Shown piece by piece: positions 1 through 41,661 of a DNA stretch of 41,661 bases; position 1 is the first letter of the stretch, and every line of letters begins with the position of its first letter. Below the pieces are notes generated by a model. The model was not told the DNA's origin, did no database searches, and saw only the letters and a list, made by a program, of their open reading frames with translations. The stretch spans positions 1-41,661 of the forward strand of contig JAEOTC010000208.1 of the NCBI GenBank assembly GCA_016840035.1, in the 5' to 3' direction. The position numbers were made by a program, and so were the translations under genes. This DNA comes from Candidatus Hodarchaeota archaeon (GTDB lineage Archaea; Asgardarchaeota; Heimdallarchaeia; Hodarchaeales; Hodarchaeaceae).

Positions 1-972
1 TAGAGGTAGGAATATTAAGAAAATTAGAAGCTCAAAGGGGTTTGTGAATGGAGTGATAAGCGAGTAAAGCATATCTGAAGTAGAATTTTCTTCTTCGATC
101 ACGGATGAAGGTGTAGTATCAATTGAGGTATCAATTGATGTATCTGGTGTATCTGGTGTATCTGTTGTATTAGGAGGATATGAGAAAGGCATTGATGAAT
201 AGATTAACTTAGGAGGAGAAAAATAGCTTTCTGATTGAGTTTCACCAATATGAAGAAGTTGCTCCCAGATAAAACTTTCATACTCGCCATGAAATGTTCC
301 ATTTAGCTCATAATAAAAACGGGTGATGCTACCAGGAAAATTATTTTGAACTAATATCCCACCTAATCGATGTGTTCCGACATGAATGATCCATGGCCAG
401 GAGCTTGTTCCCCCCACTTGAAACGGACCATCTAGCTTAGCAACATGTACATAACGATATGTAGAATTGAAAGGATTGGCCAAAGCATTTTTAAGGTAAA
501 AATCGATCCATATTTCGGTATTCGGCATAAGAGGGTCGGAAGAATTTACAAAAAAGGTCATGTTGAACACAATAGTATCAGGATCTGTGTTTTCAATAGA
601 TAGATAAGAATCGATTTGGAAAACTATATCTGGGAGGACTCTAACAATATAGGACAATTTGTACAGTCCTGTTTGATTGAATTGAATATACTTCACATTG
701 GAATAGGTAAAATTTTGGTGAAAATCAGACTCTAGTGACAAAGGAATTATACCACGTAAGCTTGAATCATTTGCTTTAAATTCAATCTCAACATCTAAAG
801 TTTGATTTCCGTTATTTATAATCGTATAAGTCAAAGGAATAGGTTGGAATATATTTCCTGATTCAGGATGGGAAAACATAATTGTAATAGGATCATCTTC
901 TGCCTTTATTGAGGGAATAATAAGTGAATTGAAGAGTAAAACTATCACTAAGAAGAAAATCGTCTTTTTCAA
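1..972 (-). CDS. Secreted/surface protein, partial (runs off the window start), with signal peptide, Pro/Thr/Asp linker and start of a C-terminal membrane anchor
   Basis: Not in the ORF track. My manual translation is open from TTG at 972 to base 1 (324 codons). It starts MKKTIFFLVIVLLFNSLIIPSIKAEDD and ends ...PPNTTDTPDTPDTSIDTSIDTTPSS...TPFTNPFELLIFLIFLPL. A purine-rich SD-like stretch lies upstream. Confidence 0.8.
   Translation of the reverse strand, partial: MKKTIFFLVIVLLFNSLIIPSIKAEDDPITIMFSHPESGNIFQPIPLTYTIINNGNQTLDVEIEFKANDSSLRGIIPLSLESDFHQNFTYSNVKYIQFNQTGLYKLSYIVRVLPDIVFQIDSYLSIENTDPDTIVFNMTFFVNSSDPLMPNTEIWIDFYLKNALANPFNSTYRYVHVAKLDGPFQVGGTSSWPWIIHVGTHRLGGILVQNNFPGSITRFYYELNGTFHGEYESFIWEQLLHIGETQSESYFSPPKLIYSSMPFSYPPNTTDTPDTPDTSIDTSIDTTPSSVIEEENSTSDMLYSLITPFTNPFELLIFLIFLPL
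139..170. repeat. Short 9-bp tandem repeat (gtatctggt) encoding a DTP-DTP linker
   Basis: gtatctggt gtatctggt gtatctgtt, seen directly and in frame with the 1..972 ORF. Confidence 0.75.
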
Positions 973-1034
973 ATATCTTAGCCCCCCTTCGAATGAGATC
1001 TGGATTGGTTATTTTGCCTCAATCTTTTTCGTCC

Positions 1035-1104
1035 CTATCTTGATTTTTCGAAATATAAACCTATTCATAGCTGAAATCGAGATCAAGATAGCTTTGCTAT
1101 CTTG
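1035..1104. promoter_or_regulatory. Operator-like palindrome(s) upstream of the secreted-protein gene
   Basis: Perfect 9-3-9 inverted repeat caagatagc-ttt-gctatcttg (1084-1104), plus a third CTATCTTG half-site at 1035-1042. Confidence 0.4.
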
Positions 1105-1153
1105 GGTAAGGGGTACAAAGCTGGAAATAAAAAATCCTTAGGGATAGGAATAT

Positions 1154-1837
1154 CTATTCCTTGAAGAAACCGACAACAACGAAATTTTCATCATGTTGAT
1201 CTTTATTTTCAACAAGCCACCGTTGAAGCGTGTCTTTGTAAAGTTCGTCCATTCGTTTCCCAAATTCTTCAAATTCATCATTGGTGAGAAGCAGGACATC
1301 AAGTGATGGACCAGGAAAATGTTTATTGGTTTCAAGGAAAGCTTTGAGTTCTTCCTCGGACATTGATTGAATGAATTTTTTCTTTTCAGAGAGAGCAGCA
1401 ACACCAAAATTAATCTTTTCTATAATGGCTTTTTTAACATCGCCATCGCAATATTCACAATCGGGATTAGAGGTATCAGAGTCGGCATTAAGATCCTCAA
1501 GATAACGGTTCGCTGGATAAATCCAATTCTTCTTTTTGGCTTTCCCTTTCTTTCCCTTTTTCTTGACACGAGAATAATAGCCAACGTTCATGTGAGGTTT
1601 AGAAGGATGCTGTCGATATTCTACCTTAATCCAGCCCTTGTCTTCCAATTCCTTCAGATAATTATACGTTGTTTGGCGTTTTAAACCTAGGGCTTCTTGA
1701 ATGTCTTTGGCCGTTAGCTCTGTTTTCCGTAAAAGTAGCCAGAGAATTGATGGACGTATTAATTCTCCACTGGAGTAAATATTTTCCTCTTTTTTTAGTT
1801 CCTCGATTACTTCTACATCTGTACTCATATTAATCAT
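1154..1837 (-). CDS. Winged helix-turn-helix (ArsR-like) transcriptional regulator
   Basis: ILWLLLRKTELTAKDIQEALGLKRQTTYNYLKELEDKGWIKV is a typical wHTH; helical C-terminal domain with a CxxC. Confidence 0.8.
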   Translation of the reverse strand: MINMSTDVEVIEELKKEENIYSSGELIRPSILWLLLRKTELTAKDIQEALGLKRQTTYNYLKELEDKGWIKVEYRQHPSKPHMNVGYYSRVKKKGKKGKAKKKNWIYPANRYLEDLNADSDTSNPDCEYCDGDVKKAIIEKINFGVAALSEKKKFIQSMSEEELKAFLETNKHFPGPSLDVLLLTNDEFEEFGKRMDELYKDTLQRWLVENKDQHDENFVVVGFFKE

Positions 1838-1998
1838 TCATTCCCAGACAAAACCTTAGGAATTGTCCAAGATATCAAGGAACGATCAGTGTTTTATATG
1901 TTTCCATAAAAACATATTAAACCATTTTTTGAAATAGAATCCAAAATGTGTATTGTGCCAAAAAAGATACATTTAAAAATAAACCTCTCCATAATATA

Positions 1999-2023
1999 GA
2001 TGTATCCAAAAAATGGAAACATC
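1999..2023. promoter_or_regulatory. Inverted-repeat operator candidate in the divergent promoter region
   Basis: gatgtatcca-aaaaa-tggaaacatc (9/10 symmetric); related half-site atgtttcca at 1898-1906. Confidence 0.5.
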
Positions 2024-2049
2024 ATCAACACGTTCACGGATGTGATAAA

Positions 2050-2295
2050 ATGGGAACTAAAACAGTTGTAGAAACCAAAAAAACTATTGAATTCAAGTCT
2101 TTACCTGATTTCCGTCGTTTATTGAAACCTTTAGCATTATTCCTAGCTTTCATTAGTCTTCTTATCATCAGTTATTTAATTTCTCCCTCTAATCTTGTAG
2201 TTGGAGTAGTGACTGTGCTTAGCTTTGGAGTAATTGGATTATTTATCCACCAATCAATTTATGGTTTTCTTTTATTTCGGAGGTATTTCTACTAA
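2050..2295 (+). CDS. Small two-TM membrane protein
   Basis: ATG at 2050 (MGTKTVVETKK...) follows a gtgat SD-like motif; two hydrophobic helices. The track start at 1948 overlaps the promoter region and is probably too long. Confidence 0.65.
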   Translation: MGTKTVVETKKTIEFKSLPDFRRLLKPLALFLAFISLLIISYLISPSNLVVGVVTVLSFGVIGLFIHQSIYGFLLFRRYFY

Positions 2296-2917
2296 TAAAT
2301 TACGATGATGGTTCAGGGCATGACCTACAAAGCACACTTTACCCAGTTAATTTTTGAGCGGATTAACTTTTTTGCCCTGAATCCTCCACCTTTCATTTTA
2401 AATTTTTTATGCTTACCGTCAGGAAGTTCAGAAACCCCTCTAGTCCCTAAGTTAAATATGAGTACACCTACAAAGCACAAAACGAATATTTAACGCTGGA
2501 CTTCCTGGCCTTATCCCCACATACTATTATTCAAGATATCGTTTGCATTGGAAGATATTTCAGTACGTATTTGAAGAATGATTCGGAGTATGTTTTTCAA
2601 TGAGATGTGCAATCCAAAGATCACCTGAATCGAAAATTAGAGAAGCCATTAAGAAAAAGGAAACGATAATTCAGAATTCTGTTAAAAGGGCTCTTTCCAA
2701 GAAAAAAACTGTTTAGTTTCGTTAAATGTTGAAATCGAAAGAATCCTGACAGTAAACCATCTTTTTGAGCTAATAGTATCAACTTAGTGATATTCGTTCC
2801 TCATATGTAAGTTGCCCCCATCAAAAAACTTATACTTAGTGTGTTGATGATACAGTTATTCTCGTAGGTGTATTCTGAGGTATTTCGAAAATTTAAGCTA
2901 ATACAGGAGGTCTGTTA

Positions 2918-3103
2918 TTGATAAATCGAAAAGCAACTTATATTGTCGTTTTAAGTGATACGCTTGAGTTTGGTTCCTCCTCGTGTGAGTTTAAGCCCAA
3001 AAAGGTGCTCAAACCCCCGTCCAAGGAACCAGTGCCCAATACTGAAGCGTTATGTGGGGTAGAATATCGTCATATGTACGTCAGTCGTCTTCCAGTTCGT
3101 TAA
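2918..3103 (+). CDS. Possible 61-aa small protein
   Basis: TTG start preceded by a strong GGAGG SD and followed by a pyrimidine tract; no recognisable domain; overlaps a long hairpin. Confidence 0.35.
   Translation: MINRKATYIVVLSDTLEFGSSSCEFKPKKVLKPPSKEPVPNTEALCGVEYRHMYVSRLPVR
2960..3050. ncRNA. Candidate structured RNA (long imperfect hairpin)
   Basis: Nested pairings: acgctt(2960-65)/aagcgt(3045-50), tggttcct(2971-78)/aggaacca(3024-31), gttt-a-agc(2989-96)/gct-c-aaac(3007-14), cc/gg closing an A5 loop; GC-richer than its flanks. Confidence 0.4.
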
Positions 3104-3131
3104 TTCCCCCTTTTTTCCTTTTTTATTTTGT
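3104..3131 (+). terminator. Archaeal-type oligo-T terminator candidate
   Basis: ttcccccttttttccttttttattttgt, directly after the small ORF/hairpin. Confidence 0.4.
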
Positions 3132-3845
3132 TATTCTTGATAGAGGTTCCTCTCGCTCAATGATACAGAAAATACTTGATTCATCAATCTCAATGATATA
3201 TGCCTTCAGTTTCATTTTACCTATTAGCATTTGGAAATCCTCTACCGAAAATGTTGTGGCAGTGAATCCATCTTTGCACACAATAACTCCATTTCCTGTC
3301 AGTGCGAAATCGATCTCACCCAGTAATCCTTCCTGACTTTGTTGGATAAACCAGTTCAAACGTTCTTCCCAGATATTTTCCGAATAACTTGATAAAATTA
3401 CTTTTCCCCCGATTTTCGTTACTCTCAACGCCTGAGTTATCAGGATCTCGGGATCAATCTTCATTGCTGATATGGCATTTTGAATTCCTAGGACAACGTC
3501 AAATGACTCTTCGGGAAATTGGATTTTTCTTGCAGTCATGAAATGTAAATCAACATTTGAAATCTCCTTTAAATACTCTTTTGCATATGCTAAGGATGCT
3601 TCCGAGATATCAATTCCTATTATTTTCCTCCCTTTAGTAGCGACATGTTTTAGTACCCGTCCGTATCCACATCCAAGTTCTAACACAGTATCTGTTGTTT
3701 TAATCTGATCTAGCACATATTCAATTTCAGCCTGTAGATATTGTTGTATCCGTTCTGGAGCTGTTTCATATGCCTGTTTCAGCTTGAGTGCAAATAACTT
3801 CTTCGCATAATATTGACTATTTTGTACCCTGCTATTTGGATCCAT
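3123..3845 (-). CDS. Class I SAM-dependent methyltransferase
   Basis: Motif I VLELGCGYG, IIGIDIS, FPEESFDVV, LRVTKIGGKVI. Confidence 0.9.
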   Translation of the reverse strand: MDPNSRVQNSQYYAKKLFALKLKQAYETAPERIQQYLQAEIEYVLDQIKTTDTVLELGCGYGRVLKHVATKGRKIIGIDISEASLAYAKEYLKEISNVDLHFMTARKIQFPEESFDVVLGIQNAISAMKIDPEILITQALRVTKIGGKVILSSYSENIWEERLNWFIQQSQEGLLGEIDFALTGNGVIVCKDGFTATTFSVEDFQMLIGKMKLKAYIIEIDESSIFCIIEREEPLSRITK

Positions 3846-4379
3846 TTATTTTCGCCATGTGAATAAAGGTTCCATTCCTGGGCATTTAGCGTTCCGATCG
3901 AAAGTGCATGTTGCGCACAAGTCATCCCATTCCTTGGATCCGCTTTTAATGCGTTTGAAGGTGATGAAGGCATAAAAGCTTATTCCAATAAGCACCTGTA
4001 ACACCTGAATTTCAAAGGAGGGTGCTCTCCAAATCGAAAAAATTCCAACAGCAATGCCTATTCCTAGTAACTCTCTGAAAAGAATCCTTAAATATCGTTT
4101 TGTAGTGATAAAGCCTTTAATATTTGCCAATCGGAACAGGGTCGGGAGGTATAATAAAATTGCAAGGAGTACAAGTCCAAACCATTTAATATTATCAAGT
4201 AAACCCAAGAGGATTAGAAGAAAACCGAGGAAGAGTCCACTATAAAACCCTGTACAACCTAGACAGAGACTCCACCCTCTAATTCTGATTAAATGTTCCC
4301 GATATTGCCAGCAGATTGGATGATGAGCTAATGAATAACGTAGAAATCCCTTGATTTTTTCGGATTTTGAGTTACTCAT
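3846..4379 (-). CDS. DUF2085-like Cys/His-containing membrane protein
   Basis: HHPICWQYREH...LCLGCTGFYSG, four TM segments, C-terminal CxxC-x6-C; abuts the methyltransferase gene. Confidence 0.65.
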   Translation of the reverse strand: MSNSKSEKIKGFLRYSLAHHPICWQYREHLIRIRGWSLCLGCTGFYSGLFLGFLLILLGLLDNIKWFGLVLLAILLYLPTLFRLANIKGFITTKRYLRILFRELLGIGIAVGIFSIWRAPSFEIQVLQVLIGISFYAFITFKRIKSGSKEWDDLCATCTFDRNAKCPGMEPLFTWRK

Positions 4380-4405
4380 GCCCCTTACTTAACAATTAAA
4401 TGAAA

Positions 4406-4651
4406 TTAGTATTGTGTTTTATATTGCTTATCTGGGTGTTCAGCTAACATATAATATATTAAAGCCGCAACAGGACTTAAGCAACAGCATAACAATAAAC
4501 AGATTGTTTCGTCATATTGATGACGTGTTGAAACATATACCTGTTGTGGGCCATCTGCTCTTCTCATATCAGCTCCACCTTGCGTGGCGCCACAATTAGG
4601 GCAAAATTTTGCTCCTCCGACTTCACTTCCACAATTAGGACAATAAGGCAT
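4406..4651 (-). CDS. Zinc-ribbon protein with a Cys-rich membrane segment
   Basis: YCPNCG...FCPNCG zinc ribbon; hydrophobic segment ICLLLCCCLSPVAALIYYML. Confidence 0.8.
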   Translation of the reverse strand: MPYCPNCGSEVGGAKFCPNCGATQGGADMRRADGPQQVYVSTRHQYDETICLLLCCCLSPVAALIYYMLAEHPDKQYKTQY

Positions 4652-4952
4652 TGTTTTTCCATTCCTCTTCTATTTATTCAAATAATTGAACCTTTCACCG
4701 AATATAATTTTTCCAATTATAAGTAAGTTTGTGTTGAGGAATGATTCTTTCACTCTCGAAAGCCTCTATTCTCTCCTTTTACTTATCTTTCCTATCGAAA
4801 ATCAATGTTCTCTATCCTCCATTTATTATTGAAAAGCGAGAATTTTGGTTAAATATTCCGAGATATTGCTAGATTAAATGACCTTCAGCAAGTTAGACGA
4901 CCAGTGTTCAATTAGTTACTATAATAAATGGAGAAGAAAATAATTCCTTAGT

Positions 4953-6215
4953 ATGAACAATCACCAGAAACTCCTTGTTTTATTCATTTTCCTTGTAATA
5001 ACCTTTGGGGGTCTTTGGATGGCGGGGAATAGCAATCATGAGGAAGTTCCTGTTGTAATGGATCATACGGATAACCTTCCCTATGGTATTCGAATGATCG
5101 GAGCGGATAAGGTCTGGCCCGTTACTCAAGGTTCACCAGAAGTTGTGGTTGCGGTGTTAGACACCGGTCTTAATACCACCCATACTGATCTCCAAAATAT
5201 TCTTTGGATCAATGAGGATGAAATTCCAGACAACGGGATTGACGATGATGGAAATGGTTACATTGATGACGTCCATGGTTGGGATTTCGTGCATCAAAAT
5301 AATGATCCATTCAGCTTATTAGATGTTACCTGGCCATCACTTCAAAATCATGGGACTCATGTTACAGGTACAATTGCTGCTCAACTAAATGATTATGGTA
5401 TTGTTGGTGTAGCCCCTGGAGTTTCTATTATGCCCTTAAGAGTGGTAAACGAAAATGATCGAAATCCTGACATACTTGTTGCTGAAGCAATTGAATATGC
5501 TACCGTAAACGGTGCAGATATAATTTCTATGAGCATTAGTATTAGCGCTGAGTATGGAGAGATTACTAATGCTACTTCGTATCAATTAGTCGAAACTGCT
5601 CTAGCACAAGCATATGCAGCAGATGTATCTATTGTTGCTGCTGCGGGAAATGACAATGATGCTACTCCTTCACAACCTGCAAATGATCCTCATGTTATTT
5701 CTGTTGGCGCCATTACCTCTACTAAAGTGCTAGCTTCCTTTTCAAATCATGGTGCGGAAGTAGTAGCTCCTGGAGTAAGTGTGAATTCCACAATTCCTTT
5801 TGAAAATTATGGTACAAGTAGTGGTACCTCTATGGCAACTCCTCATGTGTCAGGGGCACTTGCATTATTAAAGAGCTATAATGAGTCATTGACTAATACC
5901 GAGCTCAGAAATCTTTTACAGAATACCACCGAGGATCTTGGTGATGCCGGTTTTGATGGAGATTTTGGTTACGGACTAATTAATGTTACAAAAGCTATGG
6001 AAGTTCTCTCAGGAGAGTCACTGGTACCACCAATTACATCAACAGAAGAAAATTCGGATTCTACCACTACTACAGATAGTTCTGCCATCATCACAACGAC
6101 TATTTCCACTTCAACCACTTCTGAAACTACTACTACTTCATCGAATACCAATTTTCTACCCCTTTACAGTGTAATCATAATTCTCATCATAAGAGTAAAA
6201 TACTCAAAGAAATAA
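4953..6215 (+). CDS. Secreted subtilisin-like S8 serine peptidase with C-terminal anchor
   Basis: Catalytic motifs VLDTG, NHGTHVTG, GTSMATP; oxyanion AAAGN; DDDGNGYIDD insert; signal peptide; Thr-rich linker + TM + basic tail. Confidence 0.95.
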   Translation: MNNHQKLLVLFIFLVITFGGLWMAGNSNHEEVPVVMDHTDNLPYGIRMIGADKVWPVTQGSPEVVVAVLDTGLNTTHTDLQNILWINEDEIPDNGIDDDGNGYIDDVHGWDFVHQNNDPFSLLDVTWPSLQNHGTHVTGTIAAQLNDYGIVGVAPGVSIMPLRVVNENDRNPDILVAEAIEYATVNGADIISMSISISAEYGEITNATSYQLVETALAQAYAADVSIVAAAGNDNDATPSQPANDPHVISVGAITSTKVLASFSNHGAEVVAPGVSVNSTIPFENYGTSSGTSMATPHVSGALALLKSYNESLTNTELRNLLQNTTEDLGDAGFDGDFGYGLINVTKAMEVLSGESLVPPITSTEENSDSTTTTDSSAIITTTISTSTTSETTTTSSNTNFLPLYSVIIILIIRVKYSKK

Positions 6216-6253
6216 TCTTCTGTTTGGGTACATATTCTGATGGGTGTAAAACT

Positions 6254-6832
6254 ATGAAAAAGTCCTCAGTCGCATATTATCCATTAACAGTCATTTTTCT
6301 AACAATTATTGTCGGTTTGAGCGGCTGTTTACAACCTGATACGTCCTCAAAAGAATTTTCTTTGATGATTGTCGATTTAACTGGATCTTCTACAAATATC
6401 ACATTGTCAACACTTAAATCCCTAGACATTATTTCTGGTACTAGTTCCTATGAAAATAGTTTTAATAATACTCGTGGATATGGTGTGTATACTGGTGTAG
6501 CGATTAGTTCTATTTTAGAATCGATTGGAATTACCCTTCTGCCAGATGAATTTCTCATTGTTACTGCAACTGATGGATATAGTGGAGTCTTTCAGTATGA
6601 GAATATCTATCCTAATGCCTCATGGCAGAATGTTCAGGGATCTCTGATTTTAGCATATGCATTTAATGAAACAGAATTACCTGAATGGGATCTAGGTCCA
6701 CGTATTGCGTTTCTCCCCTTGGATGAGCTATATTCAAATGCGGATAAAGGAAATACTTCATCACTAAATATAGCGGGGTCTGCTGGAAGTCGTTGGATCT
6801 CCAATGTGGTATCGTTTGAAGTAAAGCGATAA
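6254..6832 (+). CDS. Lipoprotein with molybdopterin-oxidoreductase-like (Oxidored_molyb fold) domain
   Basis: Lipobox LSGC after a signal peptide starting at ATG 6254; YTGVAIS, ATDGY, ILAY, GPRI and WISNVVS pattern. Confidence 0.65.
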   Translation: MKKSSVAYYPLTVIFLTIIVGLSGCLQPDTSSKEFSLMIVDLTGSSTNITLSTLKSLDIISGTSSYENSFNNTRGYGVYTGVAISSILESIGITLLPDEFLIVTATDGYSGVFQYENIYPNASWQNVQGSLILAYAFNETELPEWDLGPRIAFLPLDELYSNADKGNTSSLNIAGSAGSRWISNVVSFEVKR

Positions 6833-6872
6833 CCCAAGAAACTATATGTACAAAGGAAAAAGATTTTTTCAT

Positions 6873-7841
6873 TTAAACAAATGAAACATTTGTAAAGGCG
6901 ATTTTCCGTGATTGTGGTTCCCAGAGTGATAATGGAATAGAAAGAGTAATGTCTACTGTTCCATCATCTAATGTTTGTTCGATACCTGTGAAAGCTGACT
7001 GATATTTTGCCAACATACCTTTGGCAACATACGAAAACTTCTTCGATATAAAATATATGTGAGTAACTAAGGGATGATCCACATAGTTAATTTCTTTGGC
7101 TTTTTCTATAAATTTATCGATATCGGGTAAATCTATGATGTGATCTGAACAGAATACCCAGATTTCTTTTCCTTGTGAATTTATGATCCGGATATCGCTT
7201 TTCAAGGATGGATCGGCAATTGTTATACTTTTAATATTAGGGATAACTGAGGGGGCGTAGACTGCAAAGCGGATTTCCAAGGCTTTTGGGACTTCTTCAA
7301 ATTTAATCAATGCAGAATATAAATAATCAATAATTTTCGAATCTTTCTTTCCTAATTGATCAAGAAGGTCTTTTTTCGATTTAATATTCTGATATTTATT
7401 TAGTTTGGTAATATTGTGATCCTTAGCAACCTCTAAAATTAGGTTATGATCCAGATTCTGAATATCGTTAAGCTCACTTACTTTAGAATGATGATATGCG
7501 GATAAGGTTTTGGAGGAGCTTCCCCTGACACTGAAGCGAGAATTTTTCGCCTTTTCATCCCTTCCACCCACAAGTTTGTGATACATTTCCTCTGATGCAG
7601 CTTGGTTTTCACCAGGAATTCCTTTCATTTGAATGATACTCTTATCTACCTCTTCCTTGACGACCACAGCATTATCAAATGGACAATAATAGTTAGTTCC
7701 TATTCGTGCTAAACCTACTTCGCATAAATAGACACGTTTACAACTAGGACAGAAAAGAACTAAGTCATTTACATCTAGATCTTGACGTCGGCCCTTTTCA
7801 TGATAACATCGTTCACATTTTGCGTCACAAGAGATTTTCAT
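6873..7841 (-). CDS. Hypothetical protein: N-terminal Cys-rich zinc finger, C-terminal alpha/beta domain
   Basis: 322-aa ORF; CDAKCERC...CPSC...LC...CPFD. Confidence 0.7.
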   Translation of the reverse strand: MKISCDAKCERCYHEKGRRQDLDVNDLVLFCPSCKRVYLCEVGLARIGTNYYCPFDNAVVVKEEVDKSIIQMKGIPGENQAASEEMYHKLVGGRDEKAKNSRFSVRGSSSKTLSAYHHSKVSELNDIQNLDHNLILEVAKDHNITKLNKYQNIKSKKDLLDQLGKKDSKIIDYLYSALIKFEEVPKALEIRFAVYAPSVIPNIKSITIADPSLKSDIRIINSQGKEIWVFCSDHIIDLPDIDKFIEKAKEINYVDHPLVTHIYFISKKFSYVAKGMLAKYQSAFTGIEQTLDDGTVDITLSIPLSLWEPQSRKIAFTNVSFV

Positions 7842-7902
7842 CGCTTAATTTCGATCCTTTCAATCTTTATTGTTATTACCAACTTTTGTGTCCAATAAAA
7901 AA

Positions 7903-8760
7903 TCATGCTTTCCACTGGAAAAGGGAGTTTATTAAATTTTGATGTGACAATTCTCCTCCTGTCATGATGCCCATAATCCCTTCCTCTCCAAATATTTTTC
8001 CTAATATTTCTTCTGGAGTTAATCCTTGCTCTTTATAGCTTTGAACAGTAGTATGTAAGGTCTTAATCTCTTTCATCCGTTCTTTGAGATACTGTAGTCC
8101 ATGAAACACCCCTTTTCCAGAGACGAAAACTTTCAGATTGTTCATCCCCTCTGTCGCAAGATATAACCGCTGAATCGTGTCATAAATCTGTGAGATATCC
8201 TCTTGGATATTACATGTATGTCCAAAAAGTACCCGATATTTTGGTAAGACCGCATCTGCCACAAATGCCCATTCTTGTGTAGGTTCGATGAATGCTATCT
8301 GTTCTGGTGCATGTCCTGGAGTTGCAACTACTTTCAACTCATATTTTCCTGAATTAGAATGGATTTTGTCAGGAATAGCATGGGCTTTTACTGAATGCAG
8401 GCCAGCTCCCCAGTATAATTCCCGATATTCAGGATATGTATAATTATGCGCATTTTCAAGTAAGGGGATAGCTATCGCACTAGCATATATCGGAATTGTA
8501 TTTTGCTCTGATAATACATGAGCTCCACCGATATGATCTTCGTGAGTATGAGTGATCAGGCATTTAACGATTTCATTATTTGTAATTTTCGGAGTGATAA
8601 AAGTCTGAAATTCCTGAAGTCCTTTTGGGGCACCAGTATCAATCAATAGCCCATCAAGTAGAAAGCATGAAGTGAAAAAGGGCTTAGGAATCAGTTCATC
8701 TTCAGCTGCCCAGCACCATTCCAGCAAATCTTGATGATGGAGAAGTTCTTTTGTAACCAT
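7903..8760 (-). CDS. Metallo-beta-lactamase-fold hydrolase
   Basis: LIDTG, THTHEDHIGG, TPGH, FVAD motifs. Confidence 0.92.
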   Translation of the reverse strand: MVTKELLHHQDLLEWCWAAEDELIPKPFFTSCFLLDGLLIDTGAPKGLQEFQTFITPKITNNEIVKCLITHTHEDHIGGAHVLSEQNTIPIYASAIAIPLLENAHNYTYPEYRELYWGAGLHSVKAHAIPDKIHSNSGKYELKVVATPGHAPEQIAFIEPTQEWAFVADAVLPKYRVLFGHTCNIQEDISQIYDTIQRLYLATEGMNNLKVFVSGKGVFHGLQYLKERMKEIKTLHTTVQSYKEQGLTPEEILGKIFGEEGIMGIMTGGELSHQNLINSLFQWKA

Positions 8761-8825
8761 CGGACATTAATCCTATGTTTTCCATAGATTTCCTCTGAAT
8801 TACCTCGACAAGAGAGTCTAAATAA

Positions 8826-9797
8826 GTGAATTCATATCTTTTACCTGTGTCCCGATTACGAAGATTCCTGAGAAGAAAACCCCCCGAAGAATCCTCTGCA
8901 GATGATGCCAATGAAGAGGAGGAGGAGAAACCAGTCAAACCCGCGCGCGGTTTAAGACGGATTCTTTCAACCTTTTCACTATACTATCCTCTTGGAGTTT
9001 ACCAACGCGCTTTGGATTGGTCTTTTGAGGATGATTTATCAACATCTGAGAACCAGAAAGAAAAGAAAATTATTCTCCGTGAGAAACCATTCAATACACG
9101 CTTCCGTTATTTAGCTATTCGGACATTCATTCAAAGTGTTAGTCTTTCAATAGTTTTTACTGCTCCAATTTCTCTTCCATGGATTTTTAACATTGTAATT
9201 CCTTTTTCAATCGATCTTCTTCCATTTGGATTAGCTGATCTAGTTCGTTCAATTATTAATTCTGTTCTTGATTTATTGTCTCCCTTTGAAATTATTCTTA
9301 ACATTATACCTGTGCTATCCAATCTAACCGCAACTTATAATCCAATGTACTTTTACGGATCGACTTTCTTTTTATTGAATGCCCTTGGATTAACAGATGT
9401 AGATCTTTCTACAATGATGGCTGAATCAGACTTTGAAGGCAGTTCCATGAGTGAATTCCTTGCTGCTTCATATTTAACTAAATTTGCTGAAATCAAAGAA
9501 GTAATAACACCTATCCTAGTCATTGTTTCTAGCGCAATTGCCTTTTTTCTTGTCTTTCGTCGTGCACGTACCGTAATTTTTGAAATTCAGGGCAATAAGG
9601 AAGAATCTAAGAACATTAGGAAATTTAAAAGAACGCTTCTTGGTTATTACCTTGACAAAGGCTATTCTGAGGTTTTTTATTCAAAAAATCGTGTTTCTGA
9701 CTCAAAGAGTTTACGTCGGATAGGTTGGCTAAGTAAATGGGGGCCATTATTTGCCTTCATTATTCCCATCTTACTTGCGATCATTTATATTTTGTAA
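8826..9797 (+). CDS. Hypothetical integral membrane protein
   Basis: 323-aa ORF with a charged N-terminus and several hydrophobic segments. Confidence 0.7.
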   Translation: MNSYLLPVSRLRRFLRRKPPEESSADDANEEEEEKPVKPARGLRRILSTFSLYYPLGVYQRALDWSFEDDLSTSENQKEKKIILREKPFNTRFRYLAIRTFIQSVSLSIVFTAPISLPWIFNIVIPFSIDLLPFGLADLVRSIINSVLDLLSPFEIILNIIPVLSNLTATYNPMYFYGSTFFLLNALGLTDVDLSTMMAESDFEGSSMSEFLAASYLTKFAEIKEVITPILVIVSSAIAFFLVFRRARTVIFEIQGNKEESKNIRKFKRTLLGYYLDKGYSEVFYSKNRVSDSKSLRRIGWLSKWGPLFAFIIPILLAIIYIL

Positions 9798-9837
9798 CAA
9801 CCCTTTACGGAGTAGTATATCAATATCTTTCGAGATC

Positions 9838-10929
9838 CTAGTGATTTGGTTTTATTATTGCTTTCATTACCCTTAATTTTTCAACATCATCTAATGCTTC
9901 TGCAACTTGTTCGAGTGAATATTCGTCAGAAATAATACTTAAAAATGGAAAAGTGTCTGAATATCTCTCAACCAACTTTACGGCCAAATAGAAATGACTT
10001 AAGTCGCTTCCCCATGAACCTCTCATTGTTATATGTTTTTTATTTAAATCTAAATGAGGGTTGAGGTTAACTTCGCCCGAATTTGTATACTGACCGACCA
10101 CAGTATATGTTCCTCCATCACGGGTCATGTTGAGTCCTTCTTTAATTGCAGAGGGTACACCAGTGGCTTCAATCGTCACATCAGCCCCTTTGAGAGCTGT
10201 AAGTTCTATTACTTTTTTAACACGATCATCAGGATTATACTCGTCAATATTAATTATGTGATCAACCCCAAATCCTTTAGCTATCTCGAGTCTATGGGCG
10301 GGTGCTCCAATAAGAATGACTTTGAATGCTCCACTCAGTTTTGCACATAGTGAGGCCATTAATCCTACAGGTCCTGAGCCCTGAATAGCAACGGAATCGC
10401 CTAATTTGATTTTGGATCTTTGAATCGCATGAATAGCGGTGGGAAGCCCACATCCTGCACAAATAAAGGTTTTGAGAAATTTAGGATCTGAGAATCGAAT
10501 TATCTTAACACCAGGTTTCAGGTATATAAACTGCGACCAGCCACCTAAAAGGCCCTCATTTGCCGAATAAGTTATTCCATACACTTTACGCTGTGGACAC
10601 CGGGTTGATGCTTTGGCTACCAGACAGTACCAACAGTCTTGACATGTTTCGTGAACATCAAGAAATGTGACGGGATCTCCTATGCGTAATTGATTGCCAT
10701 CAATATCAAATACCTCACCATTTATTTTTTCGATAGTACCTGTTGAAACATGGCCTGGAATAATGGGATATGGAACTCCTGCAAGCTTCCCCTTTCGTAG
10801 ATGAACATCAGTTCCACAGACTTCCGAAAAACTCGTTCTTAATAAAATAGCTCCCTTTTCCAATTCAGGAAGCTCCTTTTCGATTACTTTTACCGATCCA
10901 TCTTCAGTCATATTTACTGTCTGCACCAT
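9838..10929 (-). CDS. Zinc-dependent medium-chain alcohol dehydrogenase (MDR)
   Basis: VCGTD, GH(V), structural Zn CQDCWYC...C, third ligand GCGLPT, Rossmann GSGPVG. Confidence 0.93.
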   Translation of the reverse strand: MVQTVNMTEDGSVKVIEKELPELEKGAILLRTSFSEVCGTDVHLRKGKLAGVPYPIIPGHVSTGTIEKINGEVFDIDGNQLRIGDPVTFLDVHETCQDCWYCLVAKASTRCPQRKVYGITYSANEGLLGGWSQFIYLKPGVKIIRFSDPKFLKTFICAGCGLPTAIHAIQRSKIKLGDSVAIQGSGPVGLMASLCAKLSGAFKVILIGAPAHRLEIAKGFGVDHIINIDEYNPDDRVKKVIELTALKGADVTIEATGVPSAIKEGLNMTRDGGTYTVVGQYTNSGEVNLNPHLDLNKKHITMRGSWGSDLSHFYLAVKLVERYSDTFPFLSIISDEYSLEQVAEALDDVEKLRVMKAIIKPNH

Positions 10930-11070
10930 AATTGACCCTTCATTGTTAAAGCAAATTTCATCAACAAATTAAGGAGGTTATTGCTTTACTCACTCAAATC
11001 AATGATAATTTAGCTGCTATTTTTATAGCTAAACTGAATATTTCAAACTGCGACATCTCTAGTCATAATC

Positions 11071-12111
11071 TTGGTGGCTCTTTTCGTGAATAGAAGTTCG
11101 AAATCTTCTCGTGAAGCTATCTCAGAAGGAGTTATTTTTTCCGCATTCGAGGATCATGGACCTACCAATATTTACAATTCTTCTCCATTAACTGAAGAAG
11201 AAGCGTTTGGAATGACAATTAAGACATTAACTGCCATCGGGTCTGACTCTCCTTTTCAGCCAGGAGAGATACGATGCTACGGGCCAATGCCCACCCCGAG
11301 GGATCCGTATCTTTCGTTAGGATTTATTTTCTTCTTAAAGCCTAAATCGACTGAAGACCCTCGGATCCAAAGACATGGTCGAATGATCGTTCTATGGGTA
11401 ATCACAAGTTCTGCAACTACCATAAAATATATCGGTTTAATAAAAAATATGATTAGGCGCAATCTTCAGACATATCATGTTCGGTTTGATGAAGATTTAA
11501 AAGAACGAGATGTTTTGTCAAAAATCGATGAAAAAATTCGACTGATAGAACTGGGTGTAACTCTATACTATATCTCAAGGACGGGGAGTATTGATCCCAT
11601 AATTGATCCTGGATTTATTGCCCCTGATACTACTTGTATTTTGTTAGATGACGCAAATAGACAGATTAAAGCCCTCTTACGATCAAAAATTACCCCTGGG
11701 AAAAAAAATGAGCTCCTTCAACAATTAAACGATTTTAAGTCTAAAATCCCCCAGGGAGCAATGTATAAAATCGAGATTATTTCTGATGAAATAGCGGTAC
11801 AACAACTATCATCAAGATATGGACTTTCTCGACCCGACGAAATGGGATTTCGATTCCAGTTACACTTAGCAGATGTCGTTACTTTTGAAGAGTTGGATGC
11901 TTTCTTTGAATTTCATCTCAACCCTAAACGTCACGATATGATATCTAGTATTTTAAGTGCAATATACAATAAAGAAAAATTGAACTTATTTGATGTAGCT
12001 GTCCAGACAGGGGTTTCGGTGGAATTTATGGAGGAGTTTATCCAAAGCGCAATCACAGCAAATCTAATCAAGAATGCTACTATAGAACACGGTTTTCTCG
12101 TGTGTAATTGA
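11071..12111 (+). CDS. Multidomain protein: longin/uDENN-like + gelsolin-like + PCI/winged-helix-like
   Basis: N-terminal GVIFSAFEDHGP...FIFFLKPKSTEDPRIQRHGRMIVLWVI; middle LYYIS...CILLDD...KIEIISDE; C-terminal LNLFDVAVQTGVSVEFMEEFIQSAITANLIKNATIEHG. The real start may be GTG 11086. Domain calls are by eye. Confidence 0.6.
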   Translation: MVALFVNRSSKSSREAISEGVIFSAFEDHGPTNIYNSSPLTEEEAFGMTIKTLTAIGSDSPFQPGEIRCYGPMPTPRDPYLSLGFIFFLKPKSTEDPRIQRHGRMIVLWVITSSATTIKYIGLIKNMIRRNLQTYHVRFDEDLKERDVLSKIDEKIRLIELGVTLYYISRTGSIDPIIDPGFIAPDTTCILLDDANRQIKALLRSKITPGKKNELLQQLNDFKSKIPQGAMYKIEIISDEIAVQQLSSRYGLSRPDEMGFRFQLHLADVVTFEELDAFFEFHLNPKRHDMISSILSAIYNKEKLNLFDVAVQTGVSVEFMEEFIQSAITANLIKNATIEHGFLVCN

Positions 12112-12119
12112 TTGCAAAA

Positions 12120-13019
12120 TTACAGTAGTTTGTTAACCGTTTCCGCCATTTTGTCTAATTTTACCAGAGTAAATTGAGCTGAACCAGAGGTATTTGCTAT
12201 CCCTATAAACAACAGGTCTTTTTTGAGTTTTTGAAACGCTAATATATTGTCATCAACTTCCATGGTCGTCTTGAAAGTCTTTGCTTTTGTATATTCAGTT
12301 TTCAGCTTTCCATAATTTGCTAGGGTAAGATTAGCTGGTAGCATAAAATAAGAATAGTTCCCTTGCTCAAATAATGGGACTCCTTCCTCATTACATACAA
12401 TTATCCCTGTTACGTCAGAATGTGTGGATAGAAATTCCTGGATCGCATCGGAAACTGTTAATGCTTTCGTGGATTTGAGAATTAGCGATTGGAGCATTTC
12501 ACCGATCGCTTGATAGACAGAACGATCAAAAATGGAGGTGGTCCGATATTCAATATCTAAATCTCCTTCAATCTCGAAATATGTCTTCATCATTTCATAG
12601 GCTTCATTCTGCTTATCGGTCGTTACTAGATCTCTTTTGTGAAAAAGACAAAAAACTGTGCTATCAGGAGAAAATTCTCGTAATCTTTCGATTCCATGAT
12701 TGAAGTAGAATTTACTTGTTGATACTTGCTCAAAATCACTCATATCAACAACCCAGACAAAGATTGAGACATTACTAAAAATAAACTCTGCCTGATCCCC
12801 AATAAAGGCTGAAATAAAGTTCTCTTGTCCTCCACAATCAAAAAGCTGAAATGAGCTATCAATAAAGTTCTGGGTGGTCCGCGAATAATTAATAGTTGCG
12901 TTGTAATCGGATACATCTTCGGGATTTTTCCCTTCAAATACCACAGACCGTATACTACTTTTCCCACTCGCTCCTAGGCCCATTAATAACACTTTTTGGG
13001 GTGATTGAGAACTTATCAC
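12120..13019 (-). CDS. Rag-family (Gtr1/RagA-like) small GTPase with C-terminal roadblock domain
   Basis: KVLLMGLGASGKSSIRSVVF (G1), ATI (G2), LFDCGGQ (G3), IFSNV, FSPD..VFCLFHKRD (G4), TTSIFD (G5) match Rag-specific motifs; ~115-aa tail with VTGIIVCNEEGVPL has a roadblock pattern. Confidence 0.92.
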   Translation of the reverse strand: MISSQSPQKVLLMGLGASGKSSIRSVVFEGKNPEDVSDYNATINYSRTTQNFIDSSFQLFDCGGQENFISAFIGDQAEFIFSNVSIFVWVVDMSDFEQVSTSKFYFNHGIERLREFSPDSTVFCLFHKRDLVTTDKQNEAYEMMKTYFEIEGDLDIEYRTTSIFDRSVYQAIGEMLQSLILKSTKALTVSDAIQEFLSTHSDVTGIIVCNEEGVPLFEQGNYSYFMLPANLTLANYGKLKTEYTKAKTFKTTMEVDDNILAFQKLKKDLLFIGIANTSGSAQFTLVKLDKMAETVNKLL

Positions 13020-13226
13020 AGTAATCCTTCTACCTACTTTTAGAGATTCTAATTATTTCCTCGTTATGTCGCTATATTTCTTTGACTAGATAATTTATCC
13101 GTCTAAAGGATCTGAATTTAAAATATTTTATAATTATTAAGAGACATTATCATTCTTAGACCTTTCTGAAGAACTTTTTTCCTAATTATCCATTAAGTGT
13201 ATTCTCTGTGACTCGGTGTATTCAAT

Positions 13227-16200
13227 ATGAAAAATGCAGTTAAATTCATTACAGGCCTTGTTTTAGTTATATTTCTAGTTCCAATCCTATCAACATCTAT
13301 TGTACTCCCAATAGATAACTCCCTTGAATCAAAAACTATAGCTATCCCTCCATTGAGAGGTGAAGCTCCTATTACTGAGTCTGAACTCCAAAGAAACATA
13401 GATGATGAAGCAAAATTTCCTGAGTCGTTGGCTACAACCGCCACGGATAACTTCAATCAGATAGGAAGGATTAACCCTAAAGTAGAGGGTACTGGAGTAT
13501 TTATTGAGGATTATGTAGATAATATGATTTCAGATGTTGATTCAAGTCCTGATCTTGGTGAATTGACCGATTTTTCTAATATGCAAGCTACAGATATTTC
13601 TTATTCAAATATAAGTGAAATTTCTTCTTCCGGTGCTATTACAAAAGCAGGAACCGATACAACTGGAACGGGAACTATATCTCCTTTGTCATTCTCTCAT
13701 ACATTAGTTTCTGGTAGTAATAGAATAATTTTAGTTGCTGCTCAAAGTGAAGCGAATTCCGCAAATGATATTTCTGCCACTTATGGAGGACAAACAATGG
13801 TAGAAGCCATTACTCAAACAACAGGAACGACTACAACACAGGTATTGAGCATTTTCTACCTCCTAGAAACAAATCTACCTAGTAACGGAGCTAACACAGT
13901 AGCTATTTCCTATACTGGGACTGTAACAGAGGTGAATGCTTGGTGTGGGCAATGGGATGGTGTCTCTCAAGCAACTCCAGAAGCAACTGATGAAACTGTT
14001 TGGGTATCTGGCCAAACTATTTCTAATACTATTTCTCCTTCAACAGATGCTTGGGTTATATCGACTATAGGTGAAGGGAATTCAGGTTGCACTCATACTC
14101 ATGGTCAAAGCCAAGTAGAAGTCTATGATTTTTCAGATAGTAGTTCTTCCTTTGCGGTTGCTGAATTAAGAGGAGCAAATGGTGAATTATCTTTAGATTC
14201 TACCATCACTGGGTCAATCAACAGAGGAGTAAGAATAGCAGCATCTTTTCAACCTGCAACAGGTGCGAGTGGTTATCAAATGGATCAGGAAGTGCAGTTC
14301 GAAAACGTTTACGAATCACCACTAGTTAGTGAAGAGTTACGGATTAAAACAGGCTCATTTGGAGGGTCAGAGAATATAAACGTAACTTACTGGGATGGGG
14401 ATTCTTGGGAATTAATTACATCCGATTTAACAGCATCTACATGGAATAACTTTACGGTAACTGGCCTACCTACAACTGAACCATATTTTACTATAAAATT
14501 TGGGGGGGGAACCACATCTTCAGACAGTACACAGGATTGGTGGATGATAGATGCGGTATTACTCTATGTCGAAGAGCACCTAGTCATAACCAAGGAGGAT
14601 TATGTAGATCAACAAAGTAATGTGGATTCTAACTCCGATCTTGGATCACATAGTTCATTCAATGATTTACGTGCAACTGATTCGACTTATGACAATATCA
14701 GTGAAATTGAAGCATTCTCTTCTAGTAATACAACGCTGATTGATACTGAATCATTTGAAGGAACTTGGCTACCTTCTGGATGGAGTGAAACGACTGGAAG
14801 TTTATGGAATCAAAATAGCTACCAACCTTATAGTGGGGGGGGAACTTATTATGCAGGATATTATGATCCTTCAACAACCACTTCAGGGAATTTGGATTCA
14901 CCTATTTTGAACACCGCGGATGCCAGTTCAATTTTTATTGAATTTTGGTGGAGAGATTACGCATTAGACAACAATGAATTTTTACTTCAGTTGTATAACG
15001 GAAGTACCTGGATTACTTACCAAGATATGAATTTACTTACACATACAGAGAATACTTGGACATTTTATTCCGTAGAGATCACAGATAGCCAGTACTTTGA
15101 TATGAGTTTCCAGATTCGCTGGAGATCAAATAATGTCGGGCCTGGTGAAGCTAGTGGGATAGATTTAGTTACAGTGCTCAAAAGTGTAACATCAGACTCT
15201 AGTGGTGAATGGAATGATTGGTCTTCTGAACTGTTGTCTAATGGAGGATTTGAGGATGGTAATTTTGGGGGTTGGACAGTTCAAGGAGCAAATTGGGCCG
15301 TTGGAGCTGATGCACCGTCAGGAAGTGCTGGACCTCAAGCTGGTAGTTATACTGCCTTTCAAACTACTCCTTCTTCTGCTACGGATTATATTTATCAGGA
15401 TGTTGATTTGACTTCCTATTCCTCATATATTACCGATGGGAGATTTGTAGTTAATGCTTCTGGATGGCGTGTTTCTTCAGAATATCCTGCACAAGATTTA
15501 TCGAAAATTGTTATACAATTCTTGGATAGTGGTCTTGGTCTTATATCAACTCCATTGGATACAGGATACGATGATTTAGCTTCGTGGACAAAAGAGGGAA
15601 TATATAATGCAACCGTTCCAACCAATACAAGATATATTAGAATATTTGGCTACACTGATGAAGGTAACACTTGGGATTCTGGCAATGTAGATTCTTTTTC
15701 TATCAAAGTGCGAACAAAACAAGCAAATGGAAGTAATTATCATTTGGATCAAGAGGTGCAATTTGTGGGAGTATATGATTCTCCTCTTCTTATTGAGCAA
15801 TTATGCATTAGAACTGGTTCTTTTGGCGGATCTGAAAATCTAAATGTGACTTATTGGGATGGAGATTCTTGGGAGTTACTTGACTCCGCATTAACCGCGT
15901 CTTCTTGGAATAATTATACCGTTACTCTCACAAGTCCTACATTTACCATTAAATTTGGTGGATCTACAACCTCTTCTGATAGTATTCAAGATTGGTGGGA
16001 AATTGACTCAGTCTTACTCAAAGTTGAAACTCCAGAAGAAGCTGTAGGCGATGATTCTGGATTTGTCTGGCTTGATACCCCTGATGAAGTCGATCTGGGT
16101 ACAACCTACAATTCATGGGTGGAACAAGATCTATCTGATGATAGCGTACCTAGTTCAGCAATGGGAGTAATACTTGGTTGGGTGGAGGATAGTACATCCA

Positions 16201-19200
16201 ATCTTCGGGCTGTTGCACGAGGTGCAGATGATACCAATGATTACATGGATGGGGGTACTTCTTACAACCAAATGGAAGCAGAAACATGGAAAATGCAAGT
16301 AGTTAAGCTAAGAGATCATAGATATATTGATACTTGGCGTCAGAGTTCAACTGAAAGACTTTACGTGATGGGTTACACAGTAGGCGAGGATCCTCAATAT
16401 AGAAGAGTCCCTGCTTATATGGGAAGTCTAACAGCAGACTCCACTTGGAATACGATGACTGTTCATGATATTGACAGTGATACTAATGGAGTAATTCTTT
16501 TTGCAAGATCAAGATCAAATCAAGACTCTACTATTATGGTTAGAGCTGTTGGTTCAACAGATTCTATGACGAATAGAGAGTGGGAAAATCATGTAAGTGG
16601 TACTTTTTTTGTTAAGCTTGATGCTAATGACCAGTTTGAATACTATATTACCAGTGCGAGATTAGCAGATTTTTATTTAGTTGCTGAAGTCAAGGATAAT
16701 ATTGATTGGCTGGATACAAATCGAGATTCTATATCAGCTACATCAACTGGTTGGACGATTCGAGATCTTGATAGCTATGTTACTGTTCCTTCTTCTACCT
16801 CTGGAGTATTACTTCAACATGATTCAACAGGAGGAATAGATGATTACAAGAATATTGCTCGGGAATATGGGCAAACCTGGACCTTTCCTGATTACGATGT
16901 AGGGATAGATCAATGGATGATGGGAGGTAGTGGAATTGATTCAGAAAATCGAATTCAGATATATGCAGAAAGTTTAGAACAAGATGTCTATATCCATGCA
17001 TTAACACTTTATCAGGATAATACTCCCCCAACTATAGATGCTTTTGGTGTTGAAGATCCAGGAACTGGTACTGCTACGTTTTGGGCGTCTCTAACAGACC
17101 TATCTGACCTAGACAATGTTACACTGACAGTTAATGGAACAGATTATCAAATGAGTTTTAATGGTTCTCATTGGACAAAAGATCTTACAGTTAATTGGTT
17201 GGGGTACTATACGTATCAGATTACAAATGCTTCTGATATTTTTGGTAATTTTTTAACAACTTCTTCCAACATGCAAAATTATACTTTTGCCTATGATACT
17301 GTTGCCCCATCGGCTATAGATTGGGAATATTATCAGGGTGCTGATGGCACTTGGGATAATCAGAATAATACGTTTAAGGCAAATGTTAGTGATTCTTGGG
17401 GAGAAATCGATACTGTGATACTTGAGGTAACTACTTCCTCCCAAACTGCAATGATGAAAGAATATCAAGATTTCAGTGGTATTCTCGGGTTTATCAATAA
17501 CACTTTAGAGTTAGATAATGGGGGAATAGATTTTCGAATAATAGTTAATGACACTAGTGGTAATGAAATTACTTCCTCTATTCATTCAGATTCTGTGTTT
17601 TATAATCATCCTCCAACTGCATCTAACCTTGCCCTAAATACTGACCCGTATTATAGTAATACTTCATTAATTCTTAGCTATTCATATTCGGACCCTGATT
17701 CTCATCCTCAAAGCGGAACTGAGATCCGCTGGTACAAAAATGGGATTTTACAAGGAGTCCATAATAACTCTGTAAGTATTAATCCAAGCTACTTATTTAC
17801 TGGAGATCAGTGGAATGCCACCGTAAAACCAAAAGATGGTACTTTATTTGGAGAGATCAATATATCTTCAACGATTACTATCAGTAATACTCCTCCCACG
17901 CCAACAGATGTTATAATTCTACCTAACAATCCTGTTACTTCATCGACTCTGATAGTTGACTTTAATTACTATGATTATGATGGAGATTCAGAAAATACTG
18001 GCTATCGTCAGATTGAATGGTATAAGGTTGGAACAGGACATCTAGGTACGTTTGATAATCAAACCTCTTTATCTTCGTCAAATACTGTTAAAGGGGAACA
18101 ATATTATGTAAGAATCCGAGTATTCGATGGAGAGTCATATTCAGTTTGGCTCACTAGTCCAATTATAACGATAGGTAACAGCATACCTAATGCAGTGAAT
18201 CTATCTTTACCCACTAATCCTACAAATACCACTGACCTAATAGCTAGCTGGGAAATGCAAGATGCAGATATAGGGGATGTAGAAAATACATCTGCAGTAA
18301 TTATCTATTGGTATAAGAATGGTGTTCTTCAACCCCTTTGGAATAACTCGGTCATAATTGGAGCGGGGAATACAACGAAAGGACAAATTTGGTGGTTTAA
18401 GATACAAGTCTTTGACGGAGAAAACTATTCTTCACTTACTGAACTACTTCCCCACGTTGAAATTGTTAATGCAATTCCAGTAGTCACTGATGTATCTATT
18501 GTAATTTCTACTCCCTATACAACTGATGATCTGGTCACTGATGCGTGGACCTTCACTGACGCTGATAATGATGGTGAGGGCACACCAATTATTCGTTGGT
18601 ACCGTAATAACATACTACAATCTGCTTATAATGGGTATACAACTCTTCCAGCCTCTGTCACAGCAAAGGGAGAAAATTGGCATTTTGGTGTGCAAGTTTA
18701 CGATGGATCAGCTTACTCATTACAGGTAAATTCATCACAAGTTCTTATCCAAAATACCGTTCCTGATGTAGATAATCTTACACTGACCTCTATTCCCACA
18801 ACCACTGATGATTTATTAGCTAGTTGGACCTATACCGATGAAGACTTGGATGGTCTGTCCTTCAACATTACCTGGTATCTGAATAATGTATATAATTCTA
18901 GTTGGATTACAGCAACAAATAGTGCCACATTAAATGCTGGCAATACTTCCAAATATCAACAATGGTATTATACAATTCGAGCTTATGATGATGATGATTA
19001 TTCAACTCTTATTTCACTGGGTAGCAATATAACTATCCAAAATTCAATTCCCACTACCTCTTATGCTAATTTTACTACATTAAATCCCTCTACTGTTGAT
19101 GATTTTAATTTAACCTATGGATTTGTGGATAACGATGGTGATTTGGAGTTTGCGAATGATATTATAGTCTATTGGTATGTAAATTGGGCGTATCAGTCGC

Positions 19201-22200
19201 AATATGAAAACCAGACCTCCATATATAGTGATAATACCACCACAGGTGAGATTTGGTATTATATTATCCGAGTGTTTGATGGTGAAGGCTATAGTGACAA
19301 TGTTACTTCAGATACTGGAGTAATTATAGGTGGAGGTTTAAATTTTAAGCCAACAGCAGAAAATTTAACATTAACTCCAATTTTTCCTCTTACAAGTGAT
19401 GATTTAATTGCAGATTATGATTACTCTGATCCGGAAAATAATGATGAAATCGCATTCGAGATTCAATGGTTTATGGATGGAGTTCTTCAAGAAGATTATC
19501 AGACATTGACCCTACCAGCTAGTGCAACGTCAAAAAATCAGCAATGGAATTTTACGATTCGTGTTTTTGATGGTTTACAATGGAGTGATCTAAATAATTC
19601 ACAGGTTTACACTATTGGTAATACAGCTCCTGGAGTAAGTGGAATAGATGCTACTTCTGATCCAACGACAAGTAATGATTTGTTTGTAAGTTGGAGCTCC
19701 TCCGATCAGGATTCCGATACCTTAACTTTCAATGTAACATGGATTCTAGATGGGACGAAAAATTCCAGTTTATTAACCTCTGATCATTTTGCGATACTAG
19801 GTGCAGGAAACACAACAAAAGGAGACAATTGGAATATTACCATTGAAGCTTATGATGGAGATGGTGGATATTCCACTATACTTACCCTTGGAACAACAAT
19901 TTCTATCATAAATACTAATCCTCTCGCAGAAAACCTCACCCTTAATCTTCTTCCCAAGACTGGTGACGATTTAACTGCCAATTGGGATTTTTTCGACATC
20001 GACAATGATTTAGAAGATACAGATGGAACAATTATTTTCTGGTACAAAAACGGTGATTTACAAGCATCGTGGACAAATTCTACTACAATTGGGTTTGGAA
20101 ATACCTCGAAAGGCCAGGTATGGTGGTATAAAATACAAGTGTATGATGGTGAGCAGTACTCAACACTTACCGAATTTCTTCCTCATATTGAAATCCAAAA
20201 TACAGCACCTGTTAATGTTTCAATTCTTCCTCTGCCAACTTCCCCGAGTGTTGAAAGTGAGATTGATTTAACACTCTCTTCAGTTCTTTCCTCATTTACT
20301 GATGCAGATGGGGATTCAATTGAATTAGTAGAGCTACGTTGGTACAAAAATGGAGTTCTACAAGTTAATCTAAATGATTCTTTGTCGATTTCAGGAAGTA
20401 AATTAGCTAGAGGGGATAATTGGTCATATACAACAATAGTCTCTGATGGCTTAGAATTTGCAGTATTGTCTCAATCATCAGAATTTCAGATCCTTAACTC
20501 CCTACCAAATCTTTTGGGGGCTTATTTCACTGAAGCAGGTGTAAAAACGATACATAATCTCACAGCTAACTATTTGTATGAGGATGCTGATGGTGATGTC
20601 ATTAACGTCTTTGAAATTCGATGGTATCGATCCACGAGTCCTTATATCGCATATACGCTAAATCCTGCTTATGATGGCTACTTGAGTCTTCCTTATACAG
20701 CAACGACCAAGAATGAACGGTGGAAGTTCAATATTACACTTTCAGATGGGTTCAATGCATCAACCTGGGTTCTATCTGATTATATTGCTATAGAAAACAG
20801 CATACCATGGATAGATCCGTATAGTATAGTCCTAACAGGTGGATTAACTACATCAGATCCTCTCAATGTCACTTTTATGTGGTATGATGATGATCCTGGG
20901 GATGTCCAAAGTGGGACAAGTTTCAGATGGGATGGTCCTTTTGTTACCAATCCTTCATCCAATCGTGTTCTGAATTCATCGGTCACAAAGGCAGGTGAGA
21001 CATGGTCAGTGCGTATTACTCCAGGTGATGGTACTGACTTAGGAGATGTAGTCGAAAGTAAATTATATGGTATAAGCATCATTATTGGTAATACTCCACC
21101 TGAAATCCCTGGAAATGAGATAAAGATACAGGGATATGATCCTATTAATGGTTCCTACAGTGATGGAGTTGCTTTCGGCTCGAATGTTGATCTGATAGTA
21201 CGGTACAATGTAAGTGATGTTGACGGTTTACAGGGAGTATCTGCTTATGATGTTTTTCTGGTTGATGGATATGCTTACGGATCTCAATATCGGTGGTTCA
21301 GAAATCGATCTGGTGTGGTAACTTTAATTCCCGCCCTAAATGGAATGACAACAGTTCCATCCTCCTTTATTCAAAGAGATGACCTTTGGTGGGTAGAAGT
21401 CACTCCCCGAGACTTATATGGAGATTTTGGTGTAAGTCAAAATTCTACTGAAATTAGTATCACAAATTCTGCTCCATATTTGGCCAGCCTTTCTTGGACC
21501 CAATCAGCATTTTATGCAAGCGATGATCTTTCGTTTGACTATGTTTTTGCAGATAGGGATCTTACAGATGTCGAATATGGTAGCATTATCGAATGGTACC
21601 TTAATGGGATTAATCAATCTGATTTTCACAGCTTTGTGAGTATTTCCTTCCAAAATACCTCTAAAGGTGATGTTTGGTATGCTAGAATTAGAGTATGGGA
21701 TGGTGACCTATACAGTAATTGGTTTTCCCTACCAAATATTACCATCCTTAATACAGATCCTATTGCTTCTAACATCCTTCTTACACCAGCTTCTCCAACA
21801 GCAACACAAAATCTAACAGTTAATTGGGATTATTCCGATTACGATAACGACGGTCAGCAATCTCCGAGAATTCGCTGGTATAGAAATAATATCCTACAAG
21901 TTATACTCAATGATGTGACCACGGTCAATGCTAGCTACTTGAATAGAAACGATTTCTGGTATGTGACAGTCGAAGCATTTGATGGAGAGAATTATTCCAT
22001 CTTGATTACATCTTCAAGTATAACAGTAATCAATTCTCCTCCAACACTAAAAAATGTAGTTTTATGGAATAATAATGATCTTTCTAATACCAGTTATACC
22101 GATGGTGTCATTATAATTTTAGATCTTGACTATGTTGATGATGATGGCGATTTACTAGATACAGGATCTACTAGTATTCAATGGTATCGCAATGGGGCAC

Positions 22201-24020
22201 ATCTTCCCTTATTCGATAATCAAACAAGCATTTCTAGCGGTGAATTGCAGAAAGGTGATTCTTGGTATGCTATAGTTCAAGTTTTGGATTTAGGTGGAAC
22301 AGTATGGTCAGATAACTTAACCTCTCAAACAATCACTGTGATAAATAAAGCCCCAGAAGTGACTTCTCTAACATTCTTAGAGGAACCAGGTTATCTTCTC
22401 GAAAATGAAAATATTTCACTGATCTTGATAATTTTCGATCCCGATGTCAATGATACTGATTCCTCCCTTATTGAATGGATGATTAATGGAACTTTGCAAC
22501 CACAATACACGGATCTAAGAGTAATCTCCTTTTCTGACACGAATCCTGGTGAAAATTGGACTGTAATCATTACACCATCAGATGGAGTGGATTATGGATC
22601 CATAGTCTCTCGTTCGATTATTATTGAAAGCGTTCCCTATATTCAGAATTTGACTGCAATCATTGAACAAGATAGTGATGGGCATTTTACTTTTGGAGTC
22701 CAAGTCCTCGATGCCCTTCATGATATTTCCTCTGTTGAATATGAAGTCCTGTTAAATGGAACAGTTCTTGATTTTGAAGATATCGTGAATTCACCAAATG
22801 CCACCGATTACTGGCTTCTTGATTATACCCTATCAGCTCCTGATTACTATAATACAAAAGCATTGATTGTAATTAACGCTATATCTACTCGTGGTATCCG
22901 ATCAACTAGATCATTCAACTTCACGATCATTGATGGAGTTGCTCCTCGGATATCGGAGTCAGGTCTGGGCGTATGGTTTGTAAAGGATAAAGATGATCCG
23001 ACGAATCTAACTTTCTATGCAGATATTGAAGAATATGGTTCTGGAATAGCAAATGTAACCCTATACTATTACTACAATCCTGATGAAGCAGGTGATGGAG
23101 CAAGCGCACTTCAAGAGTTTACTGAAGTTCTCATGACTTTAGAAAATTCTTTTGATGGAACCTTCAGATATAGTATTACAGTTCCATATCCCCAAGATGA
23201 TCTTGATTATGAGATACTTTATCTGGTTTCTACTCAAGATATGGAAGGAAACAGTGATCCTGCAGCATTTGACATTCATGATTATCCAGATAGGATATCA
23301 AATGAAAAAGTCGTTCAGATTACTGCAGGTGGATTACCAGAATATGTGTTGTATGTTGCTGGAGCTGCTGTGTTCCTTATATTCGTTGGCTCAATAGTTT
23401 ATGTACGATTTATCAGAAAACCCGAGTTGGTCGGATTAGACAAAGAACTCGTTATGAAAACTCAAAAGAAAATACGAGAGGAGGATATCTCGGCTAGTAT
23501 CGAAGAACATTCAATAGGTATCATTGTATCATTTTTCGCCCAAAGACAAGGACCAATACCCATCATTGTCTTCCCTGAAGTTCTTAAAGACAACTTCACT
23601 AAATTAATTGAAATATCTGATCGATCGTTCAATAATTGTGGGTTTGCTAACACGTTTGATCGCCAGATTGCTTCTAGTTTTGATATTGACCTTACTGACA
23701 CCCTATCTGTTCGCTCCATGTCATTCGGTTTTGCATTAAATCGACCTGAAGCCCGTGGAGGTAAGGAAAATCTTACTCTCAATATCTTACTCTTTGAGGG
23801 TATGTTTTCCATTCTCAATCACTTCCAAATGGAAATCCAAGCTCGGGTTCGCACTATTCATAAATTGATGGATGTCAAACCAGGTGCTAAAGATGAGATT
23901 CGTCAACGAATCTACAATTTGCGTCGTTATGTTTCCTCCATTATATTGGCATATCAAGAAATTTATGGGTTGGAACCTCCTGTAATGGAAATGCCAGATA
24001 TATTAGGTTTCGATGGATAA
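13227..24020 (+). CDS. Giant (3597 aa) type-I membrane protein: jelly-roll/lectin-like heads, cadherin/Ig-like stalk, single TM, cytoplasmic longin-like domain
   Basis: N-terminal signal peptide; many N-x-S/T sequons; 17 tandem ~95-aa repeats; TM YVLYVAGAAVFLIFVGSIVYV followed by RFIRK; ~200-aa tail with IIVSFFAQRQGPIP and FALNRPEARGG. Confidence 0.9.
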   Translation: MKNAVKFITGLVLVIFLVPILSTSIVLPIDNSLESKTIAIPPLRGEAPITESELQRNIDDEAKFPESLATTATDNFNQIGRINPKVEGTGVFIEDYVDNMISDVDSSPDLGELTDFSNMQATDISYSNISEISSSGAITKAGTDTTGTGTISPLSFSHTLVSGSNRIILVAAQSEANSANDISATYGGQTMVEAITQTTGTTTTQVLSIFYLLETNLPSNGANTVAISYTGTVTEVNAWCGQWDGVSQATPEATDETVWVSGQTISNTISPSTDAWVISTIGEGNSGCTHTHGQSQVEVYDFSDSSSSFAVAELRGANGELSLDSTITGSINRGVRIAASFQPATGASGYQMDQEVQFENVYESPLVSEELRIKTGSFGGSENINVTYWDGDSWELITSDLTASTWNNFTVTGLPTTEPYFTIKFGGGTTSSDSTQDWWMIDAVLLYVEEHLVITKEDYVDQQSNVDSNSDLGSHSSFNDLRATDSTYDNISEIEAFSSSNTTLIDTESFEGTWLPSGWSETTGSLWNQNSYQPYSGGGTYYAGYYDPSTTTSGNLDSPILNTADASSIFIEFWWRDYALDNNEFLLQLYNGSTWITYQDMNLLTHTENTWTFYSVEITDSQYFDMSFQIRWRSNNVGPGEASGIDLVTVLKSVTSDSSGEWNDWSSELLSNGGFEDGNFGGWTVQGANWAVGADAPSGSAGPQAGSYTAFQTTPSSATDYIYQDVDLTSYSSYITDGRFVVNASGWRVSSEYPAQDLSKIVIQFLDSGLGLISTPLDTGYDDLASWTKEGIYNATVPTNTRYIRIFGYTDEGNTWDSGNVDSFSIKVRTKQANGSNYHLDQEVQFVGVYDSPLLIEQLCIRTGSFGGSENLNVTYWDGDSWELLDSALTASSWNNYTVTLTSPTFTIKFGGSTTSSDSIQDWWEIDSVLLKVETPEEAVGDDSGFVWLDTPDEVDLGTTYNSWVEQDLSDDSVPSSAMGVILGWVEDSTSNLRAVARGADDTNDYMDGGTSYNQMEAETWKMQVVKLRDHRYIDTWRQSSTERLYVMGYTVGEDPQYRRVPAYMGSLTADSTWNTMTVHDIDSDTNGVILFARSRSNQDSTIMVRAVGSTDSMTNREWENHVSGTFFVKLDANDQFEYYITSARLADFYLVAEVKDNIDWLDTNRDSISATSTGWTIRDLDSYVTVPSSTSGVLLQHDSTGGIDDYKNIAREYGQTWTFPDYDVGIDQWMMGGSGIDSENRIQIYAESLEQDVYIHALTLYQDNTPPTIDAFGVEDPGTGTATFWASLTDLSDLDNVTLTVNGTDYQMSFNGSHWTKDLTVNWLGYYTYQITNASDIFGNFLTTSSNMQNYTFAYDTVAPSAIDWEYYQGADGTWDNQNNTFKANVSDSWGEIDTVILEVTTSSQTAMMKEYQDFSGILGFINNTLELDNGGIDFRIIVNDTSGNEITSSIHSDSVFYNHPPTASNLALNTDPYYSNTSLILSYSYSDPDSHPQSGTEIRWYKNGILQGVHNNSVSINPSYLFTGDQWNATVKPKDGTLFGEINISSTITISNTPPTPTDVIILPNNPVTSSTLIVDFNYYDYDGDSENTGYRQIEWYKVGTGHLGTFDNQTSLSSSNTVKGEQYYVRIRVFDGESYSVWLTSPIITIGNSIPNAVNLSLPTNPTNTTDLIASWEMQDADIGDVENTSAVIIYWYKNGVLQPLWNNSVIIGAGNTTKGQIWWFKIQVFDGENYSSLTELLPHVEIVNAIPVVTDVSIVISTPYTTDDLVTDAWTFTDADNDGEGTPIIRWYRNNILQSAYNGYTTLPASVTAKGENWHFGVQVYDGSAYSLQVNSSQVLIQNTVPDVDNLTLTSIPTTTDDLLASWTYTDEDLDGLSFNITWYLNNVYNSSWITATNSATLNAGNTSKYQQWYYTIRAYDDDDYSTLISLGSNITIQNSIPTTSYANFTTLNPSTVDDFNLTYGFVDNDGDLEFANDIIVYWYVNWAYQSQYENQTSIYSDNTTTGEIWYYIIRVFDGEGYSDNVTSDTGVIIGGGLNFKPTAENLTLTPIFPLTSDDLIADYDYSDPENNDEIAFEIQWFMDGVLQEDYQTLTLPASATSKNQQWNFTIRVFDGLQWSDLNNSQVYTIGNTAPGVSGIDATSDPTTSNDLFVSWSSSDQDSDTLTFNVTWILDGTKNSSLLTSDHFAILGAGNTTKGDNWNITIEAYDGDGGYSTILTLGTTISIINTNPLAENLTLNLLPKTGDDLTANWDFFDIDNDLEDTDGTIIFWYKNGDLQASWTNSTTIGFGNTSKGQVWWYKIQVYDGEQYSTLTEFLPHIEIQNTAPVNVSILPLPTSPSVESEIDLTLSSVLSSFTDADGDSIELVELRWYKNGVLQVNLNDSLSISGSKLARGDNWSYTTIVSDGLEFAVLSQSSEFQILNSLPNLLGAYFTEAGVKTIHNLTANYLYEDADGDVINVFEIRWYRSTSPYIAYTLNPAYDGYLSLPYTATTKNERWKFNITLSDGFNASTWVLSDYIAIENSIPWIDPYSIVLTGGLTTSDPLNVTFMWYDDDPGDVQSGTSFRWDGPFVTNPSSNRVLNSSVTKAGETWSVRITPGDGTDLGDVVESKLYGISIIIGNTPPEIPGNEIKIQGYDPINGSYSDGVAFGSNVDLIVRYNVSDVDGLQGVSAYDVFLVDGYAYGSQYRWFRNRSGVVTLIPALNGMTTVPSSFIQRDDLWWVEVTPRDLYGDFGVSQNSTEISITNSAPYLASLSWTQSAFYASDDLSFDYVFADRDLTDVEYGSIIEWYLNGINQSDFHSFVSISFQNTSKGDVWYARIRVWDGDLYSNWFSLPNITILNTDPIASNILLTPASPTATQNLTVNWDYSDYDNDGQQSPRIRWYRNNILQVILNDVTTVNASYLNRNDFWYVTVEAFDGENYSILITSSSITVINSPPTLKNVVLWNNNDLSNTSYTDGVIIILDLDYVDDDGDLLDTGSTSIQWYRNGAHLPLFDNQTSISSGELQKGDSWYAIVQVLDLGGTVWSDNLTSQTITVINKAPEVTSLTFLEEPGYLLENENISLILIIFDPDVNDTDSSLIEWMINGTLQPQYTDLRVISFSDTNPGENWTVIITPSDGVDYGSIVSRSIIIESVPYIQNLTAIIEQDSDGHFTFGVQVLDALHDISSVEYEVLLNGTVLDFEDIVNSPNATDYWLLDYTLSAPDYYNTKALIVINAISTRGIRSTRSFNFTIIDGVAPRISESGLGVWFVKDKDDPTNLTFYADIEEYGSGIANVTLYYYYNPDEAGDGASALQEFTEVLMTLENSFDGTFRYSITVPYPQDDLDYEILYLVSTQDMEGNSDPAAFDIHDYPDRISNEKVVQITAGGLPEYVLYVAGAAVFLIFVGSIVYVRFIRKPELVGLDKELVMKTQKKIREEDISASIEEHSIGIIVSFFAQRQGPIPIIVFPEVLKDNFTKLIEISDRSFNNCGFANTFDRQIASSFDIDLTDTLSVRSMSFGFALNRPEARGGKENLTLNILLFEGMFSILNHFQMEIQARVRTIHKLMDVKPGAKDEIRQRIYNLRRYVSSIILAYQEIYGLEPPVMEMPDILGFDG
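17604..22628 (+). repeat. 17 tandem cadherin/Ig-like beta-sandwich repeats (protein-level)
   Basis: Consensus NxxP...L...Y.D.D.D...I.WY.NG..Q...T.KG..W...V.DG..YS...I.I, counted 17 times by eye. Confidence 0.85.
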
Positions 24021-24054
24021 ATTAGAAAAATATAGGAGGTTTTTATAGCCTCCT

Positions 24055-24840
24055 TTACTTTTTTAGAATTAATTTCTTTAATCCTGCTTTGTACGGTATT
24101 ACTTTCCCATCACAGTAGATGCAAAAAGATCCATACGGATGAAGTGCCTTCTCCTTTGTTTCGTGAACCGTTTTTACTAATTTTGATCGAAATGCTTTCT
24201 CGTTGATATCAGCAAATTCCTCTACATCTTTGATAACCTGTGGTGAGTAAGGACATTGATGGGTGTATAGTACGGTTACACCTTCGTCATCAGGGATGTT
24301 CTCACTTGAGATCGGAAAAAATGAAGGTTTGGTTACCGATTCTAAAAAACTTAGCGCGTGGAGAGAAAATATCCCATCCCCTGCTTCATCTACCTTTTTA
24401 AATCCCATTTTCTCGAAGATTTTCTTACGAGGATAGGAACTTTTCGTAGCAGAGATTCCTACTACTCCATTCATCTTTAGATGTTTAGCATCATCAATTG
24501 CATATTGAATGAGTTCAGAAGCATACCCCTTTCCTTTATGACGACCTACTACCCATAGACAGTGGATGACCATGAAATTATCAGCCTCAATTCCTCTCCA
24601 ATTAAATTCACTCGGAATGTACTCGATAAATCCTCTGTAAGAATACTTATTTGTTTCTTTAACCTTCAAAATCTTGTACTTCAATCCTTCAAGAAAGCGG
24701 GCCTTAATCCATTCGAGTTTATTCTGATAACCTGTTTCTTTTTTCTGTGATTGTTTACAGAACAGTCCTATGGTATCCAAATTATTGGTATTCACATCAA
24801 TAATTTCGTAACTCATCCTATATACACCTGAAACTTTCAT
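24055..24840 (-). CDS. GNAT acetyltransferase with YoaP-like C-terminal domain
   Basis: RGFIEYIP, IHCLWV, HKGKGYASELI, LYTHQCPY; likely start ATG 24816. Confidence 0.85.
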   Translation of the reverse strand: MKVSGVYRMSYEIIDVNTNNLDTIGLFCKQSQKKETGYQNKLEWIKARFLEGLKYKILKVKETNKYSYRGFIEYIPSEFNWRGIEADNFMVIHCLWVVGRHKGKGYASELIQYAIDDAKHLKMNGVVGISATKSSYPRKKIFEKMGFKKVDEAGDGIFSLHALSFLESVTKPSFFPISSENIPDDEGVTVLYTHQCPYSPQVIKDVEEFADINEKAFRSKLVKTVHETKEKALHPYGSFCIYCDGKVIPYKAGLKKLILKK

Positions 24841-24850
24841 TGCTTAAAAC

Positions 24851-25357
24851 TTATTCATCAAAAAAGTTTTGCTCTGCCCACCAGGCGGCCCCATCTTCCT
24901 GCCACTCAGGCCATCCCTTAAGCCAAGGGCCAATATGGCAATCACGGATCCTATCCGAGATGGGGAAGTAAGCTTTAAGATCAATCACAGGAGTTTCATC
25001 CATTGCATCTAAACCTACAACTTGGACAATTCCTGTATTAATATTAACAGATAGTATCTTACTTACTGTGATTCCAATAGGATTGGGACGATATTCGGCC
25101 CGTGTAGCAAAAACTCCAGTTTCTGGTGGATTTTCACCATAAGGTGGAACAATGCTCCATGATTCCAAGTTTCTCATTTCCTCAGTATCATTCTTATGGG
25201 CCCACCAAATAACAAAGACGTGACTGAACTTATCTAGTTCTTTTAATCCTTCACGGAAAGGTTCATCAATGTTTACGAAGTAGTCTGCATTGTATGGATC
25301 CTCTCCTTCTACATGCACATACCCGATTGGTCGTAATTCAAAATTCTTTTTCGGCAT
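24851..25357 (-). CDS. tsaA: TsaA/TrmO-family tRNA (t6A37-N6) methyltransferase-like protein
   Basis: RPIGYV, GLKELDKFSH, GVFATRAEYRPNPIG, GLDAMDETPVIDLK. Confidence 0.88.
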   Translation of the reverse strand: MPKKNFELRPIGYVHVEGEDPYNADYFVNIDEPFREGLKELDKFSHVFVIWWAHKNDTEEMRNLESWSIVPPYGENPPETGVFATRAEYRPNPIGITVSKILSVNINTGIVQVVGLDAMDETPVIDLKAYFPISDRIRDCHIGPWLKGWPEWQEDGAAWWAEQNFFDE

Positions 25358-25480
25358 CAGTTTTTCACCGATAATGTGATTTCTTTCTAATTTTATATTT
25401 ATTCCGCTTTCGGTAGTACTCTTCCCTATTTCTATAGGAAAGCTTTTTTAATCTCCAAGAAATACGATTGATTGAGACAT

Positions 25481-26032
25481 ATGAAAGATATTTCAACCCC
25501 AACTCCTCAGATAATCAAGAACAGACAAATAAAGCTGCTAGGATGCATTTTTTTCGGAAATCCTTTTCATCAGGCAAAAGAGTGGAGCTATGAAAATGAG
25601 ATTGGTAATTTATGGATTCGTTTCATGAATTTGACAAAGCAATACAAAGAATATTTAGAGAAGTTATCCTCTAACTCCACACTTGGTTACGAGTTACATT
25701 TAGAACCCGCAGATTATTCAACAACAAATCAGTACTATGTTATGGTGGGTATTGAGATTGGAGAGATTGAAGAAATACCACTCGAGTTCTTTACGAAAAG
25801 CCTTCCCCGAACCGATTATGTTGAATTTACTACTCAGATGGCTAGAAAAAGAGAACAAGGCGCGTATATTTACCAAACATGGATGCCTCGTGAAAAAATT
25901 ACCCAACGATATCCGTACGTACTCCAGAAATACGATTCTAATCGATATCGTGGATTGGACGATCCATCCTCTGAAATAGATTGGTTGATACCTGTTTTAA
26001 GAGGCAAACAAAAGAGTGATACAGATGAGTGA
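25481..26032 (+). CDS. GyrI-like small-molecule/effector-binding protein
   Basis: EIGNLWIRF, YYVMVGIEI, IYQTWMP, EIDWLIPV; ATG at 25481. Confidence 0.8.
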   Translation: MKDISTPTPQIIKNRQIKLLGCIFFGNPFHQAKEWSYENEIGNLWIRFMNLTKQYKEYLEKLSSNSTLGYELHLEPADYSTTNQYYVMVGIEIGEIEEIPLEFFTKSLPRTDYVEFTTQMARKREQGAYIYQTWMPREKITQRYPYVLQKYDSNRYRGLDDPSSEIDWLIPVLRGKQKSDTDE

Positions 26033-26426
26033 ATTACCCATTACAGATCTCTTACTGAGTTATGAGAGGAATTTTGAAGGAATCAAATCGATTTTAAATG
26101 CTTTATCGCATGAAAAACGACTCCAAATTTTGTTAAGCTTACTTACTGGAGATAAATCATTTCGAGAGCTAAAAAAAGAGACAAATCTAGAAAAAACTGC
26201 TTTGGCACATCATTTAAACCAAATGATTGCGATTCAATTAATACAAAAACCTGCATACAATACTTATAGTTTACATATTGATGGTGAACGGTTTTTGAGA
26301 ATAATTGAGAGAGCATTTCAGCATACAAATCTGAAGTTAACGAAAGATAAGGAACAAATGGAAACTAGGCAATTTTCAGCCAAATTTGCAGATAATTTCT
26401 TTGGATTTGAGAAGAATACAAGATAA
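26025..26426 (+). CDS. ArsR-family wHTH regulator
   Basis: ALSHEKRLQILLSL...SFRELKKET.LEKTALAHHLNQM; start overlaps the stop of the GyrI-like gene. Confidence 0.85.
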   Translation: MSELPITDLLLSYERNFEGIKSILNALSHEKRLQILLSLLTGDKSFRELKKETNLEKTALAHHLNQMIAIQLIQKPAYNTYSLHIDGERFLRIIERAFQHTNLKLTKDKEQMETRQFSAKFADNFFGFEKNTR

Positions 26427-26432
26427 ATCAAG

Positions 26433-28472
26433 CTAATGATTATATCGTGCTTTGTTTTTTCGGACATGTTCCTCTCCCTCCTCGCTTAAAGAGTAGATAT
26501 TTTCACTCATCTGAATTAATTTCTTATGTTCAAGTTCTAATAGAGCCTGTTTAATGTCTTCTTGATTGTACCCATATTTAATTACAAAAGGTTCACCGTG
26601 ACTTTCTTTAATTACAATTGGTTGAAAATCTAACGAAAATCTATCTTGTATCATCTCATAAGTGTTAAAATCCTTAAAAATCTGATATAACACCCATTTC
26701 TCAAGCATACGGTATTGAAAGCGATTGAAGCTCTTCCACAAGCCTAGTTTATATTTTCCAAAGTCAATTTCCTCTCCCTGATTGTAACTTCTCAGGTCTG
26801 AAAGTATTTCATATGCTCCTCGGAGGACTAAAAAGCCAATGAAACAGCCGACAATTCCATCCATTATGTAAATCTGAAATTCACTTGCCGCAATAGCAAG
26901 TAGTACCAGTGAGGCATTTAACACATGATTCTTACTGTCTTCTGATTGAGCCAAGATAGTCAAACTTCGATTAAGATATCCGCTATATTTCTGATAAATA
27001 TATAATAGAAAACATGCAATGATAGAGACTACAGCGACAAAAACTCCAAAATTACCTTCACTGATGGGAGTTGGATTCATCATTCTCGTTACACTTGAGA
27101 CCAGAATTCCCACTCCAGAAATAGCCATAAGAATGATCAATAGGTACGTTGCTTCTGTTTCTTTCTTAATCCACATTGCAATAGTCACAATAATAGATGA
27201 TATGCCATCAATTGCTGAATCAATTCCATCCCCTAATAGTCCAACGCTTCCTGTAAGCACAAATCCAAATAATTTTAGAGTTGCGAGTACCAAATGTATT
27301 ACTAAGGAGAGTAAAGGAGATATAGATGGTTGCGCCAGGGATTTAACAGCTGTAAAGAATCTAACCATCTGTTTTGCCTGTTTATCAGCTCTTGGGATTG
27401 CTTTTTCTGTTAAATGAAAAAAGTCTCCTTCTACTCTGACTAGTCCTTCTAGCTGTAAAAGACGAATCCCCTGATAATTTATCCAAAGATGTTCTGAATC
27501 CAGATTTTCTCTGAAAAACATTGCTGCCCCGAATAGCATAGCAATCCTATTATCTAGATATAGTATTTCCTCATACGTGTGAGGGCGACTATTCAAAAGA
27601 ATCAGAATATGGTGCATAAAATGGTCATAATTACTCTTCCGTACTTCAGATAGAATATTGATTCCATAAATTATAACAATTAGTCCTGTAACATATTTTA
27701 TATTTAACTCCATACTTACAGCACTAATAATGACGAATAATGAAGAAAAAACTGTGCTACGGTGGTGAAGTGCAAGAACTTTTACATTAACATTTTCATT
27801 TAAATACCCCGAACAGTAAATTGTCAGAAATGAGATCAGAGCTATTGAAATGCCAATAATTATGATAAGTCCTGTACTTTCTAAATTGTAAGTAATGACG
27901 CCAGTACTAATTATTGTTAGGCCATAAATCATGACCCCTACACCAATGATTGAAATCGAAATTCGAAATATACGTGAGGATAGTTTTCTAATAGGATTTC
28001 TTGAGGCCGTTAATATTTGATAGAAGTTTAAGCTCATTATAATAAGAAAAATTCCCTCTAGAGCGAAAATAGGGTTTTGTGAAATTGAAAAACCTACAAA
28101 ATTCAGAGCTGTTAGAAATATCAGAGTAATCGAAGAAATGAGAAAGGCAATGGAAGGTTTGATGAGAGTTTTAACAAAATCACTAATCTTTTGATCTCTT
28201 TCCTCTGTTTTATTTACTCTTTCCTTTCCTTGTAGAGTTAGCAAGTATTTCTCGTCTTCAACAAGTTCAATGTGATTTTTCTTCTCTAATCGACGTAATC
28301 TCTTCCCTAAATATTCCATTTTTCTATTCTTCGATCTTCTTTGCCACCAATGGACAGTAAACTCATTATCCAGCTTAGTAATGATATTTTTCATATTTTG
28401 TGGCTCATCCTCAACAAGACGTAACAGGATTTTATCAAAATTATGAGAACTGAAGATCAAAGATGATTTCAT
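26433..28472 (-). CDS. Cation diffusion facilitator (CDF)-family protein, internally duplicated, with winged-helix segments
   Basis: Second half has LKLFGFVLTGSVGLLGDGIDSAID and SLTILAQSEDSKNH (CDF TM1-2 and TM5). The first half is a degenerate copy. Three 'L..L...G.I....Y.LT..G' wHTH-like segments. Confidence 0.8.
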   Translation of the reverse strand: MKSSLIFSSHNFDKILLRLVEDEPQNMKNIITKLDNEFTVHWWQRRSKNRKMEYLGKRLRRLEKKNHIELVEDEKYLLTLQGKERVNKTEERDQKISDFVKTLIKPSIAFLISSITLIFLTALNFVGFSISQNPIFALEGIFLIIMSLNFYQILTASRNPIRKLSSRIFRISISIIGVGVMIYGLTIISTGVITYNLESTGLIIIIGISIALISFLTIYCSGYLNENVNVKVLALHHRSTVFSSLFVIISAVSMELNIKYVTGLIVIIYGINILSEVRKSNYDHFMHHILILLNSRPHTYEEILYLDNRIAMLFGAAMFFRENLDSEHLWINYQGIRLLQLEGLVRVEGDFFHLTEKAIPRADKQAKQMVRFFTAVKSLAQPSISPLLSLVIHLVLATLKLFGFVLTGSVGLLGDGIDSAIDGISSIIVTIAMWIKKETEATYLLIILMAISGVGILVSSVTRMMNPTPISEGNFGVFVAVVSIIACFLLYIYQKYSGYLNRSLTILAQSEDSKNHVLNASLVLLAIAASEFQIYIMDGIVGCFIGFLVLRGAYEILSDLRSYNQGEEIDFGKYKLGLWKSFNRFQYRMLEKWVLYQIFKDFNTYEMIQDRFSLDFQPIVIKESHGEPFVIKYGYNQEDIKQALLELEHKKLIQMSENIYSLSEEGEEHVRKNKARYNH

Positions 28473-28675
28473 GGTCGTTCACACCTTAGTACTTGCGTTA
28501 TTTTCGAAATTAGTTAATACAGATGAGATATGTCACGTTACTTATATTCAAAGCTCTATTATTGAATGTATGGGATTTGGTAATGTGAATTCTCTTATAA
28601 GTGGTTTCCTTTAGGAAATTGAAGAGCAAATTCTGGTGTTCGTCGGGTGAAAGATGACACCAAATTACTCAATGG

Positions 28676-28700
28676 TGTTCACAGATGTAAACATTTATAG
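28676..28700 (+). promoter_or_regulatory. Operator-like palindrome next to a TATA-like box
   Basis: tgttcaca-ga-tgtaaaca (7/8 symmetric) immediately followed by tttatag, ~50 bp upstream of the methyltransferase gene. Confidence 0.4.
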
Positions 28701-28747
28701 GAAATAGATGATTAATCTTAATAAGGCTATTACTGAATGTGTTACAA

Positions 28748-29308
28748 ATGGAATTCGTACCTGAATTAAAACTAACTCTTTTAAGTGGAGGAATTTTCTT
28801 AATCATTTTTTATTTCCTTCAATTTGTTAATTTAACATTTGTTTCAAACGAAATGCGAAAGAAACTAGTCGATAGATCGACTTTCAGTAGAAAACAATGG
28901 ATTTTATCATTTATGAGTAAATTACTGGGAGTTTGTGTGATGATTCTAATGTTCTTAACACCTATTAGTAACCAAAGTATAGAATTTCTCCTTGGTGTTG
29001 GGATCTACTGTATGGGAATGATTGGTTTAAGAATTTCCGTTTTAAACTTCACTTCCACCCCTCTTGACCAACCTGTGACGAAGGGACTGTATTCATATTC
29101 TAGAAATCCTCAAGAAACCATGTTAATTGTAATTTTTCTTGGTATTACGCTTATTATTGGTTCAGGGTTGGTTCTCACTATACTGATCATATCGAAACTC
29201 CTAAGTCATTATCAATTATTAGCCCAAGAAGATGCTTGCCTTGAATTATATGGGGAGGAATATCGAAAATATATGCAGAGAGTTCCAAGGTATTTCTTAA
29301 TCTTCTAG
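28748..29308 (+). CDS. ICMT/PEMT-family membrane methyltransferase
   Basis: VTKGLYSYSRNP, QEDACLELYGEEYRKYMQRVPRY; multiple TM segments. Confidence 0.85.
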   Translation: MEFVPELKLTLLSGGIFLIIFYFLQFVNLTFVSNEMRKKLVDRSTFSRKQWILSFMSKLLGVCVMILMFLTPISNQSIEFLLGVGIYCMGMIGLRISVLNFTSTPLDQPVTKGLYSYSRNPQETMLIVIFLGITLIIGSGLVLTILIISKLLSHYQLLAQEDACLELYGEEYRKYMQRVPRYFLIF

Positions 29309-29323
29309 GACTGGTGAAAGACT

Positions 29324-29740
29324 ATGATGACACTCACAAGGGAAAATAAGTATAAATTTATTAAATTCTCATATTGGCTTGGTGCAATACTTGATGGAAT
29401 CTGGTGTATTATTCCCTTCATCTATATGTTTTTCTCTGATTTATCAATCTTCACAGACTTAGGCTATCCGAGTCCCATAAGCGAATTTGGATATTATGCA
29501 CTTGTTGGTGTAGTTGGCTTAATGTTCGGATGGACGCTCTTACTAATATGGGGGGTTCAAAAACCCATCGAACGTAAGGATACTTTGTTGTTGACAACTC
29601 TAGTCTGTGTTATCTTGCTGATACTACAAATTATCGGTTTTATAAACGGGAATAAATATATCCTTCCAATTTCATTACTTTCAAACCTAAGTGTAATATT
29701 TTACGGAATAGGATATGTTTGGGCAAGATCCTTAGAATAA
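29324..29740 (+). CDS. Hypothetical four-TM membrane protein
   Basis: SYWLGAILD, LMFGWTLLLIW..KPIERK; GGTGA SD upstream. Confidence 0.75.
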   Translation: MMTLTRENKYKFIKFSYWLGAILDGIWCIIPFIYMFFSDLSIFTDLGYPSPISEFGYYALVGVVGLMFGWTLLLIWGVQKPIERKDTLLLTTLVCVILLILQIIGFINGNKYILPISLLSNLSVIFYGIGYVWARSLE

Positions 29741-29789
29741 CTCATTATCTATAACTTTTAATCAATAGAAACAAGAATTTTTAAGATAT

Positions 29790-30194
29790 TCACTTATCAG
29801 CTAACGTAGAATCAATTAATTCAAGTAATGGTTCAAGTAGTGTGTGAATTCGGTCTTTAATTTGTTGATTGAGCTCATTTAGCTCTTTTATTCCCTTCTC
29901 AGTAATTTCATAATGACGAAGTTTCCTCCCTTCAGACATTTGTATGGATTTAACAAGATCAGCTCTCTCCAATTTCCGCAATTCAGTATAAATTGTACCT
30001 GTTTTAACTTCTAATGAAGTATTGATCGCTTTTGGTACGATCTGACGAATCTCATACCCCGTAATTTGGGGATTTTTTAGAATTAATGCAAGGAATAACG
30101 CTCGAATAATTGGTAACGGGCGTAGGATTTTCTGTTTCTCTGTGGTTTCCTTTAATTGGTCATTGGTTTTTTTTTCATCATCCATGATTTTCAA
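29790..30194 (-). CDS. PadR-family transcriptional regulator
   Basis: TGYEI...GTIYTELRKLE...RHYEITEKG. Confidence 0.9.
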   Translation of the reverse strand: MKIMDDEKKTNDQLKETTEKQKILRPLPIIRALFLALILKNPQITGYEIRQIVPKAINTSLEVKTGTIYTELRKLERADLVKSIQMSEGRKLRHYEITEKGIKELNELNQQIKDRIHTLLEPLLELIDSTLADK

Positions 30195-30247
30195 ATCGAT
30201 CCTTCATAACCTGTAGTGAATAAATGATGAGTGATTGAAAAACTCTC

Positions 30248-30727
30248 CTAGGACGAAACTGCGACACCAACTAAGATAGCACTCAAGAATAGGACGAGAG
30301 TTGCTAGTAGAATATTCAGAAATAGTAACAACACAGATAGTCTTTCTTCTTTTTTAGAATTCAGATTTAGTTTCTTCAGTATTTGGCTTCTTGTGAGCAT
30401 GACTAAAATCATGGAAACATAAAGCACATGTTTGATAGTTGTTAGTATTGAATATTCATTTCCTAAACTGATAAACCCTAAATATAATCCTGAATATCTT
30501 GCAAGTAATACTCCGGTTAGAAATAGCATTACCATGCTAATATAAATCAAACTTCGCATACGATGTTGAATAGTCTTCATAAACTGTTTGGTTTCTGGAC
30601 TTTTAGGTAAGACTCTCTTTGTTGATGGCAAAATCACGAATCCCATTGTAAATAAGCCCCCTACCCAGATTGCTGTTGCTATGTCGTGCAGAAATTTCAC
30701 AATAACGTAAACTAAATCGATGTCCAA
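30248..30727 (-). CDS. CopD-like four-TM membrane protein
   Basis: FLHDIATAIWVGG...VILP, LFLTG, TIKH pattern; GGTGA SD before TTG. Confidence 0.7.
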   Translation of the reverse strand: MDIDLVYVIVKFLHDIATAIWVGGLFTMGFVILPSTKRVLPKSPETKQFMKTIQHRMRSLIYISMVMLFLTGVLLARYSGLYLGFISLGNEYSILTTIKHVLYVSMILVMLTRSQILKKLNLNSKKEERLSVLLLFLNILLATLVLFLSAILVGVAVSS

Positions 30728-30867
30728 TATTTATCACCAGTAGATAACAATATGTCGTAGTTATACATGTAGCTTGATGATATATATATTTATACTAGAT
30801 TCTTAGATAACAAAACGAGAGTATAACCAAAATAAATGCTCTCTTTTGTTTACAATTTGAGTTTTAT

Positions 30868-31710
30868 TTGGTGAATTTTGAAATGAACAGGAAAAATTCT
30901 TTAGGTATCCTTCTTTCTGTAATTGGTGCCATTCTTGGGATTATAGGAACATGGATTCTTTTTGTACTATATTATGAACCGTATCAAACAGCAATGCTTG
31001 CACCACCACCAGCAGGAGTCGGTACTGACGCAATAATCATCATTTTTCTACCATTTATTGCAGATTTTGGGATAATTGGTGGTGTATTGTATATTATTAG
31101 TGCCTTAGGTTTTTGGTCAGATTCCGAATGGGCTTTTCCCACAGCTGTCGTGGCAAATATTTTTGCATTACTATCAGGTTTCTGGCCTTTTATTCCTGCA
31201 ATTACAGTAGGTCAACCTCCAGTCTTTTTGGCCATATTTTTTCCTAATCTCTTAATTTACTTCCTTTTAATGGTGTATGTAGGTGATACAACCTGGATTA
31301 GGACGTTAATTGCCTTAACTGTTGGTATAGCTTTCGTCATGTCATTCATGAACGGAGTAGCATCCACAAACCGTATTCTTGGTGTCATTGCAGGTAAAAT
31401 TGCTAGTGGTGGTCCAATTTATGTGCTTTCACAACGAATAAATTGGCTTGCATCTTTGGGGTACGCAGTAACTACCGCAGGAATCTTATTATTTCACAAA
31501 AAAGAATGGGTTCGTTTTGTGGGTCTTGGAGCGGCCGTTCTTGAAATAATTGGAGGTATGCCACTTGCTATACTAAACACTATTGACAAAGGGGAAATAT
31601 CTATGTTTTTCTTTGCCCCAGTGCTTAGTTTGCCATTACTTGTGATTTTCCTCTGGCCTAATCTTTGGCAACGATTAGTATACTCCTCAGAAAAAGCGAC
31701 GATAACGTAA
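30868..31710 (+). CDS. Hypothetical multi-pass (about 8 TM) membrane protein
   Basis: 280-aa hydrophobic ORF with apparent two-fold internal repeat; followed by a pyrimidine tract. Confidence 0.75.
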   Translation: MVNFEMNRKNSLGILLSVIGAILGIIGTWILFVLYYEPYQTAMLAPPPAGVGTDAIIIIFLPFIADFGIIGGVLYIISALGFWSDSEWAFPTAVVANIFALLSGFWPFIPAITVGQPPVFLAIFFPNLLIYFLLMVYVGDTTWIRTLIALTVGIAFVMSFMNGVASTNRILGVIAGKIASGGPIYVLSQRINWLASLGYAVTTAGILLFHKKEWVRFVGLGAAVLEIIGGMPLAILNTIDKGEISMFFFAPVLSLPLLVIFLWPNLWQRLVYSSEKATIT

Positions 31711-31750
31711 AGCTTATCTTCCCTTTTCCTCCCTTTTTTATTCTACTTCT

Positions 31751-32773
31751 CTAGAAGTCATTAAACCGTTTAAAAATTCTACATATTGCCAAACTGATCC
31801 ATTTTTGTACTTCCTTGGATGCTTTACTCTCTCTCTCTATATGTTTTTTAGAGTATGATGACTTCCAAAGTCCATTTGGCTGTTGGTGTTCCTTTAACCA
31901 ATTTAATGCGTTTTTGATATCTTTGTCTTCATGAGAGAAACCAATCATCGATAGCGAATCCAATGCCGCAACAAGGTGATTCCACCAGTAAGGATACTGA
32001 AATCTAACCCAATAGTCAGCATCTTGATAAGAAGTATAATGGGGATCCTTTTGAAAAAACCTCGCTTTGAGTAGGTTCGCAGCGTGTCTTATTTCAGTAG
32101 ATTCGCGATATTTGGGATGAGCGACGAAGGCACGGATGACCATTCCTGTCCAATTATGAGAGGATGGTTTGGAAAGCAGTTCTGGTGTGTATTTTACAGT
32201 TTTAACTTTCTGTGATGTTAAACGAGTGACTTCCTTCCAAGAATAGTCTGTAGCCATTAATGCTCCCGATAACCATCCGCCGTCATTCTGGCGAACAGAT
32301 AATAACCATTGAAGTCCTTTTTCCACACGAGGATCGGTACCATATCCGCATTTTATCAGAAGGGATAATATTACCCCAGTATAGTAAGCAGCATATTGGG
32401 TTCCTAATATTCCACGGATATCTCCCTCTTTCGTTTGACAGGAAAATATAAACTCTGCAGCTCTTTCAACCGAGGAATTTGTATTATTCATCTCATACTG
32501 GTCAATAAGGAAACGAAACTGTTTCCATGTCTCTGTAAGGTCAAAATTTACAGCAGGATGTTTCTTACGATTTTTGGATGGGGATTTCCATGAACCATTT
32601 GCTTGTTGACGTTTCAATATTCTTTGAACTACGGGTAGTTCCCAGATATCTTGGATTCTATTCACTCTTTCTTCTAATAAATCACGTCGAGTGAAATATT
32701 CAATAGCAGGACCGTTTTTTTCCAGTAAAGCGGGAATAGAGTCGAATTTGAGCTGTTTCTGCCAAGGTTTCAT
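31751..32773 (-). CDS. Prenyltransferase/squalene-cyclase-repeat (alpha-alpha barrel) protein
   Basis: QW-like repeats QQANGSW, CQTKEGD, RQNDGGW, HQQPNGLW; likely start ATG 32773 (MKPWQ). Confidence 0.8.
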   Translation of the reverse strand: MKPWQKQLKFDSIPALLEKNGPAIEYFTRRDLLEERVNRIQDIWELPVVQRILKRQQANGSWKSPSKNRKKHPAVNFDLTETWKQFRFLIDQYEMNNTNSSVERAAEFIFSCQTKEGDIRGILGTQYAAYYTGVILSLLIKCGYGTDPRVEKGLQWLLSVRQNDGGWLSGALMATDYSWKEVTRLTSQKVKTVKYTPELLSKPSSHNWTGMVIRAFVAHPKYRESTEIRHAANLLKARFFQKDPHYTSYQDADYWVRFQYPYWWNHLVAALDSLSMIGFSHEDKDIKNALNWLKEHQQPNGLWKSSYSKKHIERESKASKEVQKWISLAICRIFKRFNDF

Positions 32774-32913
32774 GAGATTGGTTCCTATTCTGCAAATAAG
32801 ATTCTTTGATGAAGTAATGAAGTATGTTAAATCAGAGAATTGTCCTAACAAAAACTCTTTTGATATAAGAATTGTCTTTAAAGGTGATTAGGGACATTGT
32901 AGGTGAATGGTTC

Positions 32914-34095
32914 GTGAAAAAATGGATCAAAATCTTGGTTATATTTCTAATAAGTGTTAATCTTTCTATCATCTTTCCTGTTCAGAGTAGGGTGTTTACT
33001 AGTACTGCATATCCAGAAGCAAGAGCTGGGCATTCAATGGTATATGATCCCATTCATAATGAGATTATTATGTTTGGGGGTATGAGAGACAACTTAAATA
33101 CTCCGAATAGTTATCTAAATGATACGTGGATTTTTTATTGCGCAAATAACTCTTGGAGACAAATTACTCCTATTATTAGTCCTGCTACTAGGGTAACACA
33201 TGATATGATTTATGATTCAGCGAATAAAAAGGCGGTACTGTTTGGAGGAGGAAATAGGGACCAACTATTTAATGATACATGGATTTTTGATCCAGAAACT
33301 CGTACTTGGTGTGAATTAGCTCCCAATAATCGACCTCAACCTGTGAATGATCCTGAACTGTATTATGATCCTTTAAATCAAGCAGTTATTCTATTTGGAG
33401 GATACCTTGAGAACGGATATTCTGATGAGACCTGGAAATATTCGGTATCAAATAATTCTTGGGAACAGATTTTTCCATCAAACAGTCCTTCAAGTCGATA
33501 TGGTCATAGAATGATATATAATACAATGAGTCAAACGGGCTTTTTGTTCGGTGGTCATGCAAATGGTATTAGCGATAGAATAGAAAATGACCTGTGGTTA
33601 TTTAACATAGCAGATAATTCTTGGACTGAATCGACATCTGGAACTCTTCCTTCAACACGTTATTGGCATGATATGGTGTACAATCCGGTTAAAAATGAGT
33701 CAATAGTGTTCGGTGGAAGATCAAGTGCCTTTAATTTCAATTGCAGAGATGATACATGGATCTTTAGTCATGGAACAAATACTTGGGAAGAAATTACCGG
33801 TGAAGGACCATCTGAACGAATGACTTTCTCAATGGTCTATAATTCAAATGATGCTAAAGTCTATCTTTATGGAGGCAACAGAGATCCCAATACAGAGATT
33901 TATAATGATATGTGGGTCTTTTGTACACAAACTAGGTCATGGTCAAAACCTAGCGTGACCTCATCCGTCCAATCTGAAGACATGAGTTCTTCTAGTACAT
34001 CTTCCCCCTCAGAGGACTCTACTTCCTCTCTTTACATAACTAGCCTGCTAATGACACTAACTTTATTAGGTCAAAAACGAAGAAAACGGAAATAA
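32914..34095 (+). CDS. Secreted Kelch-repeat beta-propeller with C-terminal anchor
   Basis: Six P..R..H.M.Y....FGG....NDTW blades; signal peptide from GTG 32914 with AGGTGA SD; Ser-rich linker, hydrophobic stretch and KRRKRK. Confidence 0.9.
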   Translation: MKKWIKILVIFLISVNLSIIFPVQSRVFTSTAYPEARAGHSMVYDPIHNEIIMFGGMRDNLNTPNSYLNDTWIFYCANNSWRQITPIISPATRVTHDMIYDSANKKAVLFGGGNRDQLFNDTWIFDPETRTWCELAPNNRPQPVNDPELYYDPLNQAVILFGGYLENGYSDETWKYSVSNNSWEQIFPSNSPSSRYGHRMIYNTMSQTGFLFGGHANGISDRIENDLWLFNIADNSWTESTSGTLPSTRYWHDMVYNPVKNESIVFGGRSSAFNFNCRDDTWIFSHGTNTWEEITGEGPSERMTFSMVYNSNDAKVYLYGGNRDPNTEIYNDMWVFCTQTRSWSKPSVTSSVQSEDMSSSSTSSPSEDSTSSLYITSLLMTLTLLGQKRRKRK

Positions 34096-34190
34096 TCCAC
34101 AATCCTATTTCTTTTTATATTCTCAAAAGGCGAAGTTCAAAACTTCGAAAATTCATGAAGTAGAACAAATCACGTTTCCTTACTATTCCT

Positions 34191-35198
34191 TTAAAAATGT
34201 TTGAAGAGGAAATATTCCTTGTTTGAATACGGATATCCATCCGATATTCCAAATTTCTTATAGCCTTGTTTCATAAAAAATTCTGGAGATTGAAAAGAGA
34301 GGACATTCACTAAACCTGAAATACATCCATTCTCCTTAGCGATTCGCTCTGCAGTTTCTAAGAGTTTTTTTCCAAACCTCTGGTCTCGATAATTTTTATC
34401 AATCCAAAGCCTGACTATATGGATTGCTTTAAGGGTTGTATACGCAGATAATCCTCCTATAATTTGGTTTGTAGGAGTTTCCAGAACTAAATCAATACTT
34501 TTTCCTGGGTATTTCTTTCTTATTTCTCCTACATGCCTTTTGACATACTCATGTAATCCTTCATTTACTATATTCATGGAACGTTTTGAGTAATCTTCAG
34601 CAATTGTAAATCCCTGCAAATTTTCTTGTTGCTCATCGGAGATGAATATAGCCTCATTCCCAAACTTCTTTAGTAATACATATTCCGTAATACCATTTGT
34701 ATATCCAGTAAAAATTCCCACAATTGTATATCCAATGCTCTTATAAAAATCAGGAGCTTGAAAAGAAAATGTCCATGTTTGTGAGGCGGGATAGCCCTTT
34801 GTTTTACCAATCTTTTCTGCACTTAATACAAGGTGTTTGCCTAACCCCTTTCCTCGATATTTTTCATCTATCCAAAGCGATTCAAGATGCATAATTCCTG
34901 TTAACATACTTGTGATAACCCCTCCGACAATATCCCCTTCAGGATTTCTCAATACAAGACTGATATCTGGGATCGGTATATCAAGGTCCCCACCAGGAAA
35001 ATTTCTGTTATATGTTTCTAAACCGCTCTCTATAACCTTTATTTGTTCTTTAGAAGGTTCTTGTATCATAAGAATCTGATTCACATCTGAATTGCTGACC
35101 ATTTTAAATCTCTCGCTATTTGGTATACTTTTTAGAAATATCTTCGAATCAATTGAATCAATTTTTATATTTCCAAGATATGGAATTTTTTCAGACAT
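34191..35198 (-). CDS. Tandem (double) GNAT acetyltransferase
   Basis: Two copies: LWIDEKYRGKGLG...SFQAPDFY and LWIDKNYRDQRFG...SFQSPEFF; start may be ATG 35102. Confidence 0.88.
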   Translation of the reverse strand: MSEKIPYLGNIKIDSIDSKIFLKSIPNSERFKMVSNSDVNQILMIQEPSKEQIKVIESGLETYNRNFPGGDLDIPIPDISLVLRNPEGDIVGGVITSMLTGIMHLESLWIDEKYRGKGLGKHLVLSAEKIGKTKGYPASQTWTFSFQAPDFYKSIGYTIVGIFTGYTNGITEYVLLKKFGNEAIFISDEQQENLQGFTIAEDYSKRSMNIVNEGLHEYVKRHVGEIRKKYPGKSIDLVLETPTNQIIGGLSAYTTLKAIHIVRLWIDKNYRDQRFGKKLLETAERIAKENGCISGLVNVLSFQSPEFFMKQGYKKFGISDGYPYSNKEYFLFKHF

Positions 35199-35378
35199 TT
35201 TCAGGATGAGAATGTTATTCTTAAGGAAGAGATGATTATGGCAATTATCCAGATTACCTATATATTTTGGAGAATTCGAACCATTTGGGAAAGCTTCCCT
35301 ATTTTTGATTCAAAGAGGTATCGAAAAATCATCCCTATACAAATAAAGTATTAATTCACATGGATAACCCCTCTTCGT

Positions 35379-36404
35379 ATGGATTTTTTCCTGCATATTG
35401 TCGTAAGTACAGCACTTGGCACTCAACTCAATAAAAATCCTAATGCTCAGCGCGCTTTTATTCTTGGGGGCCTCGTTCCTGATTTAGATGTGATATTCGT
35501 TTGGATACCATTTTTAATGCCTGAATTATTTATTTTTCAACATCGTGGGTTATTTCATACAGTATTTCTAGCTCCCATAATAGTAAGTTTACTGATAGTA
35601 TTAATCAACTATTTAAATAAGGTCAATGTTATCCAGAGGTTAAAGGAACCTTTACAGGCTTTCTCTATTGACATAAATTCCCGTACTGTATTGTGGGGAA
35701 CCTTTGGGGTTTTTATTCATCTTCTGATGGATGTTATTTCCTATAATGGAGTGTTCCTCTTTTATCCACTGATTAATCATCGAATAGCATTCAATTTGGT
35801 TTCAGTTATTGACCCCTTCGCATCAGTGCTTTCTATAATAATTGTTATCAGATTATTTTTCAACAAGATAGTTAAGATTGGAACTTATTCAATCAAGCAA
35901 TTTCAAAGATCAGCAACCATGATCAGTATTCTTTTTGTAGTCTTACTATCAACTTACGCTATTCTTCAACTAAATACAACAATCACTCATTCTCCTGATA
36001 ACACCAAACCCGAATTTATCCCAATTTTTCGATGGTTATACTCTAAGGATCAAAACGACATTACGATTTCATTAGTGAACCAACTCACTCAGAAAATTGT
36101 CGTATCCTACTCATATCCCTCCTTAATTTATAATCAAACAGCATGGAACATTAAAACCATTGAATCAGTTATTGACCAAGCAAAAGTGACAACCAAATAT
36201 CAGAGATATATATATCAATTGGATTCTGAATCCTACTTATCCATTAATGCTACATTGAATACAAAGGAATTTCGTTGGCAAATATCATTTTTAAATACTT
36301 TTCAGGATGCCCAGTATAGATTCTTTGGACTTTCACGAGAATCTTCTCCGAAACCAAGTCTGATGATCTATCTCAATCAGGATCGAATTTCTAGAATAAA
36401 GTAA
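35379..36404 (+). CDS. Membrane-bound metal-dependent hydrolase (YdjM-like)
   Basis: MD...H, PDLD, HRGLFH, HLLMD motifs with TM segments. Confidence 0.88.
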   Translation: MDFFLHIVVSTALGTQLNKNPNAQRAFILGGLVPDLDVIFVWIPFLMPELFIFQHRGLFHTVFLAPIIVSLLIVLINYLNKVNVIQRLKEPLQAFSIDINSRTVLWGTFGVFIHLLMDVISYNGVFLFYPLINHRIAFNLVSVIDPFASVLSIIIVIRLFFNKIVKIGTYSIKQFQRSATMISILFVVLLSTYAILQLNTTITHSPDNTKPEFIPIFRWLYSKDQNDITISLVNQLTQKIVVSYSYPSLIYNQTAWNIKTIESVIDQAKVTTKYQRYIYQLDSESYLSINATLNTKEFRWQISFLNTFQDAQYRFFGLSRESSPKPSLMIYLNQDRISRIK

Positions 36405-36527
36405 AACCAATTTTTGAATGAAACTGACTATTATTAAGAAACATGAAACATTTCTTCGGAACTCTAACTTTAAATAGGAATTTAACTCTAAAGAATCACT
36501 ACTCAAAATCTTACAGGAAGAAAAGAG

Positions 36528-38291
36528 ATGAGAAGGGATAAAAGAAATAATGACAAGAAAAAGCTAGTATTCTTTCTGGTATTTATTACACTTTTAGTGT
36601 TCTTAGGGTCATCTATTAGAATGTTGAATGCTGGTACGCAGCATAGAAGCCATAATATCCGTTCTTCGATGAGTTTAATTGATAGTCCTGCAATATCAAT
36701 AAATGGAAATCAAGAGTTAATCGACTTTGTAAATGCTAGTGGGGATGTTTTTTTGTTAGGGAACATTACACATCCACTGTTGATACAAAATCTAAATATT
36801 TCAGGTACCTCTGGGAATAGAATCACGATTCGTAATACAAATTTGCATTTCCGAATCACAGGCTGTTACCTCGATGGAGGAGCTGATGGCATACACTTTT
36901 CCAATGTCACGTTTGGCCAAATCGTGAATACAACTGTAATTAATAGTGGATCCGAAGGAATATGGTTAGAATCTTCCCCCTATGCCATGATTAGGAATAA
37001 TACGGTTGAAAATTCGTACCAAGACGGAATAACGTTGCATAGTTCCCGAAGGTCAAAAATAACAGATAATCGAGTTATTCATGCAGGAACTAGTCTTTCG
37101 ACTGGTTATGGAATGTATGTTTATGGATCCCCGTATGCATATGTTGCTAACAATTATGTGTTTGAAAGTTATTATGCAGCAATAGAACTAGCGGATGGAT
37201 CACCTCACAGTTCGCTCTTGAATAACACAGTCATCAGGAATATGGTTGCTCATTCTCTTGCCTCTACTAACTCTCCCAATGCAACGGTATTGTATAATAA
37301 AATCTATGGTGCTGGTACACAGGGAATAACTATACGGTACTCAAATCGTTCAGTTGTTGAATGGAATGAGGTTCAAGATGATTATTATGGGATTTTATTA
37401 TTGTTTAGCTGGAATACTAATGTTTCGTACAATACTTTGATAGGAAATGAAATAGGTATACATGCAAGAAATATAGTGAATAATTCGATTATATCTCATA
37501 ACATACTTTTGAATAACCACAACGGAATTCACAGTTGGAACGCAGATTCAGCAATATATTATGACAATTTAATTAAAAATTCTACCGCTTTCGGGTTGAT
37601 ACTTGAAACTTCATCAAATAATCAGATATTCAGAAATGATTTCATCAATAACAATCCTACAGGCAATTCACAAGTAACAGATTTTGATAATACATTCGAA
37701 GAAAATAATGTTAGTTATAACTATTGGTCTGATCACACTTCCCCGGATTCAAACAATGATGGCATTGTGGATCAACCCTACAGCTTTTTGGGGGACTCTG
37801 CAAATGAGGATTCAAGACCATTAGTATACAATACCGGAACATTAGCACCTGTTAGTATTTTATATCCCTCGGGGGGTCAAGAAGTAACAGGTGTTGTTAC
37901 TATAGATTGGACTCCTTCAGCAAACCCATTAAAACGTGTTTTATCGTATAACGTCTATACAAAAACTGTATCTGAAGTCGAATGGACTGAAATTGCTTCT
38001 AGCTTACTGGATACATCTTATAGCTGGGATATCAGTTCATATCCAGAAGGCAATTATTTATTGAAGGTGAAAGTTAGTTCTACAGATGGATTAGAAACTG
38101 AGATAATTTCCGATAGTCCGTTTACTATAACCTCAGAATTGACGGATACAACAACAACAACTACAACTCTTCCCCTCTCAACTACTACCGAACCATCTAG
38201 TGCTCCGTTTAGTGGTTTTTTCTCTATAATTGGAGTCATTTTCATAACTAGACGGTACAAAAAGCGCTTTAGGAAAAAATTAGAGAAATAA
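36528..38291 (+). CDS. Surface protein with NosD/right-handed parallel beta-helix, Ig/FN3-like domain and C-terminal anchor
   Basis: GI.L..S....I.NN repeats, NYWSD...DSNNDGIVDQPY, ILYPSGGQ...W; Thr-rich linker, TM, basic tail. Confidence 0.88.
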   Translation: MRRDKRNNDKKKLVFFLVFITLLVFLGSSIRMLNAGTQHRSHNIRSSMSLIDSPAISINGNQELIDFVNASGDVFLLGNITHPLLIQNLNISGTSGNRITIRNTNLHFRITGCYLDGGADGIHFSNVTFGQIVNTTVINSGSEGIWLESSPYAMIRNNTVENSYQDGITLHSSRRSKITDNRVIHAGTSLSTGYGMYVYGSPYAYVANNYVFESYYAAIELADGSPHSSLLNNTVIRNMVAHSLASTNSPNATVLYNKIYGAGTQGITIRYSNRSVVEWNEVQDDYYGILLLFSWNTNVSYNTLIGNEIGIHARNIVNNSIISHNILLNNHNGIHSWNADSAIYYDNLIKNSTAFGLILETSSNNQIFRNDFINNNPTGNSQVTDFDNTFEENNVSYNYWSDHTSPDSNNDGIVDQPYSFLGDSANEDSRPLVYNTGTLAPVSILYPSGGQEVTGVVTIDWTPSANPLKRVLSYNVYTKTVSEVEWTEIASSLLDTSYSWDISSYPEGNYLLKVKVSSTDGLETEIISDSPFTITSELTDTTTTTTTLPLSTTTEPSSAPFSGFFSIIGVIFITRRYKKRFRKKLEK

Positions 38292-38318
38292 TTGAAGGAT
38301 GGAGATCTTACGTTCTTA

Positions 38319-38924
38319 TTATTTCGAGTTTTTTCTTGAAGGAGGATTTACCTGAACAATCGAAGCTGCTTTTTCTGCTGTAAAAACTAACTCTGAAAAG
38401 ATCTCCTTCGTGACAAAGGGAGGGTGAAATTCAAGTGTGTTAGTGAATTTTTGGATAAATTCCTCTTTTGACAAGTTTTGGTCCTTTAATTTCCCTAGAA
38501 GCTGGTAGCTTCTTGTCGGTCTCTCAATCCACCTTACAATCTCATCTCCATCTTCATCTGCAAATATAATAACTGGAATTTTCTTTCTTCCAGCAGTAGA
38601 GTAGAATGTATCGAATTCTTTTATCCACTCATCCCGAGACGTAATCCGAAAATCCCAGCTTGTCATTAGGTTTGAAATTACAGCAATAATTGGAACTCCA
38701 TTTGCACAATCAATACACCAACGTTCAGCTATGCATAATACACGTAATTTTTCATTCATTTGTGCAGTTTGATCTTCTGTTAACTTTTGAGCTGCATTTT
38801 GTGCTGCATTATAATTAGCATCCATTTTTTCTTGATACTTAACACTTTTATCGACATAATTCTGGTAAGAAATTCCCCTTTCATATAATTTATTAAAAAT
38901 TTCTCGTTTTTTCATTCGAATCAT
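38319..38924 (-). CDS. Thioredoxin-family protein (Thioredoxin_9-like)
   Basis: IAERWCIDC...P, GRKKIPVIIF, WIERP. Confidence 0.88.
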   Translation of the reverse strand: MIRMKKREIFNKLYERGISYQNYVDKSVKYQEKMDANYNAAQNAAQKLTEDQTAQMNEKLRVLCIAERWCIDCANGVPIIAVISNLMTSWDFRITSRDEWIKEFDTFYSTAGRKKIPVIIFADEDGDEIVRWIERPTRSYQLLGKLKDQNLSKEEFIQKFTNTLEFHPPFVTKEIFSELVFTAEKAASIVQVNPPSRKNSK

Positions 38925-38978
38925 CTTGAAACAACATTATCAGGAATATTATCAAGAGGAAAATCTATTTAAACGTTA

Positions 38979-39000
38979 GCTACTAAGTACTAATAGTAGC
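38979..39000. promoter_or_regulatory. TrmB-type operator candidate
   Basis: gctacta-N8-tagtagc inverted repeat containing TACT-aat-AGTA (38988-38998), between divergent thioredoxin and TrmB genes. Confidence 0.6.
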
Positions 39001-39023
39001 AAGTAGTAACATTTAAGGCTTGG

Positions 39024-39821
39024 ATGTACACCATGGGAAATTCCATATCTGAAAAATCTGATTTATACGATGATTCAACACCTGGAAAATTAGTAAATTT
39101 ACTGATAGAAGTAGGACTTTCACAAACTCAGGCACAAGTCTATTTAGAATTAGTGAAACAGAAAGAAACTACTGCAAGTAATCTCTGTAGAGCAACAGGA
39201 GTAAAAAGTTCTCGGATATATAGTATCTTGAGCGAACTCGAGCAGCTAGGACTTGTAATGGTTCTGAATACGTCTCCAAAGCAGTATATTGTTACTTCAT
39301 TGGCTGAAGGACTTCCTAACATCGAAGAACTTATTGAAAAAGAATACACCAAGAAAAAGGAGATAATAAAGGAGTTAAACTTGCGATTAACGCCTCTCTT
39401 CGATTCATCTTCTACAATTCCATCTGTTATGGCATTCATTATTAAAGGGAGAAGAGCAATTATTGCCAAGATACATCAAGAGTTATCAAAAGTCGATCAA
39501 GAGGTTCTGATTAGATTTCCCGCTCCGAAGCTATATTTTGAGTTTGAACCTGTACTATTAGAGTTACAAATTGCTGGAATAAAGATCAATGCTGGCTTAT
39601 GTCAACAATCTCTGAATAAATTAAGAGAAAATTCTTCACGCATACCAGAAATACCATTGACTATATGCAAACGATGTTGTGATTGTTTTTACTTAATGGT
39701 TGATCAAAATTATCTGCTTTCGGTTTCTAATTGGGCGTCACCTAACGTATACGCCATTTGGACTTCAGATACAAGCCTAATTAATATTACTTCATTCTTT
39801 AGCAGCTCCAATGTTGCGTAA
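39024..39821 (+). CDS. TrmB-family transcriptional regulator
   Basis: GLSQTQAQVYLEL...TGVKSSRIYSILSELEQLGLV...PKQY, coiled coil, IIKGR effector domain. Confidence 0.9.
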   Translation: MYTMGNSISEKSDLYDDSTPGKLVNLLIEVGLSQTQAQVYLELVKQKETTASNLCRATGVKSSRIYSILSELEQLGLVMVLNTSPKQYIVTSLAEGLPNIEELIEKEYTKKKEIIKELNLRLTPLFDSSSTIPSVMAFIIKGRRAIIAKIHQELSKVDQEVLIRFPAPKLYFEFEPVLLELQIAGIKINAGLCQQSLNKLRENSSRIPEIPLTICKRCCDCFYLMVDQNYLLSVSNWASPNVYAIWTSDTSLINITSFFSSSNVA

Positions 39822-39887
39822 TACACCTCAATTTTGAGAAAGGGGGACAGATAGAAGTAACCTGAAGGGATTCCCCTCCTTCCCAAA

Positions 39888-40086
39888 TTATGTTCCCAAA
39901 ACTGATCTTGTTATTTTGATAACCTTTGTTCTAAAGAAAATGACAATATTAATTCCCAATGGAATACCGGTAGCCATGATGATGGGGAAATAAGGTGTGG
40001 TTTGGAATATTGTGAAAAATGCGAAAATAATCTGTGCATACCAGCCAATAAAAGAAGTTAAAAGAGAGATATAGGATGAACTTCAT
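39888..40086 (-). pseudogene. Possible remnant of a small membrane-protein gene
   Basis: Start-less hydrophobic frame SSYISLLTSFIGWYAQIIFAFFTIFQTTPYFPIIMATGIPLGINIVIFFRTK...; ATG at 40086 is one base out of frame. Confidence 0.25.
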
Positions 40087-40110
40087 AGACTCTTTAAGGA
40101 GGAAATTTGT

Positions 40111-40479
40111 TTGAAAGATTTGACAATAATTGTAGAAGATAGGCCAGGCACGTTCGCAGATATATGTGAGGCGCTAGGTAAAGCGAAAATTAACATTGAA
40201 GGGCATTGTGGATTTCCTTGTGAGGGAAAATCCATAGCTCATCTGTTGGTAAAAGATGCCCCTGCAGCTCGTCGTATACTAGAAAAAGTAGGTATCGAGG
40301 TAGTTAAAGAACAGGAAGTTCTTTTAATAGAACTTGAAGATCGACCTGGTGAGTTAGGTAAGACAGTTCGCAAAATAGCCAATGCTGGAGTTAATTTAGG
40401 TCATACCTACCTTGCTACAAACACTCGAATAATCGTGGAAGCTGATGACCTTGATAAAGCTCTCAGTGCATTGGAATAA
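40111..40479 (+). CDS. Tandem ACT-domain protein
   Basis: VEDRPGTFADI...INI and LEDRPGELGK...VNL; AGGAGG SD before TTG. Confidence 0.9.
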   Translation: MKDLTIIVEDRPGTFADICEALGKAKINIEGHCGFPCEGKSIAHLLVKDAPAARRILEKVGIEVVKEQEVLLIELEDRPGELGKTVRKIANAGVNLGHTYLATNTRIIVEADDLDKALSALE

Positions 40480-40546
40480 ATCATATCCTAAAACGAGATT
40501 AAAAAAACTTGATGATTTAAAGAAATGACGTTTAGTGTAGGGAAAA

Positions 40547-41440
40547 ATGATGAAAAACAGTTGGAATCATTCTTATCAAGATTTAGGTGACCTAACATTA
40601 CATTATGTCGAAAAAGGTTCTGGAAAACTGCTTATAATGCTTCATGGCTTTCCAGATTTTTGGTACACATGGAGACATCAAATAACTGCATTATCAAAAA
40701 CTTACCGAGTTGTTGCACCTGATTTACGGGGATATAATAAAAGTGATAAGCCGATAGGGGTTGATAAATATCATACATTAATCCTTTCTCAAGATATCAC
40801 AGCACTTATCGAAGCATTGGGTGAAAGTAAGGCTATCATTGTTGGTCATGATTGGGGTGGAGCCGTGGCGTGGAATATTGCGATGATGGCCCCTGATTAT
40901 GTAGAAAAACTCGTTATCTTGAACTGTCCTCATCCTATACCTTTGGTTGAAGCATTTTGGGGGCTGAGATTTCGTCAGCTTCAGAAAAGTTGGTATATTT
41001 TCCTTTTCCAATTAATGGAGGGTCCAGAAGAAGTATTGAGTAAAAATAATTACGAAGCACTGAAAAAAATGCTTAGAGAATCCACGAGACACAATCTGTT
41101 TAGTGAAGAGGAATTGAAGAAATATGTCGAATCATGGTCTCAACCTGGAGCATTAACAGCAAGTATCAATTATTACCGTGCGAATTGGAATCTAGTAAAG
41201 ATAATGACCATGACAAAGGAAAGACAAGAAAAGCTCAAAGCGAGAACACCAAAAGTGAAATGTCCCACTCTTGTGATTTGGGGAGAAAAAGATATTGCCC
41301 TTGATAAGTCTTTAACCAAAGGAATGGAGAAATACATAGAAAGTTCGTTTGAAATTAAGTTTTTGGCCGAATGTGGGCATTGGGCTCATCTAGAAGAACC
41401 TAACATCGTGAATGAGTATATATTATCTTTTGTAAAATGA
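40547..41440 (+). CDS. Alpha/beta hydrolase, epoxide hydrolase family
   Basis: HGFPD, PDLRGYN, GHDWGG nucleophile, NYYRA, WGEKD, GHW. Confidence 0.93.
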   Translation: MMKNSWNHSYQDLGDLTLHYVEKGSGKLLIMLHGFPDFWYTWRHQITALSKTYRVVAPDLRGYNKSDKPIGVDKYHTLILSQDITALIEALGESKAIIVGHDWGGAVAWNIAMMAPDYVEKLVILNCPHPIPLVEAFWGLRFRQLQKSWYIFLFQLMEGPEEVLSKNNYEALKKMLRESTRHNLFSEEELKKYVESWSQPGALTASINYYRANWNLVKIMTMTKERQEKLKARTPKVKCPTLVIWGEKDIALDKSLTKGMEKYIESSFEIKFLAECGHWAHLEEPNIVNEYILSFVK

Positions 41441-41661
41441 TTTAAGAAAGAAAACCCTAATTTTTTCTAAGTACTTTTTTAAAACTAATTCTACTTCTCT
41501 AAAAATTCTTTTTAATCAGTGTCTTCAAACAAATCAGTACTTCGTAACTATGAGAGAGGTTGAACTCAGTGAAATTAAGAAGGAGAAAGATTTAAATGTG
41601 GAGAGAAGCTATTAGTAGTTATCATGACCAAAATCAAACTACCTCGCTTTCCACCACGAAA

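Follow-up and report, generated by a model that had tools for sequence, protein, structure and literature searches.

The window analysed here is a stretch of 41,661 nucleotides from a member of Hodarchaeales, a Heimdall-group Asgard archaeon whose genome is 87% complete. According to the list of its open reading frames, a soluble protein of 346 aa (P0001) is encoded on the forward strand at 11071..12111, a Rag/Gtr1-family GTPase of 299 aa (P0002) on the reverse strand at 12120..13019 and a type I membrane protein of 3597 aa (P0003) again on the forward strand at 13227..24020. The first two genes are convergent, with a spacer of 8 bp between their stop codons (12112..12119); the second and the third are divergent and share an AT-rich intergenic region of 207 bp (13020..13226). 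An earlier note, made from the sequence alone, had described just this arrangement, and the ORF coordinates reproduce it exactly, both gaps included. Both junctions of the giant P0003 gene are spanned without mismatches by Logan contigs from three runs of one study (pieces 12960–13221 and 13055–13347 on the Rag side, and 23691–25000 and 23747–25000 downstream); since the window was possibly assembled from the same study, this agreement does not count as independent support. All of these contigs are from DNA, and no RNA data set with the locus was found.

Judging by its sequence, P0002 is a Gtr1/RagA-family GTPase with a roadblock C-terminus, as the note had proposed for the middle gene. It matches Pfam Gtr1_RagA with an E value of 5.6e-41 (140.9 bits; cut-off 22), and its family profile covers yeast Gtr1 nearly end to end (3–286 against 2–299 of 310, E 1.8e-38), an alignment that takes in the C-terminal roadblock part. 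The Pfam match and the motifs place the GTPase domain at aa ~9–197 (nt 12429–12995, reverse strand), and the profile alignment to Gtr1 places the roadblock domain at aa ~198–299 (nt 12123–12428, reverse strand). The family profile matches RagA with E 1.3e-36, and RagC/Gtr2 with E ~1e-17 or weaker. The nucleotide-binding motifs GLGASGKS, T42, DCGGQ and HKRD are all present, in columns that are invariant among 44 sequences; the HKxD variant of NKxD is typical of Rags.

The giant P0003 consists of a signal-like N-terminus, an N-terminal region without matches, 17 repeats, a membrane-proximal region, one transmembrane span and a longin tail. A hydropathy scan finds the hydrophobic signal-like segment and one more hydrophobic span, at aa ~3372–3393 (23340..23405, forward strand), in agreement with the single-pass surface protein claimed previously. 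The tandem repeats, located with an iterated HMM, are ~97 aa long and fill aa 1462–3138 of the ectodomain (17610..22640, forward strand), with domain E values of 1e-22 to 1e-36; in paralogous giants their number ranges from 11 to 17. Neither the giant nor five pieces of its ectodomain yielded a family in Pfam or NCBIfam. A basic RFIRK directly follows the membrane span and opens the cytoplasmic tail of 204 residues (aa 3394–3597, 23406..24017, forward strand). A membrane span followed by a tail of ~205 aa is the layout of most of the 149 representatives of the tail family.

The AF2 model of the tail (pLDDT 91.8, pTM 0.86) has the topology beta-beta-alpha-beta-beta-beta-alpha-alpha; together with the fold matches, it places the longin core at tail residues ~36–187 (nt 23511–23966, forward strand). 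In a search of 48,161 PDB representatives, performed with a method that does not rely on Foldseek, the best match was a Loki longin, 8yqg_B (Z 14.4). The next seven matches are all chains from entries of the folliculin, C9orf72–SMCR8, Lst4, GATOR1 and SEA complexes, namely 6nzd_H (folliculin complex, Z 12.3), 7o2w_A (C9orf72–SMCR8, 11.7), 4zy8_C (Lst4, 11.4), 8fw5_B (a chain of the GATOR1 complex, 11.1), 6lt0_B (10.6), 8adl_S (SEA complex, 10.5) and 6ulg_N (10.0). Non-GAP longins begin with DENND1A (Z 9.8), followed by those of AP, TRAPP and VAMP7 at 8.7 or less; roadblock domains score 6.2–6.7, and none higher. Foldseek gives a result for the tail that agrees with this search. On the evidence of the predicted structure, the receptor tail is a longin domain that resembles GAP-type longins more than it does other longins. 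It is not followed by domains of the DENN or NPRL2 C-terminal type, and the protein ends ~17 residues past the last longin helix.

The GAP-longin models of Pfam do not reach their cut-offs for either neighbour of the Rag gene or for the relatives of the tail. The window's own tail has no match to Folliculin, NPR2 or C9orf72-like; among its relatives, Folliculin is the commonest Pfam family (5 of 42), with a best score of 20.3 bits, below the cut-off of 23.3. The Atlas neighbours of the tail are labelled NPR2, Folliculin and C9orf72, all with scores below 0.9, and are leads only.

Conservation in the tail family peaks at two places: strand 2 opens with a GP motif, and an arginine lies in the loop that connects strands 4 and 5. 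The GP motif is tail G49-P50 (protein G3442-P3443, 23550..23555, forward strand) and the arginine is tail R117 (protein R3510, 23754..23756, forward strand), within ‘PEARGG’; the two motif stretches read ‘..IIVSFFAQRQGP’ and ‘FGFALNRPEARGG’. Among the representatives covering each position, G49 is found in 130 of 130, P50 in 121 of 130 and R117 in 132 of 137. R117 is a candidate arginine finger, perhaps the counterpart of FLCN R164 and NPRL2 R78, and ‘PEARGG’ parallels the ‘PDARGG’ of one FLCN ortholog that PMC12290439 lists in its supplementary table S5.

The N-terminal domain of P0001 (aa ~14–163, nt 11110–11559, forward strand) is also predicted to have a longin fold, so that the fold claimed for both neighbours is borne out by the models. 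The AF2 model of the protein has a pLDDT of 79.4 overall and ~90 at residues 20–50 and 70–110. Its longin matches 8yqg with Z 11.2, Lst4 with 10.4, C9orf72 with 9.9, NPRL2 with 9.5 and FLCN with 8.9, a GAP-type range that AP sigma/mu overlap with Z 9–10. The assignment of both neighbours to the GAP type consequently stands for the tail, with its best matches to FLCN, SMCR8, Lst4, NPRL2 and Npr2, and is no more than possible for P0001. The longin of P0001 is followed by a middle alpha/beta domain (aa ~161–258), gelsolin-like at a borderline Z of ~8.4, and by a C-terminal winged helix (aa ~281–346, Z 8.8). Pfam PCI gives weak matches in 26 of 41 family members; the 53 homologs of P0001 are all named hypothetical and come mostly from Hodarchaeales, and its Atlas neighbours all score below 0.9.

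P0001 carries the same two motifs, in the stretches ‘..VIFSAFEDHGP’ and ‘FIFFLKPKSTEDPRIQRHGR’. The GP motif, G30-P31, lies at the start of strand 2 (11158..11163, forward strand), and the arginine-bearing loop joins strands 4 and 5 (11362..11382, forward strand) and holds R98 and R104, the latter conserved at 90% or more. G30, P31 and R98 are invariant (41 of 41) and are among the best-conserved positions of the family. The GP start and the arginine hairpin that the note had seen in both neighbours are thus the most conserved positions of two families, and not a product of chance.

The gene families of the locus are found together in other genomes. A Rag-roadblock gene is convergent with, and directly adjoins, a P0001-type gene at 16 of 21 loci; two of the remaining five loci stop at a contig edge and three (L034, L035 and L039) have no Rag gene. 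The 24 genomes surveyed from the order contain 33 Rag genes that match P0002 with an E value of 1e-60 or lower, and for 19 of these the same contig carries a tail match no more than ~10.4 kb away; the chance expectation, roughly estimated from ~4 tail genes in a genome of 4 Mb, is ~0.8. Nearly all of these genomes are from one GTDB genus, and the loci are therefore not independent. The linked paralogs, with identities of 46–60% for Rag and 48–55% for the tail, occur in at least four arrangements: the divergent one of the window; Rag then giant, co-directional and 70 bp apart (contig C28 of the host genome); the giant first and Rag second, with 69 bp between them (G013:C4 and G014:C1); and one with a gene for a Rag-like protein of ~735 aa in between (L046, L048, L050 and L052). 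In a second cluster of the host genome, on contig C43, three Rag-family genes are interleaved with a paralog of the P0001 longin.

The exact trio is less stable. In the closest relative (L033, located on G005:C41), the segment matching 13096–23757 of the window is missing, and the Rag and soluble genes are intact; only the last 86 codons of the giant and a duplicated fragment remain, and only the Rag-proximal 76 bp of the 207-bp intergenic region still align. Around an ortholog of the giant in G014 (63% identity, aa 816–3595), the 20 kb examined contain no Rag gene, and a Rag ortholog in G007 (70% identical) has neither neighbour on its 8.4-kb contig. Of 35 tail genes from five good genomes, compared by hand, only ~9 lie within 10 kb of a Pfam Gtr1_RagA match of any kind. 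The pairing of the giant with the P0002 Rag is not a fixed one. The survey of synteny suggested by the note therefore upholds a linkage of the families across genomes, but not the co-conservation of the trio, which fails in the L033 deletion, in G014 and at the 3 of 21 soluble loci without Rag.

With a slightly better than even chance of being correct, the locus can be read as a Rag-type switch placed between two longin regulators that stimulate its GTP hydrolysis, one anchored in the membrane and one soluble. We infer that both longins contact P0002 through its GTPase domain and act as GAPs, rather than as scaffolds or exchange factors, the conserved arginine beside GP being what stimulates GTP hydrolysis by P0002. 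The membrane-anchored tail copy would act at the plasma membrane, its activity perhaps being set by binding or clustering of the ectodomain, and the soluble P0001 copy would act in the cytosol. The output of such a switch could not be TOR: no PI3K/TOR-type kinase was found above the cut-off in the 87%-complete host genome, which supports the TOR-independence proposed before. Taken as a whole, the pathway put forward in the earlier note is partly supported. The folds, the conservation of the GP and arginine residues, the family linkage and the lack of a TOR-like kinase agree with it; the fixed trio does not hold, and the dimer of the tail with P0001 that the note also proposed is hypothetical.

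Eukaryotic longin GAPs, whose catalytic core is built from longin domains, comprise FLCN–FNIP (acting on RagC/D), NPRL2–NPRL3–DEPDC5 of GATOR1 (RagA/B) and C9orf72–SMCR8–WDR41 (Arf). The archaeal tail is like these complexes, its best matches after 8yqg, in its longin fold, in the GP at strand 2 and in the candidate arginine of the strand 4–5 loop; the gene adjoining the longin genes encodes a Rag-family GTPase with a roadblock. Unlike the eukaryotic GAP longins, the longin of the tail leads into no DENN, TINI or C-terminal domains, and this copy is part of a plasma-membrane surface protein; DEPDC5, TOR and a lysosome context are missing at the archaeal locus. The arginine is present in both archaeal neighbours, whereas in eukaryotic longin GAP pairs it is known from one subunit only. 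A further likeness is to Ragulator–Rag, in that a membrane-tethered protein of a platform fold is encoded together with a Rag-type GTPase. Ragulator, however, combines lipid-anchored LAMTOR1 with roadblock domains, whereas P0003 presents a GAP-type longin on a transmembrane helix and resembles roadblock folds with a Z of 6.7 at most.

These comparisons bear on a rival reading, considered rather unlikely, in which the tail is a scaffold or anchor that docks P0002 at the membrane, perhaps via the roadblock, without catalysis, or else is an exchange factor. The roadblock dimers of Ragulator and MglB-type platforms serve for docking, and most longin complexes (TRAPP, Mon1–Ccz1, DENN) are exchange factors. 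Such a role would suit the arginine occurring in both neighbours, the end of the tail after its longin, where FLCN, SMCR8 and NPRL2 continue into DENN or C-terminal domains, and the position of the GEF DENND1A near the GAP longins in the tail search. It would also suit the description of longin and roadblock domains as general GTPase platforms (PMC10933270). It sits poorly with the GP and the arginine being the top-conserved residues of the tail, GP being a mark of GAP longins according to PMC12290439, and with the low scores of roadblock folds against the tail. Quite improbable is a set of independent genes, in which the giant is an adhesin or envelope protein whose tail serves another GTPase family or sorting, the adjacency is recent and dispensable, and only P0001 and Rag are a true pair. 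In its favour, the closest relative did delete the giant and keep the other two genes, Rag is missing beside the G014 ortholog, and ~26 of 35 tail genes in five genomes lack a Rag-family gene at distances up to 10 kb. Against it, 19 of 33 Rag-roadblock genes lie near a tail gene, in at least four arrangements and with paralogous sequences, and in two of these arrangements gaps of ~70 bp give the genes an operon-like spacing.

The reading as a Rag switch with two longin GAPs can be set beside published Asgard longins. FLCN/SMCR8-type longins with a GP motif and an arginine finger have been described in Heimdallarchaeia (PMC12290439, Traffic 2025); in the passages concerned, the GP motif occurs in GAP longins but not in those of FNIP2, NPRL3, adaptin, TRAPP and DENND, and the choice between Arf-related and Rag/Gtr GTPases as the partner of the Heimdallarchaeia GP longins is left open. 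The longins of the present locus share with them the clade, the two motifs and the inferred relation to eukaryotic GAP longins; unlike those passages, the present locus presents membrane-anchored forms and gene neighbourhoods. Liu et al. (bioRxiv 10.1101/2020.10.19.343400) report, in the parts that deal with these genes, Asgard NPRL2-like longins fused to two-component signalling domains and a TOR-less regulation; most ESP genes are placed outside conserved neighbourhoods there, and the GTPase of a FLCN-like operon is assigned to a family distinct from Rag GTPases. P0003 is similar to these fusions in joining a longin to a sensory or signalling part and in the TOR-less reading; it differs in what the longin is joined to, an extracellular repeat protein of giant size with a single membrane span instead of a two-component domain.

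The best structural match of both the tail and P0001, the Lokiarchaeota Roadblock-Longin of PDB entry 8yqg, is a soluble fusion of a roadblock and a longin with a sequence identity of 13–17% to the longins of the locus. No paper describing 8yqg or 9m28 was found in the literature searched. That literature, made up largely of main texts, also yielded no paper on membrane-anchored GAP-type longins or on a linkage of Rag and longin genes, and the main text of Eme et al. 2023 (PMC10307638) contains none of the terms Rag, longin, roadblock, GATOR, folliculin and Gtr1. The belief that nothing similar had been described accordingly holds, within this literature, for the membrane anchoring and the Rag linkage, but not for GP longins and NPRL2-like fusions, both of which appear in the cited parts of PMC12290439 and bioRxiv 10.1101/2020.10.19.343400.

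As stated in the relevant part of Tran et al. 2024 (PMC10933270), the small GTPase genes of Asgard archaea generally do not share operons with those for longin or roadblock proteins, which makes it hard to match GTPases with their regulators. A Rag-roadblock GTPase that repeatedly adjoins two kinds of longin protein with the GP and arginine residues is a candidate partner for the archaeal GP longins, and the locus supplies matched parts of 299 aa, 204 aa and 346 aa that can be cloned and assayed directly for GAP activity. In a broader and tentative view, which we hold to be possible with the balance against it, the Heimdall group would have type I receptors with folliculin/NPRL2-type GAP tails that couple extracellular contact or a ligand to Rag at the plasma membrane; a soluble longin would be a second regulator. 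Rag would be the GTPase partner of the Asgard GP longins, in a pre-eukaryotic regulation independent of TOR and lysosomes. If the membrane-anchored form works as proposed, the control of Rag by longin GAPs would be older than TOR and lysosomes, and Rag regulation would have started as cell-surface signalling.

At the sequence level, a profile–profile comparison of the tail and P0001 families is not significant (probability 0.18 untrimmed and 0.08 with trimmed longin cores), and sequence-profile searches of the PDB with either family found no longin. A single BLASTP comparison aligned the tail with the central part of P0001 (E 0.002); it was treated as chance, the profile probability being 0.03. 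Contig C35 of the host genome contains an open frame of 323 aa in which one and the same stretch matches both family HMMs (E 0.0022 and 2e-6), a weak hint that the longins of the tail and of P0001 may be of common descent.

The three adjacent open reading frames described in the earlier note are real and agree fully with its description. The soluble protein P0001 (346 aa) is encoded at 11071–12111 (+), the GTPase P0002 (299 aa) at 12120–13019 (−) and the giant receptor P0003 (3597 aa) at 13227–24020 (+). The first two genes are convergent and 8 bp apart; the P0002 and P0003 genes are divergent, with 207 bp between them. The window constitutes contig C188 of a 4.3 Mb genome that is 87% complete. 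Homolog names assign the organism to the Hodarchaeales, within the Heimdall group of Asgard archaea. According to Pfam, the other flanking genes are unrelated and encode a subtilase, a metallo-beta-lactamase-fold protein, a zinc alcohol dehydrogenase, a GNAT acetyltransferase, TrmO, an ArsR-type regulator and a cation efflux protein. A 407 aa Kelch-repeat beta-propeller protein of a eukaryote-like family (32872–34095, +; Pfam E 2.9e-62) is encoded 9 kb downstream and has no link to the trio. After position 13135, in the divergent intergenic region, contigs of three runs (X2, X3 and X4) share a loose end, which probably represents a co-occurring strain with a different sequence, perhaps one without the giant gene.

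P0002 matches Pfam Gtr1_RagA (E 5.6e-41), and the P-loop GLGASGKS, T42, DCGGQ and HKxD are invariant in a 44-member family alignment. Residues 3–286 of the family profile align to residues 2–299 of yeast Gtr1, including the C-terminal roadblock domain (E 1.8e-38); human RagA is matched at 1.3e-36, whereas RagC and Gtr2 reach only 1e-17 to 1e-12. These matches and motifs identify P0002 as a GTPase of RagA/Gtr1 type that carries a roadblock domain, as the earlier note had proposed. The genome contains 14 matches to P0002 at E 0.001 or better, and three share its exact architecture. The other two Rag-roadblock genes are located in regions of contigs C157 (1437–3581) and C28 (19418–21100), each divergent from the gene of a larger protein. 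These two proteins, of 714 and 560 aa, begin with a Gtr1_RagA domain (E 1.4e-31 and 1.5e-28, respectively), and the remainder of each matches no family; in the window, this position is taken by the giant.

P0003 has a hydrophobic N-terminus and one other hydrophobic span at about residues 3372–3393, followed by a cytoplasmic tail (RFIRK, 204 residues). When the tail was used as query in an exhaustive HMMER search, 149 cluster representatives scored E 0.001 or better. Almost every full-length member matches over its last 190–200 residues, after a single transmembrane span about 200–215 residues from the C-terminal end; the proteins measure about 200 to 5809 aa. This layout is that of a receptor family whose members share a conserved inner module and differ in their outer parts. 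An AlphaFold2 model of the tail (alignment of 42 family sequences; pLDDT 91.8, pTM 0.86) has longin topology. A search of 48,161 PDB representatives, ranked by Z and performed with a method independent of Foldseek, matched it to a Lokiarchaeal longin domain (8yqg_B, Z 14.4), the folliculin complex (6nzd_H, 12.3), C9orf72-SMCR8 (7o2w_A, 11.7), the Lst4 longin (4zy8_C, 11.4), the GATOR1 complex (8fw5_B, 11.1), C9orf72-SMCR8-WDR41 (6lt0_B, 10.6), the SEA complex (8adl_S, 10.5), the FLCN-FNIP2 complex (6ulg_N, 10.0) and DENND1A (6ekk_A, 9.8). Adaptor, TRAPP and SNARE longins scored at most 8.7 and roadblock domains at most 6.7. Foldseek found the same families, plus PAS/LOV matches at much higher rmsd. 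The longin fold expected for the receptor tail is thus borne out. At the sequence level, the tie to GAP-longin families stays below threshold: of the Pfam families matched by tail relatives, Folliculin is the most frequent (5/42; best match 20.3 bits, cut-off 23.3), the window's own tail does not match it, and language-model neighbours labelled NPR2, Folliculin and C9orf72 score below 0.9.

The best conserved tail positions among the 149 representatives are G49 (130/130), P50 (121/130), P52 (130/130), R117 (132/137) and R173 (135/136). In the model, the GP residues are the first of strand 2 and R117 is located in the strand 4–5 loop. A 2025 Traffic paper (PMC12290439, section 2.4) locates the GP motif at strand 2 or immediately ahead of it, beside the arginine finger, and gives it as present in C9orf72, SMCR8, FLCN and NPRL2 and absent in FNIP2, NPRL3, adaptins, TRAPP subunits and DENND proteins. 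The tail segments '...SFFAQRQGP...' and '...NRPEARGG...' can be compared with '...HFCEQHGP...' and '...ADPDARGG...' of the FLCN ortholog in supplementary table S5 of that paper. By its motif and its place in the loop, R117 may be equivalent to the catalytic arginine of GAP longins.

For the soluble protein P0001, 53 homologs were found, each about 340 aa long and all unnamed. Its model (pLDDT 79.4) consists of three parts: a longin domain (residues ~14–163), a small alpha/beta domain (~161–258) resembling gelsolin repeats with a borderline Z of ~8.4, and a winged helix (~281–346, Z 8.8); weak PCI matches occur in 26/41 family members. The longin domain scores Z 11.2 with 8yqg, 10.4 with Lst4, 9.9 with C9orf72-SMCR8, 9.5 with NPRL2 and 8.9 with FLCN, but AP sigma and mu also score 9–10, and the fold score alone therefore does not give the kind of longin. 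G30, P31 and R98 are invariant in the family and R104 nearly so; in the model, the GP pair and the arginines occupy the same structural places as GP and R117 of the tail. The soluble protein holds as a longin protein with GP and arginine, but fold scores do not separate GAP-type longins from those of AP sigma and mu here. A profile comparison of the tail and P0001 longins gave no significant similarity. One protein of the same genome, a 323 aa open frame on contig C35 (1779–2747, +), weakly matches both family HMMs over the same residues (tail E 0.0022, soluble longin E 2e-6) and is a possible intermediate between the two longin families.

Among 21 P0001-family loci from species-representative genomes, 16 have a convergent Rag-roadblock gene directly downstream, two stop at a contig edge immediately behind the P0001-family gene and three (L034, L035 and L039) have other genes. 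The tail is present in 21/24 genomes of the order, with 1 to 10 matches each. These 24 genomes contain 33 Rag genes that match P0002 at E 1e-60 or better. For 19 of them, a tail match lies no more than about 10.4 kb away on the same contig (coordinates compared by hand); chance would give an estimated ~1 in 33, at ~4 tail genes per 4 Mb genome, but the count overstates independence because the genomes are closely related, nearly all belonging to one GTDB genus. The remaining 14 have no tail match on their contigs, some of which are short or break off next to the Rag gene. The variety of gene order and the divergence of paralogs (identity 46–60% for Rag, 48–55% for tails) are a better argument for linkage than the raw count. 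Rag and giant are divergent in the window; on contig C28, Rag is followed after 70 bp by a 2120 aa giant on the same strand; in G013:C4 and G014:C1, the giant is followed after 69 bp by Rag; and five loci (L037, L046, L048, L050 and L052) have the order soluble gene, Rag, ~735 aa Rag-like gene, giant. On contig C43 of the window's genome (L026:951–4695, −), four co-directional genes encode three Rag-family GTPases (334, 314 and 310 aa) and, between them, a 268 aa GP-longin paralog of the soluble protein. In some relatives (L040, L041 and L043), the soluble longin, Rag and ~735 aa Rag-like genes are followed by three more (~14.7–20.5 kb in L041), encoding a 444 aa tubulin/FtsZ-family protein (Pfam Tubulin E 6.7e-20), an 1141 aa protein of no family and a 311 aa soluble protein with a weak tail-HMM match (E 1e-6); this may tie the Rag–longin module to the cytoskeleton.

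The co-conservation of a fixed trio, however, did not stand. In the closest relative (L033, on G005:C41; Rag 74% and P0001 86% identical), nucleotide similarity to the window reaches 13095 and resumes at 23758, and between the Rag and GNAT genes the giant is reduced to its last 86 codons (81% identity) and a duplicated fragment. The giant was formerly present there and was then lost, while the Rag and P0001 genes were kept. The retained piece begins two residues past the conserved arginine; together with the duplicated fragment (aa 3547–3584, 68% identity), it lies at L033:12504–12907. In G006, the 3′ end of the giant and the genes behind it are arranged as they are in the window, but the contig begins inside the giant gene. 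Within the 20 kb retrieved around the G014 ortholog of the giant (63% identity over aa 816–3595, 42% in the N-terminal part) there is no Rag gene, and in five good genomes a Gtr1_RagA-family match lies within 10 kb of about 9/35 tail genes. Because of this loss, the G014 case and this count, the relation is at best one of many receptors to few Rag genes, and the receptor of the window is dispensable. One main rival reading, that this particular giant is independent of this Rag gene, agrees with these cases; the recurrence of Rag–tail pairs in variable arrangements speaks for the linkage.

In the most likely mechanism, the longins of the tail and P0001 would act as GAPs on the neighbouring Rag-type GTPase, the membrane-anchored copy at the plasma membrane. 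The other main rival is that the longin tails serve as a scaffold or exchange factor for the Rag GTPase; the conserved GP and arginine favour the GAP reading. For the latter we infer Rag–longin binding, catalysis, control by the ectodomain and an output. The earlier interpretation thus keeps its Rag, its longin folds with GP and arginine and its linkage, but not the fixed trio. Its proposed TOR-independence is supported: no PI3K/TOR-type kinase was found above cut-off in this 87% complete genome, in keeping with Liu et al. (bioRxiv 10.1101/2020.10.19.343400), according to whom Asgard archaea have no such kinase. The same authors report that Asgard archaea possess NPRL2-like longins, of which some are fusions with two-component signalling domains, and an FLCN-like operon whose GTPase family is distinct from Rag GTPases. 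According to Tran et al. 2024 (PMC10933270), GTPase genes of MK-D1 are generally outside operons with longin or roadblock genes, and whether Rag or Arf-related GTPases are the partners of Heimdallarchaeia GP-motif longins is a question posed in PMC12290439. No description of a membrane-anchored GAP-type longin or of its Rag linkage was found in the literature searched, the supplements of which may hold relevant tables. The main value of the loci lies in matched GTPase–regulator sets for experiment.

Of 201 sampled genomes of the phylum with a completeness of at least 80%, 27 contain the tail (single query, E 1e-8 or better): 11/11 of the window's family, 11/24 and 3/4 of two other families of the class and 1/1 of a family of another class. 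At this threshold, none was found in the searched members of 21 other families, the sizes of two of which are 48 and 45 genomes. On the basis of this one query, the tail is a family of the Heimdallarchaeia that has expanded in the genus of the window.

The ectodomain of P0003 contains 17 tandem repeats of about 97 aa (aa 1462–3138, window 17610–22640), and its paralogs contain 11 to 17; neither the repeats nor the remainder match a Pfam or NCBIfam family. A stretch near aa 690 ('NGGFEDGNFGGW') may resemble carbohydrate-binding modules. A more distant tail subfamily (28–33% identity) ends frames of 8,821 to 10,431 aa on contigs G002:C87, G019:C193, G018:C52 and G014:C10, which have no Rag-roadblock match to P0002 at E 1e-60 or better. 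In G002, G019 and G018, the giant frame lies about 4 kb from a ~1,540 aa tail protein on the same contig.

Follow-up and report, generated by a model that had tools for sequence, protein, structure and literature searches.

Does the cytoplasmic tail of a giant surface protein from a Heimdall-group Asgard archaeon form a GTPase-activating longin domain, and is the Rag-type GTPase encoded beside it a likely substrate? Rag GTPases and their longin GAPs (FLCN-FNIP and GATOR1) are central to the way in which eukaryotes signal amino-acid supply to TORC1, and the tail family described here bears on how they arose. The window analysed is a stretch of 41,661 nucleotides from Candidatus Hodarchaeota archaeon (contig JAEOTC010000208.1), for which the first-pass annotation had proposed, from the sequence alone, a receptor with a built-in GAP. 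This proposal is best treated as a well-founded hypothesis rather than a result: that the tail has GAP activity, and on which GTPase, is what we infer from the architecture, the fold, the conservation and register of motifs and the gene linkage observed at the locus.

Positions 13227-24017 translate as one ORF of 3597 aa, with a hydrophobic N-terminal segment (residues 11-29) and one transmembrane helix close to the C-terminus. The following parts were delimited.

13227..24020, forward strand: single ORF encoding the single-pass (type I) surface protein of 3597 aa
13314..23342, forward strand: ectodomain, residues about 30-3372, from sequence composition
23343..23405, forward strand: transmembrane helix Y3373-V3393, from hydropathy and sequence
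23406..23432, forward strand: basic juxtamembrane linker RFIRKPELV, from sequence
23433..24017, forward strand: conserved 195-residue cytoplasmic tail domain, residues 3403-3597, from homologues, alignment and AlphaFold2 (AF2)
23511..23966, forward strand: longin fold, residues 3429-3580, from DSSP of the AF2 model

The ectodomain is rich in Ser, Thr, Asp and Asn and contains 83 N-x-S/T sequons; a unit of about 97 aa with a W-Y-x-N-G motif is repeated in it at least 11 times. A Pfam scan of the whole 3597-aa protein returned no family at E <= 0.01. Since the juxtamembrane linker is positively charged, the well-established positive-inside rule places the tail in the cytoplasm, where it begins about 10 residues past the helix, directly below the membrane. 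Homologues of the tail form 147 clusters, in all of which the domain lies at the extreme C-terminus; the host proteins, of about 200 to 5,809 aa, carry it behind one transmembrane helix, located in nearly all full-length homologues 185-212 residues ahead of the C-terminus.

The AF2 model of the tail is a confident longin fold (pLDDT 94.5, pTM 0.88), with its elements in the order beta1, beta2, alpha1, beta3, beta4, beta5, followed by three helices. In an exhaustive VIA-align comparison of the model with 48,161 PDB chains, the best match was the Loki longin 8yqg (Z 14.3), and the best eukaryotic match was FLCN (Z 12.2, rmsd 2.6 A, 135 residues), followed by C9orf72 (11.8), Lst4 (11.5), NPRL2 (11.0), SMCR8 (10.6) and SEA (10.4). 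Ranks 2-7 were occupied exclusively by subunits of longin-GAP complexes. Other longins scored lower (DENND1A, Z 9.6; AP, TRAPP, COPI and SNARE longins, 8.4 at most), the tail being nearer to the GAP-complex longins by a modest margin of 1-4 Z units. The scores of the three eukaryotic families differ by no more than about 1.5 Z units, and the tail is therefore not assignable to any one of FLCN, NPRL2 or SMCR8/C9orf72. The Loki Roadblock-Longin structure 8yqg is itself uncharacterised and is not a proven GAP. This ranking and the GP motif described below place the tail among longins of the FLCN/SMCR8/NPRL2 (GP-motif) kind, in agreement with the resemblance to the FLCN/SMCR8 longin domain seen in the first-pass annotation, and we consider it highly likely that the tail is a homologous GP/Arg-type longin.

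Among Pfam families, PF11704 (Folliculin) was the only one matched repeatedly, by 32 of 113 tails and below its curated cut-off (best E 1.9e-4), any other family being matched by at most 6 of the 113. Ten members were inspected, and five of them matched PF11704, all collinearly, with matches that cover the Arg loop and centre there and that score 12-17 bits, where the cut-off is 23.3; the tail of the 13227-24020 protein itself gave no PF11704 match. As the scores fall under the cut-off, the tail is regarded as a distant relative and not as a Pfam-defined member. Its Atlas neighbours were NPR2, LST7, C9orf72 and FLCN/SMCR8 clusters. Searches of PDB-chain sequences with the tail alone, a full-tail profile or a longin-core profile retrieved no FLCN, SMCR8 or NPRL2 and returned noise only (coiled coils, reverse gyrase). 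The tail profile also weakly matched a soluble protein of 387 aa encoded in the source genome (E 4e-6), which was considered as a transitive link and discarded, this protein being without a Pfam match.

Motif conservation was scored over 113-119 homologous tails with identities down to about 25%, and four sites stand out.

23535..23537, forward strand: Phe3437, Phe in 116/119 tails, in register with FLCN Phe10
23550..23555, forward strand: GP motif G3442-P3443 in the beta1-beta2 turn, from conservation, the model and register with FLCN G15-P16
23754..23756, forward strand: Arg3510, candidate arginine finger (CGT), Arg in 115/118 tails, beta4-beta5 loop
23922..23924, forward strand: Arg3566, invariant (116/116 tails), in the last long helix

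The two strings quoted in the first-pass annotation, GIIVSFFAQRQGPIPIIVFP (residues 3431-3450) and SFGFALNRPEARGGKENLTLNILL (residues 3499-3522), and Arg3510 with its codon were indeed located by translation in the tail, past the sole C-terminal transmembrane helix. The 20-letter FLCN string that it gave proved exact, corresponding to Folliculin 153-172 in 6ulg_L with R164 as its Arg, and the F-x6-ARG spacing is equal in both proteins as it had claimed (F3502-x6-A3509-R3510-G3511 in the tail, F156-x6-A163-R164-G165 in 6ulg_L). Arg3510 sits in A-R-G-G-x-E-N, between model strands 92-103 and 111-121, and the secondary structure of the model thus maps it to the beta4-beta5 loop; FLCN R164 and SMCR8 R147 are positioned in the corresponding betaL4-betaL5 loop. 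Both the position and the conservation on which the annotated arginine finger depended were therefore found, and the proposed equivalence of Arg3510 and R164 is read from secondary-structure position and motif register. G3442 is kept in 119/119 tails and P3443 in 112/119. The structural alignment starts with tail model residue 27 opposite FLCN residue 2 (FLCN residues 1-24 were verified), and mutation F10D abolishes the GAP activity of FLCN (PMC9473554). Residue 3438 is Ala in this protein versus Asp in 105/119 tails. According to PMC12290439, the GP motif is specific to GAP longins; GP plus Arg is their published signature, Asgard ones included.

Upstream of the receptor gene lie two genes of relevance to the proposed function.

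11071..12111, forward strand: P0220, a soluble 346-aa protein with longin, gelsolin-like and winged-helix domains, from AF2 and VIA-align
12120..13019, reverse strand: Gtr1/RagA-type GTPase of 299 aa, with a G domain followed by about 100 aa of C-terminal sequence, from PF04670
13020..13226, no strand: 207-bp spacer between the divergent Rag-like and receptor genes, from ORF coordinates

The neighbouring GTPase on which the first-pass annotation relied is of the Gtr1/RagA type (PF04670, E 5.6e-41; 140.9 bits, cut-off 22), with P-loop, DCGGQ and HK.D invariant in 68 homologues. At 20 loci picked by gene length alone, a Rag-like gene directly adjoins the tail gene at 13, in several families, and none is adjacent at the remaining 7. 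Of the three Rag paralogues that are closest in the source genome, two stand beside tail genes, and the arrangement repeats at paralogous loci and in other genomes; within the genus, about a quarter of the tail genes have a strong Rag-like gene adjacent and about three quarters do not. Adjacency to strong PF04670 genes far exceeds the roughly 1% expected by chance in genomes of 3-6 Mb that carry 5-12 of them. We consider it probable that the tail acts on a co-encoded Rag-like GTPase.

The P0220 gene is convergent with the Rag gene, and its family recurs beside Rag-like genes. In VIA comparisons of its AF2 model (pLDDT 80), the longin part reached Z values of 11.0 and 10.8, the gelsolin part 8.3 and the winged helix 8.7, and G30-P31 and R98 are invariant in the family, making P0220 a candidate second longin for the tail. 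Comparison of the tail profile by hhalign with P0220 alone and with its family revealed no similarity; thus, the P0220 longin represents a separate family, tied to the tail by fold only. Prediction of a complex between the tail, the first 165 residues of P0220 and the Rag protein gave a score of 0.00, a value that weighs neither way on binding.

Taken as a whole, the data are best explained, by a slight balance of probability, by a membrane-tethered longin with a Rag GTPase-activating role, whereas the chance that the tail is a true Arg-finger GAP is put at somewhat under even. The tail is very probably a homologue of the longins that carry the catalytic Arg in the FLCN-FNIP, GATOR1 (NPRL2) and C9orf72-SMCR8 GAP complexes, and it would bring the Gtr1/RagA-type GTPase encoded beside it to the cytoplasmic side of the membrane. 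There, the face that the beta1-beta2 turn (F3437, G3442-P3443) and the beta4-beta5 loop form together would contact the G domain, and Arg3510 would enter beside the gamma-phosphate and accelerate GTP hydrolysis. The working form is probably a longin dimer, in which the tail pairs with a second copy of itself or with its soluble longin-gelsolin-winged-helix neighbour, and the large, variable, glycosylated ectodomain might couple cell-surface events to the nucleotide state of the GTPase. Any signal, like GTPase binding, catalysis and the dimer partner, is inferred here from the architecture, fold, motifs and gene linkage.

Several other readings were weighed against this one. That the likeness is a chance motif match, or that the tail is a PAS/LOV-type sensor, is highly improbable: LOV proteins had the best Foldseek E-values, but with TM scores of 0.28-0.34 and rmsd of 10-12 A, and LOV/PAS matches are absent from the top 50 of the exhaustive alignment, longins filling the top there and in a further structural search. 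In addition, the likeness to FLCN/SMCR8 goes beyond chance because the motifs are near-invariant in 113-119 tails and PF11704 is repeatedly matched. Rather unlikely, though less remote, is a longin tail independent of Rag proteins, serving as a sorting, trafficking or cytoskeleton module of giant adhesin-like proteins or acting on Arf-like or Rab-like GTPases. The loci lacking an adjacent Rag-like gene (7 of the 20 sampled and about three quarters within the genus) would fit such a role, as would the Arf and Rab targets of C9orf72-SMCR8 and the gelsolin-like domain of P0220; against it speaks the linkage to PF04670 genes, well above chance and recurrent at paralogous loci in several families.

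A stronger competitor, to which we give a minority share of the probability, is a non-catalytic longin platform, that is, an anchor, scaffold or GEF-like regulator keeping Rag-like GTPases at the membrane, with Arg and GP serving binding or folding. The same fold and gene linkage fit this platform equally well, 8yqg as top structural match has no known activity, and eukaryotic precedents for holding Rags exist in Ragulator and in FLCN within its inactive lysosomal complex. Moreover, no membrane anchor is known for these archaeal Rag-like proteins, and a transmembrane-tethered longin would provide one; longin/roadblock platforms are mostly GEFs or scaffolds rather than GAPs (PMC10933270). Nevertheless, the combination of GP with an Arg in the beta4-beta5 loop has been reported for GAP-type longins only, being absent from their non-catalytic partners FNIP2 and NPRL3 and from other longins (PMC12290439), and 94-100% of the tails retain both features even where identity falls to about 25%.

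If the GAP reading holds, a wider scenario can be sketched, tentatively: Heimdall-group Asgard archaea would possess a family of single-pass surface receptors in which a built-in folliculin-type longin directly sets the GTP/GDP state of co-encoded Rag-family GTPases together with a soluble longin-gelsolin-winged-helix adaptor, maybe linked to actin, and the FLCN/GATOR1-Rag switch that serves nutrient signalling in eukaryotes would have begun as a plasma-membrane, receptor-coupled device. On the same speculative footing, genomes might encode up to eight or more such receptors, whose glycosylated ectodomains would be hypervariable and range from 200 to more than 10,000 residues. In the tail family the longin belongs to a receptor-like protein of the cell membrane, an architecture not known from eukaryotes.

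GP/Arg longins in Asgard archaea have already been published: "FLCN/SMCR8-type" GP-motif longins (PMC12290439) and NPRL2-like longin fusions (bioRxiv 10.1101/2020.10.19.343400) have been described. Like 8yqg, these come from the same phylum and have GP and Arg arranged as in the tail. As far as their text was available, these papers mention neither transmembrane-anchored tails on giant surface proteins nor linkage to Rag genes, and they give the partner GTPases as unknown. Our literature search likewise found no paper on the membrane-anchored receptor form or its Rag-gene linkage, with some overlap with the published longins, among them the 15 Asgard longins of PMC12290439, being possible. PMC10933270 and PMC12290439 note Asgard GP/Arg longins and many Rag-like GTPases, and call the two unmatchable because they are not encoded together. 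The tail family provides such a match, a defined longin domain and a defined neighbouring GTPase, both small enough to express and assay; since the Rag-type gene adjoins the receptor gene, the pair is directly testable.

FLCN, which acts with FNIP1/2 (yeast Lst7-Lst4; PDB 6nzd, 6ulg, 8dhb, 4zy8) as GAP for RagC/D (Gtr2), shares with the tail the longin fold, F-x-(E/Q)-x-x-G-P at the beta1-beta2 turn and F-x6-A-R-G in the beta4-beta5 loop. Its substrates are Rag-family GTPases, to which tail genes are linked. The two differ in that identity is about 15%, under the PF11704 cut-off, and that the tail has no recognisable FNIP. The C-terminal DENN domain of FLCN, FNIP, SMCR8 and C9orf72 is missing, the giant protein ending after the longin and helices; in having the longin part only, the tail resembles yeast Lst7. 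FLCN is a soluble protein that lysosomes recruit, whereas the tail is tethered by its transmembrane helix to a 3,340-residue glycosylated ectodomain. The NPRL2 (GATOR1) and SMCR8/C9orf72 longins belong to the same fold class (Z 10.6-11.8), and NPRL2 and SMCR8 have the GP motif and a catalytic Arg where the tail has GP and a candidate Arg; unlike the tail protein, they bear extra C-terminal domains and do not span the membrane. Eukaryotic GAP longins work solely as longin heterodimers.

Plexins are single-pass receptors with a cytoplasmic GAP domain. They and the tail protein alike combine a large ectodomain, one transmembrane helix and a cytoplasmic domain that is, here by proposal, a small-GTPase GAP. 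The RasGAP-like fold of plexins and the longin fold of the tail are unrelated, and the resemblance is thus one of functional analogy.

The putative arginine finger lies in the cytoplasmic tail of a giant single-pass surface protein, here called the receptor, whose gene is flanked by a Rag-type GTPase gene and, next to it, the gene of a third protein, P0220:

13227-24020, plus strand: single open reading frame in the window encoding the receptor (3597 aa)
13314-23342, plus strand: receptor ectodomain, 3,340 residues, high in Ser, Thr, Asp and Asn
12120-13019, minus strand: Gtr1/RagA-type GTPase gene (PF04670, 5.6e-41), divergent from and upstream of the receptor gene
11071-12111, plus strand: P0220, a soluble protein of 346 aa, convergent with the Rag gene

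In the receptor, an N-terminal hydrophobic segment (residues 11-29) precedes the ectodomain, which contains 83 N-x-S/T sequons, just 3 Cys, and a repeat unit of about 97 residues with the motif W-Y-x-N-G, present in at least 11 copies (residues about 1500-3000); a search of the ectodomain for Pfam matches returned none. A single TM helix (Y3373-V3393), the basic stretch RFIRK and the 195-residue tail (3403-3597) follow in this order, and a Pfam scan of the window's own tail gave no match. The first-pass annotation had read this tail as an FLCN/SMCR8-like longin with Arg3510 as a GAP arginine finger. Both sequence strings that it quoted were located within the tail, and residue 3510 is indeed Arg (codon CGT, 23754-23756). 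An antisense ORF of 118 aa (23462-23818, minus strand), entirely within the conserved tail-coding region, is most likely spurious.

A phmmer search with the tail against 1.84 billion representative proteins yielded 147 matching clusters, of which 70 scored below 1e-30. All 147 matched at the extreme C-terminus, in proteins ranging from about 200 to 5,809 aa, and nearly all full-length members carry a single TM helix 185-212 residues from the C-terminal end, many also having an N-terminal hydrophobic segment. Judged from these sequences, the tail is a conserved C-terminal cassette. Its members are annotated 'hypothetical protein' throughout, and the labelled sources are Asgard MAGs (Hodarchaeales, Kariarchaeaceae, Heimdallarchaeaceae, Hermod and Thor), with the nearest relatives (70-75% identity) in Kariarchaeaceae and Hodarchaeales. 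Two members, P0163 and P0247, carry the source labels 'Planctomycetota bacterium' and 'bacterium'; their records are probably mis-binned or mislabelled Asgard contigs. When 400 genomes of the phylum were scanned, all strong matches (E < 1e-40) apart from one outlier fell in the window's class. Three tail genes are present in the window's own genome; in its genus a genome can carry as many as 8 or more, partly in tandem and partly within frames >10,000 aa. The tandem arrays hold three tail-bearing receptor genes, and some such genes lie in open frames up to 10,431 aa (G022:C160:4738-15270; G075:C193:39661-40224).

Conservation was counted over an alignment of 113-119 tails, the most distant of which share about 21-25% identity with the query. 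G3442, P3445 and R3566 were invariant, and conservation of at least 90% was found at G3431, F3437, Q3439, P3443, P3450, D3465, F3468, F3473, R3510, G3512, E3514 and N3515, giving the motifs F-F-D-Q-x-x-G-P-I-P and A-R-G-G-x-E-N. The conservation of Arg3510 among homologous tails, which the first-pass annotation had singled out for checking, was borne out, Arg being kept in 115 of 118 tails. Residue 3438 (23538-23540) is Ala in the window's receptor and its closest relative, and Asp in 105 of 119 tails; on the alignment, F-F-A-Q in place of F-F-D-Q beside the GP motif is a subfamily-specific change.

The AlphaFold2 model of the tail, built from the alignment of homologous tails (pLDDT 94.5, pTM 0.88), comprises, numbered from receptor residue 3403, two short helices, beta1 (27-36), beta2 (40-47), an alpha helix (49-69), beta3 (79-86), beta4 (92-103), beta5 (111-121) and three helices; this predicted topology is that of a longin. 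GP (tail 40-41) is located at the beta1-beta2 turn, and R3510 (tail 108) falls in the beta4-beta5 loop, in agreement with the proposed longin position of the finger. When the model was aligned to 48,161 representative PDB chains without prefilter, the best match was the longin of a Loki Roadblock-Longin protein (8yqg, Z 14.3). FLCN (6nzd_H) reached Z 12.2 with an rmsd of 2.6 A over 135 residues, followed by the GAP-complex longins C9orf72 (11.8), Lst4 (11.5), an NPRL2 chain (11.0), SMCR8 (10.6) and the SEA complex (10.4), and by DENND1A (9.6), FNIP2 (9.5) and AP, TRAPP, COPI and SNARE longins (at most 8.4). Re-examination of Foldseek's own match list agreed with this comparison; the LOV proteins at its top were dropped (TM about 0.3, rmsd >10 A). 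The ESM Atlas gave a concordant picture: by features, the tail's neighbours were an NPR2-containing Asgard cluster and, after it, LST7/Folliculin and C9orf72-like clusters; by shape, they were Avl9/uDENN, NPR2, C9orf72, FLCN/SMCR8, a fusion of longin and GTPase from Asgard archaea, and a Heimdall cluster with PF11704.

A sequence link to folliculin was also found. PF11704 (Folliculin) was matched by 32 of 113 tail relatives (best E 1.9e-4), and any other family by at most 6. In the five of ten inspected members with this match, tail residues ~95-160, comprising beta4, the Arg loop, beta5 and a helix, were every time paired with profile positions 48-113. Since the PF11704 scores of all inspected members lie under the curated cut-off, the tail is a distant Folliculin relative and not a Pfam member. 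The FLCN string given in the first-pass annotation proved exact (Folliculin 153-172, its Arg being R164), and the spacing held: F3502-x6-A-R3510-G of the tail corresponds to F156-x6-A-R164-G of FLCN. The SMCR8 counterpart of R164 is R147, in the betaL4-betaL5 loop (bioRxiv 10.1101/2020.04.16.045708). The structural alignment starts with tail model residue 27 opposite FLCN residue 2, and, with FLCN residues 1-24 confirmed from 6ulg_L, the ungapped first-strand register pairs F3437 with F10, Q3439 with E12 and G3442-P3443 with G15-P16. In FLCN, F10D abolishes GAP activity and loop 10-16 confers RagC specificity (PMC9473554). Topology and register together suggest that R3510 would be the spatial equivalent of R164.

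The neighbouring GTPase has an intact P-loop and DCGGQ motif, and two of its three closest paralogues in the same genome, on contigs C188 and C28, adjoin tail genes; on C28 the Rag gene is co-directional and just upstream of a 2120-aa receptor gene. Across 20 loci from 18 genomes, selected by receptor-gene length alone, a Rag-like gene directly adjoined the tail receptor gene in 13, the adjacency expected by chance being about 1%, as a genome of 3-6 Mb carries 5-12 strong Rag-like genes. The sampled genomes are related and hence not independent, but the linkage is still seen repeatedly, in several families as well as at paralogous loci. About a quarter of the tail genes in the window's own genus have a Rag-like neighbour. 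Two other families of the class typically have a cassette in which the receptor gene (1,450-1,630 aa) precedes the gene for a long Rag-like protein (565-700 aa), and the latter faces a convergent Rag-like gene (411-445 aa). In these loci (L033-L049, e.g. L038:7020-14401) the long protein has an N-terminal G domain and about 400 unassigned residues, and the two could form a RagA/RagC-like pair.

The family of P0220 consists of proteins of about 340 aa, every one annotated 'hypothetical'. Three domains make up the P0220 model (pLDDT 80): at the N-terminus a longin, which scores Z 11.0 against 8yqg, 10.8 against FLCN and about 10 against AP sigma; in the middle a gelsolin-like domain (Z 8.3); and at the C-terminus a winged helix (Z 8.7). 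Within the family, neither G30-P31 (beta1-beta2 turn) nor R98 (ahead of beta5) varies. Profile comparison of P0220 with the receptor tail found no similarity. The family adjoins Rag-like genes in the window's genome (C43) and in relatives, and also lies beside a tail receptor gene in G074:C28, G070:C1, G069:C4 and G397:C4. P0220-type and Rag-like GTPase genes form a conserved convergent pair, and in a second cluster of the same genome (L055, G000:C43:951-4695) three Rag-like/small-GTPase genes line up on one strand with the gene of a P0220-like longin (268 aa). P0220 is a candidate second longin, and it could connect the GTPase with actin.

In the reading with the best support, the tail would be a membrane-tethered FLCN-type longin acting on co-encoded Rag-like GTPases. 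Most likely it would serve as their GAP, with R3510 as arginine finger, and probably in the form of a longin dimer. The main competing reading gives the tail a non-catalytic role, as an anchor or scaffold for the same GTPases; it would share the gene linkage and is to be weighed against the GP and Arg positions of the tail. According to PMC12290439, GP together with an Arg finger sets the catalytic longins FLCN, NPRL2 and SMCR8 apart; FNIP2, NPRL3 and other longins lack the combination, some Asgard longins have it, and C9orf72 shares the GP. A role unrelated to Rag, to be set against the recurrent adjacency, is a smaller possibility than such an anchor.

That Asgard archaea have FLCN- and NPRL2-like longins, and that these bear the GP/Arg signature, is already published. 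Neither a TM-anchored longin tail on giant surface proteins nor the Rag-gene linkage was found in the papers searched, where partners are said to be hard to assign. Compared with FLCN, the tail stays below the PF11704 cut-off and shares the FLCN register both in its GP-containing turn and in F-x6-A-R-G.
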